Part shown: in pieces, positions 1-64,000 of the stretch | Numbering within the stretch: position 1 is the first letter of the stretch | Layout of the letters: each line of letters begins with the position of its first letter | Assembly (NCBI GenBank): GCA_031365865.1 | Contig: JANLYX010000018.1 | Coordinates: 6,859-70,858 of the forward strand | Length of the DNA: 64,000 bases | Origin: Hyphomicrobium sp. | GTDB taxonomy: Bacteria > Pseudomonadota > Alphaproteobacteria > Rhizobiales > Hyphomicrobiaceae | Direction of reading: 5' to 3' | Notes under the pieces: model-generated | The model's input: the letters and a program-made list of their open reading frames with translations, nothing else | Database searches by the model: none | What the model was told of the DNA's origin: nothing | Made by a program: the position numbers and the translations under genes

Positions 1-2
1 TC

Positions 3-659
3 CGGGATGAACTCACTGATATTGTGCCCTTCGATTTGGGAGTCATTAATCATCACACGTACTCGGGCAATTTGCACGTGTGGGAGCTTAAGGATGAGAT
101 CACTGATCTAGTTCAGCACATTCAAGATTCGGTAGCGTCAGGGCAAAAATCCAATTCTCTTTGGAAATATTTTAGCATCTCTGCATCAGCTAACACGCTT
201 CAAACGGCCGCTAGCGGTCCCGATAAGCTGGATTACATAATAAAGCAGCTCGAAACACTTCGCGAAGACGTGGATGTGGTCTCGAAGCGTCAAAGATTGC
301 GCTCGTTGGAAGATGATCGCCCCGTCGGCTACAAGATGAAACTTGATCGCCGCACACTTGAGCTTTCTGACGCCATAACGGACGCGCGCCGTAGGCTCGA
401 TATTACTGTGTCAGAAATATCTGAGTTGGCAAAAGTAGATCGAGTCCAAATTGCGCGCCTAGAAAGGGGCATGCGAGTCCGGCGCTCAACTGCATTGAGG
501 ATTTGCAAGGTTCTTGGGGTAGATCCGAACATGGTTTGGTGGCAGGATCCGCCCTTGACGACTACGGTTATTGCGAAGGCGATAATCAACGAACCGCCTG
601 CTCCAACGGTGAACACTGAAGCATTGAGTGGAGGCGATGTTGCCGAAACGACCGATTGA
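3..659 (+). CDS. 5'-truncated hypothetical protein with C-terminal XRE-type HTH; N-terminal end resembles the tail of a TIR/nucleoside-deoxyribosyltransferase-like domain
   Basis: The frame is open from the window edge (RDELTDIVPFDLGVINHHTY). The C-terminal ISELAKVDRVQIARLERGMRVRRSTALRICKVLG is HTH_3-like. AT-richer than the neighbouring genes. Confidence 0.5.
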   Translation, partial: RDELTDIVPFDLGVINHHTYSGNLHVWELKDEITDLVQHIQDSVASGQKSNSLWKYFSISASANTLQTAASGPDKLDYIIKQLETLREDVDVVSKRQRLRSLEDDRPVGYKMKLDRRTLELSDAITDARRRLDITVSEISELAKVDRVQIARLERGMRVRRSTALRICKVLGVDPNMVWWQDPPLTTTVIAKAIINEPPAPTVNTEALSGGDVAETTD

Positions 660-672
660 TCTGAACTCCTAA

Positions 673-1542
673 CTACTCCGCAGCGGCCGATGGCGAGCCG
701 CCACCGCCTTTGCCTTCGGTGTCGATGGCTTTGAGGCTTTGCAGGTTTGGCATCGAGACGGTGTTATAACCGCAATCGACGAAATGAACCTCGCCCGTCA
801 CCGCGCCCGACATCGGCGACAACAGATAGAGCGCCGAGCCGCCGACGTCATCGAGCGTCGGCGTGCGCTTCAACGGCGAATTCTCGCGCTGGAAATTGAA
901 GATGACGCGGGCGTCGGACACGCCGGCTCCCGATAGCGTCCGCATGGGTCCGGCCGATATCGCGTTGACGCGGATGCCCTGGGGTCCAAGATCGGCAGCA
1001 AGATAGCGAACGGAGGCTTCGAGCGCAGCCTTGGCGACGCCCATGACGTTGTAGGAGGGTACCCAGCGGGTCGAACCGCCGTAAGACAGCGTGATCATCG
1101 AGCCGCCGTTCGGCATCAGGTCCGCGGCGCGCTTGGCGATCTCGGTGAACGAGAAGCACGAAATCACCATCGAGTTGATGAAGTTCTCGCGCGTGGTGTC
1201 GGCGTAGCGGCCGCTCAGTTCCTTGGGGTCGGAATACGCCAGGGCGTGAACGACGAAATCCAAGCCGCCCCATTCCTTTTTGATCTTGGCGAAAACATTA
1301 TCGACGCTGCCAAGATCGAGAACGTTGCATTCCTCGATGATCTTGGAGCCGAGCGATTGCGCGAGCGGCGCCGCACGGCGGCCAAAGGCGCCACCTTGAT
1401 AGGTGAAAGCCAGCTCGGCGCCTTGGCCGGCCAGTGCCCGTGCGATGCCCCACGCAATCGAGCGATCGTTGGCCACGCCCATCACCAAGCCGCGCTTGCC
1501 AGCCATCAAAGGGCCCGGCTTTGCGATGTCGAAGGTGGTCAT
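673..1542 (-). CDS. fabI: enoyl-ACP reductase FabI
   Basis: GLVMGVANDRSIAWGIA, YNVMGVAKAALEASVRYLA; start trimmed to MTTFDIAK (ATG at 1542). Confidence 0.95.
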   Translation of the reverse strand: MTTFDIAKPGPLMAGKRGLVMGVANDRSIAWGIARALAGQGAELAFTYQGGAFGRRAAPLAQSLGSKIIEECNVLDLGSVDNVFAKIKKEWGGLDFVVHALAYSDPKELSGRYADTTRENFINSMVISCFSFTEIAKRAADLMPNGGSMITLSYGGSTRWVPSYNVMGVAKAALEASVRYLAADLGPQGIRVNAISAGPMRTLSGAGVSDARVIFNFQRENSPLKRTPTLDDVGGSALYLLSPMSGAVTGEVHFVDCGYNTVSMPNLQSLKAIDTEGKGGGGSPSAAAE

Positions 1543-1667
1543 GAGTGCGCCTCGTATGCCTGAAAAATTGAAACTTGCCGTGCCCGCGATGCGGGCCAAA
1601 TATTTATCGCCCTGCCAGCGGCTGCGACTGTCTCGCGCGGAAATTTGTCCGCACGGCAGCATCGCGA

Positions 1668-2900
1668 TTAACCATCGTGACGCGCTAAGATCAAAGTGGC
1701 ATTGGTACCGCCGAAACCGAAGCTGTTCGACATGACACAGTTAAGGCTGGCGTTGTCGATGCGCTTGCGCACAATCGGAACATCGGCAAAGGCCGGATCG
1801 ATCTCGTCGATATTGGCGCTTTCGCAGATGAAACCGTTGTTCATCATCAGCAGCGAGAAAATAGCTTCCTGGACGCCAATGGCGCCGAGCGAATGCCCAG
1901 TCAACGACTTGGTCGCGGCAATCGGTGGAATCGCCGCGCCGAAAACCTGCCGGATGGCGTCGATTTCCTTGGCGTCGCCGACGGGCGTGCCGGTGCCGTG
2001 CGGGTTGATGTAGTCGATTTTCGGCGTGCCTTTGCCGTCGAGCCCCTTGCGCGCGAGTTTCATGCAGCGCGCCGCACCTTCGCCGGACGGCGCCACCATG
2101 TCGAAGCCATCGGACGTCGCGCCATAGCCGGCGATCTCGCCGTAAATTTTTGCGCCGCGGGCCTTGGCATGTGCGAGTTCTTCAAGCACCACCACACCCG
2201 CGCCGCCGGCGATCACAAAGCCGTCGCGGTCTTTGTCGTAGGCGCGGCTTGCCTTCTGCGGCGTGGCATTGAAGTGCGATGACATTGCGCCCATGGCGTC
2301 AAAAAGATTTGAGAGTGTCCAATCGAGTTCTTCGCACCCGCCCGCAAACATGATGTCCTGTTTGCCCCACTGAATGAGTTCGGCGGCATTGCCGATGCAG
2401 TGCGCGCTGGTGGCGCACGCCGACGAGATCGAATAGTTGGTTCCCTTGATCTGGAATGCCGTCGCCAGGGCGGCGGAGGGGCCTGAGCACATGGCCTTTG
2501 GAACTTCAAAGGGTCCGATTTTTTTCGGCCCGCCCGATTTGATCGTGGTCTCGGCGGCTTCAACGATGGCGCGCGTCGAGGGCCCGCCAGAGCCGACGAT
2601 AATGCCAGAGCGCTCGTTGACGACATCGCTTGGCTCAAGGCCGGCGTCGCGGATGGCCTGGTCCATGGCTATCCAGTTCCAAGCGACGCCTGGATTCATG
2701 AAGCGCTTGGGTTTGCGGGGAACCATGCCCTCCCACTCGATCTTAGGTTCTCCGTGGACCTGACATTTGAAGCCGAGTTCGGCGTATTTGTCAGAGCGCG
2801 AAATCCCGCTTTTCGCCTCGCGCAAAGAGGCCAGGACTTCCTGCGCGTTGTTTCCGATCGAAGAAACAATACCCATGCCGGTGACGACGACGCGCCTCAT
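1668..2900 (-). CDS. fabB: beta-ketoacyl-ACP synthase I
   Basis: [19 protein letters not shown] (catalytic Cys), [26 protein letters not shown]. Confidence 0.95.
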
Positions 2901-3004
2901 CGATTGTCCTTCCTTAGCGCCCGCGGCCCGCAGCGCATGTCCTCAGTCCTCGTTGGCTTCGTCGAAGAGGACCGTTGTCGTTTATCCGAAAGTAGGGGCC
3001 ATTC

Positions 3005-3547
3005 TCAAGCGCCAGATGCGTCCGGCGTCTCGCCGGCTTGGAAAAGCCCGACCTTGAGGTCGGTGGCTTGATAAATCACCTTGCCATCGGCTTTGAGGGT
3101 GCCATCGGCAATCGCCAGTTTCAACCGGCGCAGGATGACCCGCTTCATGTCGAGCACGTATTCAACCTTACCCGTGGTCGGAAGGACCATATCGGTGAAT
3201 TTGACCTCGCCGACGCCAAGGGCCCGGCCCCGCCCCGGCGCCCCAAGCCAGCCCAAATAAAATCCGACCAACTGCCAGAGCGCATCCAGGCCGAGACATC
3301 CTGGCATTACGGGATCTCCCTTGAAGTGACAGTCGAAAAACCAATCAAGTCGAGGATTTCCAGCCACTTTGAGTTCGGCCACGATCTGACCCTTGCCGTG
3401 CGCCCCGCCGGTCTCCGAAACGTGGGAGATCCGGTCGAACATCAACATCGGCGGCAGAGGCAGTTGCGCGTTGCCGGCCCCAAACAGCTCCCCGCGCCCG
3501 CACGAAAGCAGATCCTCGAACTCAAAGCTTGCGCGGCGTTCCGACAT
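3005..3547 (-). CDS. fabA: 3-hydroxydecanoyl-ACP dehydratase/isomerase FabA
   Basis: [33 protein letters not shown]; start trimmed to MSERRAS (ATG at 3547). Confidence 0.95.
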
Positions 3548-3845
3548 TTTATCCTCGTTTTGTTCCAGGGCCGTCGCGACAGTGCAACAGGTATCGCCGC
3601 AGGGCCGCGTCTCGTAACACATTGCCGAAAGCACTGAAAGCTGTGGTATTGAGTCCAGAGCAGTCATGTATGGTTGAAATCCTTGAATTATCCCAGCTTC
3701 GTCATCGGTTGCCTCAAGCATCAGAACCGCCTAGTGTGTGGGTAAGTCTTTTTGGCAAAGCGGCGCGGCATCTCACGTTGTGCGGCAAAGCTTGGTTTGA
3801 GCCTTCCAAACTACGTATTTGAGTTAGAACCCAACGCGGCGACCG

Positions 3846-4289
3846 ATGAACGAATCGAAGCCTTACGCGAATGCCATGCGGCCCGGCGCAGTTGTGCCGG
3901 AGCTGTTGCGCCAATCGGGCTTGCGGCCGACGCGGCAGCGTCTGGCATTGGGCAAGCTGCTGTTTGGCGGCGAAGACCGGCATGTGACGGCTGAGCAGTT
4001 GCACGCCGAGGTCGAGGCCTTGGGTGAGCATGTTTCGCTGGCCACCGTCTACAACACGCTGCATCAATTTAAGCGCGCCGGTCTGCTCCGCGAACTGGCG
4101 GTCGAAGGCTCGAAAGCCTATTTCGATACCAACACCTCAAACCATAACCATTTCCTGGTCGAGCCCGAAGGCACGGTCATGGACATCCCAGGCGACAGTA
4201 TTCAGGTCGCCGGGTTGCCGGCCCCGCCTGACGGCATGCGCATCACCCACATTGATGTCGTGGTTCGGTTGGCCAAGAAAGCTGTTTAG
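3846..4289 (+). CDS. irr: Fur-family iron response regulator Irr
   Basis: LRPTRQRLAL, SLATVYNTLHQF, FDTNTSNHNHF; divergent from fabA as is typical in Hyphomicrobiales. Confidence 0.85.
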   Translation: MNESKPYANAMRPGAVVPELLRQSGLRPTRQRLALGKLLFGGEDRHVTAEQLHAEVEALGEHVSLATVYNTLHQFKRAGLLRELAVEGSKAYFDTNTSNHNHFLVEPEGTVMDIPGDSIQVAGLPAPPDGMRITHIDVVVRLAKKAV

Positions 4290-4314
4290 GCAGAGTTTAT
4301 TGCCGATTGAGCAG

Positions 4315-4923
4315 CTATTTTAATTTCTCGCCTTCGTAGACGCCCCATAGCTTTTTCTGCTCGATGTAGCCGCCAAATGCGTCAATCGTGACCCGGCACC
4401 AAACCCCATCACAGTTGTGAATATTGGCGATGACGCCAGCTTCGACTTTGGCGACCATGGCGGCGTTTTCGCTGTCGCTCGAGCGAATAGGAACCTGCGG
4501 CGGCGCGGCACCGGCTTTGGTTTCCCAAGGCAAAATCAAAGCCGTCCTGCGGCCTGAAAGAAACGATTGCAGGACCCACCCCGTCACGCCCTCGGAATCG
4601 CGGACCTGCCGCCAGCCTTCGAACTCCTTGATCACTTCAAGCGGTAAGCCTGCCCGGCGATACACCCAACCGGTTGGATAATCTGTGCCGGGCCCATTGC
4701 GGAGGTTCACGCGATCAGACTTGAGGCTGACGTAGCGAGGCACGGGCAGGCCGCTGCCGGCCGGCGCTCCGGGGGCCGCAGGTGGTTGAGCCGGCGCTTG
4801 TTGGGTCTCGGTTGGAGCCTGTACGGCCGGTTGCGCCGGCTTTTGGGCGGCTGCTTCGACGGCTGTGTCGCCCATCCCCAACATCAAAATGGCCAAACTC
4901 AAAAAACCATGACGTTTCAGCAT
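4315..4923 (-). CDS. exported tandem bacterial SH3-domain protein
   Basis: N-terminal signal-like segment; RYVSLKSDRVNLRNGPG...WRQVRD and WCRV...GYIEQKKLWG. Confidence 0.85.
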   Translation of the reverse strand: MLKRHGFLSLAILMLGMGDTAVEAAAQKPAQPAVQAPTETQQAPAQPPAAPGAPAGSGLPVPRYVSLKSDRVNLRNGPGTDYPTGWVYRRAGLPLEVIKEFEGWRQVRDSEGVTGWVLQSFLSGRRTALILPWETKAGAAPPQVPIRSSDSENAAMVAKVEAGVIANIHNCDGVWCRVTIDAFGGYIEQKKLWGVYEGEKLK

Positions 4924-5128
4924 CGCAGACCTTCGATCGGCATCATGGGGGAGCTGGCAACACGAAAAGGATTTACGAGAGTCGTTGATTGCTAAAACGG
5001 TACTTTGTCATCGCCAAGGCCATCTGTTAGACACGCAAGAACCAAATAAGACGCCGCGCTGGCCGCTTAAGTCAATCGCGCGGCGGCAAGTGCCAAGTCT
5101 CAAGTTAGCCGTGTCCCCCGGAATCACA

Positions 5129-6127
5129 ATGCCAAGCACCACTAAGAAACCTGTTGTTATCGTCACGCGCAAGCTTCCCGATGTCGTCGAGACGCGGATG
5201 TGCGAACTTTTCGACACCCGTCTCAACGCCGGCGATAAGCCGATGACGGCCGCGGAACTCATTCAGGCCGTCAAGGTCGCGGACGTTCTGGTCCCAACTG
5301 TCACAGATCGCATCGACCGGTCTGTGCTGACGCAAGCGGGGCCGCAACTGCGGTTGATCGCCAATTTTGGAACGGGCGTAGATAACGTCGATCTCGATAC
5401 GGCGCGCAATCGCGGAATTCTGGTGACGAATACGCCGGGCGTCCTGACCGAAGACGCCGCCGATATGACCATGGCGCTGATTCTCGCCGTGCCGCGCCGG
5501 GTCGCGGAAGGCGCCGCATATATGAAAGATCCCAACACCAAATGGGGCGGCTGGTCGCCGACCTGGATGTTGGGCCACCGCATCTACGGCAAGCGGCTTG
5601 GCATCATCGGTATGGGCCGCATCGGCCAGGCGGTGGCTCGCCGCGCCAAGGCCTTCGGGCTGCAGATCCACTATCACAACCGCCGCCGCGTGGCGGCCGA
5701 GGTCGAGCAGGAACTCGAGGCGACCTACTGGGAAAGCCTCGACCAGATGCTGACCCGCGTCGATATCGTTTCGGTCAATTGCCCGCATACTCCGGCAACC
5801 TATCACTTGCTGTCGGCGCGGCGGCTCAAATTGTTGAAGCCGTCAGCCTATATCGTCAATACCGCGCGCGGTGAGATCATCGACGAAAACGAGCTGGCAC
5901 GCTTGTTGGAGTCGGGTGCGGTTTCAGGCGCCGGGCTCGATGTTTTCGAGCATGAGCCGGCGGTCAATCCGCGCTTGCTCGCCTCCGACCGGGTGGTGGC
6001 GCTGCCGCACATGAGTTCAGCGACGATTGAAGGCCGGGTCGATATGGGGGAGAAGGTCATCATCAACATCAAAGCTTTCTCGGATGGCCACGCGCCGCCC
6101 GATCGCGTCCATCCGGCAATGTTTTGA
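5129..6127 (+). CDS. D-2-hydroxyacid dehydrogenase (glyoxylate reductase-like)
   Basis: LGIIGMGRIG, VNTARG, GLDVFEHEP, LPHMSSAT; start trimmed to MPSTTKK. Confidence 0.9.
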   Translation: MPSTTKKPVVIVTRKLPDVVETRMCELFDTRLNAGDKPMTAAELIQAVKVADVLVPTVTDRIDRSVLTQAGPQLRLIANFGTGVDNVDLDTARNRGILVTNTPGVLTEDAADMTMALILAVPRRVAEGAAYMKDPNTKWGGWSPTWMLGHRIYGKRLGIIGMGRIGQAVARRAKAFGLQIHYHNRRRVAAEVEQELEATYWESLDQMLTRVDIVSVNCPHTPATYHLLSARRLKLLKPSAYIVNTARGEIIDENELARLLESGAVSGAGLDVFEHEPAVNPRLLASDRVVALPHMSSATIEGRVDMGEKVIINIKAFSDGHAPPDRVHPAMF

Positions 6128-6145
6128 GGCGCGCGCAACACCGCA

Positions 6146-7021
6146 ATGTCGATCAAACATCCCATCATTTCCGTCACCGGGTCCTCGGGCGCTGGCACCA
6201 CGTCGGTCTGGCATACATTCGAGACCATTTTCAGGCGCGAGAACGTCAATGCAGCCTTCGTTCAGGGCGACGCGTTTCATCGCTTCGACCGGGCTGGCAT
6301 GGACCAAGCGATGGACGAAGCCGCCAAGCGCGGCAATCAGAATTTCAGCCATTTCGGCGACGCCGCCAACCTTCTTGAAGACCTTGAAAACCTGTTTCGC
6401 ACGTATGCCGAATCAGGTCGCGGGCGGACGCGGCAATATATCCACGACGAGGACGAAGCAAAAACGACAGGCGTTGAAATCGGATCGTTCACGCCTTGGA
6501 CCGATATTGAAGCAGGCTCGGATCTCTTGTTGTACGAGGGTTTGCACGGCGCTGTGGTGACTGAAAAAGTCAACATCGGCCGCCACGCCGATCTTAAAAT
6601 CGGTGTCGTACCCGTTATCAATCTCGAATGGATTCAAAAGATCGATCGTGACCGGTCGCAGCGCGGCTACACCACCGAAGAGGTCACCGCTGCCATCCTT
6701 CGCCGGATGCCCGATTACGTCACCTACATCTGCCCGCAATTCACCGAAACCGACATCAATTTCCAGCGTGTGCCAACAGTCGATACCTCGAACCCGTTCG
6801 TGGCGCGCTGGATCCCGACGCCGGACGAATCGATGGTCATCATCCGCTTCAAGGATCCGCGCGGCATCGACTTCGCCTATCTGTTGTCGATGATTCACGA
6901 TAGCTTCATGTCGCGCCCAAATTCCATCGTCGTGCCGGGCGGCAAACTCGATCTTGCCATGCAGTTGATTTTGACGCCTCTGATCCTGCAGTTGGTCGAG
7001 AGAAAGCGCCGCGCCGGCTAA
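6146..7021 (+). CDS. prkB: phosphoribulokinase (proteobacterial type)
   Basis: [52 protein letters not shown]. Confidence 0.93.
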
Positions 7022-7040
7022 TCATCGAAAGGACTGCGCT

Positions 7041-7715
7041 TTGGTACGGCCCCTGATCATCGCCCCTTCCATTTTATCGGCCGATTTCGGCCGCTTGGCG
7101 GAGGAGATTAAACGCGTCGACGAAGCGGGAGCCGACTGGATCCATTGCGACGTCATGGATGGGCATTTCGTGCCGAACATCACATTTGGGCCGCAGGTGA
7201 TCAAGGCCGTGCGCGGTGCTTCGAAAAAAATCTTCGATGTGCATCTCATGATCGCGCCGGCAGATCCCTACCTTGCGGCCTTTGCCGATGCCGGGGCCGA
7301 CATCATCACCGTTCATGCCGAGGCTGGCCCTCATCTCGACAGGTCTTTGCAGGCCATAAGGTCACTGGGCAAAAAAGCCGGTGTGTCCCTTAATCCTTCG
7401 ACACCGGCGAGTGTCATAGAGCATGTCCTCGACCGTCTCGATCTGGTTTTGCTGATGACGGTCAATCCAGGTTTTGGCGGCCAGGCATTCATCCCCTCGG
7501 TCATTGAGAAAATACGGCAAGTCAAAGCTATGGTTGGCAATCGTCAGATCGACATTGAGGTGGATGGCGGAGTTACGCCCGAAACCGCGCCGCTGGTCGT
7601 CAAGGCTGGCGCCAATGTTCTTGTCGCAGGGTCTGCGGTGTTTAAAGGCGGGACGATTGAAGCCTATCGCGCCAACATCTCGGCCATTCGCAATTCAACG
7701 GCGATTGCGGTCTAG
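7041..7715 (+). CDS. rpe: ribulose-phosphate 3-epimerase
   Basis: [43 protein letters not shown]; TTG start. Confidence 0.95.
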
Positions 7716-7729
7716 GGTGCGATCACGCT

Positions 7730-8737
7730 CTAGACCTTGTAGAAATCCCTATACCACTTGACGAAGTGGCGCACGCCCTGCTCAAGCGGCGTTGCCGGTT
7801 TGAATCCAACGGCCGCCATTAACGCATCGACGTTGGCATAGGTTTCCGCAACGTCGCCCGGCTGCGGCGGCATCATTTTGCAGATGGCCTTCTTGCCGGT
7901 CTCGGCTTCAATCAGGCTAATGAAAGTCGTCAAGGGAACCGGCGTATTGTGGCCGATATTGTAAATCCGGTAGGGCGCGGCTGAAGTATCGGCGCGCGGG
8001 TTGGCGCTGGACCAGTCGGGGTCGGGCGCGGCGGTCAGATCTAACGTTCGAACGACGCCTTCGACGATGTCGTCAATGTAGGTAAAATCGCGGGCGTGAT
8101 GGCCGTCGTTGTAGACTTCGATGGCGCGGCCCTCGAGGATATTTTTCGTAAATTTGAACAGCGCCATGTCCGGGCGGCCCCACGGGCCGTAGACCGTGAA
8201 AAATCTTAGACCCGTCAGCGGAATGCCGTAGAGCGAGGCATAAGTATGCGCCATCAGCTCGTTTGATTTTTTTGTTGCTGCGTACAGGCTGAGCGGATGA
8301 TCGACCCCGTCACGCTCGCTGAAAGGCATTGTCGTATTGGCGCCATAGACCGAACTGGACGACGCGAACACGCAATGCTCAATCGTATTATGCCGGCACG
8401 CTTCCAGAATGTTCAGAAAACCTTGGATATTGGAATCGAGATAAGCTTGAGGATTGTCGATTGAGTATCTAACCCCGGCCTGTGCGGCCAAGTGAACGAC
8501 GCGTTCGAACTTGTGTTCGGCAAATAGAGTGGGCACGGCGGCGCGATCGGCGATGTCGAGTTTTATGAAGCGAAAGCCGTTGCGGCCTTCCAGGCTCTTC
8601 AAACGCGCCAACTTCAAACCCACGTCATAGTAGGTATTGAGATTGTCGATGCCGATGACCTCGTCACCGCGATCAAGCAAGGCTTTCGCCGTGTGAAAAC
8701 CGATGAAGCCGGCCGCCCCTGTCACCAAGACTTTCAT
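7730..8737 (-). CDS. NAD-dependent epimerase (UDP-glucuronate 4-epimerase-like)
   Basis: [47 protein letters not shown]. Confidence 0.88.
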
Positions 8738-8866
8738 GCCGTCTTTTCGGTCCTCTCGGGCCCTTGTCATGAAGGGGTTGCATCGCTGATAGGGTGCGCA
8801 TAACAGACATTGGTTTGCCATGCCAGAGCCTATTAGCCTTGCGGATAAGCATCTCGGAGAGGGTGA

Positions 8867-11332
8867 ATGAAATTTTCGACGCCGTTGCCGGTCGATGCCG
8901 TGCTCGCAGACATATCTAGTGCCTTGTCAGAGCATGGCCAAGCGGTGCTCATCGCTCCGCCCGGCGCTGGAAAGACCACGCGTGTGCCGCTGGCGCTGCT
9001 CGATGAAGGCTGGCTTGCGGGCAAAAAGATCCTGGTTCTGGAGCCGCGCCGCATCGCGGCTCGCGGGGCCGCCGAGTTCATGTCGAAGTCGATAGGCGAC
9101 CGGCTCGGCGGCGTGGTCGGGCTTCGGGCGCGGCTGTCGTCCAAGGTGGGTCCGGGCACACGCATTGAGGTCATCACCGAAGGTGTTTTCACACGCATGA
9201 TCCTCGATGACCCGGAGCTGACGGGTGTTGGCGCCGTCGTGTTCGATGAATTTCATGAACGATCGCTCGACGCTGATCTTGGGCTTGCGCTGGCATTGGA
9301 CGCGCGCGCAGCTTTGCGGCCGGATTTGCGGCTACTGGTCATGTCGGCAACGCTTGACGGCGGCCGCGTCTCGGAGCTGCTCGGAAACGCACCGGTCATT
9401 GCCAGTGAGGGCCGGGCATTTCCGGTCGAGACCCGATATTTGGGTCGCAAATCTCAACGCATCGAAGACGATGTGACGGATGCCATAACGCGCGCGCTTA
9501 AGGCTGACAGCGGATCGATTTTGGCTTTTCTGCCGGGACAGGGAGAGATCGCGCGTGTTGCCGAGCGGTTGCGAGAGCGCATCACAGATTCAGGTATCGA
9601 TATTGCGCCGCTCTATGGCGCCCTCGATATGGCGGCGCAGGACATGGCGGTCATGCCGGCGGCCCCCGGCCGGCGTAAAGTTGTGATCGCGACGTCGATT
9701 GCAGAAACCTCGATTACCATAGAAGGCGTGCGGGTTGTCATCGACAGCGGCCTGGCGCGCGTGCCGCGCTTTGAGCCTGAAATTGGCGTGACGCGCTTGG
9801 AGACGGTGCGGGTTTCACGCGCGTCCGCCGATCAACGGCGGGGCCGCGCGGGCCGCACGCTGGCGGGTGTTTGCTACCGGCTTTGGGACGAACCCGAGAC
9901 GCAAGGACTTCTTCCTTTCGCGGAACCGGAAATTCGCGCTGCCGATCTTTCCGGATTAGTGCTCGATTGTGCGGAATGGGGCGTTCAAGATCTTCAAAGC
10001 TTGCGCTGGCTGGATCCACCGTCCGAGGGTTTGGTCAGAGCGACGCGCGAAGATCTGGTATCCATCGGTGCCCTCGACGGCAAGGGTCGCATCACCGAGG
10101 AGGGACGGCGCATCCGGGCGTTGCCGCTGCCGCCGCGACTGGCGCGGATGGTGCTTGCGGCTGGAAAAATTGGCGCGGCGGCGCGAGCCGCGATGATCGC
10201 CTCGGTGCTGGTCGAGCGCGGCACTGGCGGCAACGATGTTGATCTCGATCACCGTCTTGAAAATTTTGCCCGCGACCGTTCGCGGCGCGCCGAAGATATG
10301 CGTCGCTTGAGCGTGGGCTGGGCCAAGGCTGCGTTAGACGATGTGAAGGCGCGAGCGCGAGAGGATATTTCAACGGCTGGCCTTCTCGCGCTCGCCTATC
10401 CCGATCGCATTGCCAAATCGCGGGGGGCCGCGGGACAATTCCTGCTCGCCAACGGCCGCGCCGGCACGATCGACACAACACATGCACTGTCGCGGGCGCC
10501 TTATCTGGTGGTCGCGGAATTGCAGGGCCGGGCCGCGGCAACGCGGATCATTTTGGCCGCGCAAGCGACCGAGGATGAGATTCTCGCCGCCGCCGCGACC
10601 AGGATCGAGGACACCACCTCTGTGCAATTCGACACCCAATCGATGAGCGTGCGGGCGCGGCGCGTACGCCGTCTCGGCGCCATCACGCTTGCAAGCGAGC
10701 CACTGGCGATGTCACCTACCCAAGATGTTTCTGCGGCGCTCGCCGAAGGCATTGGGAGTTTGGGCGTCGCGTGCCTGCCGTGGACCAAGTCCCAGATGCA
10801 GGTGCGCGAGCGTGCGGGATTTTTGAAAAGAGCCGGCGGCGACTGGCCGGACCTTTCCGACGAAGCGCTGTCTCAATCCACCGCGCATTGGTTGCAGCCG
10901 TTTCTTGCCGGTAAATCGCGCCTGCCGAATATCGATGCGGACGGTCTTTCGGCCGCGCTCGACGCTCTCTTACCTTGGCGTCTTCGCCAGCGTCTCGATG
11001 AGGAAGCGCCGACGCATTTTGAGGCTCCGACCGGAAATCGTTTTGCCGTTGACTACGACGGTCCGGGCGCGCCCGCGCTGCATATCCGCGTGCAGGAATT
11101 GTTCGGCCTCAAGGCCCATCCCGCGATTGCCAACGGCCGTCTGCCGCTGACCCTCAATTTGCTGTCGCCAGCCCATCGCCCCATCCAGATCACCCGAGAT
11201 TTGCCAGGCTTCTGGGCCGGGTCGTGGGCATCGGTCAAAGCCGATATGCGCGGGCGATACCCCCGCCACGTCTGGCCGGACGATCCAGCCAACGCCATCC
11301 CAACAGCCCGCGCTAAGCCACGCGGGACGTAG
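8867..11332 (+). CDS. hrpB: ATP-dependent RNA helicase HrpB
   Basis: [38 protein letters not shown]-terminal [19 protein letters not shown]. Confidence 0.93.
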
Positions 11333-11414
11333 GTGCGTTACGCGCGCACTGGTTAGAAAAAACAGAGCAGAAATGCGGTATTCCACACGGCCTGCTGCGC
11401 CGAAACCGAACTCA

Positions 11415-11487
11415 GTTGACGACAGATAAAGCCGATGCTCTAAGAAGCCAATTCTGCGGTGTTGGTCCGGTCTCGTTGACGACGGAT
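11415..11487 (+). repeat. 13-bp imperfect direct repeat GTTGACGAC(A/G)GAT, 60 bp apart, upstream of wbpB
   Basis: Copies at 11415-11427 and 11475-11487, both containing TTGAC. Confidence 0.4.
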
Positions 11488-11534
11488 GCTGACACGCTAT
11501 TCCCAGATACGTACTGTCTGCTCAAGGAGCCGTT

Positions 11535-12530
11535 GTGACCAGCACTTCGTCGAACGCAAGTTTCGCGCTGATCGGGGCTGGCGGTTACATTGCACCTCGT
11601 CACATGCGCGCCATCAAGGATGTCGGAAGCAATCTGCGCGCGGCGTATGATCCGGCCGACTCGGTCGGCGTCATGGACAGCTATTTTCCGGAAGCCAGAT
11701 TTTTTACCGAGTTCGAACGATTTGATCGCTACATTGATCGTGTCCGGCGCCAAGGCGAGACCATCAGTCATGTCAGCATTTGTTCGCCGAATTATTTGCA
11801 TGACGCGCATGTTCGGTTTGCATTGCGGTCAGGGGCAGATGCCATCTGCGAGAAGCCGCTGGTTTTGAACGCCTGGAACATCGATGGGCTGGCGGCGGTC
11901 GAAAAAGATACCGGCCATAAGGTCAATACAATTCTGCAACTGCGGCTGCATCCCGCGATCATAGCCTTGCGGGATCGTATCGCCGCCGATAAAACCGGCC
12001 GCGTCCACGATGTCGACCTGACGTACATCACCTCGCGGGGCCGCTGGTACTACGCGTCCTGGAAGGGCGACGAAGCCAAGTCCGGCGGCATCGCGACCAA
12101 CATCGGCGTGCATTTTTACGACATGCTGAATTTCGTCTTCGGGAAGTTGAAGACCAACGTCGTCCACCACAGGGCGATGGACTGCGCGTCGGGCTACCTC
12201 GAATATGAGCGCGCCCGTGTGCGCTGGTTCTTGTCGATCAATGTCCGTGACGTTCCCGCCGCCATAGCCGAAAAGCAAAGGACCTACCGGTCGATCACGG
12301 TCGATGGCGAGGACATCGAATTCTCGGAAGGCTTTACCGATCTTCATACCAACAGCTACCGCGAAATTCTGGCTGGCCGCGGTTTTCCGCTCGACGAAGT
12401 TCGAGCCTCGATCGAGACGGTCTCGAAAATTCGCTCGGGCCCAATCGAGTTGAAACAGGGGGTTCAGCATCCCTTCTTGGATAGCGTCATCAAGAACGAG
12501 GGCCGGTACCAATATGGCTGGCCAGTTTAA
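11535..12530 (+). CDS. wbpB: UDP-GlcNAcA 3-dehydrogenase (Gfo/Idh/MocA, WbpB/WlbA type)
   Basis: [54 protein letters not shown]. Confidence 0.88.
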
Positions 12531-13110
12531 GTCCGACTGGGACGCACGCGGCGTCAAGGTTCATGAAAGCGCCTATGTCGATGATCCCAACGCGATCATT
12601 GGCAAGGGCACGCGGATTTGGCACTTCAGCCATATCTTGCCGAATACCGTCATCGGTGAGAATTGCGCGATCGGTCAGAATGTCGTCATCGGGCCGCACG
12701 TGAAGGTCGGCTCGAACTGCAAAATTCAAAACAACGTGTCCCTCTATGAAGGGGTGGAACTGGAAGACGGCGTTTTTTGCGGCCCAAGTTGCGTCTTTAC
12801 AAACGTCAACAACCCGCGCGCCGAAATCGAACGCAAAAGCGAATTCCGCAAGACCGTGATCAGGCGCGGCGCTACGATTGGGGCTAACGCCACGATCGTG
12901 TGCGGTCATGAATTGGGTGAATATGCATTTATTGCGGCTGGCGCAGTTGTAGCCGGGAACGTTCCTGCCTACGCGCTTATGGCAGGTGTTCCAGCAAAGC
13001 GCATCGGCTGGATGAGCAAGCGCGGCGCTCGGCTCGGACCTGATTTGGTCTGCCCCGAGGATGGCACGCGATATAGGGAGACATCCGATGGGCGCCTCGA
13101 GCCTGCGTGA
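12514..13110 (+). CDS. wbpD: UDP-GlcN3NAcA N-acetyltransferase (hexapeptide, WbpD/WlbB type)
   Basis: [42 protein letters not shown]. Confidence 0.88.
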
Positions 13111-14257
13111 GAACAGCGACCAAGGCCAACCGGTTTCGTTTATCGATCTTAGAGCCCAACAGGCCCGGATCCGGCCGCAAATCGATGCCGCGATCAAGCG
13201 CGTCCTTGATCACGGCACGTACATCATGGGGCCCGAAGTCGCGGAATTGGAAACGGCGCTCGCACAATTCTGCGGCGCCAAGCACGCTATAACATGCGCC
13301 AGCGGCACCGATGCCTTGCTGATGATCATGATGGCGCGCGGAATCGGGCCGGGCGACGCCATCATCTGCCCGGCCTTCACCTACACGGCAACGCCGGAAG
13401 TGATCGCGCTGCTCGGTGCAACTCCGATTTTTGCAGAAGTCTCGGAAGTTAGTTTCAATCTTGATCCCACGGGGCTTGACGCGGCCGTAAAGGCCGCAAC
13501 GAAAGCAGGTCTCGTGGCCCGGGCCGTGATTGCCGTTGATCTTTTCGGTCAGCCGGCCGACTACGCCGCCATATCGGCGTTCGCAGACGCCCACGGCTTG
13601 TTCGTCATTTCGGACGCCGCGCAAGGTTTCGGCGGCGCTGTCGGCAAGCAGAAGGTCGGAACCTTCGGACTTGCGACCGCGACCAGCTTTTTCCCGGCAA
13701 AACCCCTTGGCTGCTATGGCGACGGGGGCGCGATTTTCACTGAAGACGATGCGCTAGCCGATATCATGCGGTCGATCCGCCTGCATGGCAAAGGCGCCGA
13801 TAAGTATGACATTGTGCGGGTTGGCATCAACGGCCGGCTCGATACGATTCAGGCAGCGATCCTGATCGAAAAACTCAAAATATTCCCTGACGAGATCCGC
13901 GCCCGCCAGCAGGTGGCCCATCGTTATCACGCGGCTTTGGGTTCAGCGGTGCGGGTGCCGAAAATTGCGCCGGGCATGACGTCGGTTTGGGCGCAGTACA
14001 CGCTCGTCATTTCTGACGGCCGCCGCGATGAAGTCGCCCGCAGGCTTTCAGCAATTGGTATTCCGACGCAAATCTATTATCCGCGCGCCCTGCATGAACA
14101 GACTGCCTACAAGCACTGCCCCGTGGCGCTTGGTGGCGTGGCGGTCGCCGAAAGATTGCCCAAGGATGTGCTGAGCCTTCCCATGCATCCCTATCTCAGT
14201 GAGGCGGAACAAGACCGCGTCATTGGCGGCGTTCTCGGTGTCCTTCAAACGGCTTGA
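13088..14257 (+). CDS. wbpE: DegT/DnrJ PLP aminotransferase (WbpE/WlbC type)
   Basis: [43 protein letters not shown]; exact start uncertain. Confidence 0.85.
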
Positions 14258-15486
14258 GGGGCGCTCTCCGTTAGAAGATTGTAGATGGCCTCTGCGCGGT
14301 GCGCGTAGGTGTGAGACGCAATGATGTGATCGTAAGCGTTATCGACAATCTTGTTGCACAATCGTGGATCTTCAAATTGCGCCAGGGCCTCACGGACGTT
14401 GCTCAGGTCGGATTTAATAGGAATGTAATGCTGGCCGGCTGTGAGAATGTCGTTGTAACGGCCTTCGAGCAGAATCTGGCAGGTCTTTTTGCCGATCGCA
14501 TCGAAATGTCTTGAAGAAATAGCTTTTCCATAAACGGCGGGGCGCGGCCGTCCGGCGAAGAAAACGTTTGCGAGTTCTTCAAAGCTGGTTTTGTAATCCT
14601 CAAGAACCTCGAACTTAACAGGGCCTTTTTTGAGAAGCGTCCACAATGCGGCTTTGATCGGCGTCGGCAAAACGCGGGCTGCGCGCCTCAGCACGCTTTC
14701 GTTCTTCAGGATGAACCCGCGGTCTTTGGTTCTGAGGTAGTCGTGAATTTTCTTCATCAAGTCATCATCTGGGCTGATGTACCAACTCCCCGCTTCTGTC
14801 GACACTGTACCGCGGCACGAGCCTAGGAATGCAGACCAGTCGTCGCGCGAGAGGCGGCGATCCTCGCTGATATCGAGCTTGAGGCTCATGGCCAGAGCAC
14901 AGTCCGTGAGCCGGGTAATCATTCGGTTACGGTCGTCGTCGCCAAGGTAAGCCGGATAGCGGTAGCCTTTGACCCCGAGATTGAGCGGACGGCTTTCGGG
15001 ATTTCCGCCAGGTTTAAAAGCCTGGGGGTTGAGGGCGTGGGGAACCGCAACGACCCGGCAATTCGTCGAGGCGTAAAGATACGCGCCCGCTTCGAGCAAC
15101 AATTGGGTCGCGACAATGTCGGCTTTAGCATCGCGCAAAAAGGCGATGCGCTTCTCCATCGAGACATAGGGCGAATTAAATTCGTTGCCGTTGAACACCA
15201 TCAGCTTGCCGCGATTGCGCGCGGCGAGAGCGCTTGCCAAGGGTTGGACGAACTCTAGGGTGTCGCCATTGCAGCTGTGCAAAATGATGACGGCATCGAA
15301 GTTCTTGAGTTTCAATTGAAGGTGTGCCGGCTTCAGACCGAGAATGTTTTCAACGGTTGTGTCAAACAGCGGATTATTGAGAAAAGCATCGCGCCAATCG
15401 TCGTAGTACGAGGCGGTATGGGGGTATGCGAGCACTAGGACGAGGGTGCGTATAGCGCTCGGACGAAGGTGAGTTGCCGCAGGCAT
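14245..15486 (-). CDS. putative glycosyltransferase, CgeB/Glyco_trans_1_2-like family (paralogue 1)
   Basis: C-terminal AISSRHFDAIG.KT.QILLEGRY...HYIPIKSDLSN...HTYAHR, shared with three other ORFs in the locus. Confidence 0.55.
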   Translation of the reverse strand: MPAATHLRPSAIRTLVLVLAYPHTASYYDDWRDAFLNNPLFDTTVENILGLKPAHLQLKLKNFDAVIILHSCNGDTLEFVQPLASALAARNRGKLMVFNGNEFNSPYVSMEKRIAFLRDAKADIVATQLLLEAGAYLYASTNCRVVAVPHALNPQAFKPGGNPESRPLNLGVKGYRYPAYLGDDDRNRMITRLTDCALAMSLKLDISEDRRLSRDDWSAFLGSCRGTVSTEAGSWYISPDDDLMKKIHDYLRTKDRGFILKNESVLRRAARVLPTPIKAALWTLLKKGPVKFEVLEDYKTSFEELANVFFAGRPRPAVYGKAISSRHFDAIGKKTCQILLEGRYNDILTAGQHYIPIKSDLSNVREALAQFEDPRLCNKIVDNAYDHIIASHTYAHRAEAIYNLLTESAPQAV

Positions 15487-15723
15487 TAAAAATCCATCCG
15501 TCGATGCGCGCGAGGTTGATTCCTGAATAGCCCTGTATAGATCACGTCCGACGTTTGAAACTGGTAATTCATGACCTATCCAGTGTAGACACTGGTTATC
15601 GCCTCACGTAGCAGCAGGAGCCGAAACGAACATTGAACTCGCGACGGCAGACGGGCGCTTTCGTGCAAATTACCGCTGCATTGCCGCAGGAAATGAATTG
15701 CCGGGACAACTGAAGGTAAGCCG

Positions 15724-17097
15724 ATGAAGTCGCTCAACATCCTTATTCTCTGCGACGAAGCGGCGCGCCACACCGGTACCGTCGATCAACATATTCGATC
15801 ATTCCAAACGCACAGCCTCAATCGGGTCGCCGTTATGGACTCGCGCGCCGCCGCCAGTCTCGATGTCGATCTCACGTTGTTCGATGTGATCGTGTTCCAT
15901 TATTCGATCGTGATCTCGATGGCAACGTTTCTGCCGCCGGGATTTTTCGCCAGGCTTTCGGAATCTTCGGGAGTCAAAGTGCTCTTCATCCAAGACGAAT
16001 ACCGCTGGGTCGATCGCACCTCGGCCGCAGTCCGCGATCTTGATATTTCGGTGATTTTCACCGTCGTCAATGATGTCGTGATTCGCGAAATCTACAGGGA
16101 CGATTGGTTTGACCGCATCCGTTTCGAGCAAACGCTCACGGGATTTGTGCCGGAGGCGCTCCTTGCTCGCGCGGTACCCAAATTTGCCGAGCGGCGCATA
16201 GATGTGTCCTACCGGGCCCGCAAGGTGCCAAGCTGGCTTGGCGAGTTTGGGCAGGAAAAGTGGATCATTGGTGAACGGTTCAAGCGCGACGCCGTTCGTT
16301 GTGGGCTCAATAGCGATATCGAGATGTCCGAGGAAACGCGCATCTATGGAGATGCCTGGATAAATTTTGTCGCCAACTCCAAGGCGGTCCTGGGAACCGA
16401 AAGCGGGGCCAGCTTTATCGACTATTCTGGAGACGCTCAGCAAAAGGTTGAGGCTTTCGAAGCCGCCAATCCGTCGGCTACGTTCAAGGACATTCAAAGC
16501 CGGTTTCTTCCCGGTGACGGGCGCCATGTCATCCATGTCATATCACCGCGCTGCTTCGAGGCTGCGGCACTCAGGACCTTGATGATCCTCTATCCTGGAT
16601 CCTATTCGGGACTTTTACAGGCCGGCCGCCACTTTGTAGAATTGGCGCGAGATCATTCCAACATGGACGAGGTTGTGGCCGTTCTGAAGGACGGCGCCCG
16701 AGCCAACAAGATCATCGAGGCGGCCTACGAGGAAGTTGCGAAGTCCCCGCAATTGACCTTCAAGCATCATGTCAGACGCTTTGACGACGTTGTGCTTGAA
16801 GAATTTACGAAGCGTTCCGGCAAGGCGGCGGCAACTACCCAGGGTTCAGGGCGGGCCAATAAAAATTACGATGAAATGTTTGCCGCGCTTGAGCAGGCCT
16901 CGGCACGGCTTTCCGAAAAGCGTAAGAAGGCAATGCGGGCCGCGCTTGCGCTGCAAAGGCTTTCGAGCGGGCTGCAGTCGAATATGGCAAAGAGCTTGCC
17001 GCCACCTGTTGCAAAGTGGCTGATAGGGGCAGGCAATGCTGCAAAGGCCCGCGCCAAGCCGCTGATTAAGCGAATGCTTCTGGGCCGCTTGGATTGA
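15724..17097 (+). CDS. putative glycosyltransferase-like protein (paralogue 2)
   Basis: QDEY, TGFVP, YRAR, EE.RIYG..W, LGTESG, ISPR.FE, ILYPG.YS motifs. Confidence 0.55.
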   Translation: MKSLNILILCDEAARHTGTVDQHIRSFQTHSLNRVAVMDSRAAASLDVDLTLFDVIVFHYSIVISMATFLPPGFFARLSESSGVKVLFIQDEYRWVDRTSAAVRDLDISVIFTVVNDVVIREIYRDDWFDRIRFEQTLTGFVPEALLARAVPKFAERRIDVSYRARKVPSWLGEFGQEKWIIGERFKRDAVRCGLNSDIEMSEETRIYGDAWINFVANSKAVLGTESGASFIDYSGDAQQKVEAFEAANPSATFKDIQSRFLPGDGRHVIHVISPRCFEAAALRTLMILYPGSYSGLLQAGRHFVELARDHSNMDEVVAVLKDGARANKIIEAAYEEVAKSPQLTFKHHVRRFDDVVLEEFTKRSGKAAATTQGSGRANKNYDEMFAALEQASARLSEKRKKAMRAALALQRLSSGLQSNMAKSLPPPVAKWLIGAGNAAKARAKPLIKRMLLGRLD

Positions 17098-17110
17098 CGG
17101 GCGCAAGCCT

Positions 17111-18958
17111 TCAAGTGCGTCGCGGAATTCTGTTAAGCACGGCGATCGCAACACGTCGCGCGCCCGGAATTTTGTTGATGCACGCTTTGATCAAGTCCGA
17201 CTTCGGCCCCTTCAGTAATATTCGGGTGCGGTGTGCTTGATAGCCGAACTTGTCGATATTGGACGCCTTCGCGAACAATTCAGCCGCTTCTGTTTTCATG
17301 ATGTGGCGGCAGGCGATGTACTGGCTGTTAACGTCCGCGTAGAGTTTTGTATATTCAAGAAGCCAATTTTGATTGTGTTCGAGAATTGCATCCAGGGCCC
17401 GACGTTCCGCTTCGACATGCCCTTTCCTCGTGGTCTCGGCGAGGGCCTGCTCGAGCAATTCAAGGTTGCCCTTATAGTCTTTACGGCGTTCTGCCAATAC
17501 TTCCACGCAGACCTCAAAGTCGCGTTTCGCCTCGGGGACCGCGCCAGCACCGCGACGGTCTTGAGTACAGCTCGACTTTGAGACGAGCCAATTACCGAGT
17601 CTGTCGAACTCTTCGACGTTTCGCTGCAAGGTTTGCACAACGCGCCAGTAATAACCGTCGAGTCTATTGGCTTCGCGCGGCAGATGCGCGCCGCTTAACC
17701 GGATTTGGGTCTTCTTGAAGTCGTCGAGGCCTTTGGGCTGTGCTGTCGGCCATTCTGCGAGCGCCGCCAAGCGGCGATCGGCGGGTAGAACAGGAACCGT
17801 CCCTTCGCCGCGATTCCGCTCGGGCCGCCCGCGAAATCGGGGCTCGGTTAGGCGAACTTCAATGTGCTCTTTCAACATTGAAACGAATGTGCGGTAGCCA
17901 AAGGCGCCAGAGCCGACGAGGTCGTCATAGGCACGGCCGGCCATTGTCTCAAGGGCGGGGATGTCTTCCAAGCGCCGTAAGACGTCTTCAGTATTTGAGA
18001 AATCAAGCTCAAGGGGGATGTAATGTGTATCGGGCTCGATTGCGTCGGAGTAGTATCCCCGGAACAAGATCATGGGGGTCCGCATCACCGCGCACTCAAA
18101 GACACGCGGCGAAATCTGGCCCATGCTGATTTCGCTGTCACGCTTGGCAATCACGGGAGCAAATTCGTCGTAACTGGGCATCCGGCCGAGCTTGCTTTTC
18201 AGACGCTGGTAAGCGGCATTGATTGAGCCATCAAAATCAAAAACGTTGGAGCCGGATTCCGAGCCCAGCATAGAGCGGCTGTTGCCGATGAAGTCGAACC
18301 AAGCCTTGCCGTAAATGCGGCTTTCTTCCGTCATGGCGATATCATTGACCACACCTTTGGCGTCGCAGATCTCCTTCATGCGACGGCCGATCTCGAACTT
18401 TTCGTATCCCAAGCGGCCGTAGCGCGGACCTATGTTTCGACCCCGGTAAGCAACGGTGATGGATCTTTCGCGCAATGGCATGGGGGGCGCGAGCGTGCTG
18501 GCGAAATCGTCGGGCACGTAGCCGGTAAATACCGTGATGAATTCAACACCAGGAAATTCGGCGGGCGGGTAGACGTAGCCAAGCGATGTCTGCGGCACGC
18601 AGGTCAGGACGATATCAAATCCATGGCCGGTAATTGCCGCCTTAAGCTTGTCGGTATGATCGTACTCATCCTGGACCGCGAGAATTTTCAGACCCGTAAA
18701 GCGCTTTAATGCCTCACGGTAGGTCGATGACACGTAGCCATCGAAGCAAAACCTCGAGCAGTAGTTATGAAAGATGACATCGTAGCCGCTGGCGTCAAAA
18801 TCGGTGGTAACGTGCGCATCGTGGGTGACGTGCAGGTAAGTGACGTCGTAATCGAGGAATTGCTTAAAGGCGCAGACGTAATCGAGCGTGGTTTGCACAT
18901 GCGTGCTGGCCATTGAATAGGCGACGAGGAGCTTACGCGGCGGCACAAGGTCATCCAA
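17111..18958 (-). CDS. putative glycosyltransferase-like protein (paralogue 3) with helical C-terminal extension
   Basis: QDEY, TGYVP, YRGR, EESRIYG.AW, LGSESG, ISPRVFE motifs plus ~200 extra aa. Confidence 0.55.
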   Translation of the reverse strand: MDDLVPPRKLLVAYSMASTHVQTTLDYVCAFKQFLDYDVTYLHVTHDAHVTTDFDASGYDVIFHNYCSRFCFDGYVSSTYREALKRFTGLKILAVQDEYDHTDKLKAAITGHGFDIVLTCVPQTSLGYVYPPAEFPGVEFITVFTGYVPDDFASTLAPPMPLRERSITVAYRGRNIGPRYGRLGYEKFEIGRRMKEICDAKGVVNDIAMTEESRIYGKAWFDFIGNSRSMLGSESGSNVFDFDGSINAAYQRLKSKLGRMPSYDEFAPVIAKRDSEISMGQISPRVFECAVMRTPMILFRGYYSDAIEPDTHYIPLELDFSNTEDVLRRLEDIPALETMAGRAYDDLVGSGAFGYRTFVSMLKEHIEVRLTEPRFRGRPERNRGEGTVPVLPADRRLAALAEWPTAQPKGLDDFKKTQIRLSGAHLPREANRLDGYYWRVVQTLQRNVEEFDRLGNWLVSKSSCTQDRRGAGAVPEAKRDFEVCVEVLAERRKDYKGNLELLEQALAETTRKGHVEAERRALDAILEHNQNWLLEYTKLYADVNSQYIACRHIMKTEAAELFAKASNIDKFGYQAHRTRILLKGPKSDLIKACINKIPGARRVAIAVLNRIPRRT

Positions 18959-19330
18959 TCACGAATGGAAACAGTGAAGTTCGCTTGCTTGTCTAGGGTC
19001 TATAGCCTCGCCTGCGCAACTCCTGCGTGATTTTCTAGCAACATAGCGATCCCTTTGGAAGGGCTGGCGATGTTCCAAACAGTTTGTGATCATGCGTCTC
19101 TTGGGCCATTGCCGAGGGCGCGCGTAAATGAGAAAATGCTGCGGTAAATACTCTGAACGGTGTGCCGCCTCGCAATAGCCGGGCAAAATTGCAAGTCAAC
19201 AGCGTAAAAGCTGCGTCTGCAGATCGCTTTGTCACCTCGCAGCGTTGGCCGCGAATAACAAGTGCTAAGCGTCGCCGGGGATTTTTTCGAAACTGTCCTT
19301 CCGGGGACGCGCCTCAAAAGGGAAGTTTAA

Positions 19331-20188
19331 ATGACCAGCGTGCCAAGTGCTGAAACTCCGGTTCGGCCTCAAGCGGAAATCGACGAGCGCAATCGGAATT
19401 TTTGGAATGAGTTGTGCGGTACTCAGCTGGCCAAACAGCTCGGCGTGACGGATTCCAGTCCCGAATCCTTGGCAAAATTCGACAACTGGTATTTCGATTT
19501 TTATCCCTACCTCGACAAGCACATTCCGTTTCAAGATATGCGCGGGAAACGCGTCCTGGAAGTCGGTTTGGGATATGGCACGGTCTCGCAGAAGCTCGCC
19601 CAATCTGGTGCGCTCTATTCCGGTCTCGATATTGCGGCCGGTCCCGTGGCCATGGTCAACCAACGCTTGGCGCAAAGCCATCTTGGCGGGAAAGCCGTTC
19701 AAGGCAGCGTGCTCGAATGTCCGTTTCCGGATAGCGAGTTTGACTGGGTCGTAGCGATTGGCTGCTTCCATCATACTGGGAACTTGCAACGGGCACTCGA
19801 TGAAGCTTGGCGCGTGCTGAAGCCCGGTGGCCGAGCCATGGTGATGGTGTATTACGCCTACTCGTACAGGCGTTGGGGTGCGGTGCCAAAAGAGACGTTC
19901 CGGCAATTCATCGACGACAAGGTGTTTTCAAGAACTGCCTACAGGGCTGCCTCCGAAAGAGAACGCGCTCACTACGATGCCTCGACGAAGGATGGAGCCG
20001 GCGCGCCGGAGACCGCTTTCACGTCGGCGTCAGACATGAAGCGGCTGACCAAGCGTTGGACAAGTTGCAAGGTTAGCCGTGAAAACATCGGACAAGAATC
20101 GGTGTTCCGGAATTGGGACCGCAAGAAAGCCTGTTCGGTCGCGGGGCCATTCGTTGGACTCGACATCTACTGTGACTTGCAAAAGTAA
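19331..20188 (+). CDS. class I SAM-dependent methyltransferase
   Basis: VLEVGLGYG motif I, GLDIA, PFPDSEFDWV, GCFHH, VLKPGG. Confidence 0.85.
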   Translation: MTSVPSAETPVRPQAEIDERNRNFWNELCGTQLAKQLGVTDSSPESLAKFDNWYFDFYPYLDKHIPFQDMRGKRVLEVGLGYGTVSQKLAQSGALYSGLDIAAGPVAMVNQRLAQSHLGGKAVQGSVLECPFPDSEFDWVVAIGCFHHTGNLQRALDEAWRVLKPGGRAMVMVYYAYSYRRWGAVPKETFRQFIDDKVFSRTAYRAASERERAHYDASTKDGAGAPETAFTSASDMKRLTKRWTSCKVSRENIGQESVFRNWDRKKACSVAGPFVGLDIYCDLQK

Positions 20189-20273
20189 GCGTGAGGTATT
20201 TGCGGGTGGAGGATTTGTTCGCTAAACCGGCAAATATCTCCAACAACAAAGTAGTCGCGGGGATATCGACAAA

Positions 20274-21320
20274 GTGTCACGAATTTCTAACGTGCTGACG
20301 ATCGTCGGAGCACGCCCACAGTTTATCAAAGCAGCCCCCGTCAGTCATGCGCTCGCGTCGGCCGGGATTGCCGAAGTTCTTGTCCACACCGGACAGCATT
20401 TCGACGCCCTGATGTCTGACGTGTTCTTCGACGAGTTGGACATTCCAAAGCCCGCGCACAACCTCGAGGTCAACAGTCTGGGGCACGGCGCAATGACCGG
20501 CCGCATGCTTGAGCGGATCGAACAGACCTTGCTCGACGAAAAGCCAGACCTCGTTCTCATCTACGGCGATACCAACTCTACGGTTGCGGGGGCTCTCGCG
20601 GCTTCAAAATTGCACATTCCGGTCGCCCATGTCGAAGCGGGCCTAAGATCTTTCAACCGGCGCATGCCCGAGGAAATCAATCGCGTTGTCGCCGACCATC
20701 TGAGCGCAATGCTGTTTTGCCCGACAGCGACGGCTGTCAAAAATCTGGCCAATGAAGGCATAACCAAAGGCGTTTATGCAGTTGGCGACGTCATGTTCGA
20801 TACGACGATCTCCGCAGTAAAACGCGCGAAAGAACGATCCAAAATTCTCGAGACATTAGGCTTGAAAAAAGCCGGGTATTCGGTCGCGACCATCCATCGT
20901 GCCGAAAACACCGACGACCCGGGGCGCTTCCTGCGTGTTGTCGCATGGCTCGAGAAAGCTGCCGCTGACGCTCCCGTCATCATGCCGGTCCATCCGCGGA
21001 CCCGCAAATTGATGGAGAGCAAGGGTATCGCTCCAAAGGGCGTCAGGCTCATCGAGCCACTCGGTTACCTGGATATGGCGCTTCTTGTGCATAACTGCGT
21101 GGCTGTGTTCACGGATTCCGGCGGGCTGCAAAAAGAAGCCTATTTCCACCGTGTCCCGTGTGTCACCTTACGTGATGAAACGGAGTGGGTGGAAACGGTC
21201 GACGCGGGTTGGAACAGATTGTGGACGTCGCCTGATCATGTGGCTCCGCGCCGTGAAATCGAAGATTATGGCACGGGCAACGCCGCATCCGTGATTGTGC
21301 AAGCCATTAGGGCCCTGTGA
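20274..21320 (+). CDS. wecB: non-hydrolysing UDP-HexNAc 2-epimerase (WecB/WbpI type)
   Basis: GARPQFIK, HTGQH, YGDTNST, HVEAGLRS, PEEINR, DSGGLQKEA. Confidence 0.9.
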   Translation: MSRISNVLTIVGARPQFIKAAPVSHALASAGIAEVLVHTGQHFDALMSDVFFDELDIPKPAHNLEVNSLGHGAMTGRMLERIEQTLLDEKPDLVLIYGDTNSTVAGALAASKLHIPVAHVEAGLRSFNRRMPEEINRVVADHLSAMLFCPTATAVKNLANEGITKGVYAVGDVMFDTTISAVKRAKERSKILETLGLKKAGYSVATIHRAENTDDPGRFLRVVAWLEKAAADAPVIMPVHPRTRKLMESKGIAPKGVRLIEPLGYLDMALLVHNCVAVFTDSGGLQKEAYFHRVPCVTLRDETEWVETVDAGWNRLWTSPDHVAPRREIEDYGTGNAASVIVQAIRAL

Positions 21321-21393
21321 AATTCCAGGTTTTGAATTGCGGCCGTTGTATCGGGCCGATGTTGGTTGCAAGCGGGAGCCGGTTGGGAGATTT

Positions 21394-22191
21394 ATGTCGG
21401 CGATATTGGAGCCCTACCGGCTGTTCTACGATCACAGGCATCTCTTGTGGGATGCGGTCAAACAAACGTTGAAGGCGCGGCATGCGGGGTCCATTTTAGG
21501 CTCGGCGTGGCTCGTGCTTGGCCCGCTGATCCTGCTCTCACTGTATGCCATTCTCTATACCCTCATTTTCCGGGTTCGCCCTGTCAATCTCTCCATCATC
21601 GATTACATTCTTTATATTTTTTGCGGGCTCATTCCGTTCATTTCGTTCAGCCAAGCTCTCGCATCGGGAAGTTCGGCGCTTAGCGCGAACAATGCGTTGC
21701 TGCTAAACCGGATGTTTCCGGCCGAACTCATTCCGGCGCGAGAAGTCATCGCTGCTGGAATGTTCATGGTGGTGGGCGGTGGTCTGACCATTGCCTACAA
21801 AGTGCTGACCGGCGGGGTAACGTGGTCCTGGGTTCTGATCCCGGTGATTGTTATCTTGATGGCGATGGCGACGTGCGGGGCAGTGTGGGGTCTTTCGCTG
21901 GCAAATCTGGTTCTCAAGGATGTCCAGCAAATCGTCGGCTACGTTGTCATGCTCATCCTGGTCGCGAGCCCCATTGCCTACACGCCCGATATGGTGCCGC
22001 CCAATCTCCGCGTCTTGCTCTATCTCAACCCATTTGCCTATTATGTCAGTGCTTTCCAGACGATCCTCGTGCTGGGCAAATGGCCGAGCCCGGTCATTTT
22101 GATGGGCTGTATTGCCTTTGCCTTTATTTCCTTCCACGGCATGTACAAGGTCTTCAAGCTAGGAAAAGCGATCATTGCTGACCACATCTGA
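21394..22191 (+). CDS. wzm: polysaccharide ABC transporter permease Wzm
   Basis: Six hydrophobic segments; [26 protein letters not shown]. Confidence 0.88.
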
Positions 22192-23635
22192 TCAGGCACA
22201 TCAAGAGCCCGGTGCCACCGGTAATGTCGCCATCCGCCTAAATAAGGTGTCGAAGGCGTATAAGCTGTATCCGAGCATGTCTGCGCAATTCGCCGATGTC
22301 ATGGGCCTCGACCGGCTGATGCGGTGGAAACGCGCTGCGCCGCCTCTTCATCACGCCTTGAGCGACGTTTGCTTTTCGATCCGGAGGGGCGAACGCGTTG
22401 GTGTCATCGGCCGGAACGGTGCGGGAAAAACAACGCTGCTGAAGCTGATTTCAGGATCGGCCCAGCCCACCAGCGGCGATGTCGGCATTCAAGGATCGGT
22501 CCAGGCCTTGATGCAGGTTGGAGTCGGCTTTCATCCAGAATTCACAGGGCTGGAAAATATCAAAGGCTCGCTGATGTACTCCGGCCTGTCGACGCCCGAG
22601 AGGGCCGCCGCGGAACAAGAGATCATCGAGTTCGTGGAACTCGGCGAATATCTCAATCAGCCCATCAAGACCTATTCTTTGGGTATGCAGTCGCGGTTGC
22701 AATTTGCATGTGCGACGGCGATCAAGCCCGAAATTCTGATCGTGGATGAAATACTCGGCGCCGGCGACGCTTATTTCAGCGTCAAGTCATCAATGCGCAT
22801 GGAGCGGCTGACGAAGTCCGGCTGCACCTTGCTGTTGGTTTCCCATTCGATGGCGCAGGTCCTGCAGTTCTGCGAGCGCTGCATATGGATCGACGCGGGC
22901 CGTGTCCGCAGCGACGGCGGTGTCCGCAAAGTCGTCGGCGAGTACGAAGTCTACATGGAAAACATGTCGGCTAAGGCGCTTGGGCAAAGTTCCGCGGCGG
23001 ATAGCCAGGGAGCGTCCAACAGGTCGTTCCGGCTGGGACGAAATGATATCGCCGGCGAAGATTTAGGCGGACCAACGCCGGACGCATCGAACGAAAGCGG
23101 TGCGCCGACGAACGCCGCAGCGCCACCGGAACGTTACGTCGATGTCCTGGAAAGCGGTGAGAAGGTCTTTCGTTGGCCGGCTGAAAAAGGCCCGAAACTC
23201 CGGGCGCTCGACATCTCAAGCGGCGAACTCACGGCGAGGTTCCCTGAAGGCTCAGATCTGTCATTTCGGGTCAAGGTCTGTAACGACTCGGGCGGCGCAG
23301 TTGCATGCCGGTATCAGGTCACAATTCTGGGGCTCGATAATCGGCGCATCACGCGGCTGCTCAGTCCCGTCGACCGCTTTTCCGGCGCACCGGAGACCCG
23401 TATTGCGACGTTGCAACTCAAGCCGTGTCTCCTTCAAGCAGGCGAATACTACGTTAACTTTGCCATCTTGACGGACACGGCGATGCTGGCGGGGGTGCCG
23501 ACGCGCCGCTATGATCTCGTGTCGCGGTTTGGCGACTTTGAGATAACCCGCACCCTCGATTATCGCGAGCGCTGCGTGTTCACCCACCCAGCCGAATGGA
23601 CGGCGCTGGCGCTAGACGATAAGACGGGGTCTTAA
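22175..23635 (+). CDS. wzt: polysaccharide ABC transporter ATPase Wzt with C-terminal (carbohydrate-binding) domain
   Basis: [28 protein letters not shown]; extra ~150-aa beta-rich C-terminal domain after a low-complexity linker. Confidence 0.9.
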
Positions 23636-23662
23636 AATAATGCACAGACCGAGGCGATCGTT

Positions 23663-32340: not shown

Positions 32341-33273
32341 TTAGGACGGCGGTTTCAAATGACTGTAAATGGCCGTCACGCCGTGCCGATCGTACCACGA
32401 CAGCATCCGGCGGATGGTCTCAGCGAATGAATATTGCGGACGCCAGCCAAATGCCGACATGGTCTTTGAGGGATCGAGAACGACCGCGGGGACATCGTCG
32501 GCGCCTGGTTCGACCTCAGGCACCGGCTCCTTCAATTCAATGTTCAGATGATCGACGACGATATCGAAGATCTCCTTTATTGAATGCCCTGTCCCTGTCG
32601 AAACGTTGAAAACGCCCGTTGGCGCCCCCTCTTTCATGGCCAAATCTAGAATCGAGAAAAAGTCATCCATATCGAGAAAGTCGCGAATGGTCTTGGAGCA
32701 GAAGCACGCCTTTCCGGCCTTAAGGCGGGTATAGAACGTCGGAATGGGTCCAATCGCCAAGCGCGGCCCGGTCACATTGGCGAGCCGCATCGACACGAAC
32801 GGCAGGCCCGACATGGCCAGATAGTTTTCTCCCGCCTGCTTGGATATTCCGTAACTCGTGAAAGGCCGCGCCGGAGCGTCGGCTGGAATTGGGATCGACT
32901 CAGGACGGCCATAACCAAGGGCGGTGTGAAAGTTGATGAAGCGCGCGACGTTTGCGGCCTTGGCGGCTTGTGCAACGTGGATGGTGCCCTCGACATTGGT
33001 GCGCGCATCCTCGAGCCAGTCGCCGGGGTCTTTGTAGGCGGCGGCCGAATGAATGACGTGGGTCGGCCGGAAATCCGCGAAGGCTTTGTCAACAAGAGCG
33101 CGATTGGTAATCGAGCCTTCGACAACGGTCATTTTCGGATGCGAACTTGGCAGCGAGCCGCGCAGGCCCGTTGTAAAGTTGTCGATGATGAAAACGTCCG
33201 TTCCCTTTTCGAGATAACGCTCTGTCAGGTTTGAGCCCAGGCAGCCCGCGCCGCCGGTCAAAAGAATGCGCAT
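32341..33273 (-). CDS. wbmG: extended SDR enzyme, Bordetella WbmG-like
   Basis: MRILLTGGAGCLGSNL, HSAAAYKDP, TSYGISK, RLANVTGPRLAIGPIPTFY, VVLDPSKT. Confidence 0.75.
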   Translation of the reverse strand: MRILLTGGAGCLGSNLTERYLEKGTDVFIIDNFTTGLRGSLPSSHPKMTVVEGSITNRALVDKAFADFRPTHVIHSAAAYKDPGDWLEDARTNVEGTIHVAQAAKAANVARFINFHTALGYGRPESIPIPADAPARPFTSYGISKQAGENYLAMSGLPFVSMRLANVTGPRLAIGPIPTFYTRLKAGKACFCSKTIRDFLDMDDFFSILDLAMKEGAPTGVFNVSTGTGHSIKEIFDIVVDHLNIELKEPVPEVEPGADDVPAVVLDPSKTMSAFGWRPQYSFAETIRRMLSWYDRHGVTAIYSHLKPPS

Positions 33274-33288
33274 GTTGTGGTTCCGCGT

Positions 33289-34236
33289 TTACGTGCGCAC
33301 GTCCGCACGCGCTTCTTTGAGATGGGTATAGCCGCCGACGACGCCTTCGCGAGCCCAACGATCAACCGACACCTGTGCAATGTCGTCGAGAGCCGTGAAT
33401 TTGAGGTCGCCGAAGTCGGCGAAGGTGCGTGATGGATCGAGCAGAATTGACTGCGCATCGTCGGGACCAAGCGGCTTGACTTCAGGTTCCGGGTAATCGT
33501 TGAGCTTCATGGCCTTGACGACAGCGTCGTACAATTCCTTGATGGCGACGTCCTTGCCTGACGAGAAGTGGTAGGTGCCTTGGCCCTTGCCATCAGCGGC
33601 TTTGACGACCACCTTGGCGAGATCGCCCGCATAACAAAAGTCACGGCGCGCGGTGGTGACGAAGCACTTCTGGCCCTTGGCGAGACGGCCGTAAAAGATC
33701 GGCAGCGGACCCGATACGTTGCGCTCGCCGATAACGTTTGCCAGGCGGAAGGTCACGAAATCGACGCCGGAAAACTGCACATAGTTCTCGCCCGCGGTCT
33801 TCGAAATGGCGTAGCTCGAGTTGACCGGATTAATCGGGTGATCGAGCGTGATAGGCTGTTGAATGGGCTTAGTGCCGTAGCAAAGGGCGGTCTGGAAATA
33901 GACCAGGCGTTTGACGGCGTGGTTTTTGGACGATCGCGCGATGTTGGCGGTGCCGGCCGCGTTGACGAGCGCGTCCGTTCCCCAATCCTCAGGGTCTTTG
34001 TAAGACGCGGCGGTGTGAACCACCACGTCGGGTTTGAATTCCGAAAACAGCTTTTCGACGAGCGGACCGTTGGTGATGGTATCTTCGATTTGCGTCAGAT
34101 TTGCCTGCGCGTGAAGATTGTCGCGCCGCCCGGTCGCAAAGTTATCGATCGACACGACGGTGTCGCCGCGTGCTAACAGCATATCCGCGACGGTCGATCC
34201 AACTTGGCCGTTGCCGCCCGTAATAAATACCTTCAT
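33289..34236 (-). CDS. wbmH: extended SDR enzyme, Bordetella WbmH-like
   Basis: HTAASYKDP, YFQTALCYG, NSSYAISK, RLANVIG.RNVSGPLPIF, SILLDPSRT, GGYTHLK. Confidence 0.75.
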   Translation of the reverse strand: MKVFITGGNGQVGSTVADMLLARGDTVVSIDNFATGRRDNLHAQANLTQIEDTITNGPLVEKLFSEFKPDVVVHTAASYKDPEDWGTDALVNAAGTANIARSSKNHAVKRLVYFQTALCYGTKPIQQPITLDHPINPVNSSYAISKTAGENYVQFSGVDFVTFRLANVIGERNVSGPLPIFYGRLAKGQKCFVTTARRDFCYAGDLAKVVVKAADGKGQGTYHFSSGKDVAIKELYDAVVKAMKLNDYPEPEVKPLGPDDAQSILLDPSRTFADFGDLKFTALDDIAQVSVDRWAREGVVGGYTHLKEARADVRT

Positions 34237-34275
34237 GGCTTCGTCTATCCTCTGAGTTGAATCGTGAATTTCGAT

Positions 34276-36213
34276 TTATTGCGCGGCCGCAGCCACCGGC
34301 GGCTCGTCGGCAAGCATGCGGCGGTAGCTGGCGGCGCGATCATGGAACAGCTGTTGCCAAAGCTCCAGGTTCAATAGTCCCCAGCCTTTGCGCGAGAAGC
34401 GCTCGCTCTTGTTAAAGTTCGCCAGGATAGCTTCGGAGTTGAAATACTCGCGATGGCGGCTCTTTTCGGAGAAGAAGATATCGCCGACCATATCCTTCAA
34501 TTCGCCGCTAAACCACTCCTGAAGCGGCACCGGGAAGCCCATCTTGTCGCGCCGCTGCAGAAGTTCGGCCGGCAAATGCTCGCCAAACGTCGACTTGATG
34601 AAATGCTTCATCTGCCCGCCTTTGAACTTGATGTCGGCGGGAATGGTCGCCGCAAATTCGATGACGGGGTGATCGAGCAGTGGCACGCGGCTTTCAAGGC
34701 CATGGGCCATCGACATTCTGTCTTCGACCTGCAGGAGAGCCGGCAACAGGCACTTGAAGTCGAAATGAGTCATGGAGTCGAAGTAAGCTTCCTTCTTGAC
34801 GTTGCGCTCGGAATTGAAGATCGCCCCGAAGCGGTCGACAACGCCGGCCCGGTCAAGCTGCCGCCAATCGACTTCATCGACCATGTCGGCCGAGCGGTCG
34901 ATGAGGCGGAAGTACCGTTCGTCGAGCGGACCAAATAGGCCTTTCGAGAACAACTGGCGAATGAGCGGCTTATATTCCTGCAGCATCGTCAGGTGCGGCA
35001 AAATCGATTCGGGCGTCACGACAAAGTTGCCGTTCTTATAGGTGCCGTCGATCGCCGCTTTGATGGATTGTTCGAGATAAGCGATCAAGTATCGGGCATA
35101 GCCGCCGAAGATTTCGTCTCCGCCCTGTCCGCCAAGAACCACCTTGACGCTTTTGGCGGCAAGCTCCGAGACCATGTATTGCGGGAAAGAGCCGGGCCCT
35201 GCGACCGGGTGATCGAGGTGATACACGACCTTCTCGATATTGTTGCGGAAGTCAGAGGCGGTCATGTCCGTCTGGTGCAATTCGATGCCGCCTTTGCGGC
35301 ACGCAGCTTCCGCGTATCCGCTTTCGTCGTAGCCGGGAAACTGCGTGAATTTTCCGTGAAAGCCGACGCGGCCCGAACTCTCTTTGCCGGCAGCCAAGAT
35401 GCCGATGAGACTGGAATCGATGCCGCCCGAAATATAGGCGCCAACGGGGACGTCCGAGCGCATGTGGACATTGATGGAATCGGCCAGCAACTCTTCCATG
35501 CGATTGCCAAACCACGCAGGCGTGTGGTCCCAATCGATTTCGTAATGGACGTCCCAGTAGCGGTGAACCTTGACGGTGCCGTTTTCGACGACGAGTGCAT
35601 GACCTGGCAACAAAACGTGGACATGTTTGAACAGGCTGCGTTCGCCGATGGTGTACTGGAACGTCAGATATTCAGCGAGTGCGTCGGGATCGGTGGCAAT
35701 TTCCGGCAGCACTGGCAGCAGCGCTTTGATCTCGGAGGCGAAGTAAAAAACGCCATCGACGACCGCATAATAGAACGGCTTGATTCCGAAGCGGTCGCGC
35801 GCGGCAAACAAGCGGTTGCCGTCCCAGATTGCAAAAGCAAACATGCCGCGCAACTTTGAAACGCAGTCTGCGCCCCACTTGCCGTAAGCGGCGAGAATTG
35901 TCTCGGTGTCGGACGACGAGCGGAAAGACCAGCCAGATTTCAACTCGTCCTTGAGTTCGAGGTAATTGTAGATTTCGCCGTTATACGTGATCACGGTATT
36001 GTTTGGAGCGGTCATCGGCTGGTGACCAGATGGCGATAGATCGATGATGGCGAGGCGCCGGTGCGCGAGCCCGCATGCCCGATGCTCGCAGGCCCAGATG
36101 CCGGAGCCGTCCGGGCCACGATGAGCGATCAAACGATTCATAACGCTGAGGCGTTGTTCTAGGCCCTGAACGGGCTGGCGATTGAGCGATACAACGCCGG
36201 CTATTCCGCACAT
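34276..36213 (-). CDS. asnB: AsnB-family glutamine amidotransferase (polysaccharide amidation, WbmI-like)
   Basis: MCGIAG, HRGPD, HRRLAIID, NGEIYN, SGGIDSS, GQGGDEIFGGY, DRMSMAHGLESRVP. Confidence 0.88.
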   Translation of the reverse strand: MCGIAGVVSLNRQPVQGLEQRLSVMNRLIAHRGPDGSGIWACEHRACGLAHRRLAIIDLSPSGHQPMTAPNNTVITYNGEIYNYLELKDELKSGWSFRSSSDTETILAAYGKWGADCVSKLRGMFAFAIWDGNRLFAARDRFGIKPFYYAVVDGVFYFASEIKALLPVLPEIATDPDALAEYLTFQYTIGERSLFKHVHVLLPGHALVVENGTVKVHRYWDVHYEIDWDHTPAWFGNRMEELLADSINVHMRSDVPVGAYISGGIDSSLIGILAAGKESSGRVGFHGKFTQFPGYDESGYAEAACRKGGIELHQTDMTASDFRNNIEKVVYHLDHPVAGPGSFPQYMVSELAAKSVKVVLGGQGGDEIFGGYARYLIAYLEQSIKAAIDGTYKNGNFVVTPESILPHLTMLQEYKPLIRQLFSKGLFGPLDERYFRLIDRSADMVDEVDWRQLDRAGVVDRFGAIFNSERNVKKEAYFDSMTHFDFKCLLPALLQVEDRMSMAHGLESRVPLLDHPVIEFAATIPADIKFKGGQMKHFIKSTFGEHLPAELLQRRDKMGFPVPLQEWFSGELKDMVGDIFFSEKSRHREYFNSEAILANFNKSERFSRKGWGLLNLELWQQLFHDRAASYRRMLADEPPVAAAAQ

Positions 36214-36490
36214 TTAGAAATACCCCAACTTACGGCAGGTCACACTTTCTGCCGCTGTCAAAAGGCCTGTACCCTGGTCGCGGAATAGCAGGTGATAATG
36301 CCCTTGTCAGCCCCAGAAGCGGTTTGGGCTCAGGATGTCCCACACCGCAACGCCGCACACGCCTGGGTTGGCGGTGAGGAACGTCGGCTAGCCTTTGATC
36401 TTGCACCGATTTCATGAGTGTTTATTGCCGGAAATCCGCGCCAGCAGACGACGCCGCAAAAGCCTCTCAAATCGGCAAATGAGCAAGGTT

Positions 36491-37615
36491 CTATCGGAAA
36501 TCCCGGTAGACGGCCAAAGTCTGATTGATGACGTGCCGCAACGACAGCGAGGTTTCGACGAGATTGCGGCCGGCAATGCCAAATTGCTGGCAGCGGGCGC
36601 GGTCTGCGAGGGCCTGTCGCAACGCCATTGCCAGGGCGGGTGCGTCGCGGGACGGGACCAGCCAGCCGTTGACGCCGTCGCGGACAACCTCGCGGCAGCC
36701 GGGAACATTGGTGGTGACGATGGGACGGCCGATGGCTGCGGCTTCAAGCAGGGCTTTGGGCAGACCTTCGCGGTACGACGGTAGGCAGACGATCGTTGCC
36801 GAGGCCAGTACGGCCGCCATGTCGTCGCGCCAGCCAAGGTATGTGACCAAACCTTCGCGGACCCAGCCCTCGATGTCAGCGTCGCTGATCGACGACGGAT
36901 TGAGCAGGTCCGGCGCGCCCGCTAAGACGAACTCTGCGTCGACACCGTCGCGTTTGAGCAGCCGCGCCGCTTCGACGAATTCGAGCACGCCTTTGTCCTT
37001 GAGCATGCGCGCGGGCAACACGACCTTGGGCCGTCCGGAGGCAAGTGGTTGCAGCGGGTAAGCCTCAAGATCAACACCCGAACCCCGGATCAACTCGATC
37101 TGATTCGCCGGCGCGAGCCGGCCGGAGATCAAAAGGCCCCGGTCGTCCTCGTTTTGCACGATGACGCGGCTGTTTGAGTGGCCGAGCGCGGACGCCAAGG
37201 CCCGGCGTACCAGCGGACGCAACACGCGTGCCTTGGGGCTTTCGGACGAAAACACAAAGCCCAGACCCATGATGGCATTGACGACGCATTTGACTTTGGT
37301 CACGCGGGCGGCAAGCGAACCATAGAGCACCGGTTTCATGGCGACGTGATGGACGATGTCGGGCCGGACTTTACGATAGATCGCAATGAGCTGAGCGAGG
37401 AAACGTGTTTCGCCGATCGGATTGAGCCCCGAACGATGGAATGAAATCGGAATAAGATTGAGCCCGGCGTCGCGGATTTCATCACCGTGTTTGTCGACGC
37501 GCGTCACGACGCTAACCTCATAGCCTTCGGCCTCAGCCGCTTTGGCCAGCGCTAAGCGATGCGACACGAAATACCAATCCTCGGTCACCAGGTAGAGAAG
37601 TTTTGGACGCGTCAT
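36491..37615 (-). CDS. GT4 glycosyltransferase
   Basis: LLYLVTEDWYFVSHR, GSGVD, RMLKDKG, PSYREGLPKALLEAAA; ATG overlaps the upstream asnB stop (ATGA). Confidence 0.88.
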   Translation of the reverse strand: MTRPKLLYLVTEDWYFVSHRLALAKAAEAEGYEVSVVTRVDKHGDEIRDAGLNLIPISFHRSGLNPIGETRFLAQLIAIYRKVRPDIVHHVAMKPVLYGSLAARVTKVKCVVNAIMGLGFVFSSESPKARVLRPLVRRALASALGHSNSRVIVQNEDDRGLLISGRLAPANQIELIRGSGVDLEAYPLQPLASGRPKVVLPARMLKDKGVLEFVEAARLLKRDGVDAEFVLAGAPDLLNPSSISDADIEGWVREGLVTYLGWRDDMAAVLASATIVCLPSYREGLPKALLEAAAIGRPIVTTNVPGCREVVRDGVNGWLVPSRDAPALAMALRQALADRARCQQFGIAGRNLVETSLSLRHVINQTLAVYRDFR

Positions 37616-39570
37616 CGCCGCCCTCCGGGCACGGTTTCGAGCCAGGCCTGGAACATCAGAACCACCCAGAGCGGGTAGTGCATACCGCGCACGCCGGAGA
37701 GATGATCCAGCCAAGCTTGGCGAACGGGAGCTGGCTTGAAGAACCCGTCTTCGCGCAAGCGCCGCTCGTCGAGCAGGGCTTCCGCCCAGTCGCGCAAAGG
37801 CCCGCGCAACCAACTGTCGAGAGGCACGCCAAAGCCCATCTTTGGCCGCTCGATCAGCGCACGTGGCACATAGCGTTGTAGGACGTGGCGCAACGGCCAT
37901 TTCGAGAGGCCGTCACGGCGCAGAAACGCCTCGGGCAGGCTAGCTGAAAATTCGATTAAGCGGTGATCGAGCATTGGCACGCGCGCTTCCAAGCTGACGG
38001 CCATGGCGGCGCGGTCGACCTTGGCGAGAATATCGCCCGGCAGATAACCGGTGAGATCGCGGGTCATCATGCGCCGCATCGGCGGCAGCGCTGCAATCTG
38101 GACGTCGCTTTCGATGGCAAGCGCGGGCTCACGGCCGGTTACGAGGATTTCTGAAGGGTCGGGCCAATGCGAGAGAAAGCGCCGGTAAATATCGTCGAGC
38201 GAGTCGCATCGCATCACGCTCGCTAGCTTATGAATATGATAGCCGGGGCGCTGCATTTGTTTACGGCGGGGAAGAAGTTTGAGCGCCGGCGTGGCGAGGC
38301 GATCCCATGTTTCAGGCGGCAGTGCGGTCATAGCGGCAACGGCAGCGCGCCGAACGACAGCCGGCATGGCGTTGATGCGCTTCCAGGCCGCACCCGCCAT
38401 TGCGTAGCGGTTATAGCCTGAAAATAATTCGTCGCCGCCATCGCCCGAGAGCGCCACAGTCACGTGCCGGCGCGCCAAGTCCGACACGAGCAAAGTCGGA
38501 ATTTGCGAGCTATCGGCGAACGGTTCGGAATAGATGCCAGCCAGACGCGGCACGGTTGCAAGGGCATCGGCATCGCTGACGTAAAGTTCGGTGTGATCGG
38601 TGCCAAGGTGACGCGCGACCGTTTTGGCATGCTCGGCCTCGTTATAGCCGGGTGTGTTGAAGCCGATCGAGAAGGTTTTGACCGGGCGGGTGCCGAGACT
38701 TTGCATCAAGGCGACGACGGTCGAGCTATCAATGCCGCCAGATAGAAAAGCGCCGAGCGGCACGTCGGCGAGCATTTGACCGGCGATGGATTGCTTCAGC
38801 AGTCTTTCAACTTCGTTGACAGCTTCATCCGGAGAGCCGGAGAACGGAGACTTCGCGCCGCGAGAGGCTACTTCCGGCGCGCTCCAGTAACGGGTGATGG
38901 CAATAGTCTCGCCGGCATCGTCGGCCTCGAGATAGCAGCCGGGTTCAAGTTTGCGGATGCCGGAGAAAATCGAATGCGGCGCGGGCACATGATTGTAGCG
39001 CAGCATCAGGGCGAGGGCGTCGCGGTCAATCTCGCACTGCCAGAGTGGGTGCCGCCACAGCGCCGCCAGTTCCGAGCCAAACAGGAAGACGCCGTTGTTC
39101 GATCCGAAGTAGAGCGGCTTTTCACCGATCCTATCGCGGGCGAGCGTCAGCCGCCGCTTATCGCGATCCCAGACGGCGAACGCAAACATGCCAACCGACA
39201 TTTCGAGCGCCGCCGCAATACCACGCTTTTCGATAGCCTCGAGAAAAACTTCGGTGTCGGAATGGCCGCGCCAGGCTGGAGAGTGCCCGGCATCTTCAAG
39301 TTTTCGGCGGATGTCGCGGTGATTGTAGATTTCGCCGTTGAAAGCGATGACGAAGCGTCCGCTTGCCGACACCATCGGCTGGTGGCCGGCGGGCGAGAGA
39401 TCGACAATGGACAGGCGGCGGTGGCCAAGTGCGAGGCCGGCATCTGGATCTGTCCAGGTGCCGCTGTCGTCGGGGCCGCGGTGAACGATAGCATCGGCCA
39501 TACGGCGGACCGTCGCTTCGTGCGTCGCGCTGGGCGCTGGCTTACCGATGAACCCTACAAATCCACACAT
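37612..39570 (-). CDS. asnB: second AsnB-family amidotransferase
   Basis: MCGFVG, HRGPD, DRIGEKPLY, SGGIDSS, SGDGGDELF.GY, KVDRAAMAVSLEARVP. Confidence 0.88.
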   Translation of the reverse strand: MCGFVGFIGKPAPSATHEATVRRMADAIVHRGPDDSGTWTDPDAGLALGHRRLSIVDLSPAGHQPMVSASGRFVIAFNGEIYNHRDIRRKLEDAGHSPAWRGHSDTEVFLEAIEKRGIAAALEMSVGMFAFAVWDRDKRRLTLARDRIGEKPLYFGSNNGVFLFGSELAALWRHPLWQCEIDRDALALMLRYNHVPAPHSIFSGIRKLEPGCYLEADDAGETIAITRYWSAPEVASRGAKSPFSGSPDEAVNEVERLLKQSIAGQMLADVPLGAFLSGGIDSSTVVALMQSLGTRPVKTFSIGFNTPGYNEAEHAKTVARHLGTDHTELYVSDADALATVPRLAGIYSEPFADSSQIPTLLVSDLARRHVTVALSGDGGDELFSGYNRYAMAGAAWKRINAMPAVVRRAAVAAMTALPPETWDRLATPALKLLPRRKQMQRPGYHIHKLASVMRCDSLDDIYRRFLSHWPDPSEILVTGREPALAIESDVQIAALPPMRRMMTRDLTGYLPGDILAKVDRAAMAVSLEARVPMLDHRLIEFSASLPEAFLRRDGLSKWPLRHVLQRYVPRALIERPKMGFGVPLDSWLRGPLRDWAEALLDERRLREDGFFKPAPVRQAWLDHLSGVRGMHYPLWVVLMFQAWLETVPGGRR

Positions 39571-39624
39571 GCCGGATCGGCCTCGTTTCTCGCGGGTTCC
39601 GTCATCGGATCGTCGCAGCCTCGA

Positions 39625-40911
<1,287 letters not shown>

Positions 40912-41072
40912 GGTCTTGCGATGCTCCCCAATATGGCTTCGGCAGGATCGTAAAATCCCTCGCGGGTAGCGGTACATGCCTAAGCTTTCGGGGTCAACTG
41001 CGCGGGCCATTTGCTTGTGCCAGCGGGGTTGATTTCCCCTGCGGTCTATCGACCGGGGGAGACGCTCAAGGC

Positions 41073-41918
41073 TTATCCAAGATGGGCGGCGGCGCGGACG
41101 ATAAACGGCGGATTGAGGAAGTTGGTGTCATGCTTGCCGTAGAGCAACGCGCCGCCGTCCAATATCGTGACGGTGCCGCCTGCGGCCGTGACGATGGCGT
41201 GGCCGGCGGCGGTATCCCATTCCTTGGTTGGCCCAAGGCGCGGATAGAGATCGGCCAAGCCTTCGGCGACGAGACAGAATTTCAACGACGAGCCGACGTT
41301 GCGCCGCTCTCCGATCGTGATATTGGAAAGCCAGTGTTCGAGTTCCGGTGATCCGTGCGACCGGCTCGCGACGATTGTTTGGGGTGCACGCGGATCGTGA
41401 CTGCGAACCGCCAAGCGCGTCAACATCAGGTGATCGAGATCGGGTGCGGGGTGATCAGGCGCGATGTTCGCGGTCACTGCGTGGGTGCGGCCGAGCGTGA
41501 TGTAGAGCTTCGACAAAGCCGGCGCATAAATAACGCCAAAGACGGGAACGCCGTTGTCGATCAAGCCAACGTTGATTGTGAATTCGCCGATGCCGTTGGT
41601 GAACTCGCGCGTGCCGTCGAGCGGATCGACGAGGAAAAACTGCGAGGCGGTTGTGGATGCCGCGCCGCCGGCGTGAGCTTCCTCGGCGACGACGGGAATG
41701 CCGGGTGCAATACGGCTAAGCGCTGCAAGCAGAATATCTTCCGAGAGCTGATCGGCAATTGTGACGGGCGAACCGTCGCTTTTACTTGCGACGGCACCGC
41801 CAGCCTTGAAGTGCCGCATGGTGACCCGGCCGGCAGCGATGACGGCGGGCAAAAGTTCGCGGGCGAGGTGGTCTTCATCATGAATTTTCAACACGGCGAT
41901 CCTGGACCTAGACGGCAT
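41073..41918 (-). CDS. cysQ: 3'(2'),5'-bisphosphate nucleotidase CysQ
   Basis: PVTIAD, LVDPLDGTREF, GSSLK, PRLGPTKEWDTAAG. Confidence 0.9.
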   Translation of the reverse strand: MPSRSRIAVLKIHDEDHLARELLPAVIAAGRVTMRHFKAGGAVASKSDGSPVTIADQLSEDILLAALSRIAPGIPVVAEEAHAGGAASTTASQFFLVDPLDGTREFTNGIGEFTINVGLIDNGVPVFGVIYAPALSKLYITLGRTHAVTANIAPDHPAPDLDHLMLTRLAVRSHDPRAPQTIVASRSHGSPELEHWLSNITIGERRNVGSSLKFCLVAEGLADLYPRLGPTKEWDTAAGHAIVTAAGGTVTILDGGALLYGKHDTNFLNPPFIVRAAAHLG

Positions 41919-42085
41919 CGGCGCCGCGCGCGTCGTTATTAACGGCAGAAAACGTTGGGCTTTCGACTACAGGGCCGGCACTTAACGGTCAATGCGCGCG
42001 CTCGCTGCGGGGAAGTTATCCCCGTCGGTTGTGGCCGGGTTATTATCAGCTTGGAGGACGCAAGACGACACAGGATTAACGTCGA

Positions 42086-44893
42086 ATGGATCAAACGCCC
42101 AACCTGCAGCTCCCCTACATTCTGGCTGCCCAAAGCCAAAAGCACGTCACTCACAACGAGGCCCTGAGGGCGCTCGACAATGTCGTCCAGCTGACCGTGC
42201 TCGACCGCAATCTGGCGACGCCGCCGCCAACGCCCGCTGAAGGTCACCGCTATCTCGTCGCGGCCGGTCCGACCGGAACCTGGGCGGGTCACGCCAACCA
42301 CATCGCCGCTTTCGTCGATGGGGCGTGGCTGTTCTACGTGCCGATCGAGGGCTGGATAACTTGGATCGCGGATGAAAACATCGCGCTGGCTTACGATGGC
42401 GCGGCGTGGGTGACGCTGAGCGGCGGCGTCTCGGCTCATGGCGCGCTGACCGGTCTGCTCAATGACGATCATACGCAGTATCTAACCAATGCGCGCGGCG
42501 ACGCCCGTTATACGCCGGTCAACCCCGCAACGCTTGGCATCAACGCGACAGCGGATGCGACCAACAAATTGGCGGTGGCGAGTTCGGCTTCGCTGTTCAA
42601 TCATACAGGTTCCGGCGGGCACCAGATCAAGATCAACAAGGCGTTGGCTGCGGACACGGCAAGCTTCTTGTTTCAAACCGGGTTCTCCGGGCGCGCCGAG
42701 CTTGGCACCACGGGCGACGATGATTTTCATTTCAAGGTCAGCGCCAATGGCACGGCCTGGAACGATGCCCTGGTGATCAACCGTACCAGCGGGGCCTGCA
42801 CGTTTCCAAATACCGCGGTTGGCAGCGGTACGGTCACGCAGGTTGCAACTGGCACAGGCCTGACGGGCGGGCCGGTGACGGGAACCGGCACCATCAGCCT
42901 CGCCAACATGGCGGCCAACACTTTGAAGGGCAATAACACCGGTGCGGCGGCGGCGCCGGGCGATCTGACGGCGGCGCAAGTCAAAACCATGCTGGCGATC
43001 GCGGCGGTGGATGTTTCTGGTCTGGCGGCCATTGCAACATCAGGTTCAGCTTCGAACTTGGTGGCGGGCACGGTGCCAGCGGCGCAAATGCCGGCGCATA
43101 CCGGCGATGTCACGAGCACAGCCGGCAGCACGGCGCTGACGATTGCGGCGAATGCCGTGAGTAACGCCAAGGCGGCGCAGATGGCGGCGTCGACGCTCAA
43201 AGGCAACAACACCGGCGCTGCCGCCAACGCGGCCGATCTGACGGCGGCGCAGGTCAAGACGATGCTGGCGATCGCGAGCACGGACGTCTCCGGTCTCGGC
43301 GCGCTGGCGACGCTGTCGACGGTCAATCTCTCCACGCAAGCGACCGGCACGCTGCAGGCGGCGCAAGAACCTGCCCATACCGGCGATGTCACCAATGCCG
43401 CCGGATCGCTGGCGCTGACCATTGCGGCCAATGCCGTGACCAACGCCAAGATCGCGCAGATGGCGGCGAGTACGATCAAAGGCAACAACACGGGTGCCGC
43501 CGCCAATGCCGCCGATCTGACGGCGGCGCAAGTCAAAGCTTTGCTGGCGATCGCGAGCACGGACGTGTCCGGTCTCGGCGCGCTGGCGACGCTGTCGTCG
43601 GTCAATCTCTCGACGCAAGCGACCGGCACGCTGCAGGCGGCGCAAGAACCTGCGCACACCGGCGATGTCACCAACGCCGCCGGTTCGCTGGCGCTGACAA
43701 TTGCCACCAACGCGGTGACCAATGCCAAGGCCGCGCAGATGGCGGCCTCGACCCTTAAGGGCAACAATACCGGCGCAGCCGCCAACGCGGCAGACCTGAC
43801 GGCGACCCAAGTCACAGCCATGCTCGACACGGCGGTCGCCTCGGGTGCCAGTGCCAAGAAGGGCCTAGTGCCAGATCCCGGCACGACGGCGGGCACAACG
43901 CGCTTCCTGCGCGAAGACATGACCTGGTTCACGCCGCCGGGTGGCGGTGGCGGTGGCACACCCGGCGGCGCGTCTGGCGATGTACAGTTCAACAGTGCGG
44001 GTGTCTTCGGCGGCTTCACGCTTGGCGGCGACGCCACCGTCAACACCGGAACCGGCGCACTGACCCTTGCGACCAATGCCGTGAGCAACGCCAAAGCCGC
44101 GCAGATGGCGGCCAAGACCATCAAAGCCAACGTCTCGGCGGCGACCGCCAACGCCACCGACGCGACGGTTGACCAGGTCTCGAACATTCTCCCCGGCGGA
44201 CCGATGGAGCGCGGCTACCGGCTCAGCCCGCGCGTCGAAACCGATTTCTTGAACGTCGCCGCGCCGTGGGGCCCGTTCGCGAATACGGCGATCTCAACGG
44301 GGACACTCAGTTTTTCGGGGACAGGTGTTGTAACGGCCAATCACCCTGGCTGCATCACGATCAACTCGTCGACATCGGCGAATAGCGGCGAAGTCATGGG
44401 AACCGGAAGCACCAACGCTGCGCAGTTCCTTCTCGGTGGCGGCGAACAATTCGATGTTGTTTTCAAAACCGGTGCGGCCTTCACCAACATCACGATGCGA
44501 TTCGGATTTCACGACACCGCCACTAGCGCCGACGCCGTCGATGGCGCATATTTCGAAGTCTCGACGGCAGGCGTGGTCACGGGAAAAACGTCCAGCAACT
44601 CGGTGCGCACGACCAGCGCGACGATTGCAACTTTGGCGGTAAGCACCTGGTACCACGCCCGCGTCAGGGTCAACGCCAACGCGACGGCGGTCGATTACAC
44701 GATCTTCGACGATAGCGGAACGCAACTCGGAACCGTTCAAAATACCACCAATATTCCAATCGCCGCCGGGCGCGAAACCGGTGTCGCATTTGTTGCAACA
44801 AGTGCGGGCACCACGGCGACCGCGCTCTGCCACCTCGATTACATGAGCTATTGCTATCAGGGCAGGACACTGGCGAGAGGCGCGCTGACATGA
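42086..44893 (+). CDS. DUF2793-domain fibre-like protein with internal tandem repeats and C-terminal beta/lectin-like domain
   Basis: N-terminal TPNLQLPYILAAQSQKHVTHNEALRALD...W.F..P.EGW (DUF2793); Ala/Thr-rich repeats; beta-rich C-terminus. Confidence 0.75.
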   Translation: MDQTPNLQLPYILAAQSQKHVTHNEALRALDNVVQLTVLDRNLATPPPTPAEGHRYLVAAGPTGTWAGHANHIAAFVDGAWLFYVPIEGWITWIADENIALAYDGAAWVTLSGGVSAHGALTGLLNDDHTQYLTNARGDARYTPVNPATLGINATADATNKLAVASSASLFNHTGSGGHQIKINKALAADTASFLFQTGFSGRAELGTTGDDDFHFKVSANGTAWNDALVINRTSGACTFPNTAVGSGTVTQVATGTGLTGGPVTGTGTISLANMAANTLKGNNTGAAAAPGDLTAAQVKTMLAIAAVDVSGLAAIATSGSASNLVAGTVPAAQMPAHTGDVTSTAGSTALTIAANAVSNAKAAQMAASTLKGNNTGAAANAADLTAAQVKTMLAIASTDVSGLGALATLSTVNLSTQATGTLQAAQEPAHTGDVTNAAGSLALTIAANAVTNAKIAQMAASTIKGNNTGAAANAADLTAAQVKALLAIASTDVSGLGALATLSSVNLSTQATGTLQAAQEPAHTGDVTNAAGSLALTIATNAVTNAKAAQMAASTLKGNNTGAAANAADLTATQVTAMLDTAVASGASAKKGLVPDPGTTAGTTRFLREDMTWFTPPGGGGGGTPGGASGDVQFNSAGVFGGFTLGGDATVNTGTGALTLATNAVSNAKAAQMAAKTIKANVSAATANATDATVDQVSNILPGGPMERGYRLSPRVETDFLNVAAPWGPFANTAISTGTLSFSGTGVVTANHPGCITINSSTSANSGEVMGTGSTNAAQFLLGGGEQFDVVFKTGAAFTNITMRFGFHDTATSADAVDGAYFEVSTAGVVTGKTSSNSVRTTSATIATLAVSTWYHARVRVNANATAVDYTIFDDSGTQLGTVQNTTNIPIAAGRETGVAFVATSAGTTATALCHLDYMSYCYQGRTLARGALT
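42905..43810 (+). repeat. coding tandem repeat, ~279-nt (93-aa) unit, ~3.3 copies
   Basis: GGCAA(C/T)AA(C/T) (Gly-Asn-Asn) anchors at 42929, 43202, 43481 and 43760 (spacings 273, 279, 279); a further partial unit lies near 44060-44160. Confidence 0.85.
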
Positions 44894-45045
44894 CGGACAG
44901 TGACTGGCCGCGTTACGGTTAACAACATGTCAAGACATTCCTGAGACCTTCAGAACTTGCCGGCAAATGGCGCGTCAGACGGGCGGGTCCAACGCGTTGC
45001 CGGCAAGTTTTGGGTCAATCCGGCCGCCGCGTGTCGTAGCGTCTC

Positions 45046-46122
45046 ATGAAAATTGTTGTAACGGGTGGTGCTGGGTTTATCGGGTCGGCCGTGTGCCGGT
45101 TGCTGGTTGGCGAGTGGGGCCACGAGGTCGTCAATATCGATAGCCTGACTTATGCGGCCAACCTCGGCTCGCTGGAACCGATTGTCAAAAATTCCCGCTA
45201 TAGCTTTTATCAGCTCAATGTTTGCGACCGGGCGGCGATGGCTGACCTGTTACGCCTCGAGCAGCCTGACGCGATCATGCATCTGGCCGCCGAGAGCCAC
45301 GTCGATCGTTCGATTACCGGCTCGAACGCCTTCATCGAAACCAATATTATCGGCACCTACGCCATGCTCGAAGCCGCACGCGGTTACTGGTCGGAGCTGC
45401 CGAAGCGGCGCAAAGACGCCTTCCGCTTCTTGCATATCTCGACGGATGAAGTTTTCGGCAGCCTGGGTGATGAAGGATTTTTCACCGAGACAACGGCCTA
45501 CGACCCAAGTTCTCCTTATTCCGCCAGCAAAGCCGCGTCCGATCATCTGGTCATGGCCTGGCATCGCACCTACGGGCTGCCTGTGGTGCTGTCCAATTGC
45601 TCCAACAACTATGGCCCCTATCACTTTCCCGAGAAGCTGGTGCCGCTGATGATCACTAACGCGCTGCTTGGCCGCGACTTGTCGATTTACGGTATGGGCA
45701 CCAACGTACGCGATTGGCTGTATGTCGAGGATCATGCCAAGGCGTTGTTCGCGGTGCTGACCAAAGGCACGCCCGGCGAGCGCTATGCGGTTGGCGGGCG
45801 CAACGAAAAAAGCAATCTCGAAGTCGTGCATAAAATCTGCGAATTGCTCGATGAGGCGGCGCCACGAGAAGATGGCTGCTCCCACACTGCCGCCATCAAC
45901 TTCGTCGAAGACCGGCCGGGCCACGATTTCCGCTATGCCATCGACGCAACCAAGATCGAGCGCGAGCTTGGCTGGCGCGCCGCTGAAAGTTTTGACAGCG
46001 GCTTGCAAAAGACCGTTGCCTGGTATCTCGCCAATGAGATGTGGTGGCTGCCGCTGCGTCTCAAGAGTTATTCCGGTGAGCGCCTGGGGCTGATCGAAAA
46101 AGCCAAAACGGCGGCAGCCTAG
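45046..46122 (+). CDS. rfbB: dTDP-glucose 4,6-dehydratase
   Basis: [48 protein letters not shown]. Confidence 0.95.
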
Positions 46123-46136
46123 CCAATGGCCACGCC

Positions 46137-47027
46137 ATGACCCAACAGCGCATTGCCGTCATCGGCGCATCGGGGCAGGTTGCGCAAGCCTTGGTGCGCG
46201 CGGCATTGGTTCGCGCACTGGATTTGATCGTTGCTGGGCGGCCGCAAGCCGATATAACCGATCTTGCGAGCTTGAGCCGCCTATTTGCCGATTGCCGGCC
46301 TGACCTCGTCATCAACGCCAGCGCTTACACAGCCGTCGACAAAGCGGAAGTGGAGATCGCGGCCGCCCGTGCCATCAACGAAGAAGGCCCGGCCCGCCTC
46401 GCCGTGCTGTGCCAGGCGACGGGCGCGGCCCTCATGCACATTTCAACGGATTATGTTTTTGACGGCGATTCGCGCATACCCTACGCCGAAGACGATAAGC
46501 GCCGCCCCCAAAGCGTTTACGGCGTCACGAAATCAGCGGGCGAAGACGCCATTCGCACCGCACTTGCGCGTCACGCCATCTTCCGGACGGCCTGGGTGTA
46601 TGGGCCCGATGGCCAGAATTTCTTGAAGACGATGCTGCGGCTTGGCGCCGAGCGCGACGAGGTTCGGGTTGTTGCCGATCAATTCGGCACGCCGACACCA
46701 GCCGATCTGATTGCCACCAGCCTTCTCGATGTTGCCCCGCGTCTACTGGCAGATGGCAACCGTGATGGCTTGTGGGGCACCTATCATTTGACGGCTGCGG
46801 GCGAAACGTCTTGGCACGATTATGCGGGCGAAATCTTTAGGCAGGCCGCTCTTGCCGGGCGCAAGGTGCCGCGTTTGCATGCCATTTCGAGCAGCGAATA
46901 TCCAACAGCCGCGACCCGGCCGAAGTATTCGGTTCTCGATTGCTCTAAACTGCGCAATACCTTCGGCCTTGAGCTGCCCGCTTGGCAAGACGGCGTTGCA
47001 AATTGTGTTAGGCGACTGGCTCACTGA
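46137..47027 (+). CDS. rfbD: dTDP-4-dehydrorhamnose reductase
   Basis: NASAYTAVDKAE, HISTDYVFDG, YGVTKSAGE, DQFGTPT, RPKYSVLD. Confidence 0.92.
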   Translation: MTQQRIAVIGASGQVAQALVRAALVRALDLIVAGRPQADITDLASLSRLFADCRPDLVINASAYTAVDKAEVEIAAARAINEEGPARLAVLCQATGAALMHISTDYVFDGDSRIPYAEDDKRRPQSVYGVTKSAGEDAIRTALARHAIFRTAWVYGPDGQNFLKTMLRLGAERDEVRVVADQFGTPTPADLIATSLLDVAPRLLADGNRDGLWGTYHLTAAGETSWHDYAGEIFRQAALAGRKVPRLHAISSSEYPTAATRPKYSVLDCSKLRNTFGLELPAWQDGVANCVRRLAH

Positions 47028-47080
47028 AGACTGCCTCACTGAAGACTGGCTCACTGAAAACCGCCTCACTGAAGACCGGC
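47014..47080 (+). repeat. 15-bp tandem repeat (GACTGGCTCACTGAA, ~4.5 copies) spanning the rfbD stop codon
   Basis: Units at 47014, 47029, 47044, 47059 and a partial unit at 47074. Confidence 0.9.
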
Positions 47081-47126
47081 GCATTGAGTTGGGCGCGAAG
47101 TTCGGGCGCCCGGAATTGGGGAAGAC

Positions 47127-47999
47127 ATGAAAGCCATCATCCTGGCCGGCGGTAGCGGCACGCGGCTGTATCCGATGACACTGACGGTCTCGAAACAGAT
47201 CTTGCCGGTCTACGACAAGCCGCTGATCTATTATCCGCTGTCGGTACTGATGCTCGGTGGCGTGCGCGATATTCTGGTCATCTCGACGCCGCGCGATTTG
47301 CCGGGCTTTGCCGCGCTACTTGGTGACGGCCGGCAATGGGGCCTCAATCTCAGTTACGCCGAGCAGGCCCGCCCGGACGGCCTGGCGCAGGCTTTCATTA
47401 TCGGAGAGCGGTTCATCGGCAAAGATCCGTGCGCCATGGTTCTGGGCGACAATATTTTCTACGGTCACGGACTGTCCGACATGGTCAGGGAGGCGTTCGA
47501 GCCGCGCCGCGGCGCCACCGTTTTTGCCCATCAAGTCTCGGATCCCGAACGTTATGGCGTGGTCGCCTTCGATGAGCGCGGCCGGGCCACCTCGATTGAG
47601 GAAAAACCGGCGAAGCCAAAGTCGAACTGGGCGGTGATCGGGCTTTATGCCTACGACAACGACGTCGTGCAGATTGCCAAGAGCTTGCGCCCCTCAAGCC
47701 GGGGCGAGCTCGAAATCACCAGCCTCAACGCCGCCTATCTGGCGCGTGGCGATCTTGCGGTCCGCAAGATGGGGCGGGGCTTTGCGTGGTTCGATACGGG
47801 CACGCCCGACAGCCTGTTGGAGGCCGCAAACTACGTGGCGACAATCGAGAAGCGCCAGGGTTTGAAAGTGGCGAGTCCGGAAGAAATCGCGGTCCGGCAG
47901 GGCTTTATCACGGTCAACGATCTCGAACGGTTGATCGGGGAACGTTATGCCAAAAACGACTATGGCCGCTATCTCAAATCGGTTTTGGCGGAGTTTTAA
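47127..47999 (+). CDS. rfbA: glucose-1-phosphate thymidylyltransferase
   Basis: [48 protein letters not shown]. Confidence 0.95.
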
Positions 48000-48079
48000 G
48001 CGGCGGGGGGTCACAAAACGTTCTAGTGTGCTAGTCAAGCCCCAAGTCTAAGTCTCCAAAATTCGCTCGGGAGCATAAC

Positions 48080-48766
48080 GTGGCAGGGCCGGCCAATTTT
48101 TTGATCGTCGACGATCACCCACTGTTTCTCGAGGCCTTGCAGCGCGCCATCAAGAGCGTGTTGCCGGATGCTCAGACCGTCGAAGCGATGACCATAGAAG
48201 CGGCGAAAACCGAGCTTCAGGGCCGGACTCGCTTTGACATCGTGCTGTTGGATCTGTCGATGCCGGGCACCCGCGGTTTCGATGGCCTGCTCGAATTGCG
48301 CGGGCTCTATCCAAAAATTCCGATTGTCGTGGTTTCGGCGCTCGAAGATCCGCGCATCATTCAAGAAGTCATGAGCTATGGCGCCGCCGGCTTCATCGCT
48401 AAGTCGGTGGCGCGCGAAGAACTGGCAACGGCATTGAAGAGTGTCATGGATGGATCGGTGACATTGCCCAAGGGCTACCGCCCGCCGCAGCCGCCAGCCC
48501 CCGGTAATCACAAAGCCGACCTGGCGCACCGGCTGCAGTCCCTGACGCCAAAACAATTGTGCGTTTTGAAGATGCTGCGGCAAGGGCTGTTGAACAAGCA
48601 GATCGCGCACGAACTGCAAATCGAGGAGACGACCGTGAAAGCACACGTCTCGGAAATTCTGCGCAAACTCAATGTCGCGTCCCGGACCCAGGCCGTCATC
48701 GAAGCCCAGAAGATCGATTTCGACAGTCTCCTCGATCCCGCCGGCGGCACCAGCGGACAGGGGTGA
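48080..48766 (+). CDS. NarL/LuxR-family response regulator
   Basis: IVDDHP, LLDLSMPG receiver domain; LTPKQ...GLLNKQIA.EL.I.ETTVKAHVS HTH. Confidence 0.9.
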   Translation: MAGPANFLIVDDHPLFLEALQRAIKSVLPDAQTVEAMTIEAAKTELQGRTRFDIVLLDLSMPGTRGFDGLLELRGLYPKIPIVVVSALEDPRIIQEVMSYGAAGFIAKSVAREELATALKSVMDGSVTLPKGYRPPQPPAPGNHKADLAHRLQSLTPKQLCVLKMLRQGLLNKQIAHELQIEETTVKAHVSEILRKLNVASRTQAVIEAQKIDFDSLLDPAGGTSGQG

Positions 48767-48871
48767 GTGCGGACAGCAGAGTGCGCGGTGCCGCGCCCAA
48801 CACGTTTCGTAGATCTTAGGCTCGCTCGGATCCTCCTCCCGTCTTGGTGAGGCGAAGGACCAGACAGCCGC

Positions 48872-49882
48872 TCAAGCCACCTTGTCTTCCGAGCCATTGT
48901 AAGCGCCGCCCATGCCGTCGAGGCCGCGTGAGGGTGCGGCGTAGGGCAGGAAACCCTTGGCTGTCGCGACCTTATAAAACTGTGCGATTTTCTTGTCCTC
49001 GTTCAGATAATCAACCGACAAAACCGGCGTTTTGTTCTTGATGAAATCGCGGATCAGAATGTCGATCGTGTCCTTATCGGGATCGAGATCGTTGTTCTCC
49101 GGTTCGCTCCCGCGAAAAAATAGATCTTCGCAGGCAATCGCATTGATGGCGCTGAGATAAGCTTTCTTGCGCTTCGGATCTTCGTCTTCCAGCGCATCGA
49201 GAATGAGCGCCCCGTTTTGTGGGATGACAAGAAATTCCGGATTGCTCTCGCGCGCATGTTTGGCCAACGCCACGACGAAATCGATCATCATGCCCGCGGC
49301 CTCGCGTTCGGTGCGCGGATCTCCAGCCAGGCACTGCGACTTATCGACCTCGCAGCCCCAGTGGTAATAGCCGTCAACGATGTCGAGATAAGCGCCGTCG
49401 AAACCGGCTGCGACGATTCTGTCGAGCCAGCCGGTGCCCGCGTCGTTGAAAATGATTTTTTGCCAAGCCGGATCCCAATAGCGGACCTTACGGGAGTTCG
49501 GCCAGTTCTCATTCCAGGCACCGAGCCAGGCTGGCGCTTTGCCGGTTGGCTCGCCGGCCGCTTTTTGATCTTCGTCGGTCCACTTGGTCCAATCGTCATC
49601 CCAGAAATCGCGGTAGTCCGAGGCTTCGCCGATGGAGATGTACGAGACGATGACGGACTGCGCGCCTTTGCGTTTTTTCAGAGCCTCGATCTGTTTGGGT
49701 TTGAAGGCGCCCTTGCCGGAGCCGTCTTTCGAGAAATCGATGACGATGAGATCGTGCGGGACTTTGGCCAGCGCCTTGGCATCAAGCGGCTGCGGCGTGC
49801 CGTCTTCCTCATCGCCCTGCAGTTGATAGCCCCAGTTTCGCACCGATCTATCGCCGTCAGCCGTTGTCAGACGCAGTGCCAT
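48872..49882 (-). CDS. GH114/TM1410-like endo-alpha-1,4-polygalactosaminidase-family hydrolase
   Basis: WGYQLQ, DLIVID, YISIGEA.DYR, GFDGAYLDIVD, IPQNG, EDLF, LSVDY; no obvious signal peptide. Confidence 0.72.
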   Translation of the reverse strand: MALRLTTADGDRSVRNWGYQLQGDEEDGTPQPLDAKALAKVPHDLIVIDFSKDGSGKGAFKPKQIEALKKRKGAQSVIVSYISIGEASDYRDFWDDDWTKWTDEDQKAAGEPTGKAPAWLGAWNENWPNSRKVRYWDPAWQKIIFNDAGTGWLDRIVAAGFDGAYLDIVDGYYHWGCEVDKSQCLAGDPRTEREAAGMMIDFVVALAKHARESNPEFLVIPQNGALILDALEDEDPKRKKAYLSAINAIACEDLFFRGSEPENNDLDPDKDTIDILIRDFIKNKTPVLSVDYLNEDKKIAQFYKVATAKGFLPYAAPSRGLDGMGGAYNGSEDKVA

Positions 49883-50004
49883 TTATTTTCCCCATGAGAC
49901 GCCAAGCCGTCAGTATTCGCCGTCCGTCAAGCTCTTGGCAACAATTTCCCGGCGATAAACGACGTTACCTGACAAGCATTTGAGATAGCAACTATAAATT
50001 GTTA

Positions 50005-50020
50005 TGGCACGGCAAGTGCT
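50005..50020 (+). promoter_or_regulatory. possible sigma-54 (-24/-12) promoter
   Basis: TGGCACG-GCAA-GTGCT with correct GG-N10-GC spacing and one mismatch to consensus. Confidence 0.35.
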
Positions 50021-50197
50021 ATCTTTGATAGCGGAAGTGTTGACCAGACTTAGACTGTCGTCTTGTTTGTACCAAGTTGGGACGACAGACGAAAATACTC
50101 GGTCTAATCTTGATCGTCCGCTAGCTGATCGGGCTCTTGGGCCCTTGTGTGCCAAGTGAGCGGTCTTTCGGTCCGCAAGTAATTAGGAGCGTCATCG

Positions 50198-50581
50198 GTG
50201 CCGAGCAAAATGGATAAGAGCATCGGCGCGCGCATTCGTCAGTGCCGCGAGAATGCTGGACTTAGTCCACAACAATTCGCAGCAAAGATTGGCGTCACGG
50301 TGCCGGTACTTAACGCATTTGAAGACGGCGGGAAACGGGTGAACGCTGCCACTCTCATGGCCATTGCTCACGCCCTCGCAATTAAAATGTCGGAGCTTTT
50401 CGTCGATCGCGAGCACAGTGAGCGGCGCGAATTATCTGGTTTTGCAGAACCGTCGACAGGGTACGCAACGCCGGTCGAGATCAGGCGGTTGGTGAAAGCC
50501 TTCGACGGGATTGGTGACGTCGAGTCGCGTGACCGCTTAATTGAGCTTGCCGAAATGCTCGCCGGTGGCCGTCCGCACTGA
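50198..50581 (+). CDS. XRE-family HTH transcriptional regulator
   Basis: IGARIRQCR...GLS...A.KIGV...FEDG..R; C-terminal LVKAFDGI.D.ESR..LIEL typical of an alphaproteobacterial XRE subfamily. Confidence 0.85.
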   Translation: MPSKMDKSIGARIRQCRENAGLSPQQFAAKIGVTVPVLNAFEDGGKRVNAATLMAIAHALAIKMSELFVDREHSERRELSGFAEPSTGYATPVEIRRLVKAFDGIGDVESRDRLIELAEMLAGGRPH

Positions 50582-50875
50582 CTTATTTAAGCACTGACGT
50601 ATTTAAAATGAGTGGCATCGCCTGGCGGGACGATTTTCGAATTTCAAAGAGACTTGGCCGAAAGTACCATCTCGTGAGGGATCACCGTCAAAAGATAATC
50701 TGTTGTGACCGAAGGTTATTTTTCGATAACGTCGTTTGGGAAGAAGCACCTTCAACGCAGCAGGCATTAGACGCGTGGAATAAAATTGTGTTCGCATAAT
50801 TTACCCGTCCGAATTTCCGGAGACCGGGTCGAAATGTCAGGCGCTGTTGTGCGTTGCGGGACATCGGGGCATGTC

Positions 50876-51088
50876 ATGACCACCGTAAGTTCAAAAGAAT
50901 TCGCCAAAACAATTACGGCCCGCGCGCGAAAGAATGCAAGAGATGACGCCATCGCATTAGCACGGATGCTAACTTACATTTCCCAAGAAGCTGCGGCGCT
51001 CCATGCACCACTCACACATCGGCTGGCAGATGCCGCGCTTGATGCTTTGCGCCTTGAGCTTCGCATTGAAAGCAAGAGTCTTTTCTAG
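50876..51088 (+). CDS. small hypothetical helical protein
   Basis: 70-aa ORF filling the gap between the XRE gene and ndh; amphipathic helical composition. Confidence 0.45.
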   Translation: MTTVSSKEFAKTITARARKNARDDAIALARMLTYISQEAAALHAPLTHRLADAALDALRLELRIESKSLF

Positions 51089-51125
51089 GCGGTTTTATTC
51101 GGGGCGGTCGCGAGGGTTCACCTAT

Positions 51126-52505
51126 TCAATGCAACTTGACCTGCGGCTCGGTGCGCCGCGTCAGCATGCGTGACACAGTATCGAGCGCGACCTTAATGGG
51201 ACCATGCAGAGCCATCTCGTGCATTTTATAGAGCGAGCGGTACATCAGTTTGGCGAACCAGCCCTCGATGCGCATCGATTTTCCCGAGACGAACCCCATC
51301 AAGCTGCCGACCGTTGAATAATGCCCAAGTGATACCAGCGATCCGAAGTCGCGATATTTGAAAGGCGCCAGATCTTGATGACCGCTGATGCGCTTTCGCA
51401 GCTGCTTGAGAAGATGCGATGACTGCTGATGCGCCGTCTGCGCGCGCGGCGGCAGCGGCATTTTTTCGCCGGGCGGAACGAGATAGGCGCAGTCGCCGAT
51501 CGCAAAAATATTGTCGTCGTTGGTGGTCTGCAGCGTTGGTTTGACCACCAGCATGTTGTTGCGGCTGGTCTCGAGACCGTCGAGCTTGGTGAGAACTTCG
51601 GGGCCTTTGACGCCGGCAGCCCAAACGACGAGTTCGGATGGGATGAGTTCTCCACTTGCCAGCCGCACGCCCTCCGCCGTGACTTCGGTGACGCGCGCGT
51701 TGGTCCGCACATCGACTTTTATGCCGCGCAGCACTTGCGTGACGGAATTCGACATGCGCTCAGGCAGCGCTCCGAGAATACGGCCCGTGGCTTCGATCAA
51801 GGTAATCTTGATGTCTTTTTCAGGCTGGATTTTATCGAGCCCAAAGGCGATCAGTCCGCGCACGGTGCTGTGCAGCTCGGCCGAAAGTTCGGTGCCCGTG
51901 GCGCCCGCGCCAACGATTGCGACGTGAAGCTGCCCCGGCTGCACGGGACCGGCTTGGGCATTGGCCCTGACACAGGCGTTCAAGAGGCGGCGGTTGAAGC
52001 GCTCGGCCTGCTCCGGCGTGTCGAGCATGATGGCGTTCTGATAAACACCGGGCGTTCCGAACGCATTCGATATGCTGCCGACTGCGACGACAAGAGTATC
52101 GTAAGGCAACCAGCGGTCGGGCGTGATCTGGCGCCCGTCTTCGTCAGCGGTCGCCGCCAGATGGACGCGCTTTTGAGCGCGGTCGAGGCCGATCATTTCG
52201 CCGTAGCGGAACTTAAAACCGTGCCAGTAGCCCTGCGCTTGGTACTCCAGTTCGTGACGATCGACGTCCATGCTGCCGGCCGCAATCTCGTGGAGCAGCG
52301 GCTTCCAGATGTGGGTACGCGCGCGATCGACGAGCGTGATATCAGCCTTGTCCTTGCGGCCAAGCTTGTTGCCAAGCTGCGTTGCCAACTCAAGTCCACC
52401 GGCACCACCGCCAACCACCACAATGTGATGGAGGCCGGATTGCCGTTCCAAAACCAGCGACGGCGTAACGGGCGCAAAACCTGGAGGCGAAGGAAGTTCG
52501 GTCAT
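51126..52505 (-). CDS. ndh: type II NADH:quinone oxidoreductase
   Basis: IVVVGGGAGG, WKPLLHEIAAG, VGAGATGTELSAEL, FAIGDCA, PPRAQTAHQQ. Confidence 0.9.
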   Translation of the reverse strand: MTELPSPPGFAPVTPSLVLERQSGLHHIVVVGGGAGGLELATQLGNKLGRKDKADITLVDRARTHIWKPLLHEIAAGSMDVDRHELEYQAQGYWHGFKFRYGEMIGLDRAQKRVHLAATADEDGRQITPDRWLPYDTLVVAVGSISNAFGTPGVYQNAIMLDTPEQAERFNRRLLNACVRANAQAGPVQPGQLHVAIVGAGATGTELSAELHSTVRGLIAFGLDKIQPEKDIKITLIEATGRILGALPERMSNSVTQVLRGIKVDVRTNARVTEVTAEGVRLASGELIPSELVVWAAGVKGPEVLTKLDGLETSRNNMLVVKPTLQTTNDDNIFAIGDCAYLVPPGEKMPLPPRAQTAHQQSSHLLKQLRKRISGHQDLAPFKYRDFGSLVSLGHYSTVGSLMGFVSGKSMRIEGWFAKLMYRSLYKMHEMALHGPIKVALDTVSRMLTRRTEPQVKLH

Positions 52506-52525
52506 GTCGGTACCTGGATGTTATT

Positions 52526-52558
52526 CCTCTCCCCATTGAGGGCAGGAATGGGGAGAGG
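52526..52558. terminator. perfect 12-bp GC-rich hairpin after pheT (terminator or short palindromic repeat)
   Basis: CCTCTCCCCATT-9nt-AATGGGGAGAGG. Confidence 0.55.
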
Positions 52559-52563
52559 GGGTT

Positions 52564-54996
52564 TTAACTGCGAATCTCTGCGCCCGTCGCCTTTTTAACA
52601 TCGGCGATGATTTTGTTGGCGATCAATTCGAGTGCCAGATCGGTGAGGGTTTCGGTCGCAGGCTGAAGGGTGACTTCGATAGCGACCGACTTTTTGCCTT
52701 CGCTCGCCAGCTGCCCGCCCTCAAAGACGTCGAAAATGGTAATGGCCTGGATGAGCGCTTTGTCGGCATTGGCCGCAGCCTTGACGATGTCGCCGGCGGC
52801 CACATCTTTAGCGACGATGAAGGCGAAATCGCGCGTGACCGGCAACAGATCGGAGGCCGCCAATTGCGCCTTGGCGCGAGACTTTTTCTTTTCCGGCGGT
52901 AAGGCATCGAGGAAAATTTCAAACGCCGCCACGGGCGCCTCGGCATCGAGAGCCTTGAGCGTGGCCGGATGAACGTCGCCGAAGTGCGCTAAGATAACTT
53001 TAGGTCCCAACCGCAACGTCGCCGATCGGCCGGGATGATACCATGCCGGCGCATCACGGGTGATCTGAGCTTTCGATGCATCGAACCCGAGCGCGGCGAG
53101 CGCCGCGAACACGTCGGCCTTGACGTCGAAGACGTCAGCCGCGTCCGCTTTGCCATCCCAATGCCGGCCTGAGCCGCCGAGCGTGGCCGTACCGGCGCGC
53201 ACACCAGCGGCGCTGTTATATTGATCGTCCGGTTTTTCGCCGCGATAGCTCTGGCCAAGCTCGAACAGCGCCACGTCATGAGCGCCGCGATTGCGATTGC
53301 GCGTTACAGCCGTCAGCAAGCCGGCCAATAAGCCGGGGCGCATCGCCGACAATTCGCTCGAAATCGGATTGGCGAGGTCGAGGGCCGGTTGGCCGCCGCC
53401 GAACAGCGCTGCCTGATCTTTGGGGATGAAACTCCACGTCACCGCTTCGACGAAACCGCGCGCAGCCAGCAGCCGCCGTGTCCGGCGTGCGCGCTTCTGT
53501 TTGTCCGTCAGAACCGCGCGCGTCACGCCGAATTGGCGCGGTAACGGCGTCGATGGAATGCGCTCGAGTCCGGCGATGCGCACAACCTCTTCGACAAGAT
53601 CGGCTCCCCCATGAATATCAGGCCGCCACGATGGAACCGCGACTTTTGCCGCCGTCGAGCTGCCCTCGACCTTGCATCCAAGCGCTTCCAGCGTTGTCTT
53701 GATCTCGGCTTGCGAGAGCTTGACCCCCGACAACTTTTCAACGCGCGCGAAATCGAAGGCAATGACGCGGTTTTCGATCGGCTCCTTGCCGGCGGTCTTG
53801 GCTTTCGACGGTTCCCCGCCGCACATCTTCAAGATCATATCGGTCGCGAGATCGAGGCCGGGGCGGACAGATGCCGGATCAATGCCGCGCTCGAAGCGAT
53901 AACGAGCGTCCGTTTGCAGCCCAACCTTGCGCCCCGTTGCGGCGGTGCGGACGGGATCGAAGTAGGCGCTCTCGACGAAAACGTTTCTTGTCGCCTCCGT
54001 CGAGCCCGTAGGTTCGCCGCCCATGATGCCGCCAAGGCCCAGCGGACCGCTATCGTCAGCGATCACGCACATCGTTTGATCGATGGTGTGGTCTTTGCCA
54101 TCGAGGCCGACAAACTTTTCGATCCTTTGGCCAAGGCGCGCGCGGATCGGCCCTTTGAGTTTGTCGGCATCATAGACGTGCAGCGGGCGGCCGCGATCGA
54201 GCGAGATGTAGTTCGTGACATCGACGAGCGCGTTGATCGGGCGCAGGCCAACGGCCTTCAGGCGATTTTGCAGCCACGCCGGCGAGGGACCATTCTTGAC
54301 GCCTTTAACGACGCGGCCGGCGAACACCGGACAAGCGCTGGCGGTCTCGGGCGTGAACTCGAGTTCGATATCGATCGGGCAATCGGTTTTGCCTTCGACC
54401 GGCCCAAGCTTTGGTTCGGCTTTCAGCGTGCCCATGCCGGCGGCGGCGAGATCGCGGGCGATACCGCGCACGCCCGTGCAGTCGGGGCGGTTTGGTGTCA
54501 ATTTCACCTCAAAGACGGGATCGTTGAGCCCGGCCGCATCGATGTAGCGCGTCCCAACTTTCGTGGCCCAGTCTGCCGGCAAATCGAGAATGCCGTCGCT
54601 CTCACCCGACAATTCAAGCTCCGCCGCCGAGCACATCATGCCGTTGGAGACGACGCCGCGCACCGGCTTTTTCTCGAGCGTCATTTTCGAGCCCGGAATG
54701 AAAGTGCCGAGTGGGGCAAATACCGAGAGCATGCCTGCGCGCGCGTTCGGCGCCCCGCACACCACTTCCATCAGCGGGGCGCCTTTAGCGACTTCGACCT
54801 GCACGACTTGCAGCTTATCGGCGTTGGGATGCTTCTTGGCTTCGACGATTTTTGCAATCGTGAAGGCGCCGAGCTTTGCGCCCGGGTCTTCGATGCCCTC
54901 GACCTCGAGCCCGATGGCATTCAATGTCGCCGCGATCTCCTCGACGCTCTTCGCGGTCTCGAGATGATCCTTCAGCCAGGCCAGTGTGAATTTCAT
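52564..54996 (-). CDS. pheT: phenylalanine-tRNA ligase beta subunit
   Basis: MKFTLAWLK, HPNADKL, CGAPN, TPNRPD, RFERGID, LANPIS, C-terminal FDX-ACB domain. Confidence 0.96.
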   Translation of the reverse strand: MKFTLAWLKDHLETAKSVEEIAATLNAIGLEVEGIEDPGAKLGAFTIAKIVEAKKHPNADKLQVVQVEVAKGAPLMEVVCGAPNARAGMLSVFAPLGTFIPGSKMTLEKKPVRGVVSNGMMCSAAELELSGESDGILDLPADWATKVGTRYIDAAGLNDPVFEVKLTPNRPDCTGVRGIARDLAAAGMGTLKAEPKLGPVEGKTDCPIDIELEFTPETASACPVFAGRVVKGVKNGPSPAWLQNRLKAVGLRPINALVDVTNYISLDRGRPLHVYDADKLKGPIRARLGQRIEKFVGLDGKDHTIDQTMCVIADDSGPLGLGGIMGGEPTGSTEATRNVFVESAYFDPVRTAATGRKVGLQTDARYRFERGIDPASVRPGLDLATDMILKMCGGEPSKAKTAGKEPIENRVIAFDFARVEKLSGVKLSQAEIKTTLEALGCKVEGSSTAAKVAVPSWRPDIHGGADLVEEVVRIAGLERIPSTPLPRQFGVTRAVLTDKQKRARRTRRLLAARGFVEAVTWSFIPKDQAALFGGGQPALDLANPISSELSAMRPGLLAGLLTAVTRNRNRGAHDVALFELGQSYRGEKPDDQYNSAAGVRAGTATLGGSGRHWDGKADAADVFDVKADVFAALAALGFDASKAQITRDAPAWYHPGRSATLRLGPKVILAHFGDVHPATLKALDAEAPVAAFEIFLDALPPEKKKSRAKAQLAASDLLPVTRDFAFIVAKDVAAGDIVKAAANADKALIQAITIFDVFEGGQLASEGKKSVAIEVTLQPATETLTDLALELIANKIIADVKKATGAEIRS

Positions 54997-55038
54997 TTTG
55001 GTCTTACTTTCGAGGCGTTCGATTGTTCAGCGTTGGAT

Positions 55039-55068
55039 CCCCCTCCCCGTAAAGGACGGAGAGGGGGG
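55039..55068. repeat. C-rich/G-rich hairpin between the acyl-CoA synthetase and pheT
   Basis: CCCCCTCCCCGT-AAAGG-ACGGAGAGGGGGG, similar to the arms at 59235 and 61113. Confidence 0.5.
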
Positions 55069-55078
55069 ACACGCCCCA

Positions 55079-56725
55079 TCAAGCATCCTTCGCCATTTCT
55101 CTTAGTTTGAATTTTTGGATCTTGCCGGTCGAGGTCTTCGGCACTTCCGAGAAGACGATGTGGCGCGGGACTTTGTAGCGGGCGAGGCCTTGACGACACC
55201 ATTCCAATATTTCGTCCGACGTCGCGGAAGCGCCGGGGCGTAGTTCCACGAACGCGCACGGCGTTTCGCCCCATTTTTCATCCGGCTTGGCCACGACCGC
55301 GCAGAAGGCAACGGCTGGATGTTTGTAGAGGACATCCTCGACTTCGATCGACGAAATATTCTCGCCGCCCGAAATGATGATGTCCTTGGAGCGGTCCTTC
55401 AATTGGATGTACTTGTCGGGGTGCAGCACGCCGAGATCGCCGGAGTGGAACCAGCCGCCGCGAAACGCGTCCTCCGTCGCCTTGGCGTTCTTGAGATAGC
55501 CCTTCATGACGATGTTGCCGCGGAACATAACCTCGCCCATCGTCTCGCCGTCGGCTGGCACGACCTGCATGGTCTCAGGATCCATAACGGTCAGGCCCTC
55601 AAGCGCGATGTAGCGCACACCCTGGCGGGCGCGCTTCGAGGTCATCTCGGCCTTGGGGAGTTTATCCCACTCGACGTTCCACTCGTTGATGGTGGCGGGG
55701 CCGTAGGTTTCGGTCAGGCCGTAGAGGTGGGTCAGCTTGAAGCCCGCATCCATCATGGCCGACAGCACGGCTTCCGGCGGCGGTGCGGCGGCGTGGTTGA
55801 ACGACACGACGTGATCGAAGGTACGCTTTTCTTCTGGCTTGGCGTTGAGCAGCGTCGACATCACGATCGGCGCGCCGGAGAGATGCGTAACGAGGTGATC
55901 GGCGATGGCGTCGTACATCAATTTAGCGCGCACCCAACGAAGGCAGACGTGGGTGCCGACGGCCGCGCACACCGACCACGGGAAGCACCAGCCGTTGCAG
56001 TGGAACATCGGCAGCGTCCACAGATACACCGGATGCTGACCCATGCCGGTGGCAATGGTGTTGGCGTAACACATCAGCGCCGCGCCGCGATGATGGTAGA
56101 CGACGCCTTTGGGATTTCCGGTGGTGCCGGACGTATAGTTGAGCGAGATCGCGTCCCACTCGTCGGGCGGCATCCGCCATTTGAAATTCGAATCGCCGCG
56201 CGCGATGAAGCTCTCGTAGTCTTCATGCGAGAGCGCGTCGTTTGCTTGCGGAAATTCGAGATCGTTGTAATCGATGATCAGCGGCTTGACCTTGGCGATC
56301 TCGAGCGCGGCTTTCATGGCCGGGGCAAATTCTCGGTCGACGATGACGACTTTGGCCCCGGCGTGATCGAGCTGGAAGGCAATGATCGCGGGATCGAGGC
56401 GGGTATTGATCGCGTGTAGAACAGCGCCTGTCATCGGCACGCCGTAGTGGGCATCTAGCATCGGCGGGGTATTGGCGAGCATGACGGAGACGGTGTCGCC
56501 GGGACCGATGTAGCGCATCGCCAGCGCCGAACCCAAGCGCCGGGCGCGATTGTAAAGCTCGGCGTAGGTCAAGCGGGTCTTGCCGTGGATGACGGCGGTA
56601 TGACGCGGATAGACGGCTGCCGAGCGCTCAAGGAAGATTAACGGCGTCAGCGGCTGGTAATTGGCGGCGTTTTTGTCGAGGTTGGTTTCGTAATGGTTGA
56701 CGGACTTGTCAGGTATGAAGGTCAT
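55079..56725 (-). CDS. AMP-dependent acyl-CoA synthetase
   Basis: YTSGTTGNPKG, YGLTETYGP, FHSGD, DRSKDIIISGGEN, PKTSTGKIQK. Confidence 0.92.
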   Translation of the reverse strand: MTFIPDKSVNHYETNLDKNAANYQPLTPLIFLERSAAVYPRHTAVIHGKTRLTYAELYNRARRLGSALAMRYIGPGDTVSVMLANTPPMLDAHYGVPMTGAVLHAINTRLDPAIIAFQLDHAGAKVVIVDREFAPAMKAALEIAKVKPLIIDYNDLEFPQANDALSHEDYESFIARGDSNFKWRMPPDEWDAISLNYTSGTTGNPKGVVYHHRGAALMCYANTIATGMGQHPVYLWTLPMFHCNGWCFPWSVCAAVGTHVCLRWVRAKLMYDAIADHLVTHLSGAPIVMSTLLNAKPEEKRTFDHVVSFNHAAAPPPEAVLSAMMDAGFKLTHLYGLTETYGPATINEWNVEWDKLPKAEMTSKRARQGVRYIALEGLTVMDPETMQVVPADGETMGEVMFRGNIVMKGYLKNAKATEDAFRGGWFHSGDLGVLHPDKYIQLKDRSKDIIISGGENISSIEVEDVLYKHPAVAFCAVVAKPDEKWGETPCAFVELRPGASATSDEILEWCRQGLARYKVPRHIVFSEVPKTSTGKIQKFKLREMAKDA

Positions 56726-56829
56726 GGGTGCGCCATCGGCTGGTTGCGAGAGGTTGGCGGAACGCTAGCGAAAGCTCAGCCTCTCAGCAACTCTCGGATG
56801 TCTAATTGGCCAACAACGAGCGGCCCTCC

Positions 56830-57594
56830 TCAGCCATCTTGTTCGTCTTCGGGCTTCGGGGTCATGCCCTTGAGCTTGGCCAAAATGCGGGCCTGTTCTT
56901 CCTCGGGCGTCTCCTCGCGCTTCTCCGCCACCGGTCTCGGCGCGACGATCGAGGCTGTCGTTCCGTCATGGGGTTCGGGCGCGGCCGTCGTTTCTTCGGT
57001 TGCGATCAGGGTGCCGGCCTTGTCGGTGCCCTTGCCGGATTCCTTGCGCTCGCGTTCGATGCGCTTGGCGGCCTTTCTGACTTCTGCGTCGAGGTCGATC
57101 TGCGAGCATAAGCCCAGCGTCACCGGATCTTGCGGCGTCAACTGCGCCGAGTTCCAATGGGTGCGATCGCGGATCTGAGCGATCGTCGGCTTGGTGGTGC
57201 CGACAAGGCGCATCAGCTGACTGTCTTTGAGTTCGGCGTGATTGCGTAGCAGCCATAGAACTGCGTTGGGGCGGTCGTGGCGGCGCGACACCGGCGTATA
57301 GCGCGGGCCTTTGCGGGCGTTCTGGACCTGCTGGGGAATTTCAACTTTGCTTTCGGCCAAGCGCAGCTTGTGGCTGTGGTCTTTTTCGGCCTTGGCGATT
57401 TCATCGCGCGACAGCTGACCGGACGTGACGGGGTCCTGGCCTTTGATGCCCTGGGCGACGTCACCGTCGGCAATGCCTTTGACTTCGAGGGGATGCAAGC
57501 CGCAGAATTCGGCAATCTGGTCGAAGGCCAAACCGGTATTTTCCACGAGCCAGACGGCGGTGGCTTTGGGCATCAGAGGTCTGCGGTCGCTCAT
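56830..57594 (-). CDS. DUF1013 family protein (TrcR-like)
   Basis: PLMPKATAVWLVENT.L.F.QIA.FC.LHPLEV, RYTPVSRR.DRP, THWN, DPVTLGLCSQ. Confidence 0.88.
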   Translation of the reverse strand: MSDRRPLMPKATAVWLVENTGLAFDQIAEFCGLHPLEVKGIADGDVAQGIKGQDPVTSGQLSRDEIAKAEKDHSHKLRLAESKVEIPQQVQNARKGPRYTPVSRRHDRPNAVLWLLRNHAELKDSQLMRLVGTTKPTIAQIRDRTHWNSAQLTPQDPVTLGLCSQIDLDAEVRKAAKRIERERKESGKGTDKAGTLIATEETTAAPEPHDGTTASIVAPRPVAEKREETPEEEQARILAKLKGMTPKPEDEQDG

Positions 57595-57855
57595 GGTGTC
57601 TTCTCCGGTCTTTCGCAGCCGCCGAGGGCAAGCGCGAAAACCAATTAAATCTAAGAAAGCTGGGATTAATGTCTTATAGCGCCCCTTCGCGCGGTCGCGC
57701 AACCTCGGATATTGAGGCCGGCTCACTCATCGCCAGCAAAGACGCCGCAGTTTCCCGCGCTCTCGGCCGTTGCAGGCTGGGTCAAGCGCCGCTAGTGTCC
57801 GCCCGCTGCGTCACTCTTTGGGTACGAAAGCGGCTGATTTTGGAGGACCATCCGT

Positions 57856-58293
57856 ATGTTGGCGACCGTCGGCCAGGCTAAATTCTTCGAAGATCTGAGC
57901 GTCGGCCAGGAAGCGACCATGTCGCGGACCGTGACGGAAGCCGACATCATTGCTTACGCGGCGTTATCGGGTGACTACAACCCGGTGCATATCGATGCGG
58001 CGTACGCGGCGGGAACGATCTTCAAGGAGCGGATCGCCCACGGCATTTTGTCGGCCGGTTACATCTCGGCGATCTTCGGCATGCAATTGCCGGGACCGGG
58101 CGCCATCTACATTTCACAGACCTTGACGTTCAAAGGCCCTGTCAAAATCGATGACCACGTTGTCACATCCGTCAAGCTCGTTGAGCTGGTGCCGGAAAAG
58201 CGCCGCGCCAAATTCGATTGCGTGTGTATGGTTTCGGGCAAACCGGTTCTGACCGGTGAAGCGGTGCTGATGGTGCCAGCCCGTCCGAAGTAA
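57856..58293 (+). CDS. MaoC-family (R)-enoyl-CoA hydratase
   Basis: SGDYNPVHID, RIAHG, PGPGAIY.SQ.L.F..PV. Confidence 0.88.
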   Translation: MLATVGQAKFFEDLSVGQEATMSRTVTEADIIAYAALSGDYNPVHIDAAYAAGTIFKERIAHGILSAGYISAIFGMQLPGPGAIYISQTLTFKGPVKIDDHVVTSVKLVELVPEKRRAKFDCVCMVSGKPVLTGEAVLMVPARPK

Positions 58294-58305
58294 CCGGTAA
58301 TCCAG

Positions 58306-59232
58306 ATGCAAGTCGTCCACGGTCACACCCACGTGCCTGTCAATGTCCGCGGCGCGGTCATCGCCATCGGCAATTTCGACGGCGTGCACCGTGGGCACCG
58401 GGCCTTGCTGCGGGAAGCCGTGACCAAAGCCAAAATCCTGGAGCGCGCCTCCGGCGTGATGATGTTTGAACCCCATCCGCGCGAATTTTTCCAGCCCAAC
58501 GAAGTGCTGTTCCGGCTGACGCCGTTGAACCGCAAATTGAAACTTATCGAAGCGCTGGGAATCAAGGTCGCCTTCGTCGAGCCGTTTGACGCGCATTTCG
58601 CGGCCCTGACCGCGACCGAATTCATCGAGCGGGTGCTAGTGGCGGGCTTGGGCGTCGCGCACGTCATCATCGGTTATGATTTTTATTTCGGCAACAAGCG
58701 CGGCGGTAATCCCGAGTTGATGAGTAAGCTCGGAGCCGAAATGGGGTTTGGCGTCACGATTCTGCCGCCGGTGGCGGAGAGTGGCGAAGTTTTTTCCTCG
58801 TCGTCGGTGCGCTTGCATCTGGCGCAAGGCGACGTCAAAGGCGCGGCCCGCATTCTTGGGCAGCACTGGCATGTCGCCGGCAAAATCGTCGGCGGGGCGC
58901 ATCGTGGCGCCAATCTCGGATATCCAACCGCCAACATTCCCATGCCCAAGGGCACGGCGCTCGGGCACGGCATTTACGCGGTCAAGGCCCACGTCGATGG
59001 CGTCACCCATAACGCCGCCGCTTATCTCGGCACGCGCCCGACCTTCGATGACGGCTTGCCGGTGCTGGAAGTTTATCTGATCGATTTCAAGGGCGACATT
59101 TACGGTCACGAGATGGACGTCGAATTCATCGAGTTCATCCGCGGCGACCGCAAGTTCCAATTGCCTGAAGAGCTGGTCCGGCAGATGGACGAGGACACGG
59201 CGCAGGTGAGAAGCGTGCTGGCTGCATCGTAG
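58306..59232 (+). CDS. ribF: bifunctional riboflavin kinase/FAD synthetase
   Basis: IGNFDGVHRGH, FEPHP, GYDFYFG, GYPTAN, EVYLIDF.GDIYG, F..IR. Confidence 0.95.
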   Translation: MQVVHGHTHVPVNVRGAVIAIGNFDGVHRGHRALLREAVTKAKILERASGVMMFEPHPREFFQPNEVLFRLTPLNRKLKLIEALGIKVAFVEPFDAHFAALTATEFIERVLVAGLGVAHVIIGYDFYFGNKRGGNPELMSKLGAEMGFGVTILPPVAESGEVFSSSSVRLHLAQGDVKGAARILGQHWHVAGKIVGGAHRGANLGYPTANIPMPKGTALGHGIYAVKAHVDGVTHNAAAYLGTRPTFDDGLPVLEVYLIDFKGDIYGHEMDVEFIEFIRGDRKFQLPEELVRQMDEDTAQVRSVLAAS

Positions 59233-59234
59233 CA

Positions 59235-59362
59235 CCCTCTCCCTTGGGAGAGGGTGGGGTGAGGGGGCTGTGAACTTGATCGGCCAGCCACCACCCCCTC
59301 ATCCGCCCGTCATTGCGGAGCGATGCTCCGCATGAGCGGGCACCTTCTCCCGAGGGAGAAGG
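59235..59362. repeat. ~128-bp multi-hairpin palindromic repeat element (REP/RIME-like)
   Basis: CCCTCTCCC-TT-GGGAGAGGG ... GGGGTGAGGGG / CCCCTCATCC ... inner TGCGGAGC-GAT-GCTCCGCA ... CCTTCTCCC-GA-GGGAGAAGG. Confidence 0.8.
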
Positions 59363-59507
59363 AGTTCTGGAAAGTTATCCCCGTCTGCTCGGGCGGTGGT
59401 ATTCTGACAGACTGGCCCATAAGGCTCGCATTAACCGAGACTTTGCTTAACGGGCCCGAGATTGTTAGAAGCGCGAATGCCGCCAAAACCCGAAAGACGC
59501 ATGAACG

Positions 59508-64000: not shown

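What the first reader, a model, noticed from the sequence alone, without database searches (positions are those of the whole stretch)
42086..44893. Orphan DUF2793 tail-fibre-like protein parked in the middle of the surface-glycan locus
Seen: a 935-aa protein with an N-terminal DUF2793 module, a ~300-aa Ala/Thr/Asn repeat stalk and a beta-rich C-terminal domain (WYHARVRVN...), lying between cysQ and rmlB, with no phage structural genes in the window and no signal peptide. Known: DUF2793 occurs in alphaproteobacterial phage/GTA tail-associated proteins. Inference: this may be a trans-encoded receptor-binding fibre for a GTA or tailocin, co-located with the glycan genes so that fibre and receptor (or self-immunity) are exchanged together.
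Basis: partly seen in the sequence, partly recalled or inferred. Interest (0 to 1): 0.75.

Follow-up and report, generated by a model that had tools for sequence, protein, structure and literature searches.

The report
Orphaned gene-transfer-agent tail fibre gene
This gene encodes the sugar-binding tail fibre of a gene transfer agent (a domesticated phage-like particle). It is a known kind of gene, but here the particle's own genes have been cut out of the genome, leaving an intact fibre with nothing to attach to.

Summary
Window 42086-44893 (+) is a real 935-aa gene with three parts: an N-terminal DUF2793 module, a stalk of 93-aa Ala/Thr-rich repeats, and a C-terminal SO2946-like domain that models as a ConA-type lectin. 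It lies between cysQ and rmlBDA in a large, probably sulfated, polysaccharide locus. No phage structural genes are in the window.

The gene belongs to the Rcc00171 family, the RcGTA tail fibre.

Three points are new here.
- This Hyphomicrobium genome has lost its GTA. A ~12-kb deletion on another contig fuses the portal gene in frame to the lysin gene and removes capsid, tail and the megatron docking protein.
- Four further alleles from related genomes and metagenome contigs have different deletions whose left breakpoint falls in the same portal Tyr codon. The four related genomes with deleted clusters, one more decayed, each keep an intact fibre.
- The fibre sits at a conserved slot (prk-rpe-hrpB | fibre), and glycan islands of 0-31 kb have grown there. 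The fibre tip type co-varies with the island.

The fibre is most likely a recently orphaned component. A particle-independent role is not excluded.

The parts
42086..44893 (+). Complete fibre gene, 935 aa (P0001)
   Evidence: ORF listing and translation. 1693 homologues. dN/dS 0.04-0.26.
42086..42835 (+). N-terminal rod/knob module, residues 1 to about 250 (Pfam DUF2793 at 23-109 = 42152-42412). This is the part that docks on the megatron (g15) fibre-binding domain in RcGTA and phage R4C.
   Evidence: Pfam E 1e-31. PDB 8gtc_S E 2e-12 over residues 4-138. 33-51% identity to fibre genes of R. capsulatus, Paracoccus and Roseobacter siphophages. Only 1 deviation at 73 highly conserved columns. The docking role is taken from PMC7296036 and PMC10276861.
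42878..43885 (+). Shaft of 93-aa Ala/Thr-rich repeats: about 3.5 copies, plus a degenerate restart at residue 664
   Evidence: Motif and unit analysis. TRF period 279 bp, 2.7 copies at 43067-43814. Homologues differ in length.
44339..44839 (+). C-terminal receptor-binding head: SO2946-like_C domain with a ConA/legume-lectin-type beta-sandwich fold
   Evidence: Pfam E 3.5e-29. AlphaFold model pLDDT 76, pTM 0.80. Foldseek PDB hits: 2a5z (E 2e-10), legume lectins, phage J-1 Dit CBM2. BFVD phage proteins, top hit E 4e-24, TM 0.82.
42012..42050 (+). Promoter-like motif AAGTTATCCCCG-N17-GTTATTAT, about 70 nt upstream of the start codon
   Evidence: Conserved upstream of the fibre gene in all 21 relatives inspected. 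The same motif precedes many housekeeping genes in this genome, so it is a general promoter type rather than GTA-specific.
41073..41918 (-). cysQ (PAP phosphatase), the last gene of the glycan island, divergent from the fibre
   Evidence: TIGR01331 E 1.2e-72, above its cut-off. Pfam Inositol_P.
11535..41918 (.). Variable surface-polysaccharide island of about 30 kb. It holds DegT aminotransferase, glycosyltransferases, a UDP-GlcNAc 2-epimerase, an ABC-2 exporter pair, two sulfotransferases, APS kinase, epimerases, two AsnB-like amidotransferases, UDP-glucose dehydrogenase and cysQ.
   Evidence: Pfam scans. The island measures 0, 1.2, 4.7 or 30.7 kb in different relatives.
6146..11332 (.). Conserved left backbone: prk (6146-7021), rpe (7041-7715), epimerase (7730-8821, -), hrpB (8867-11332)
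   Evidence: Pfam. Found immediately or closely upstream of the fibre gene in about 33 of the 80 related loci, and in the same-genus genome G016.
45046..47999 (+). rmlB-rmlD-rmlA (dTDP-rhamnose pathway), directly downstream of the fibre
   Evidence: Pfam. Orthologous rml genes (rmlB and/or rmlA at 74-92% identity) lie directly downstream of the fibre in the 14 closest related loci (L002-L008, L010-L016).

Best explanation
The gene is the Hyphomicrobium orthologue of Rcc00171, the tail fibre of RcGTA-type gene transfer agents.

In a GTA-producing cell it would work as a trimeric receptor-binding fibre. The N-terminal rod/knob (DUF2793) plugs into the fibre-binding domain of the baseplate megatron protein g15. 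The 93-aa repeats form an extended shaft. The C-terminal ConA-like lectin head binds a surface polysaccharide on recipient cells.

The gene occupies a conserved chromosomal slot (prk-rpe-hrpB | fibre | rml). Strain-variable glycan islands accumulate at that slot, which keeps the fibre tip and the glycan genes linked.

In this particular genome the partner is gone. A deletion of about 12 kb joined codon ~327 of the GTA portal gene in frame to the middle of the downstream lysin gene. It removed the prohead protease, capsid, tail tube, tape measure, hub, peptidase and megatron genes. The fibre is therefore a true orphan. It is most likely a recently stranded and still undecayed component with no particle to join.

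Shown here: family membership, domain anatomy, synteny, the deletion, and its recurrence. Inferred: trimer formation, docking, sugar binding, and that the loss was recent.
For: Family:
- Pfam DUF2793 E 1e-31 and a PHROG tail-fibre family.
- E 2e-12 to the R4C fibre 8GTC_S. PMC10276861 describes it as 9 copies forming three trimers bound to the megatron.
- Homologues in RcGTA-like siphophages sit next to a 'GTA-like protein'.
- Rcc00171 carries DUF2793, is essential for gene transfer, lies beside EPS genes (PMC5026251) and binds capsule (PMC10218006).

Tip: lectin fold.

Linkage to GTA: DUF2793 and GTA_TIM co-occur in 59 of 81 sampled genomes of the family, p 0.002. 21 of 25 genomes holding the closest fibre loci have g15.

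Deletion:
- Neither of the two related GTA structural regions (14 GTA ORFs in L090, and L089) has a hit in the 96%-complete genome, apart from terL on C9, the portal N-terminus (residues 44-327) and the lysin C-terminus (residues 202-497). The last two abut on contig C8 within one 591-aa ORF. Pfam reads that ORF as Phage_portal 4-248/321, then GH108, then PG_binding_3.
- An independently assembled contig of a public run spans the junction with no mismatch.
- No HK97 capsid, Phage-tail_3 or sheath family is present, and there is only one DUF2793 gene.

Slot and island.
Against: Recency is inferred, not dated.
- The fibre shows no relaxation of selection. dN/dS is 0.04-0.13 for the N-terminus and 0.10-0.26 for the tip, and GTA-deleted lineages do not differ from GTA-bearing ones.
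- It has only 1 deviation at 73 conserved positions.
- All four related genomes with independently deleted GTA clusters also keep intact fibre ORFs. This includes G086, whose terL and portal remnants are already fragmented. Persistence after loss could mean the fibre has value without the particle.

No expression, particle or binding data exist, and no RNA run was found. The genome is a 97-contig MAG, so an unrecognised particle type cannot be fully excluded.
Confidence: 0.72

Rival explanations
1. The fibre is kept because it does something without a GTA particle. For example, it could act as a free lectin that binds the cell's own or neighbours' polysaccharide after release. In that role it might block incoming GTAs or phages that use the same receptor, or serve in adhesion. 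Purifying selection would then continue after the head-tail cluster is lost.
For: The fibre is intact in all 5 genomes with a deleted GTA cluster. There is no rise in dN/dS or loss of conserved residues. The promoter motif is of a general type shared with housekeeping genes. Purified Rcc00171 added to cells blocks RcGTA transfer in a dose-dependent way (PMC5026251), so a free fibre can occupy the receptor.
Against: There is no signal peptide or other export signal. dS between the compared genomes is 0.4-2, so a recent loss would be invisible in dN/dS. The GTA remnants (terL, portal N-terminus) are equally undecayed, which argues for recency rather than special selection on the fibre. DUF2793 and GTA presence are correlated across the family.
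Confidence: 0.2
2. The fibre serves another phage-like particle of this strain, either a prophage, a tailocin or a second GTA, that is encoded elsewhere or is missing from the draft assembly.
For: The genome is a 97-contig MAG with an estimated 96% completeness. DUF2793 fibres also occur in unrelated phages of Pseudomonas, Salmonella and Klebsiella. The same-genus genome G062 has a second g15+fibre locus.
Against: No GTA_TIM, HK97 capsid, Phage-tail_3 or sheath family is found anywhere in the genome. tblastn with the ORFs of two related GTA structural regions (L090 and the second g15 locus L089) finds only the remnants. The two flanks of the GTA cluster are contiguous on one contig, and this is supported by an independent assembly.
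Confidence: 0.06
3. It is not a particle fibre at all, but a cellular glycan-binding or S-layer-like surface protein belonging to the polysaccharide locus.
For: It lies between glycan genes, has a lectin-fold tip and a repetitive Ala/Thr-rich shaft.
Against: The N-terminal module is homologous to a structurally resolved baseplate-bound fibre. There is no secretion signal. In some relatives and phages the homologue lies directly after the megatron gene. Its chromosomal slot is conserved even where no glycan island is present.
Confidence: 0.02

Closest known systems
Rcc00171, tail fibre of the Rhodobacter capsulatus gene transfer agent RcGTA (Hynes et al. 2016, PMC5026251; Bardy et al. 2020, PMC7296036; Alim et al. 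2023, PMC10218006)
   Same: Both have an N-terminal DUF2793 rod/knob, are encoded outside the head-tail cluster next to extracellular-polysaccharide genes, and carry a C-terminal sugar-binding foot. The family co-occurs and co-evolves with GTA genes (PMC10883770).
   Different: The protein here is 935 aa against 371 aa. It has a shaft of 93-aa repeats and a ConA-type lectin head (SO2946-like), rather than the pyocin-like foot proposed for RcGTA. The cognate GTA cluster has been deleted in this genome.
Fibre protein vBDshSR4C_017 of roseophage vB_DshS-R4C (PDB 8GTC chain S; PMC10276861)
   Same: It is the only solved structure found by sequence (E 2e-12, residues 4-138 of both proteins). Its rod and knob bind the megatron fibre-binding domain, and it has a lectin-like foot.
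   Different: The R4C fibre is 230 aa, has no repeat shaft, has an 8-stranded beta-barrel foot, and is encoded directly after the megatron gene inside a phage genome.
SO2946 of Shewanella oneidensis MR-1 (PDB 2A5Z) and SO2946-like C-domains of uncultured Caudovirales proteins
   Same: The C-terminal domain has the same fold (Foldseek E 2e-10, TM 0.66; BFVD top hit E 4e-24, 41% identity). Several of the viral proteins carry tail-fibre-type N-terminal regions.
   Different: SO2946 has no assigned function and no DUF2793 module. My recollection that it lies in the LambdaSo prophage was not checked here.
MuF-fused polymorphic toxins of temperate phages (Zhang et al. 2012, PMC3482391; Jamet et al. 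2017, PMC5576092). Relevant to the side observation on GTA portals.
   Same: A toxin domain is fused to a head-internal phage protein, immunity genes lie downstream, and orphan cassettes are present.
   Different: Here the carrier is the HK97-type portal of a GTA cluster, not MuF. The two full-text searches I ran found no paper describing portal-toxin fusions in GTAs.

Membership tests
Rcc00171 / DUF2793 GTA-type tail fibre | N-terminal DUF2793 (rod/knob) domain | tested here: met
   Pfam PF10983 E 1e-31, 109 bits against a cut-off of 27. E 2e-12 to 8GTC_S.
Rcc00171 / DUF2793 GTA-type tail fibre | C-terminal carbohydrate-binding foot or head | tested here: met
   The predicted structure has a ConA/legume-lectin-type fold. 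Binding itself was not tested.
Rcc00171 / DUF2793 GTA-type tail fibre | Encoded apart from the head-tail cluster, beside polysaccharide genes | tested here: met
   No phage genes in the 64-kb window. The same arrangement is found in the 14 closest related loci.
Rcc00171 / DUF2793 GTA-type tail fibre | Cognate GTA baseplate (megatron g15 with fibre-binding domain) present in the same genome | tested here: not met
   GTA_TIM and Phage-tail_3 are absent. A deletion scar fusing portal to lysin lies on contig C8. The feature is present in the same-genus genomes G016 and G062.
Rcc00171 / DUF2793 GTA-type tail fibre | Physical component of the particle, trimeric, required for transfer | not testable with these tools
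   This needs particle proteomics and genetics in a GTA-proficient relative.
Prophage-encoded tail fibre | Lies within a contiguous prophage tail module | tested here: not met
   The neighbours are cysQ, rmlBDA and glycan genes. No phage family was found in the window.
R-type tailocin fibre | Contractile sheath and tube cluster in the genome | tested here: not met
   Phage_sheath_1 (PF04984) is absent from the whole genome.

The most novel reading that the evidence does not exclude
GTA loss in Hyphomicrobium may not be random decay but a recurrent, site-specific, one-ended deletion.

Five independent alleles start inside the same portal Tyr codon (…GGAATTCCCGGCGAYAAYACGTA^), which lies 12-15 nt after a GGAATTCC palindrome. 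The alleles come from the own genome, two related MAGs and two metagenome contigs. They run rightwards to five different end points. The same ~25-nt site also bounds a toxin-cassette insertion.

This pattern suggests a sequence-specific nuclease or recombinase that switches GTA production off. The trans-encoded fibre stays intact and under purifying selection, so it may have a particle-independent role as a lectin or receptor blocker, or be kept ready for re-acquisition of a GTA cluster.
Probability: 0.2. Interest if true: 0.75.

Novelty: new member of a known kind. Interest (0 to 1): 0.42.

Why it matters
The fibre itself is a routine member of a characterised family, and the fibre-beside-glycan arrangement is published.

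What this locus adds is a natural experiment on how the multilocus GTA 'genome' falls apart. The core cluster is removed cleanly and repeatedly, while the distant receptor-binding gene survives at a glycan-island hotspot. This bears on two open questions: whether GTAs are maintained by selection, and how fibre specificity stays matched to surface glycans.

The shared deletion breakpoint and the toxin-tipped portals found on the way could open a testable link between GTAs and inter-strain conflict.

Tried and rejected
- CtrA boxes (TTAA-N7-TTAA) upstream of the fibre in 22 loci: none found.
- The conserved upstream motif AAGTTATCCCCG-N17-YATAMT looked like a GTA-regulon promoter. It also precedes nuoE, hflK, ggt and other housekeeping genes, so it is not evidence of co-regulation.
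- RNA runs for the fibre gene: none available.
- Pairwise dN/dS cannot date the loss, because dS is 0.4-2. The lysin comparisons for GTA-bearing genomes were out of frame and were discarded.
- I tested whether the portal breakpoint is simply the module boundary where toxin tails are attached. It is not. In 120 extended portals the portal domain runs to residue 420-435 before the extension begins.
- G011, which appeared to lack GTA, has an intact cluster cut off by a contig end. Absence of GTA_TIM alone is therefore not proof of loss.
- The fibre ORFs of L011 and L015 look truncated. Both come from MFD MAGs (which I believe are Nanopore-based) that also show frameshifts in other genes, so they were not counted as decay.
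- The NCBIfam scan of the fibre gave nothing.
Full report
OBSERVATION

Window 42086-44893 (+) is a 935-aa ORF.
- Pfam finds DUF2793 at residues 23-109 (E 1e-31) and SO2946-like_C at 752-918 (E 3.5e-29).
- PHROGs returns phage families over residues 1-356, one of them annotated as tail fibre.
- Between the two domains lies a shaft of 93-aa repeats. Units start at about residues 265, 356 and 449, with partial units at 542 and 664. Residues 271-600 are 28% Ala and 14% Thr. TRF sees a 279-bp period, 2.7 copies, 84% matches.
- The upstream neighbour is cysQ (TIGR01331, above its cut-off). The downstream neighbours are rmlB, rmlD and rmlA.
- Pfam scans of more than 40 window ORFs found no phage structural gene. 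Instead they show a large polysaccharide locus at about 11.5-50 kb. It holds DegT, glycosyltransferases, a UDP-GlcNAc 2-epimerase, an ABC-2 exporter pair, two sulfotransferases, APS kinase, several epimerases, two AsnB-like enzymes, UDP-glucose dehydrogenase, cysQ, rmlBDA and GH114.
- The sulfotransferases together with cysC and cysQ suggest a sulfated glycan. This is inference.

WHAT IT IS

N-terminal module. The only solved relative by sequence is chain S of PDB 8GTC (E 2e-12, residues 4-138 of both proteins). 8GTC is the distal tail and baseplate of roseophage vB_DshS-R4C. Its fibre protein is present in nine copies forming three trimers. [quoted passage not shown]

The R4C baseplate is homologous to that of RcGTA, whose fibre is Rcc00171 (PMC7296036). 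Published facts about Rcc00171:
- It carries DUF2793, is often mis-annotated 'ribonuclease III', and is essential for gene transfer.
- It lies outside the structural cluster, directly downstream of EPS genes (PMC5026251).
- It binds capsule (PMC10218006).
- DUF2793 is listed among the genes that co-evolve with GTA genes (PMC10883770).

A tblastn of residues 1-260 against phage genomes finds the fibre genes of R. capsulatus, Paracoccus and Roseobacter siphophages at 33-51% identity. Several of these lie next to a 'GTA-like protein'.

C-terminal domain. Modelled with 18 homologues, it reached pLDDT 76 and pTM 0.80, with the core above 85. It is a ConA-type beta-sandwich.
- The best PDB matches are SO2946 (2A5Z, E 2e-10), many legume lectins, the CBM2 of phage J-1 Dit, and GH16 glucanases.
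- The best viral match is an SO2946-like domain of an uncultured caudovirus (E 4e-24, TM 0.82, 41% identity). Other matches carry tail-fibre-type N-terminal regions.

Homologues keep the N-terminal module but swap tips (PF22237, PF21722, PF19264, PF24243) and vary in repeat number. This modular behaviour is expected of receptor-binding fibres.

ORGANISM AND ITS GTA

The closest loci are all from Hyphomicrobium or other Hyphomicrobiaceae.

Across 81 sampled genomes of the family, 64 have the megatron marker GTA_TIM and 69 have DUF2793. Both are present in 59, only GTA_TIM in 5, only DUF2793 in 10, and neither in 7. Fisher p is 0.002. In some genomes the fibre lies about 2 kb after g15, as in phages. 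In most it lies elsewhere.

The own genome (3.23 Mb, 97 contigs, 96% complete) has:
- one DUF2793 gene;
- no GTA_TIM;
- no HK97 capsid;
- no Phage-tail_3;
- no sheath.

THE DELETION

The same-genus genomes G016 and G062 carry a canonical cluster. Its order is terL, portal, protease, capsid, tail tube, DUF2460, hub, NlpC/P60, megatron, then a CHAP-GH108-PG_binding lysin.

tblastn of every ORF of two related GTA structural regions (L090 and the second g15 locus L089) against the own genome finds only three pieces:
- terL on contig C9;
- portal residues 44-327 at C8:1642-2493;
- lysin residues 202-497 at C8:2476-3327.

The last two abut inside one open frame, reading …GIPGDNTF/TDDPYDRAGPTNRGITLE…. 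Pfam reads that 591-aa product as Phage_portal (model positions 4-248 of 321), followed directly by GH108 and PG_binding_3.

Relative to G062 the deletion removes 12,164 bp. A 1.5-kb contig from an independent assembly of a public freshwater-sediment run spans the junction without mismatch. Related strains in other runs continue with intact portal or lysin sequence at that point. The fibre is thus truly orphaned. Its docking partner was deleted; it is not merely unassembled.

RECURRENCE

Four related genomes that lack GTA_TIM also carry internal deletions, and all keep an intact fibre ORF of 589-860 aa:
- G087: portal::g15 at residue 1046.
- G089: portal::g15 at residue 741.
- G104: protease::g15 at residue 939.
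- G086: a more decayed state.

Closer relatives of each retain full clusters, so the losses are independent.

In G000, G087 and G089 the left breakpoint lies within the same portal Tyr codon (…GGAATTCCCGGCGAYAAYACG-TAY). The microhomology to the right-hand partner is only 1-3 nt.

A pattern scan of metagenome contigs returned 20 loci, about 14 of them in portal context. Two of these again break at that codon:
- L121: portal::g15 at residue 515, in frame.
- L116: portal joined to DNA beyond the lysin.

That makes five alleles with one fixed left end and five different right ends. Five of the six clean fusions, counting G104, are in frame.

In G093 a toxin-cassette insertion is bounded 14 nt upstream of the same spot. 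I have no demonstrated mechanism. A sequence-specific nick or cut next to the palindrome, with one protected end, would fit the pattern. This is speculation.

IS THE FIBRE STILL UNDER SELECTION?

- Pairwise dN/dS is 0.04-0.13 for the N-terminal 250 codons and 0.10-0.26 for the tip. GTA-deleted lineages do not differ from GTA-bearing ones. For example, L010(-)/L012(+) gives dS 0.375 and omega 0.085, while L012(+)/L013(+) gives dS 0.394 and omega 0.113.
- At 73 columns conserved in at least 93% of 81 fibres, the five orphan fibres deviate at 0-1 positions, like the rest.
- The terL and portal remnants are equally clean.

This fits recent, repeated losses confined to the tips of the tree. It does not exclude a particle-independent role.

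GENOMIC SLOT

The fibre follows a conserved backbone of prk-rpe-(epimerase)-hrpB.
- In many Hyphomicrobiaceae it starts about 100 nt after rpe or hrpB, with no glycan genes in between. This holds for L004, L007, L016, L026 and others, and for same-genus G016.
- In L015 one glycosyltransferase intervenes.
- In L008, L010 and L014 a 4.7-kb GT4-asnB-ugd block intervenes.
- In the own genome a 30.7-kb island intervenes.

Orthologous rml genes follow the fibre in the 14 closest related loci.

Tip type tracks the island. With ugd upstream, the lectin tip PF22237 is present in 9 of 10 loci. With no island, the Gly-rich tip PF21722 is present in 3 of 3 loci. These counts are not corrected for phylogeny.

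So the fibre is the resident, and glycan genes accrete beside it. This supports the idea that fibre tip and surface glycan are kept linked. That linkage has already been noted for RcGTA, and in several earlier findings of this scan.

REGULATION

A motif AAGTTATCCCCG-N17-YATAMT lies about 70 nt upstream of every fibre gene inspected. It also precedes many housekeeping genes, and the GTA clusters of G016 and G062. It therefore says nothing specific about co-regulation with the GTA. No CtrA box was found.

SIDE OBSERVATION

GTA portals of this group often carry C-terminal toxin tails.
- G093's portal is 569 aa, with a KYSPDQPRVPAG..GGQW linker and an extra domain. It is followed by small ORFs, an orphan cassette with a CdiA_C domain (E 1.7e-10), and a displaced portal 3' remnant.
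- A database search returned 120 extended portals, 114 with more than 100 extra residues. Many are annotated with CdiA-CT RNase A, CdiA_C or deaminase domains, including in cultured Hyphomicrobium strains.
- In the own genome a deaminase-like ORF (HAE…CxxC) and an Imm1 gene sit just upstream of the portal remnant on contig C8; terL lies on a separate contig (C9).
- MuF-toxin fusions are the known analogue (PMC3482391). The two full-text searches I ran found no paper on portal-toxin fusions in GTAs.

VERDICT

The new points are:
- the demonstrated loss of the cognate GTA;
- the recurrence of that loss at a fixed breakpoint;
- the persistence of the fibre after the loss;
- the island-accretion picture of the locus.

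Noticed in passing
L094 (own genome contig C8) 1555-3327; junction at about 2484-2491: A single 591-aa ORF fuses GTA portal residues up to ~327 in frame to the GH108/PG-binding half of the downstream lysin. It is the scar of a ~12-kb deletion that removed the protease, capsid, all tail genes and the megatron.
   Followed up: yes
L094:2446-2525; L096:3605-3684; L099:3282-3361; L121 (minus strand, motif start 1427 on the reverse complement); L116:1411-1440: Five independent deletion alleles share a left breakpoint inside the same portal Tyr codon (GGAATTCCCGGCGAYAAYACGTA^). Their right ends all differ: lysin residue 205, g15 residues 1046, 741 and 515, and a point beyond the lysin. Four are in-frame fusions. 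The mechanism is unknown.
   Followed up: partly
L102 (G093) 1695-5640; L103 (G082) 17871-19304; proteins P0121-P0240: GTA/HK97-type portals of Hyphomicrobiales often carry C-terminal polymorphic-toxin tails (CdiA-CT RNase A, CdiA_C, deaminase) after a PAGxxxGGQW-like linker. Downstream lie small putative immunity ORFs, orphan cassettes and displaced portal 3' remnants.
   Followed up: partly
L094 (own contig C8) 72-1010: A contig-cut ORF with a deaminase-like HAE…CxxC motif is followed by an Imm1 immunity gene (PF14430, E 4.5e-5). Both lie just upstream of the portal remnant on contig C8; the surviving terminase gene is on a separate contig (C9:1267-2637), and the linkage between the two contigs is inferred.
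   Followed up: partly
window 42012-42050, and 31 other sites in the own genome (e.g. C85:22303, C84:91432, C84:149710): A conserved promoter-like motif AAGTTATCCCCG-N17-YATAMT lies upstream of the fibre in all relatives. It also lies upstream of nuoE, hflK, ggt and three near-identical putative RNA loci, and of the GTA clusters of G016 and G062. It does not match the usual sigma-70 -35 hexamer.
   Followed up: partly
window 8867-11332: hrpB (an ATP-dependent helicase) is the conserved left neighbour of the fibre slot in many Hyphomicrobiaceae. hrpB is listed among genes that co-evolve with GTA genes in PMC10883770. Physical linkage to the fibre might contribute to that signal.
   Followed up: no
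window 23663-29966 and 41073-41918: Two sulfotransferases, an APS kinase (cysC-like) and cysQ lie within the polysaccharide locus, together with an ABC-2 exporter pair (21295-23635). This points to an ABC-exported, sulfated surface glycan.
   Followed up: partly
L011:10001-12470 and L015:10001-12791: The fibre ORFs appear truncated (481 and 474 aa) even though tblastn matches run full length. Both come from MFD MAGs (which I believe are Nanopore-based) that also show frameshifts in portal and hub genes, so these are probably sequencing errors.
   Followed up: no
window 56830-57726: A TrcR-family transcriptional cell-cycle regulator gene (PF06242, E 5e-64) lies about 12 kb downstream of the fibre.
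   Followed up: no
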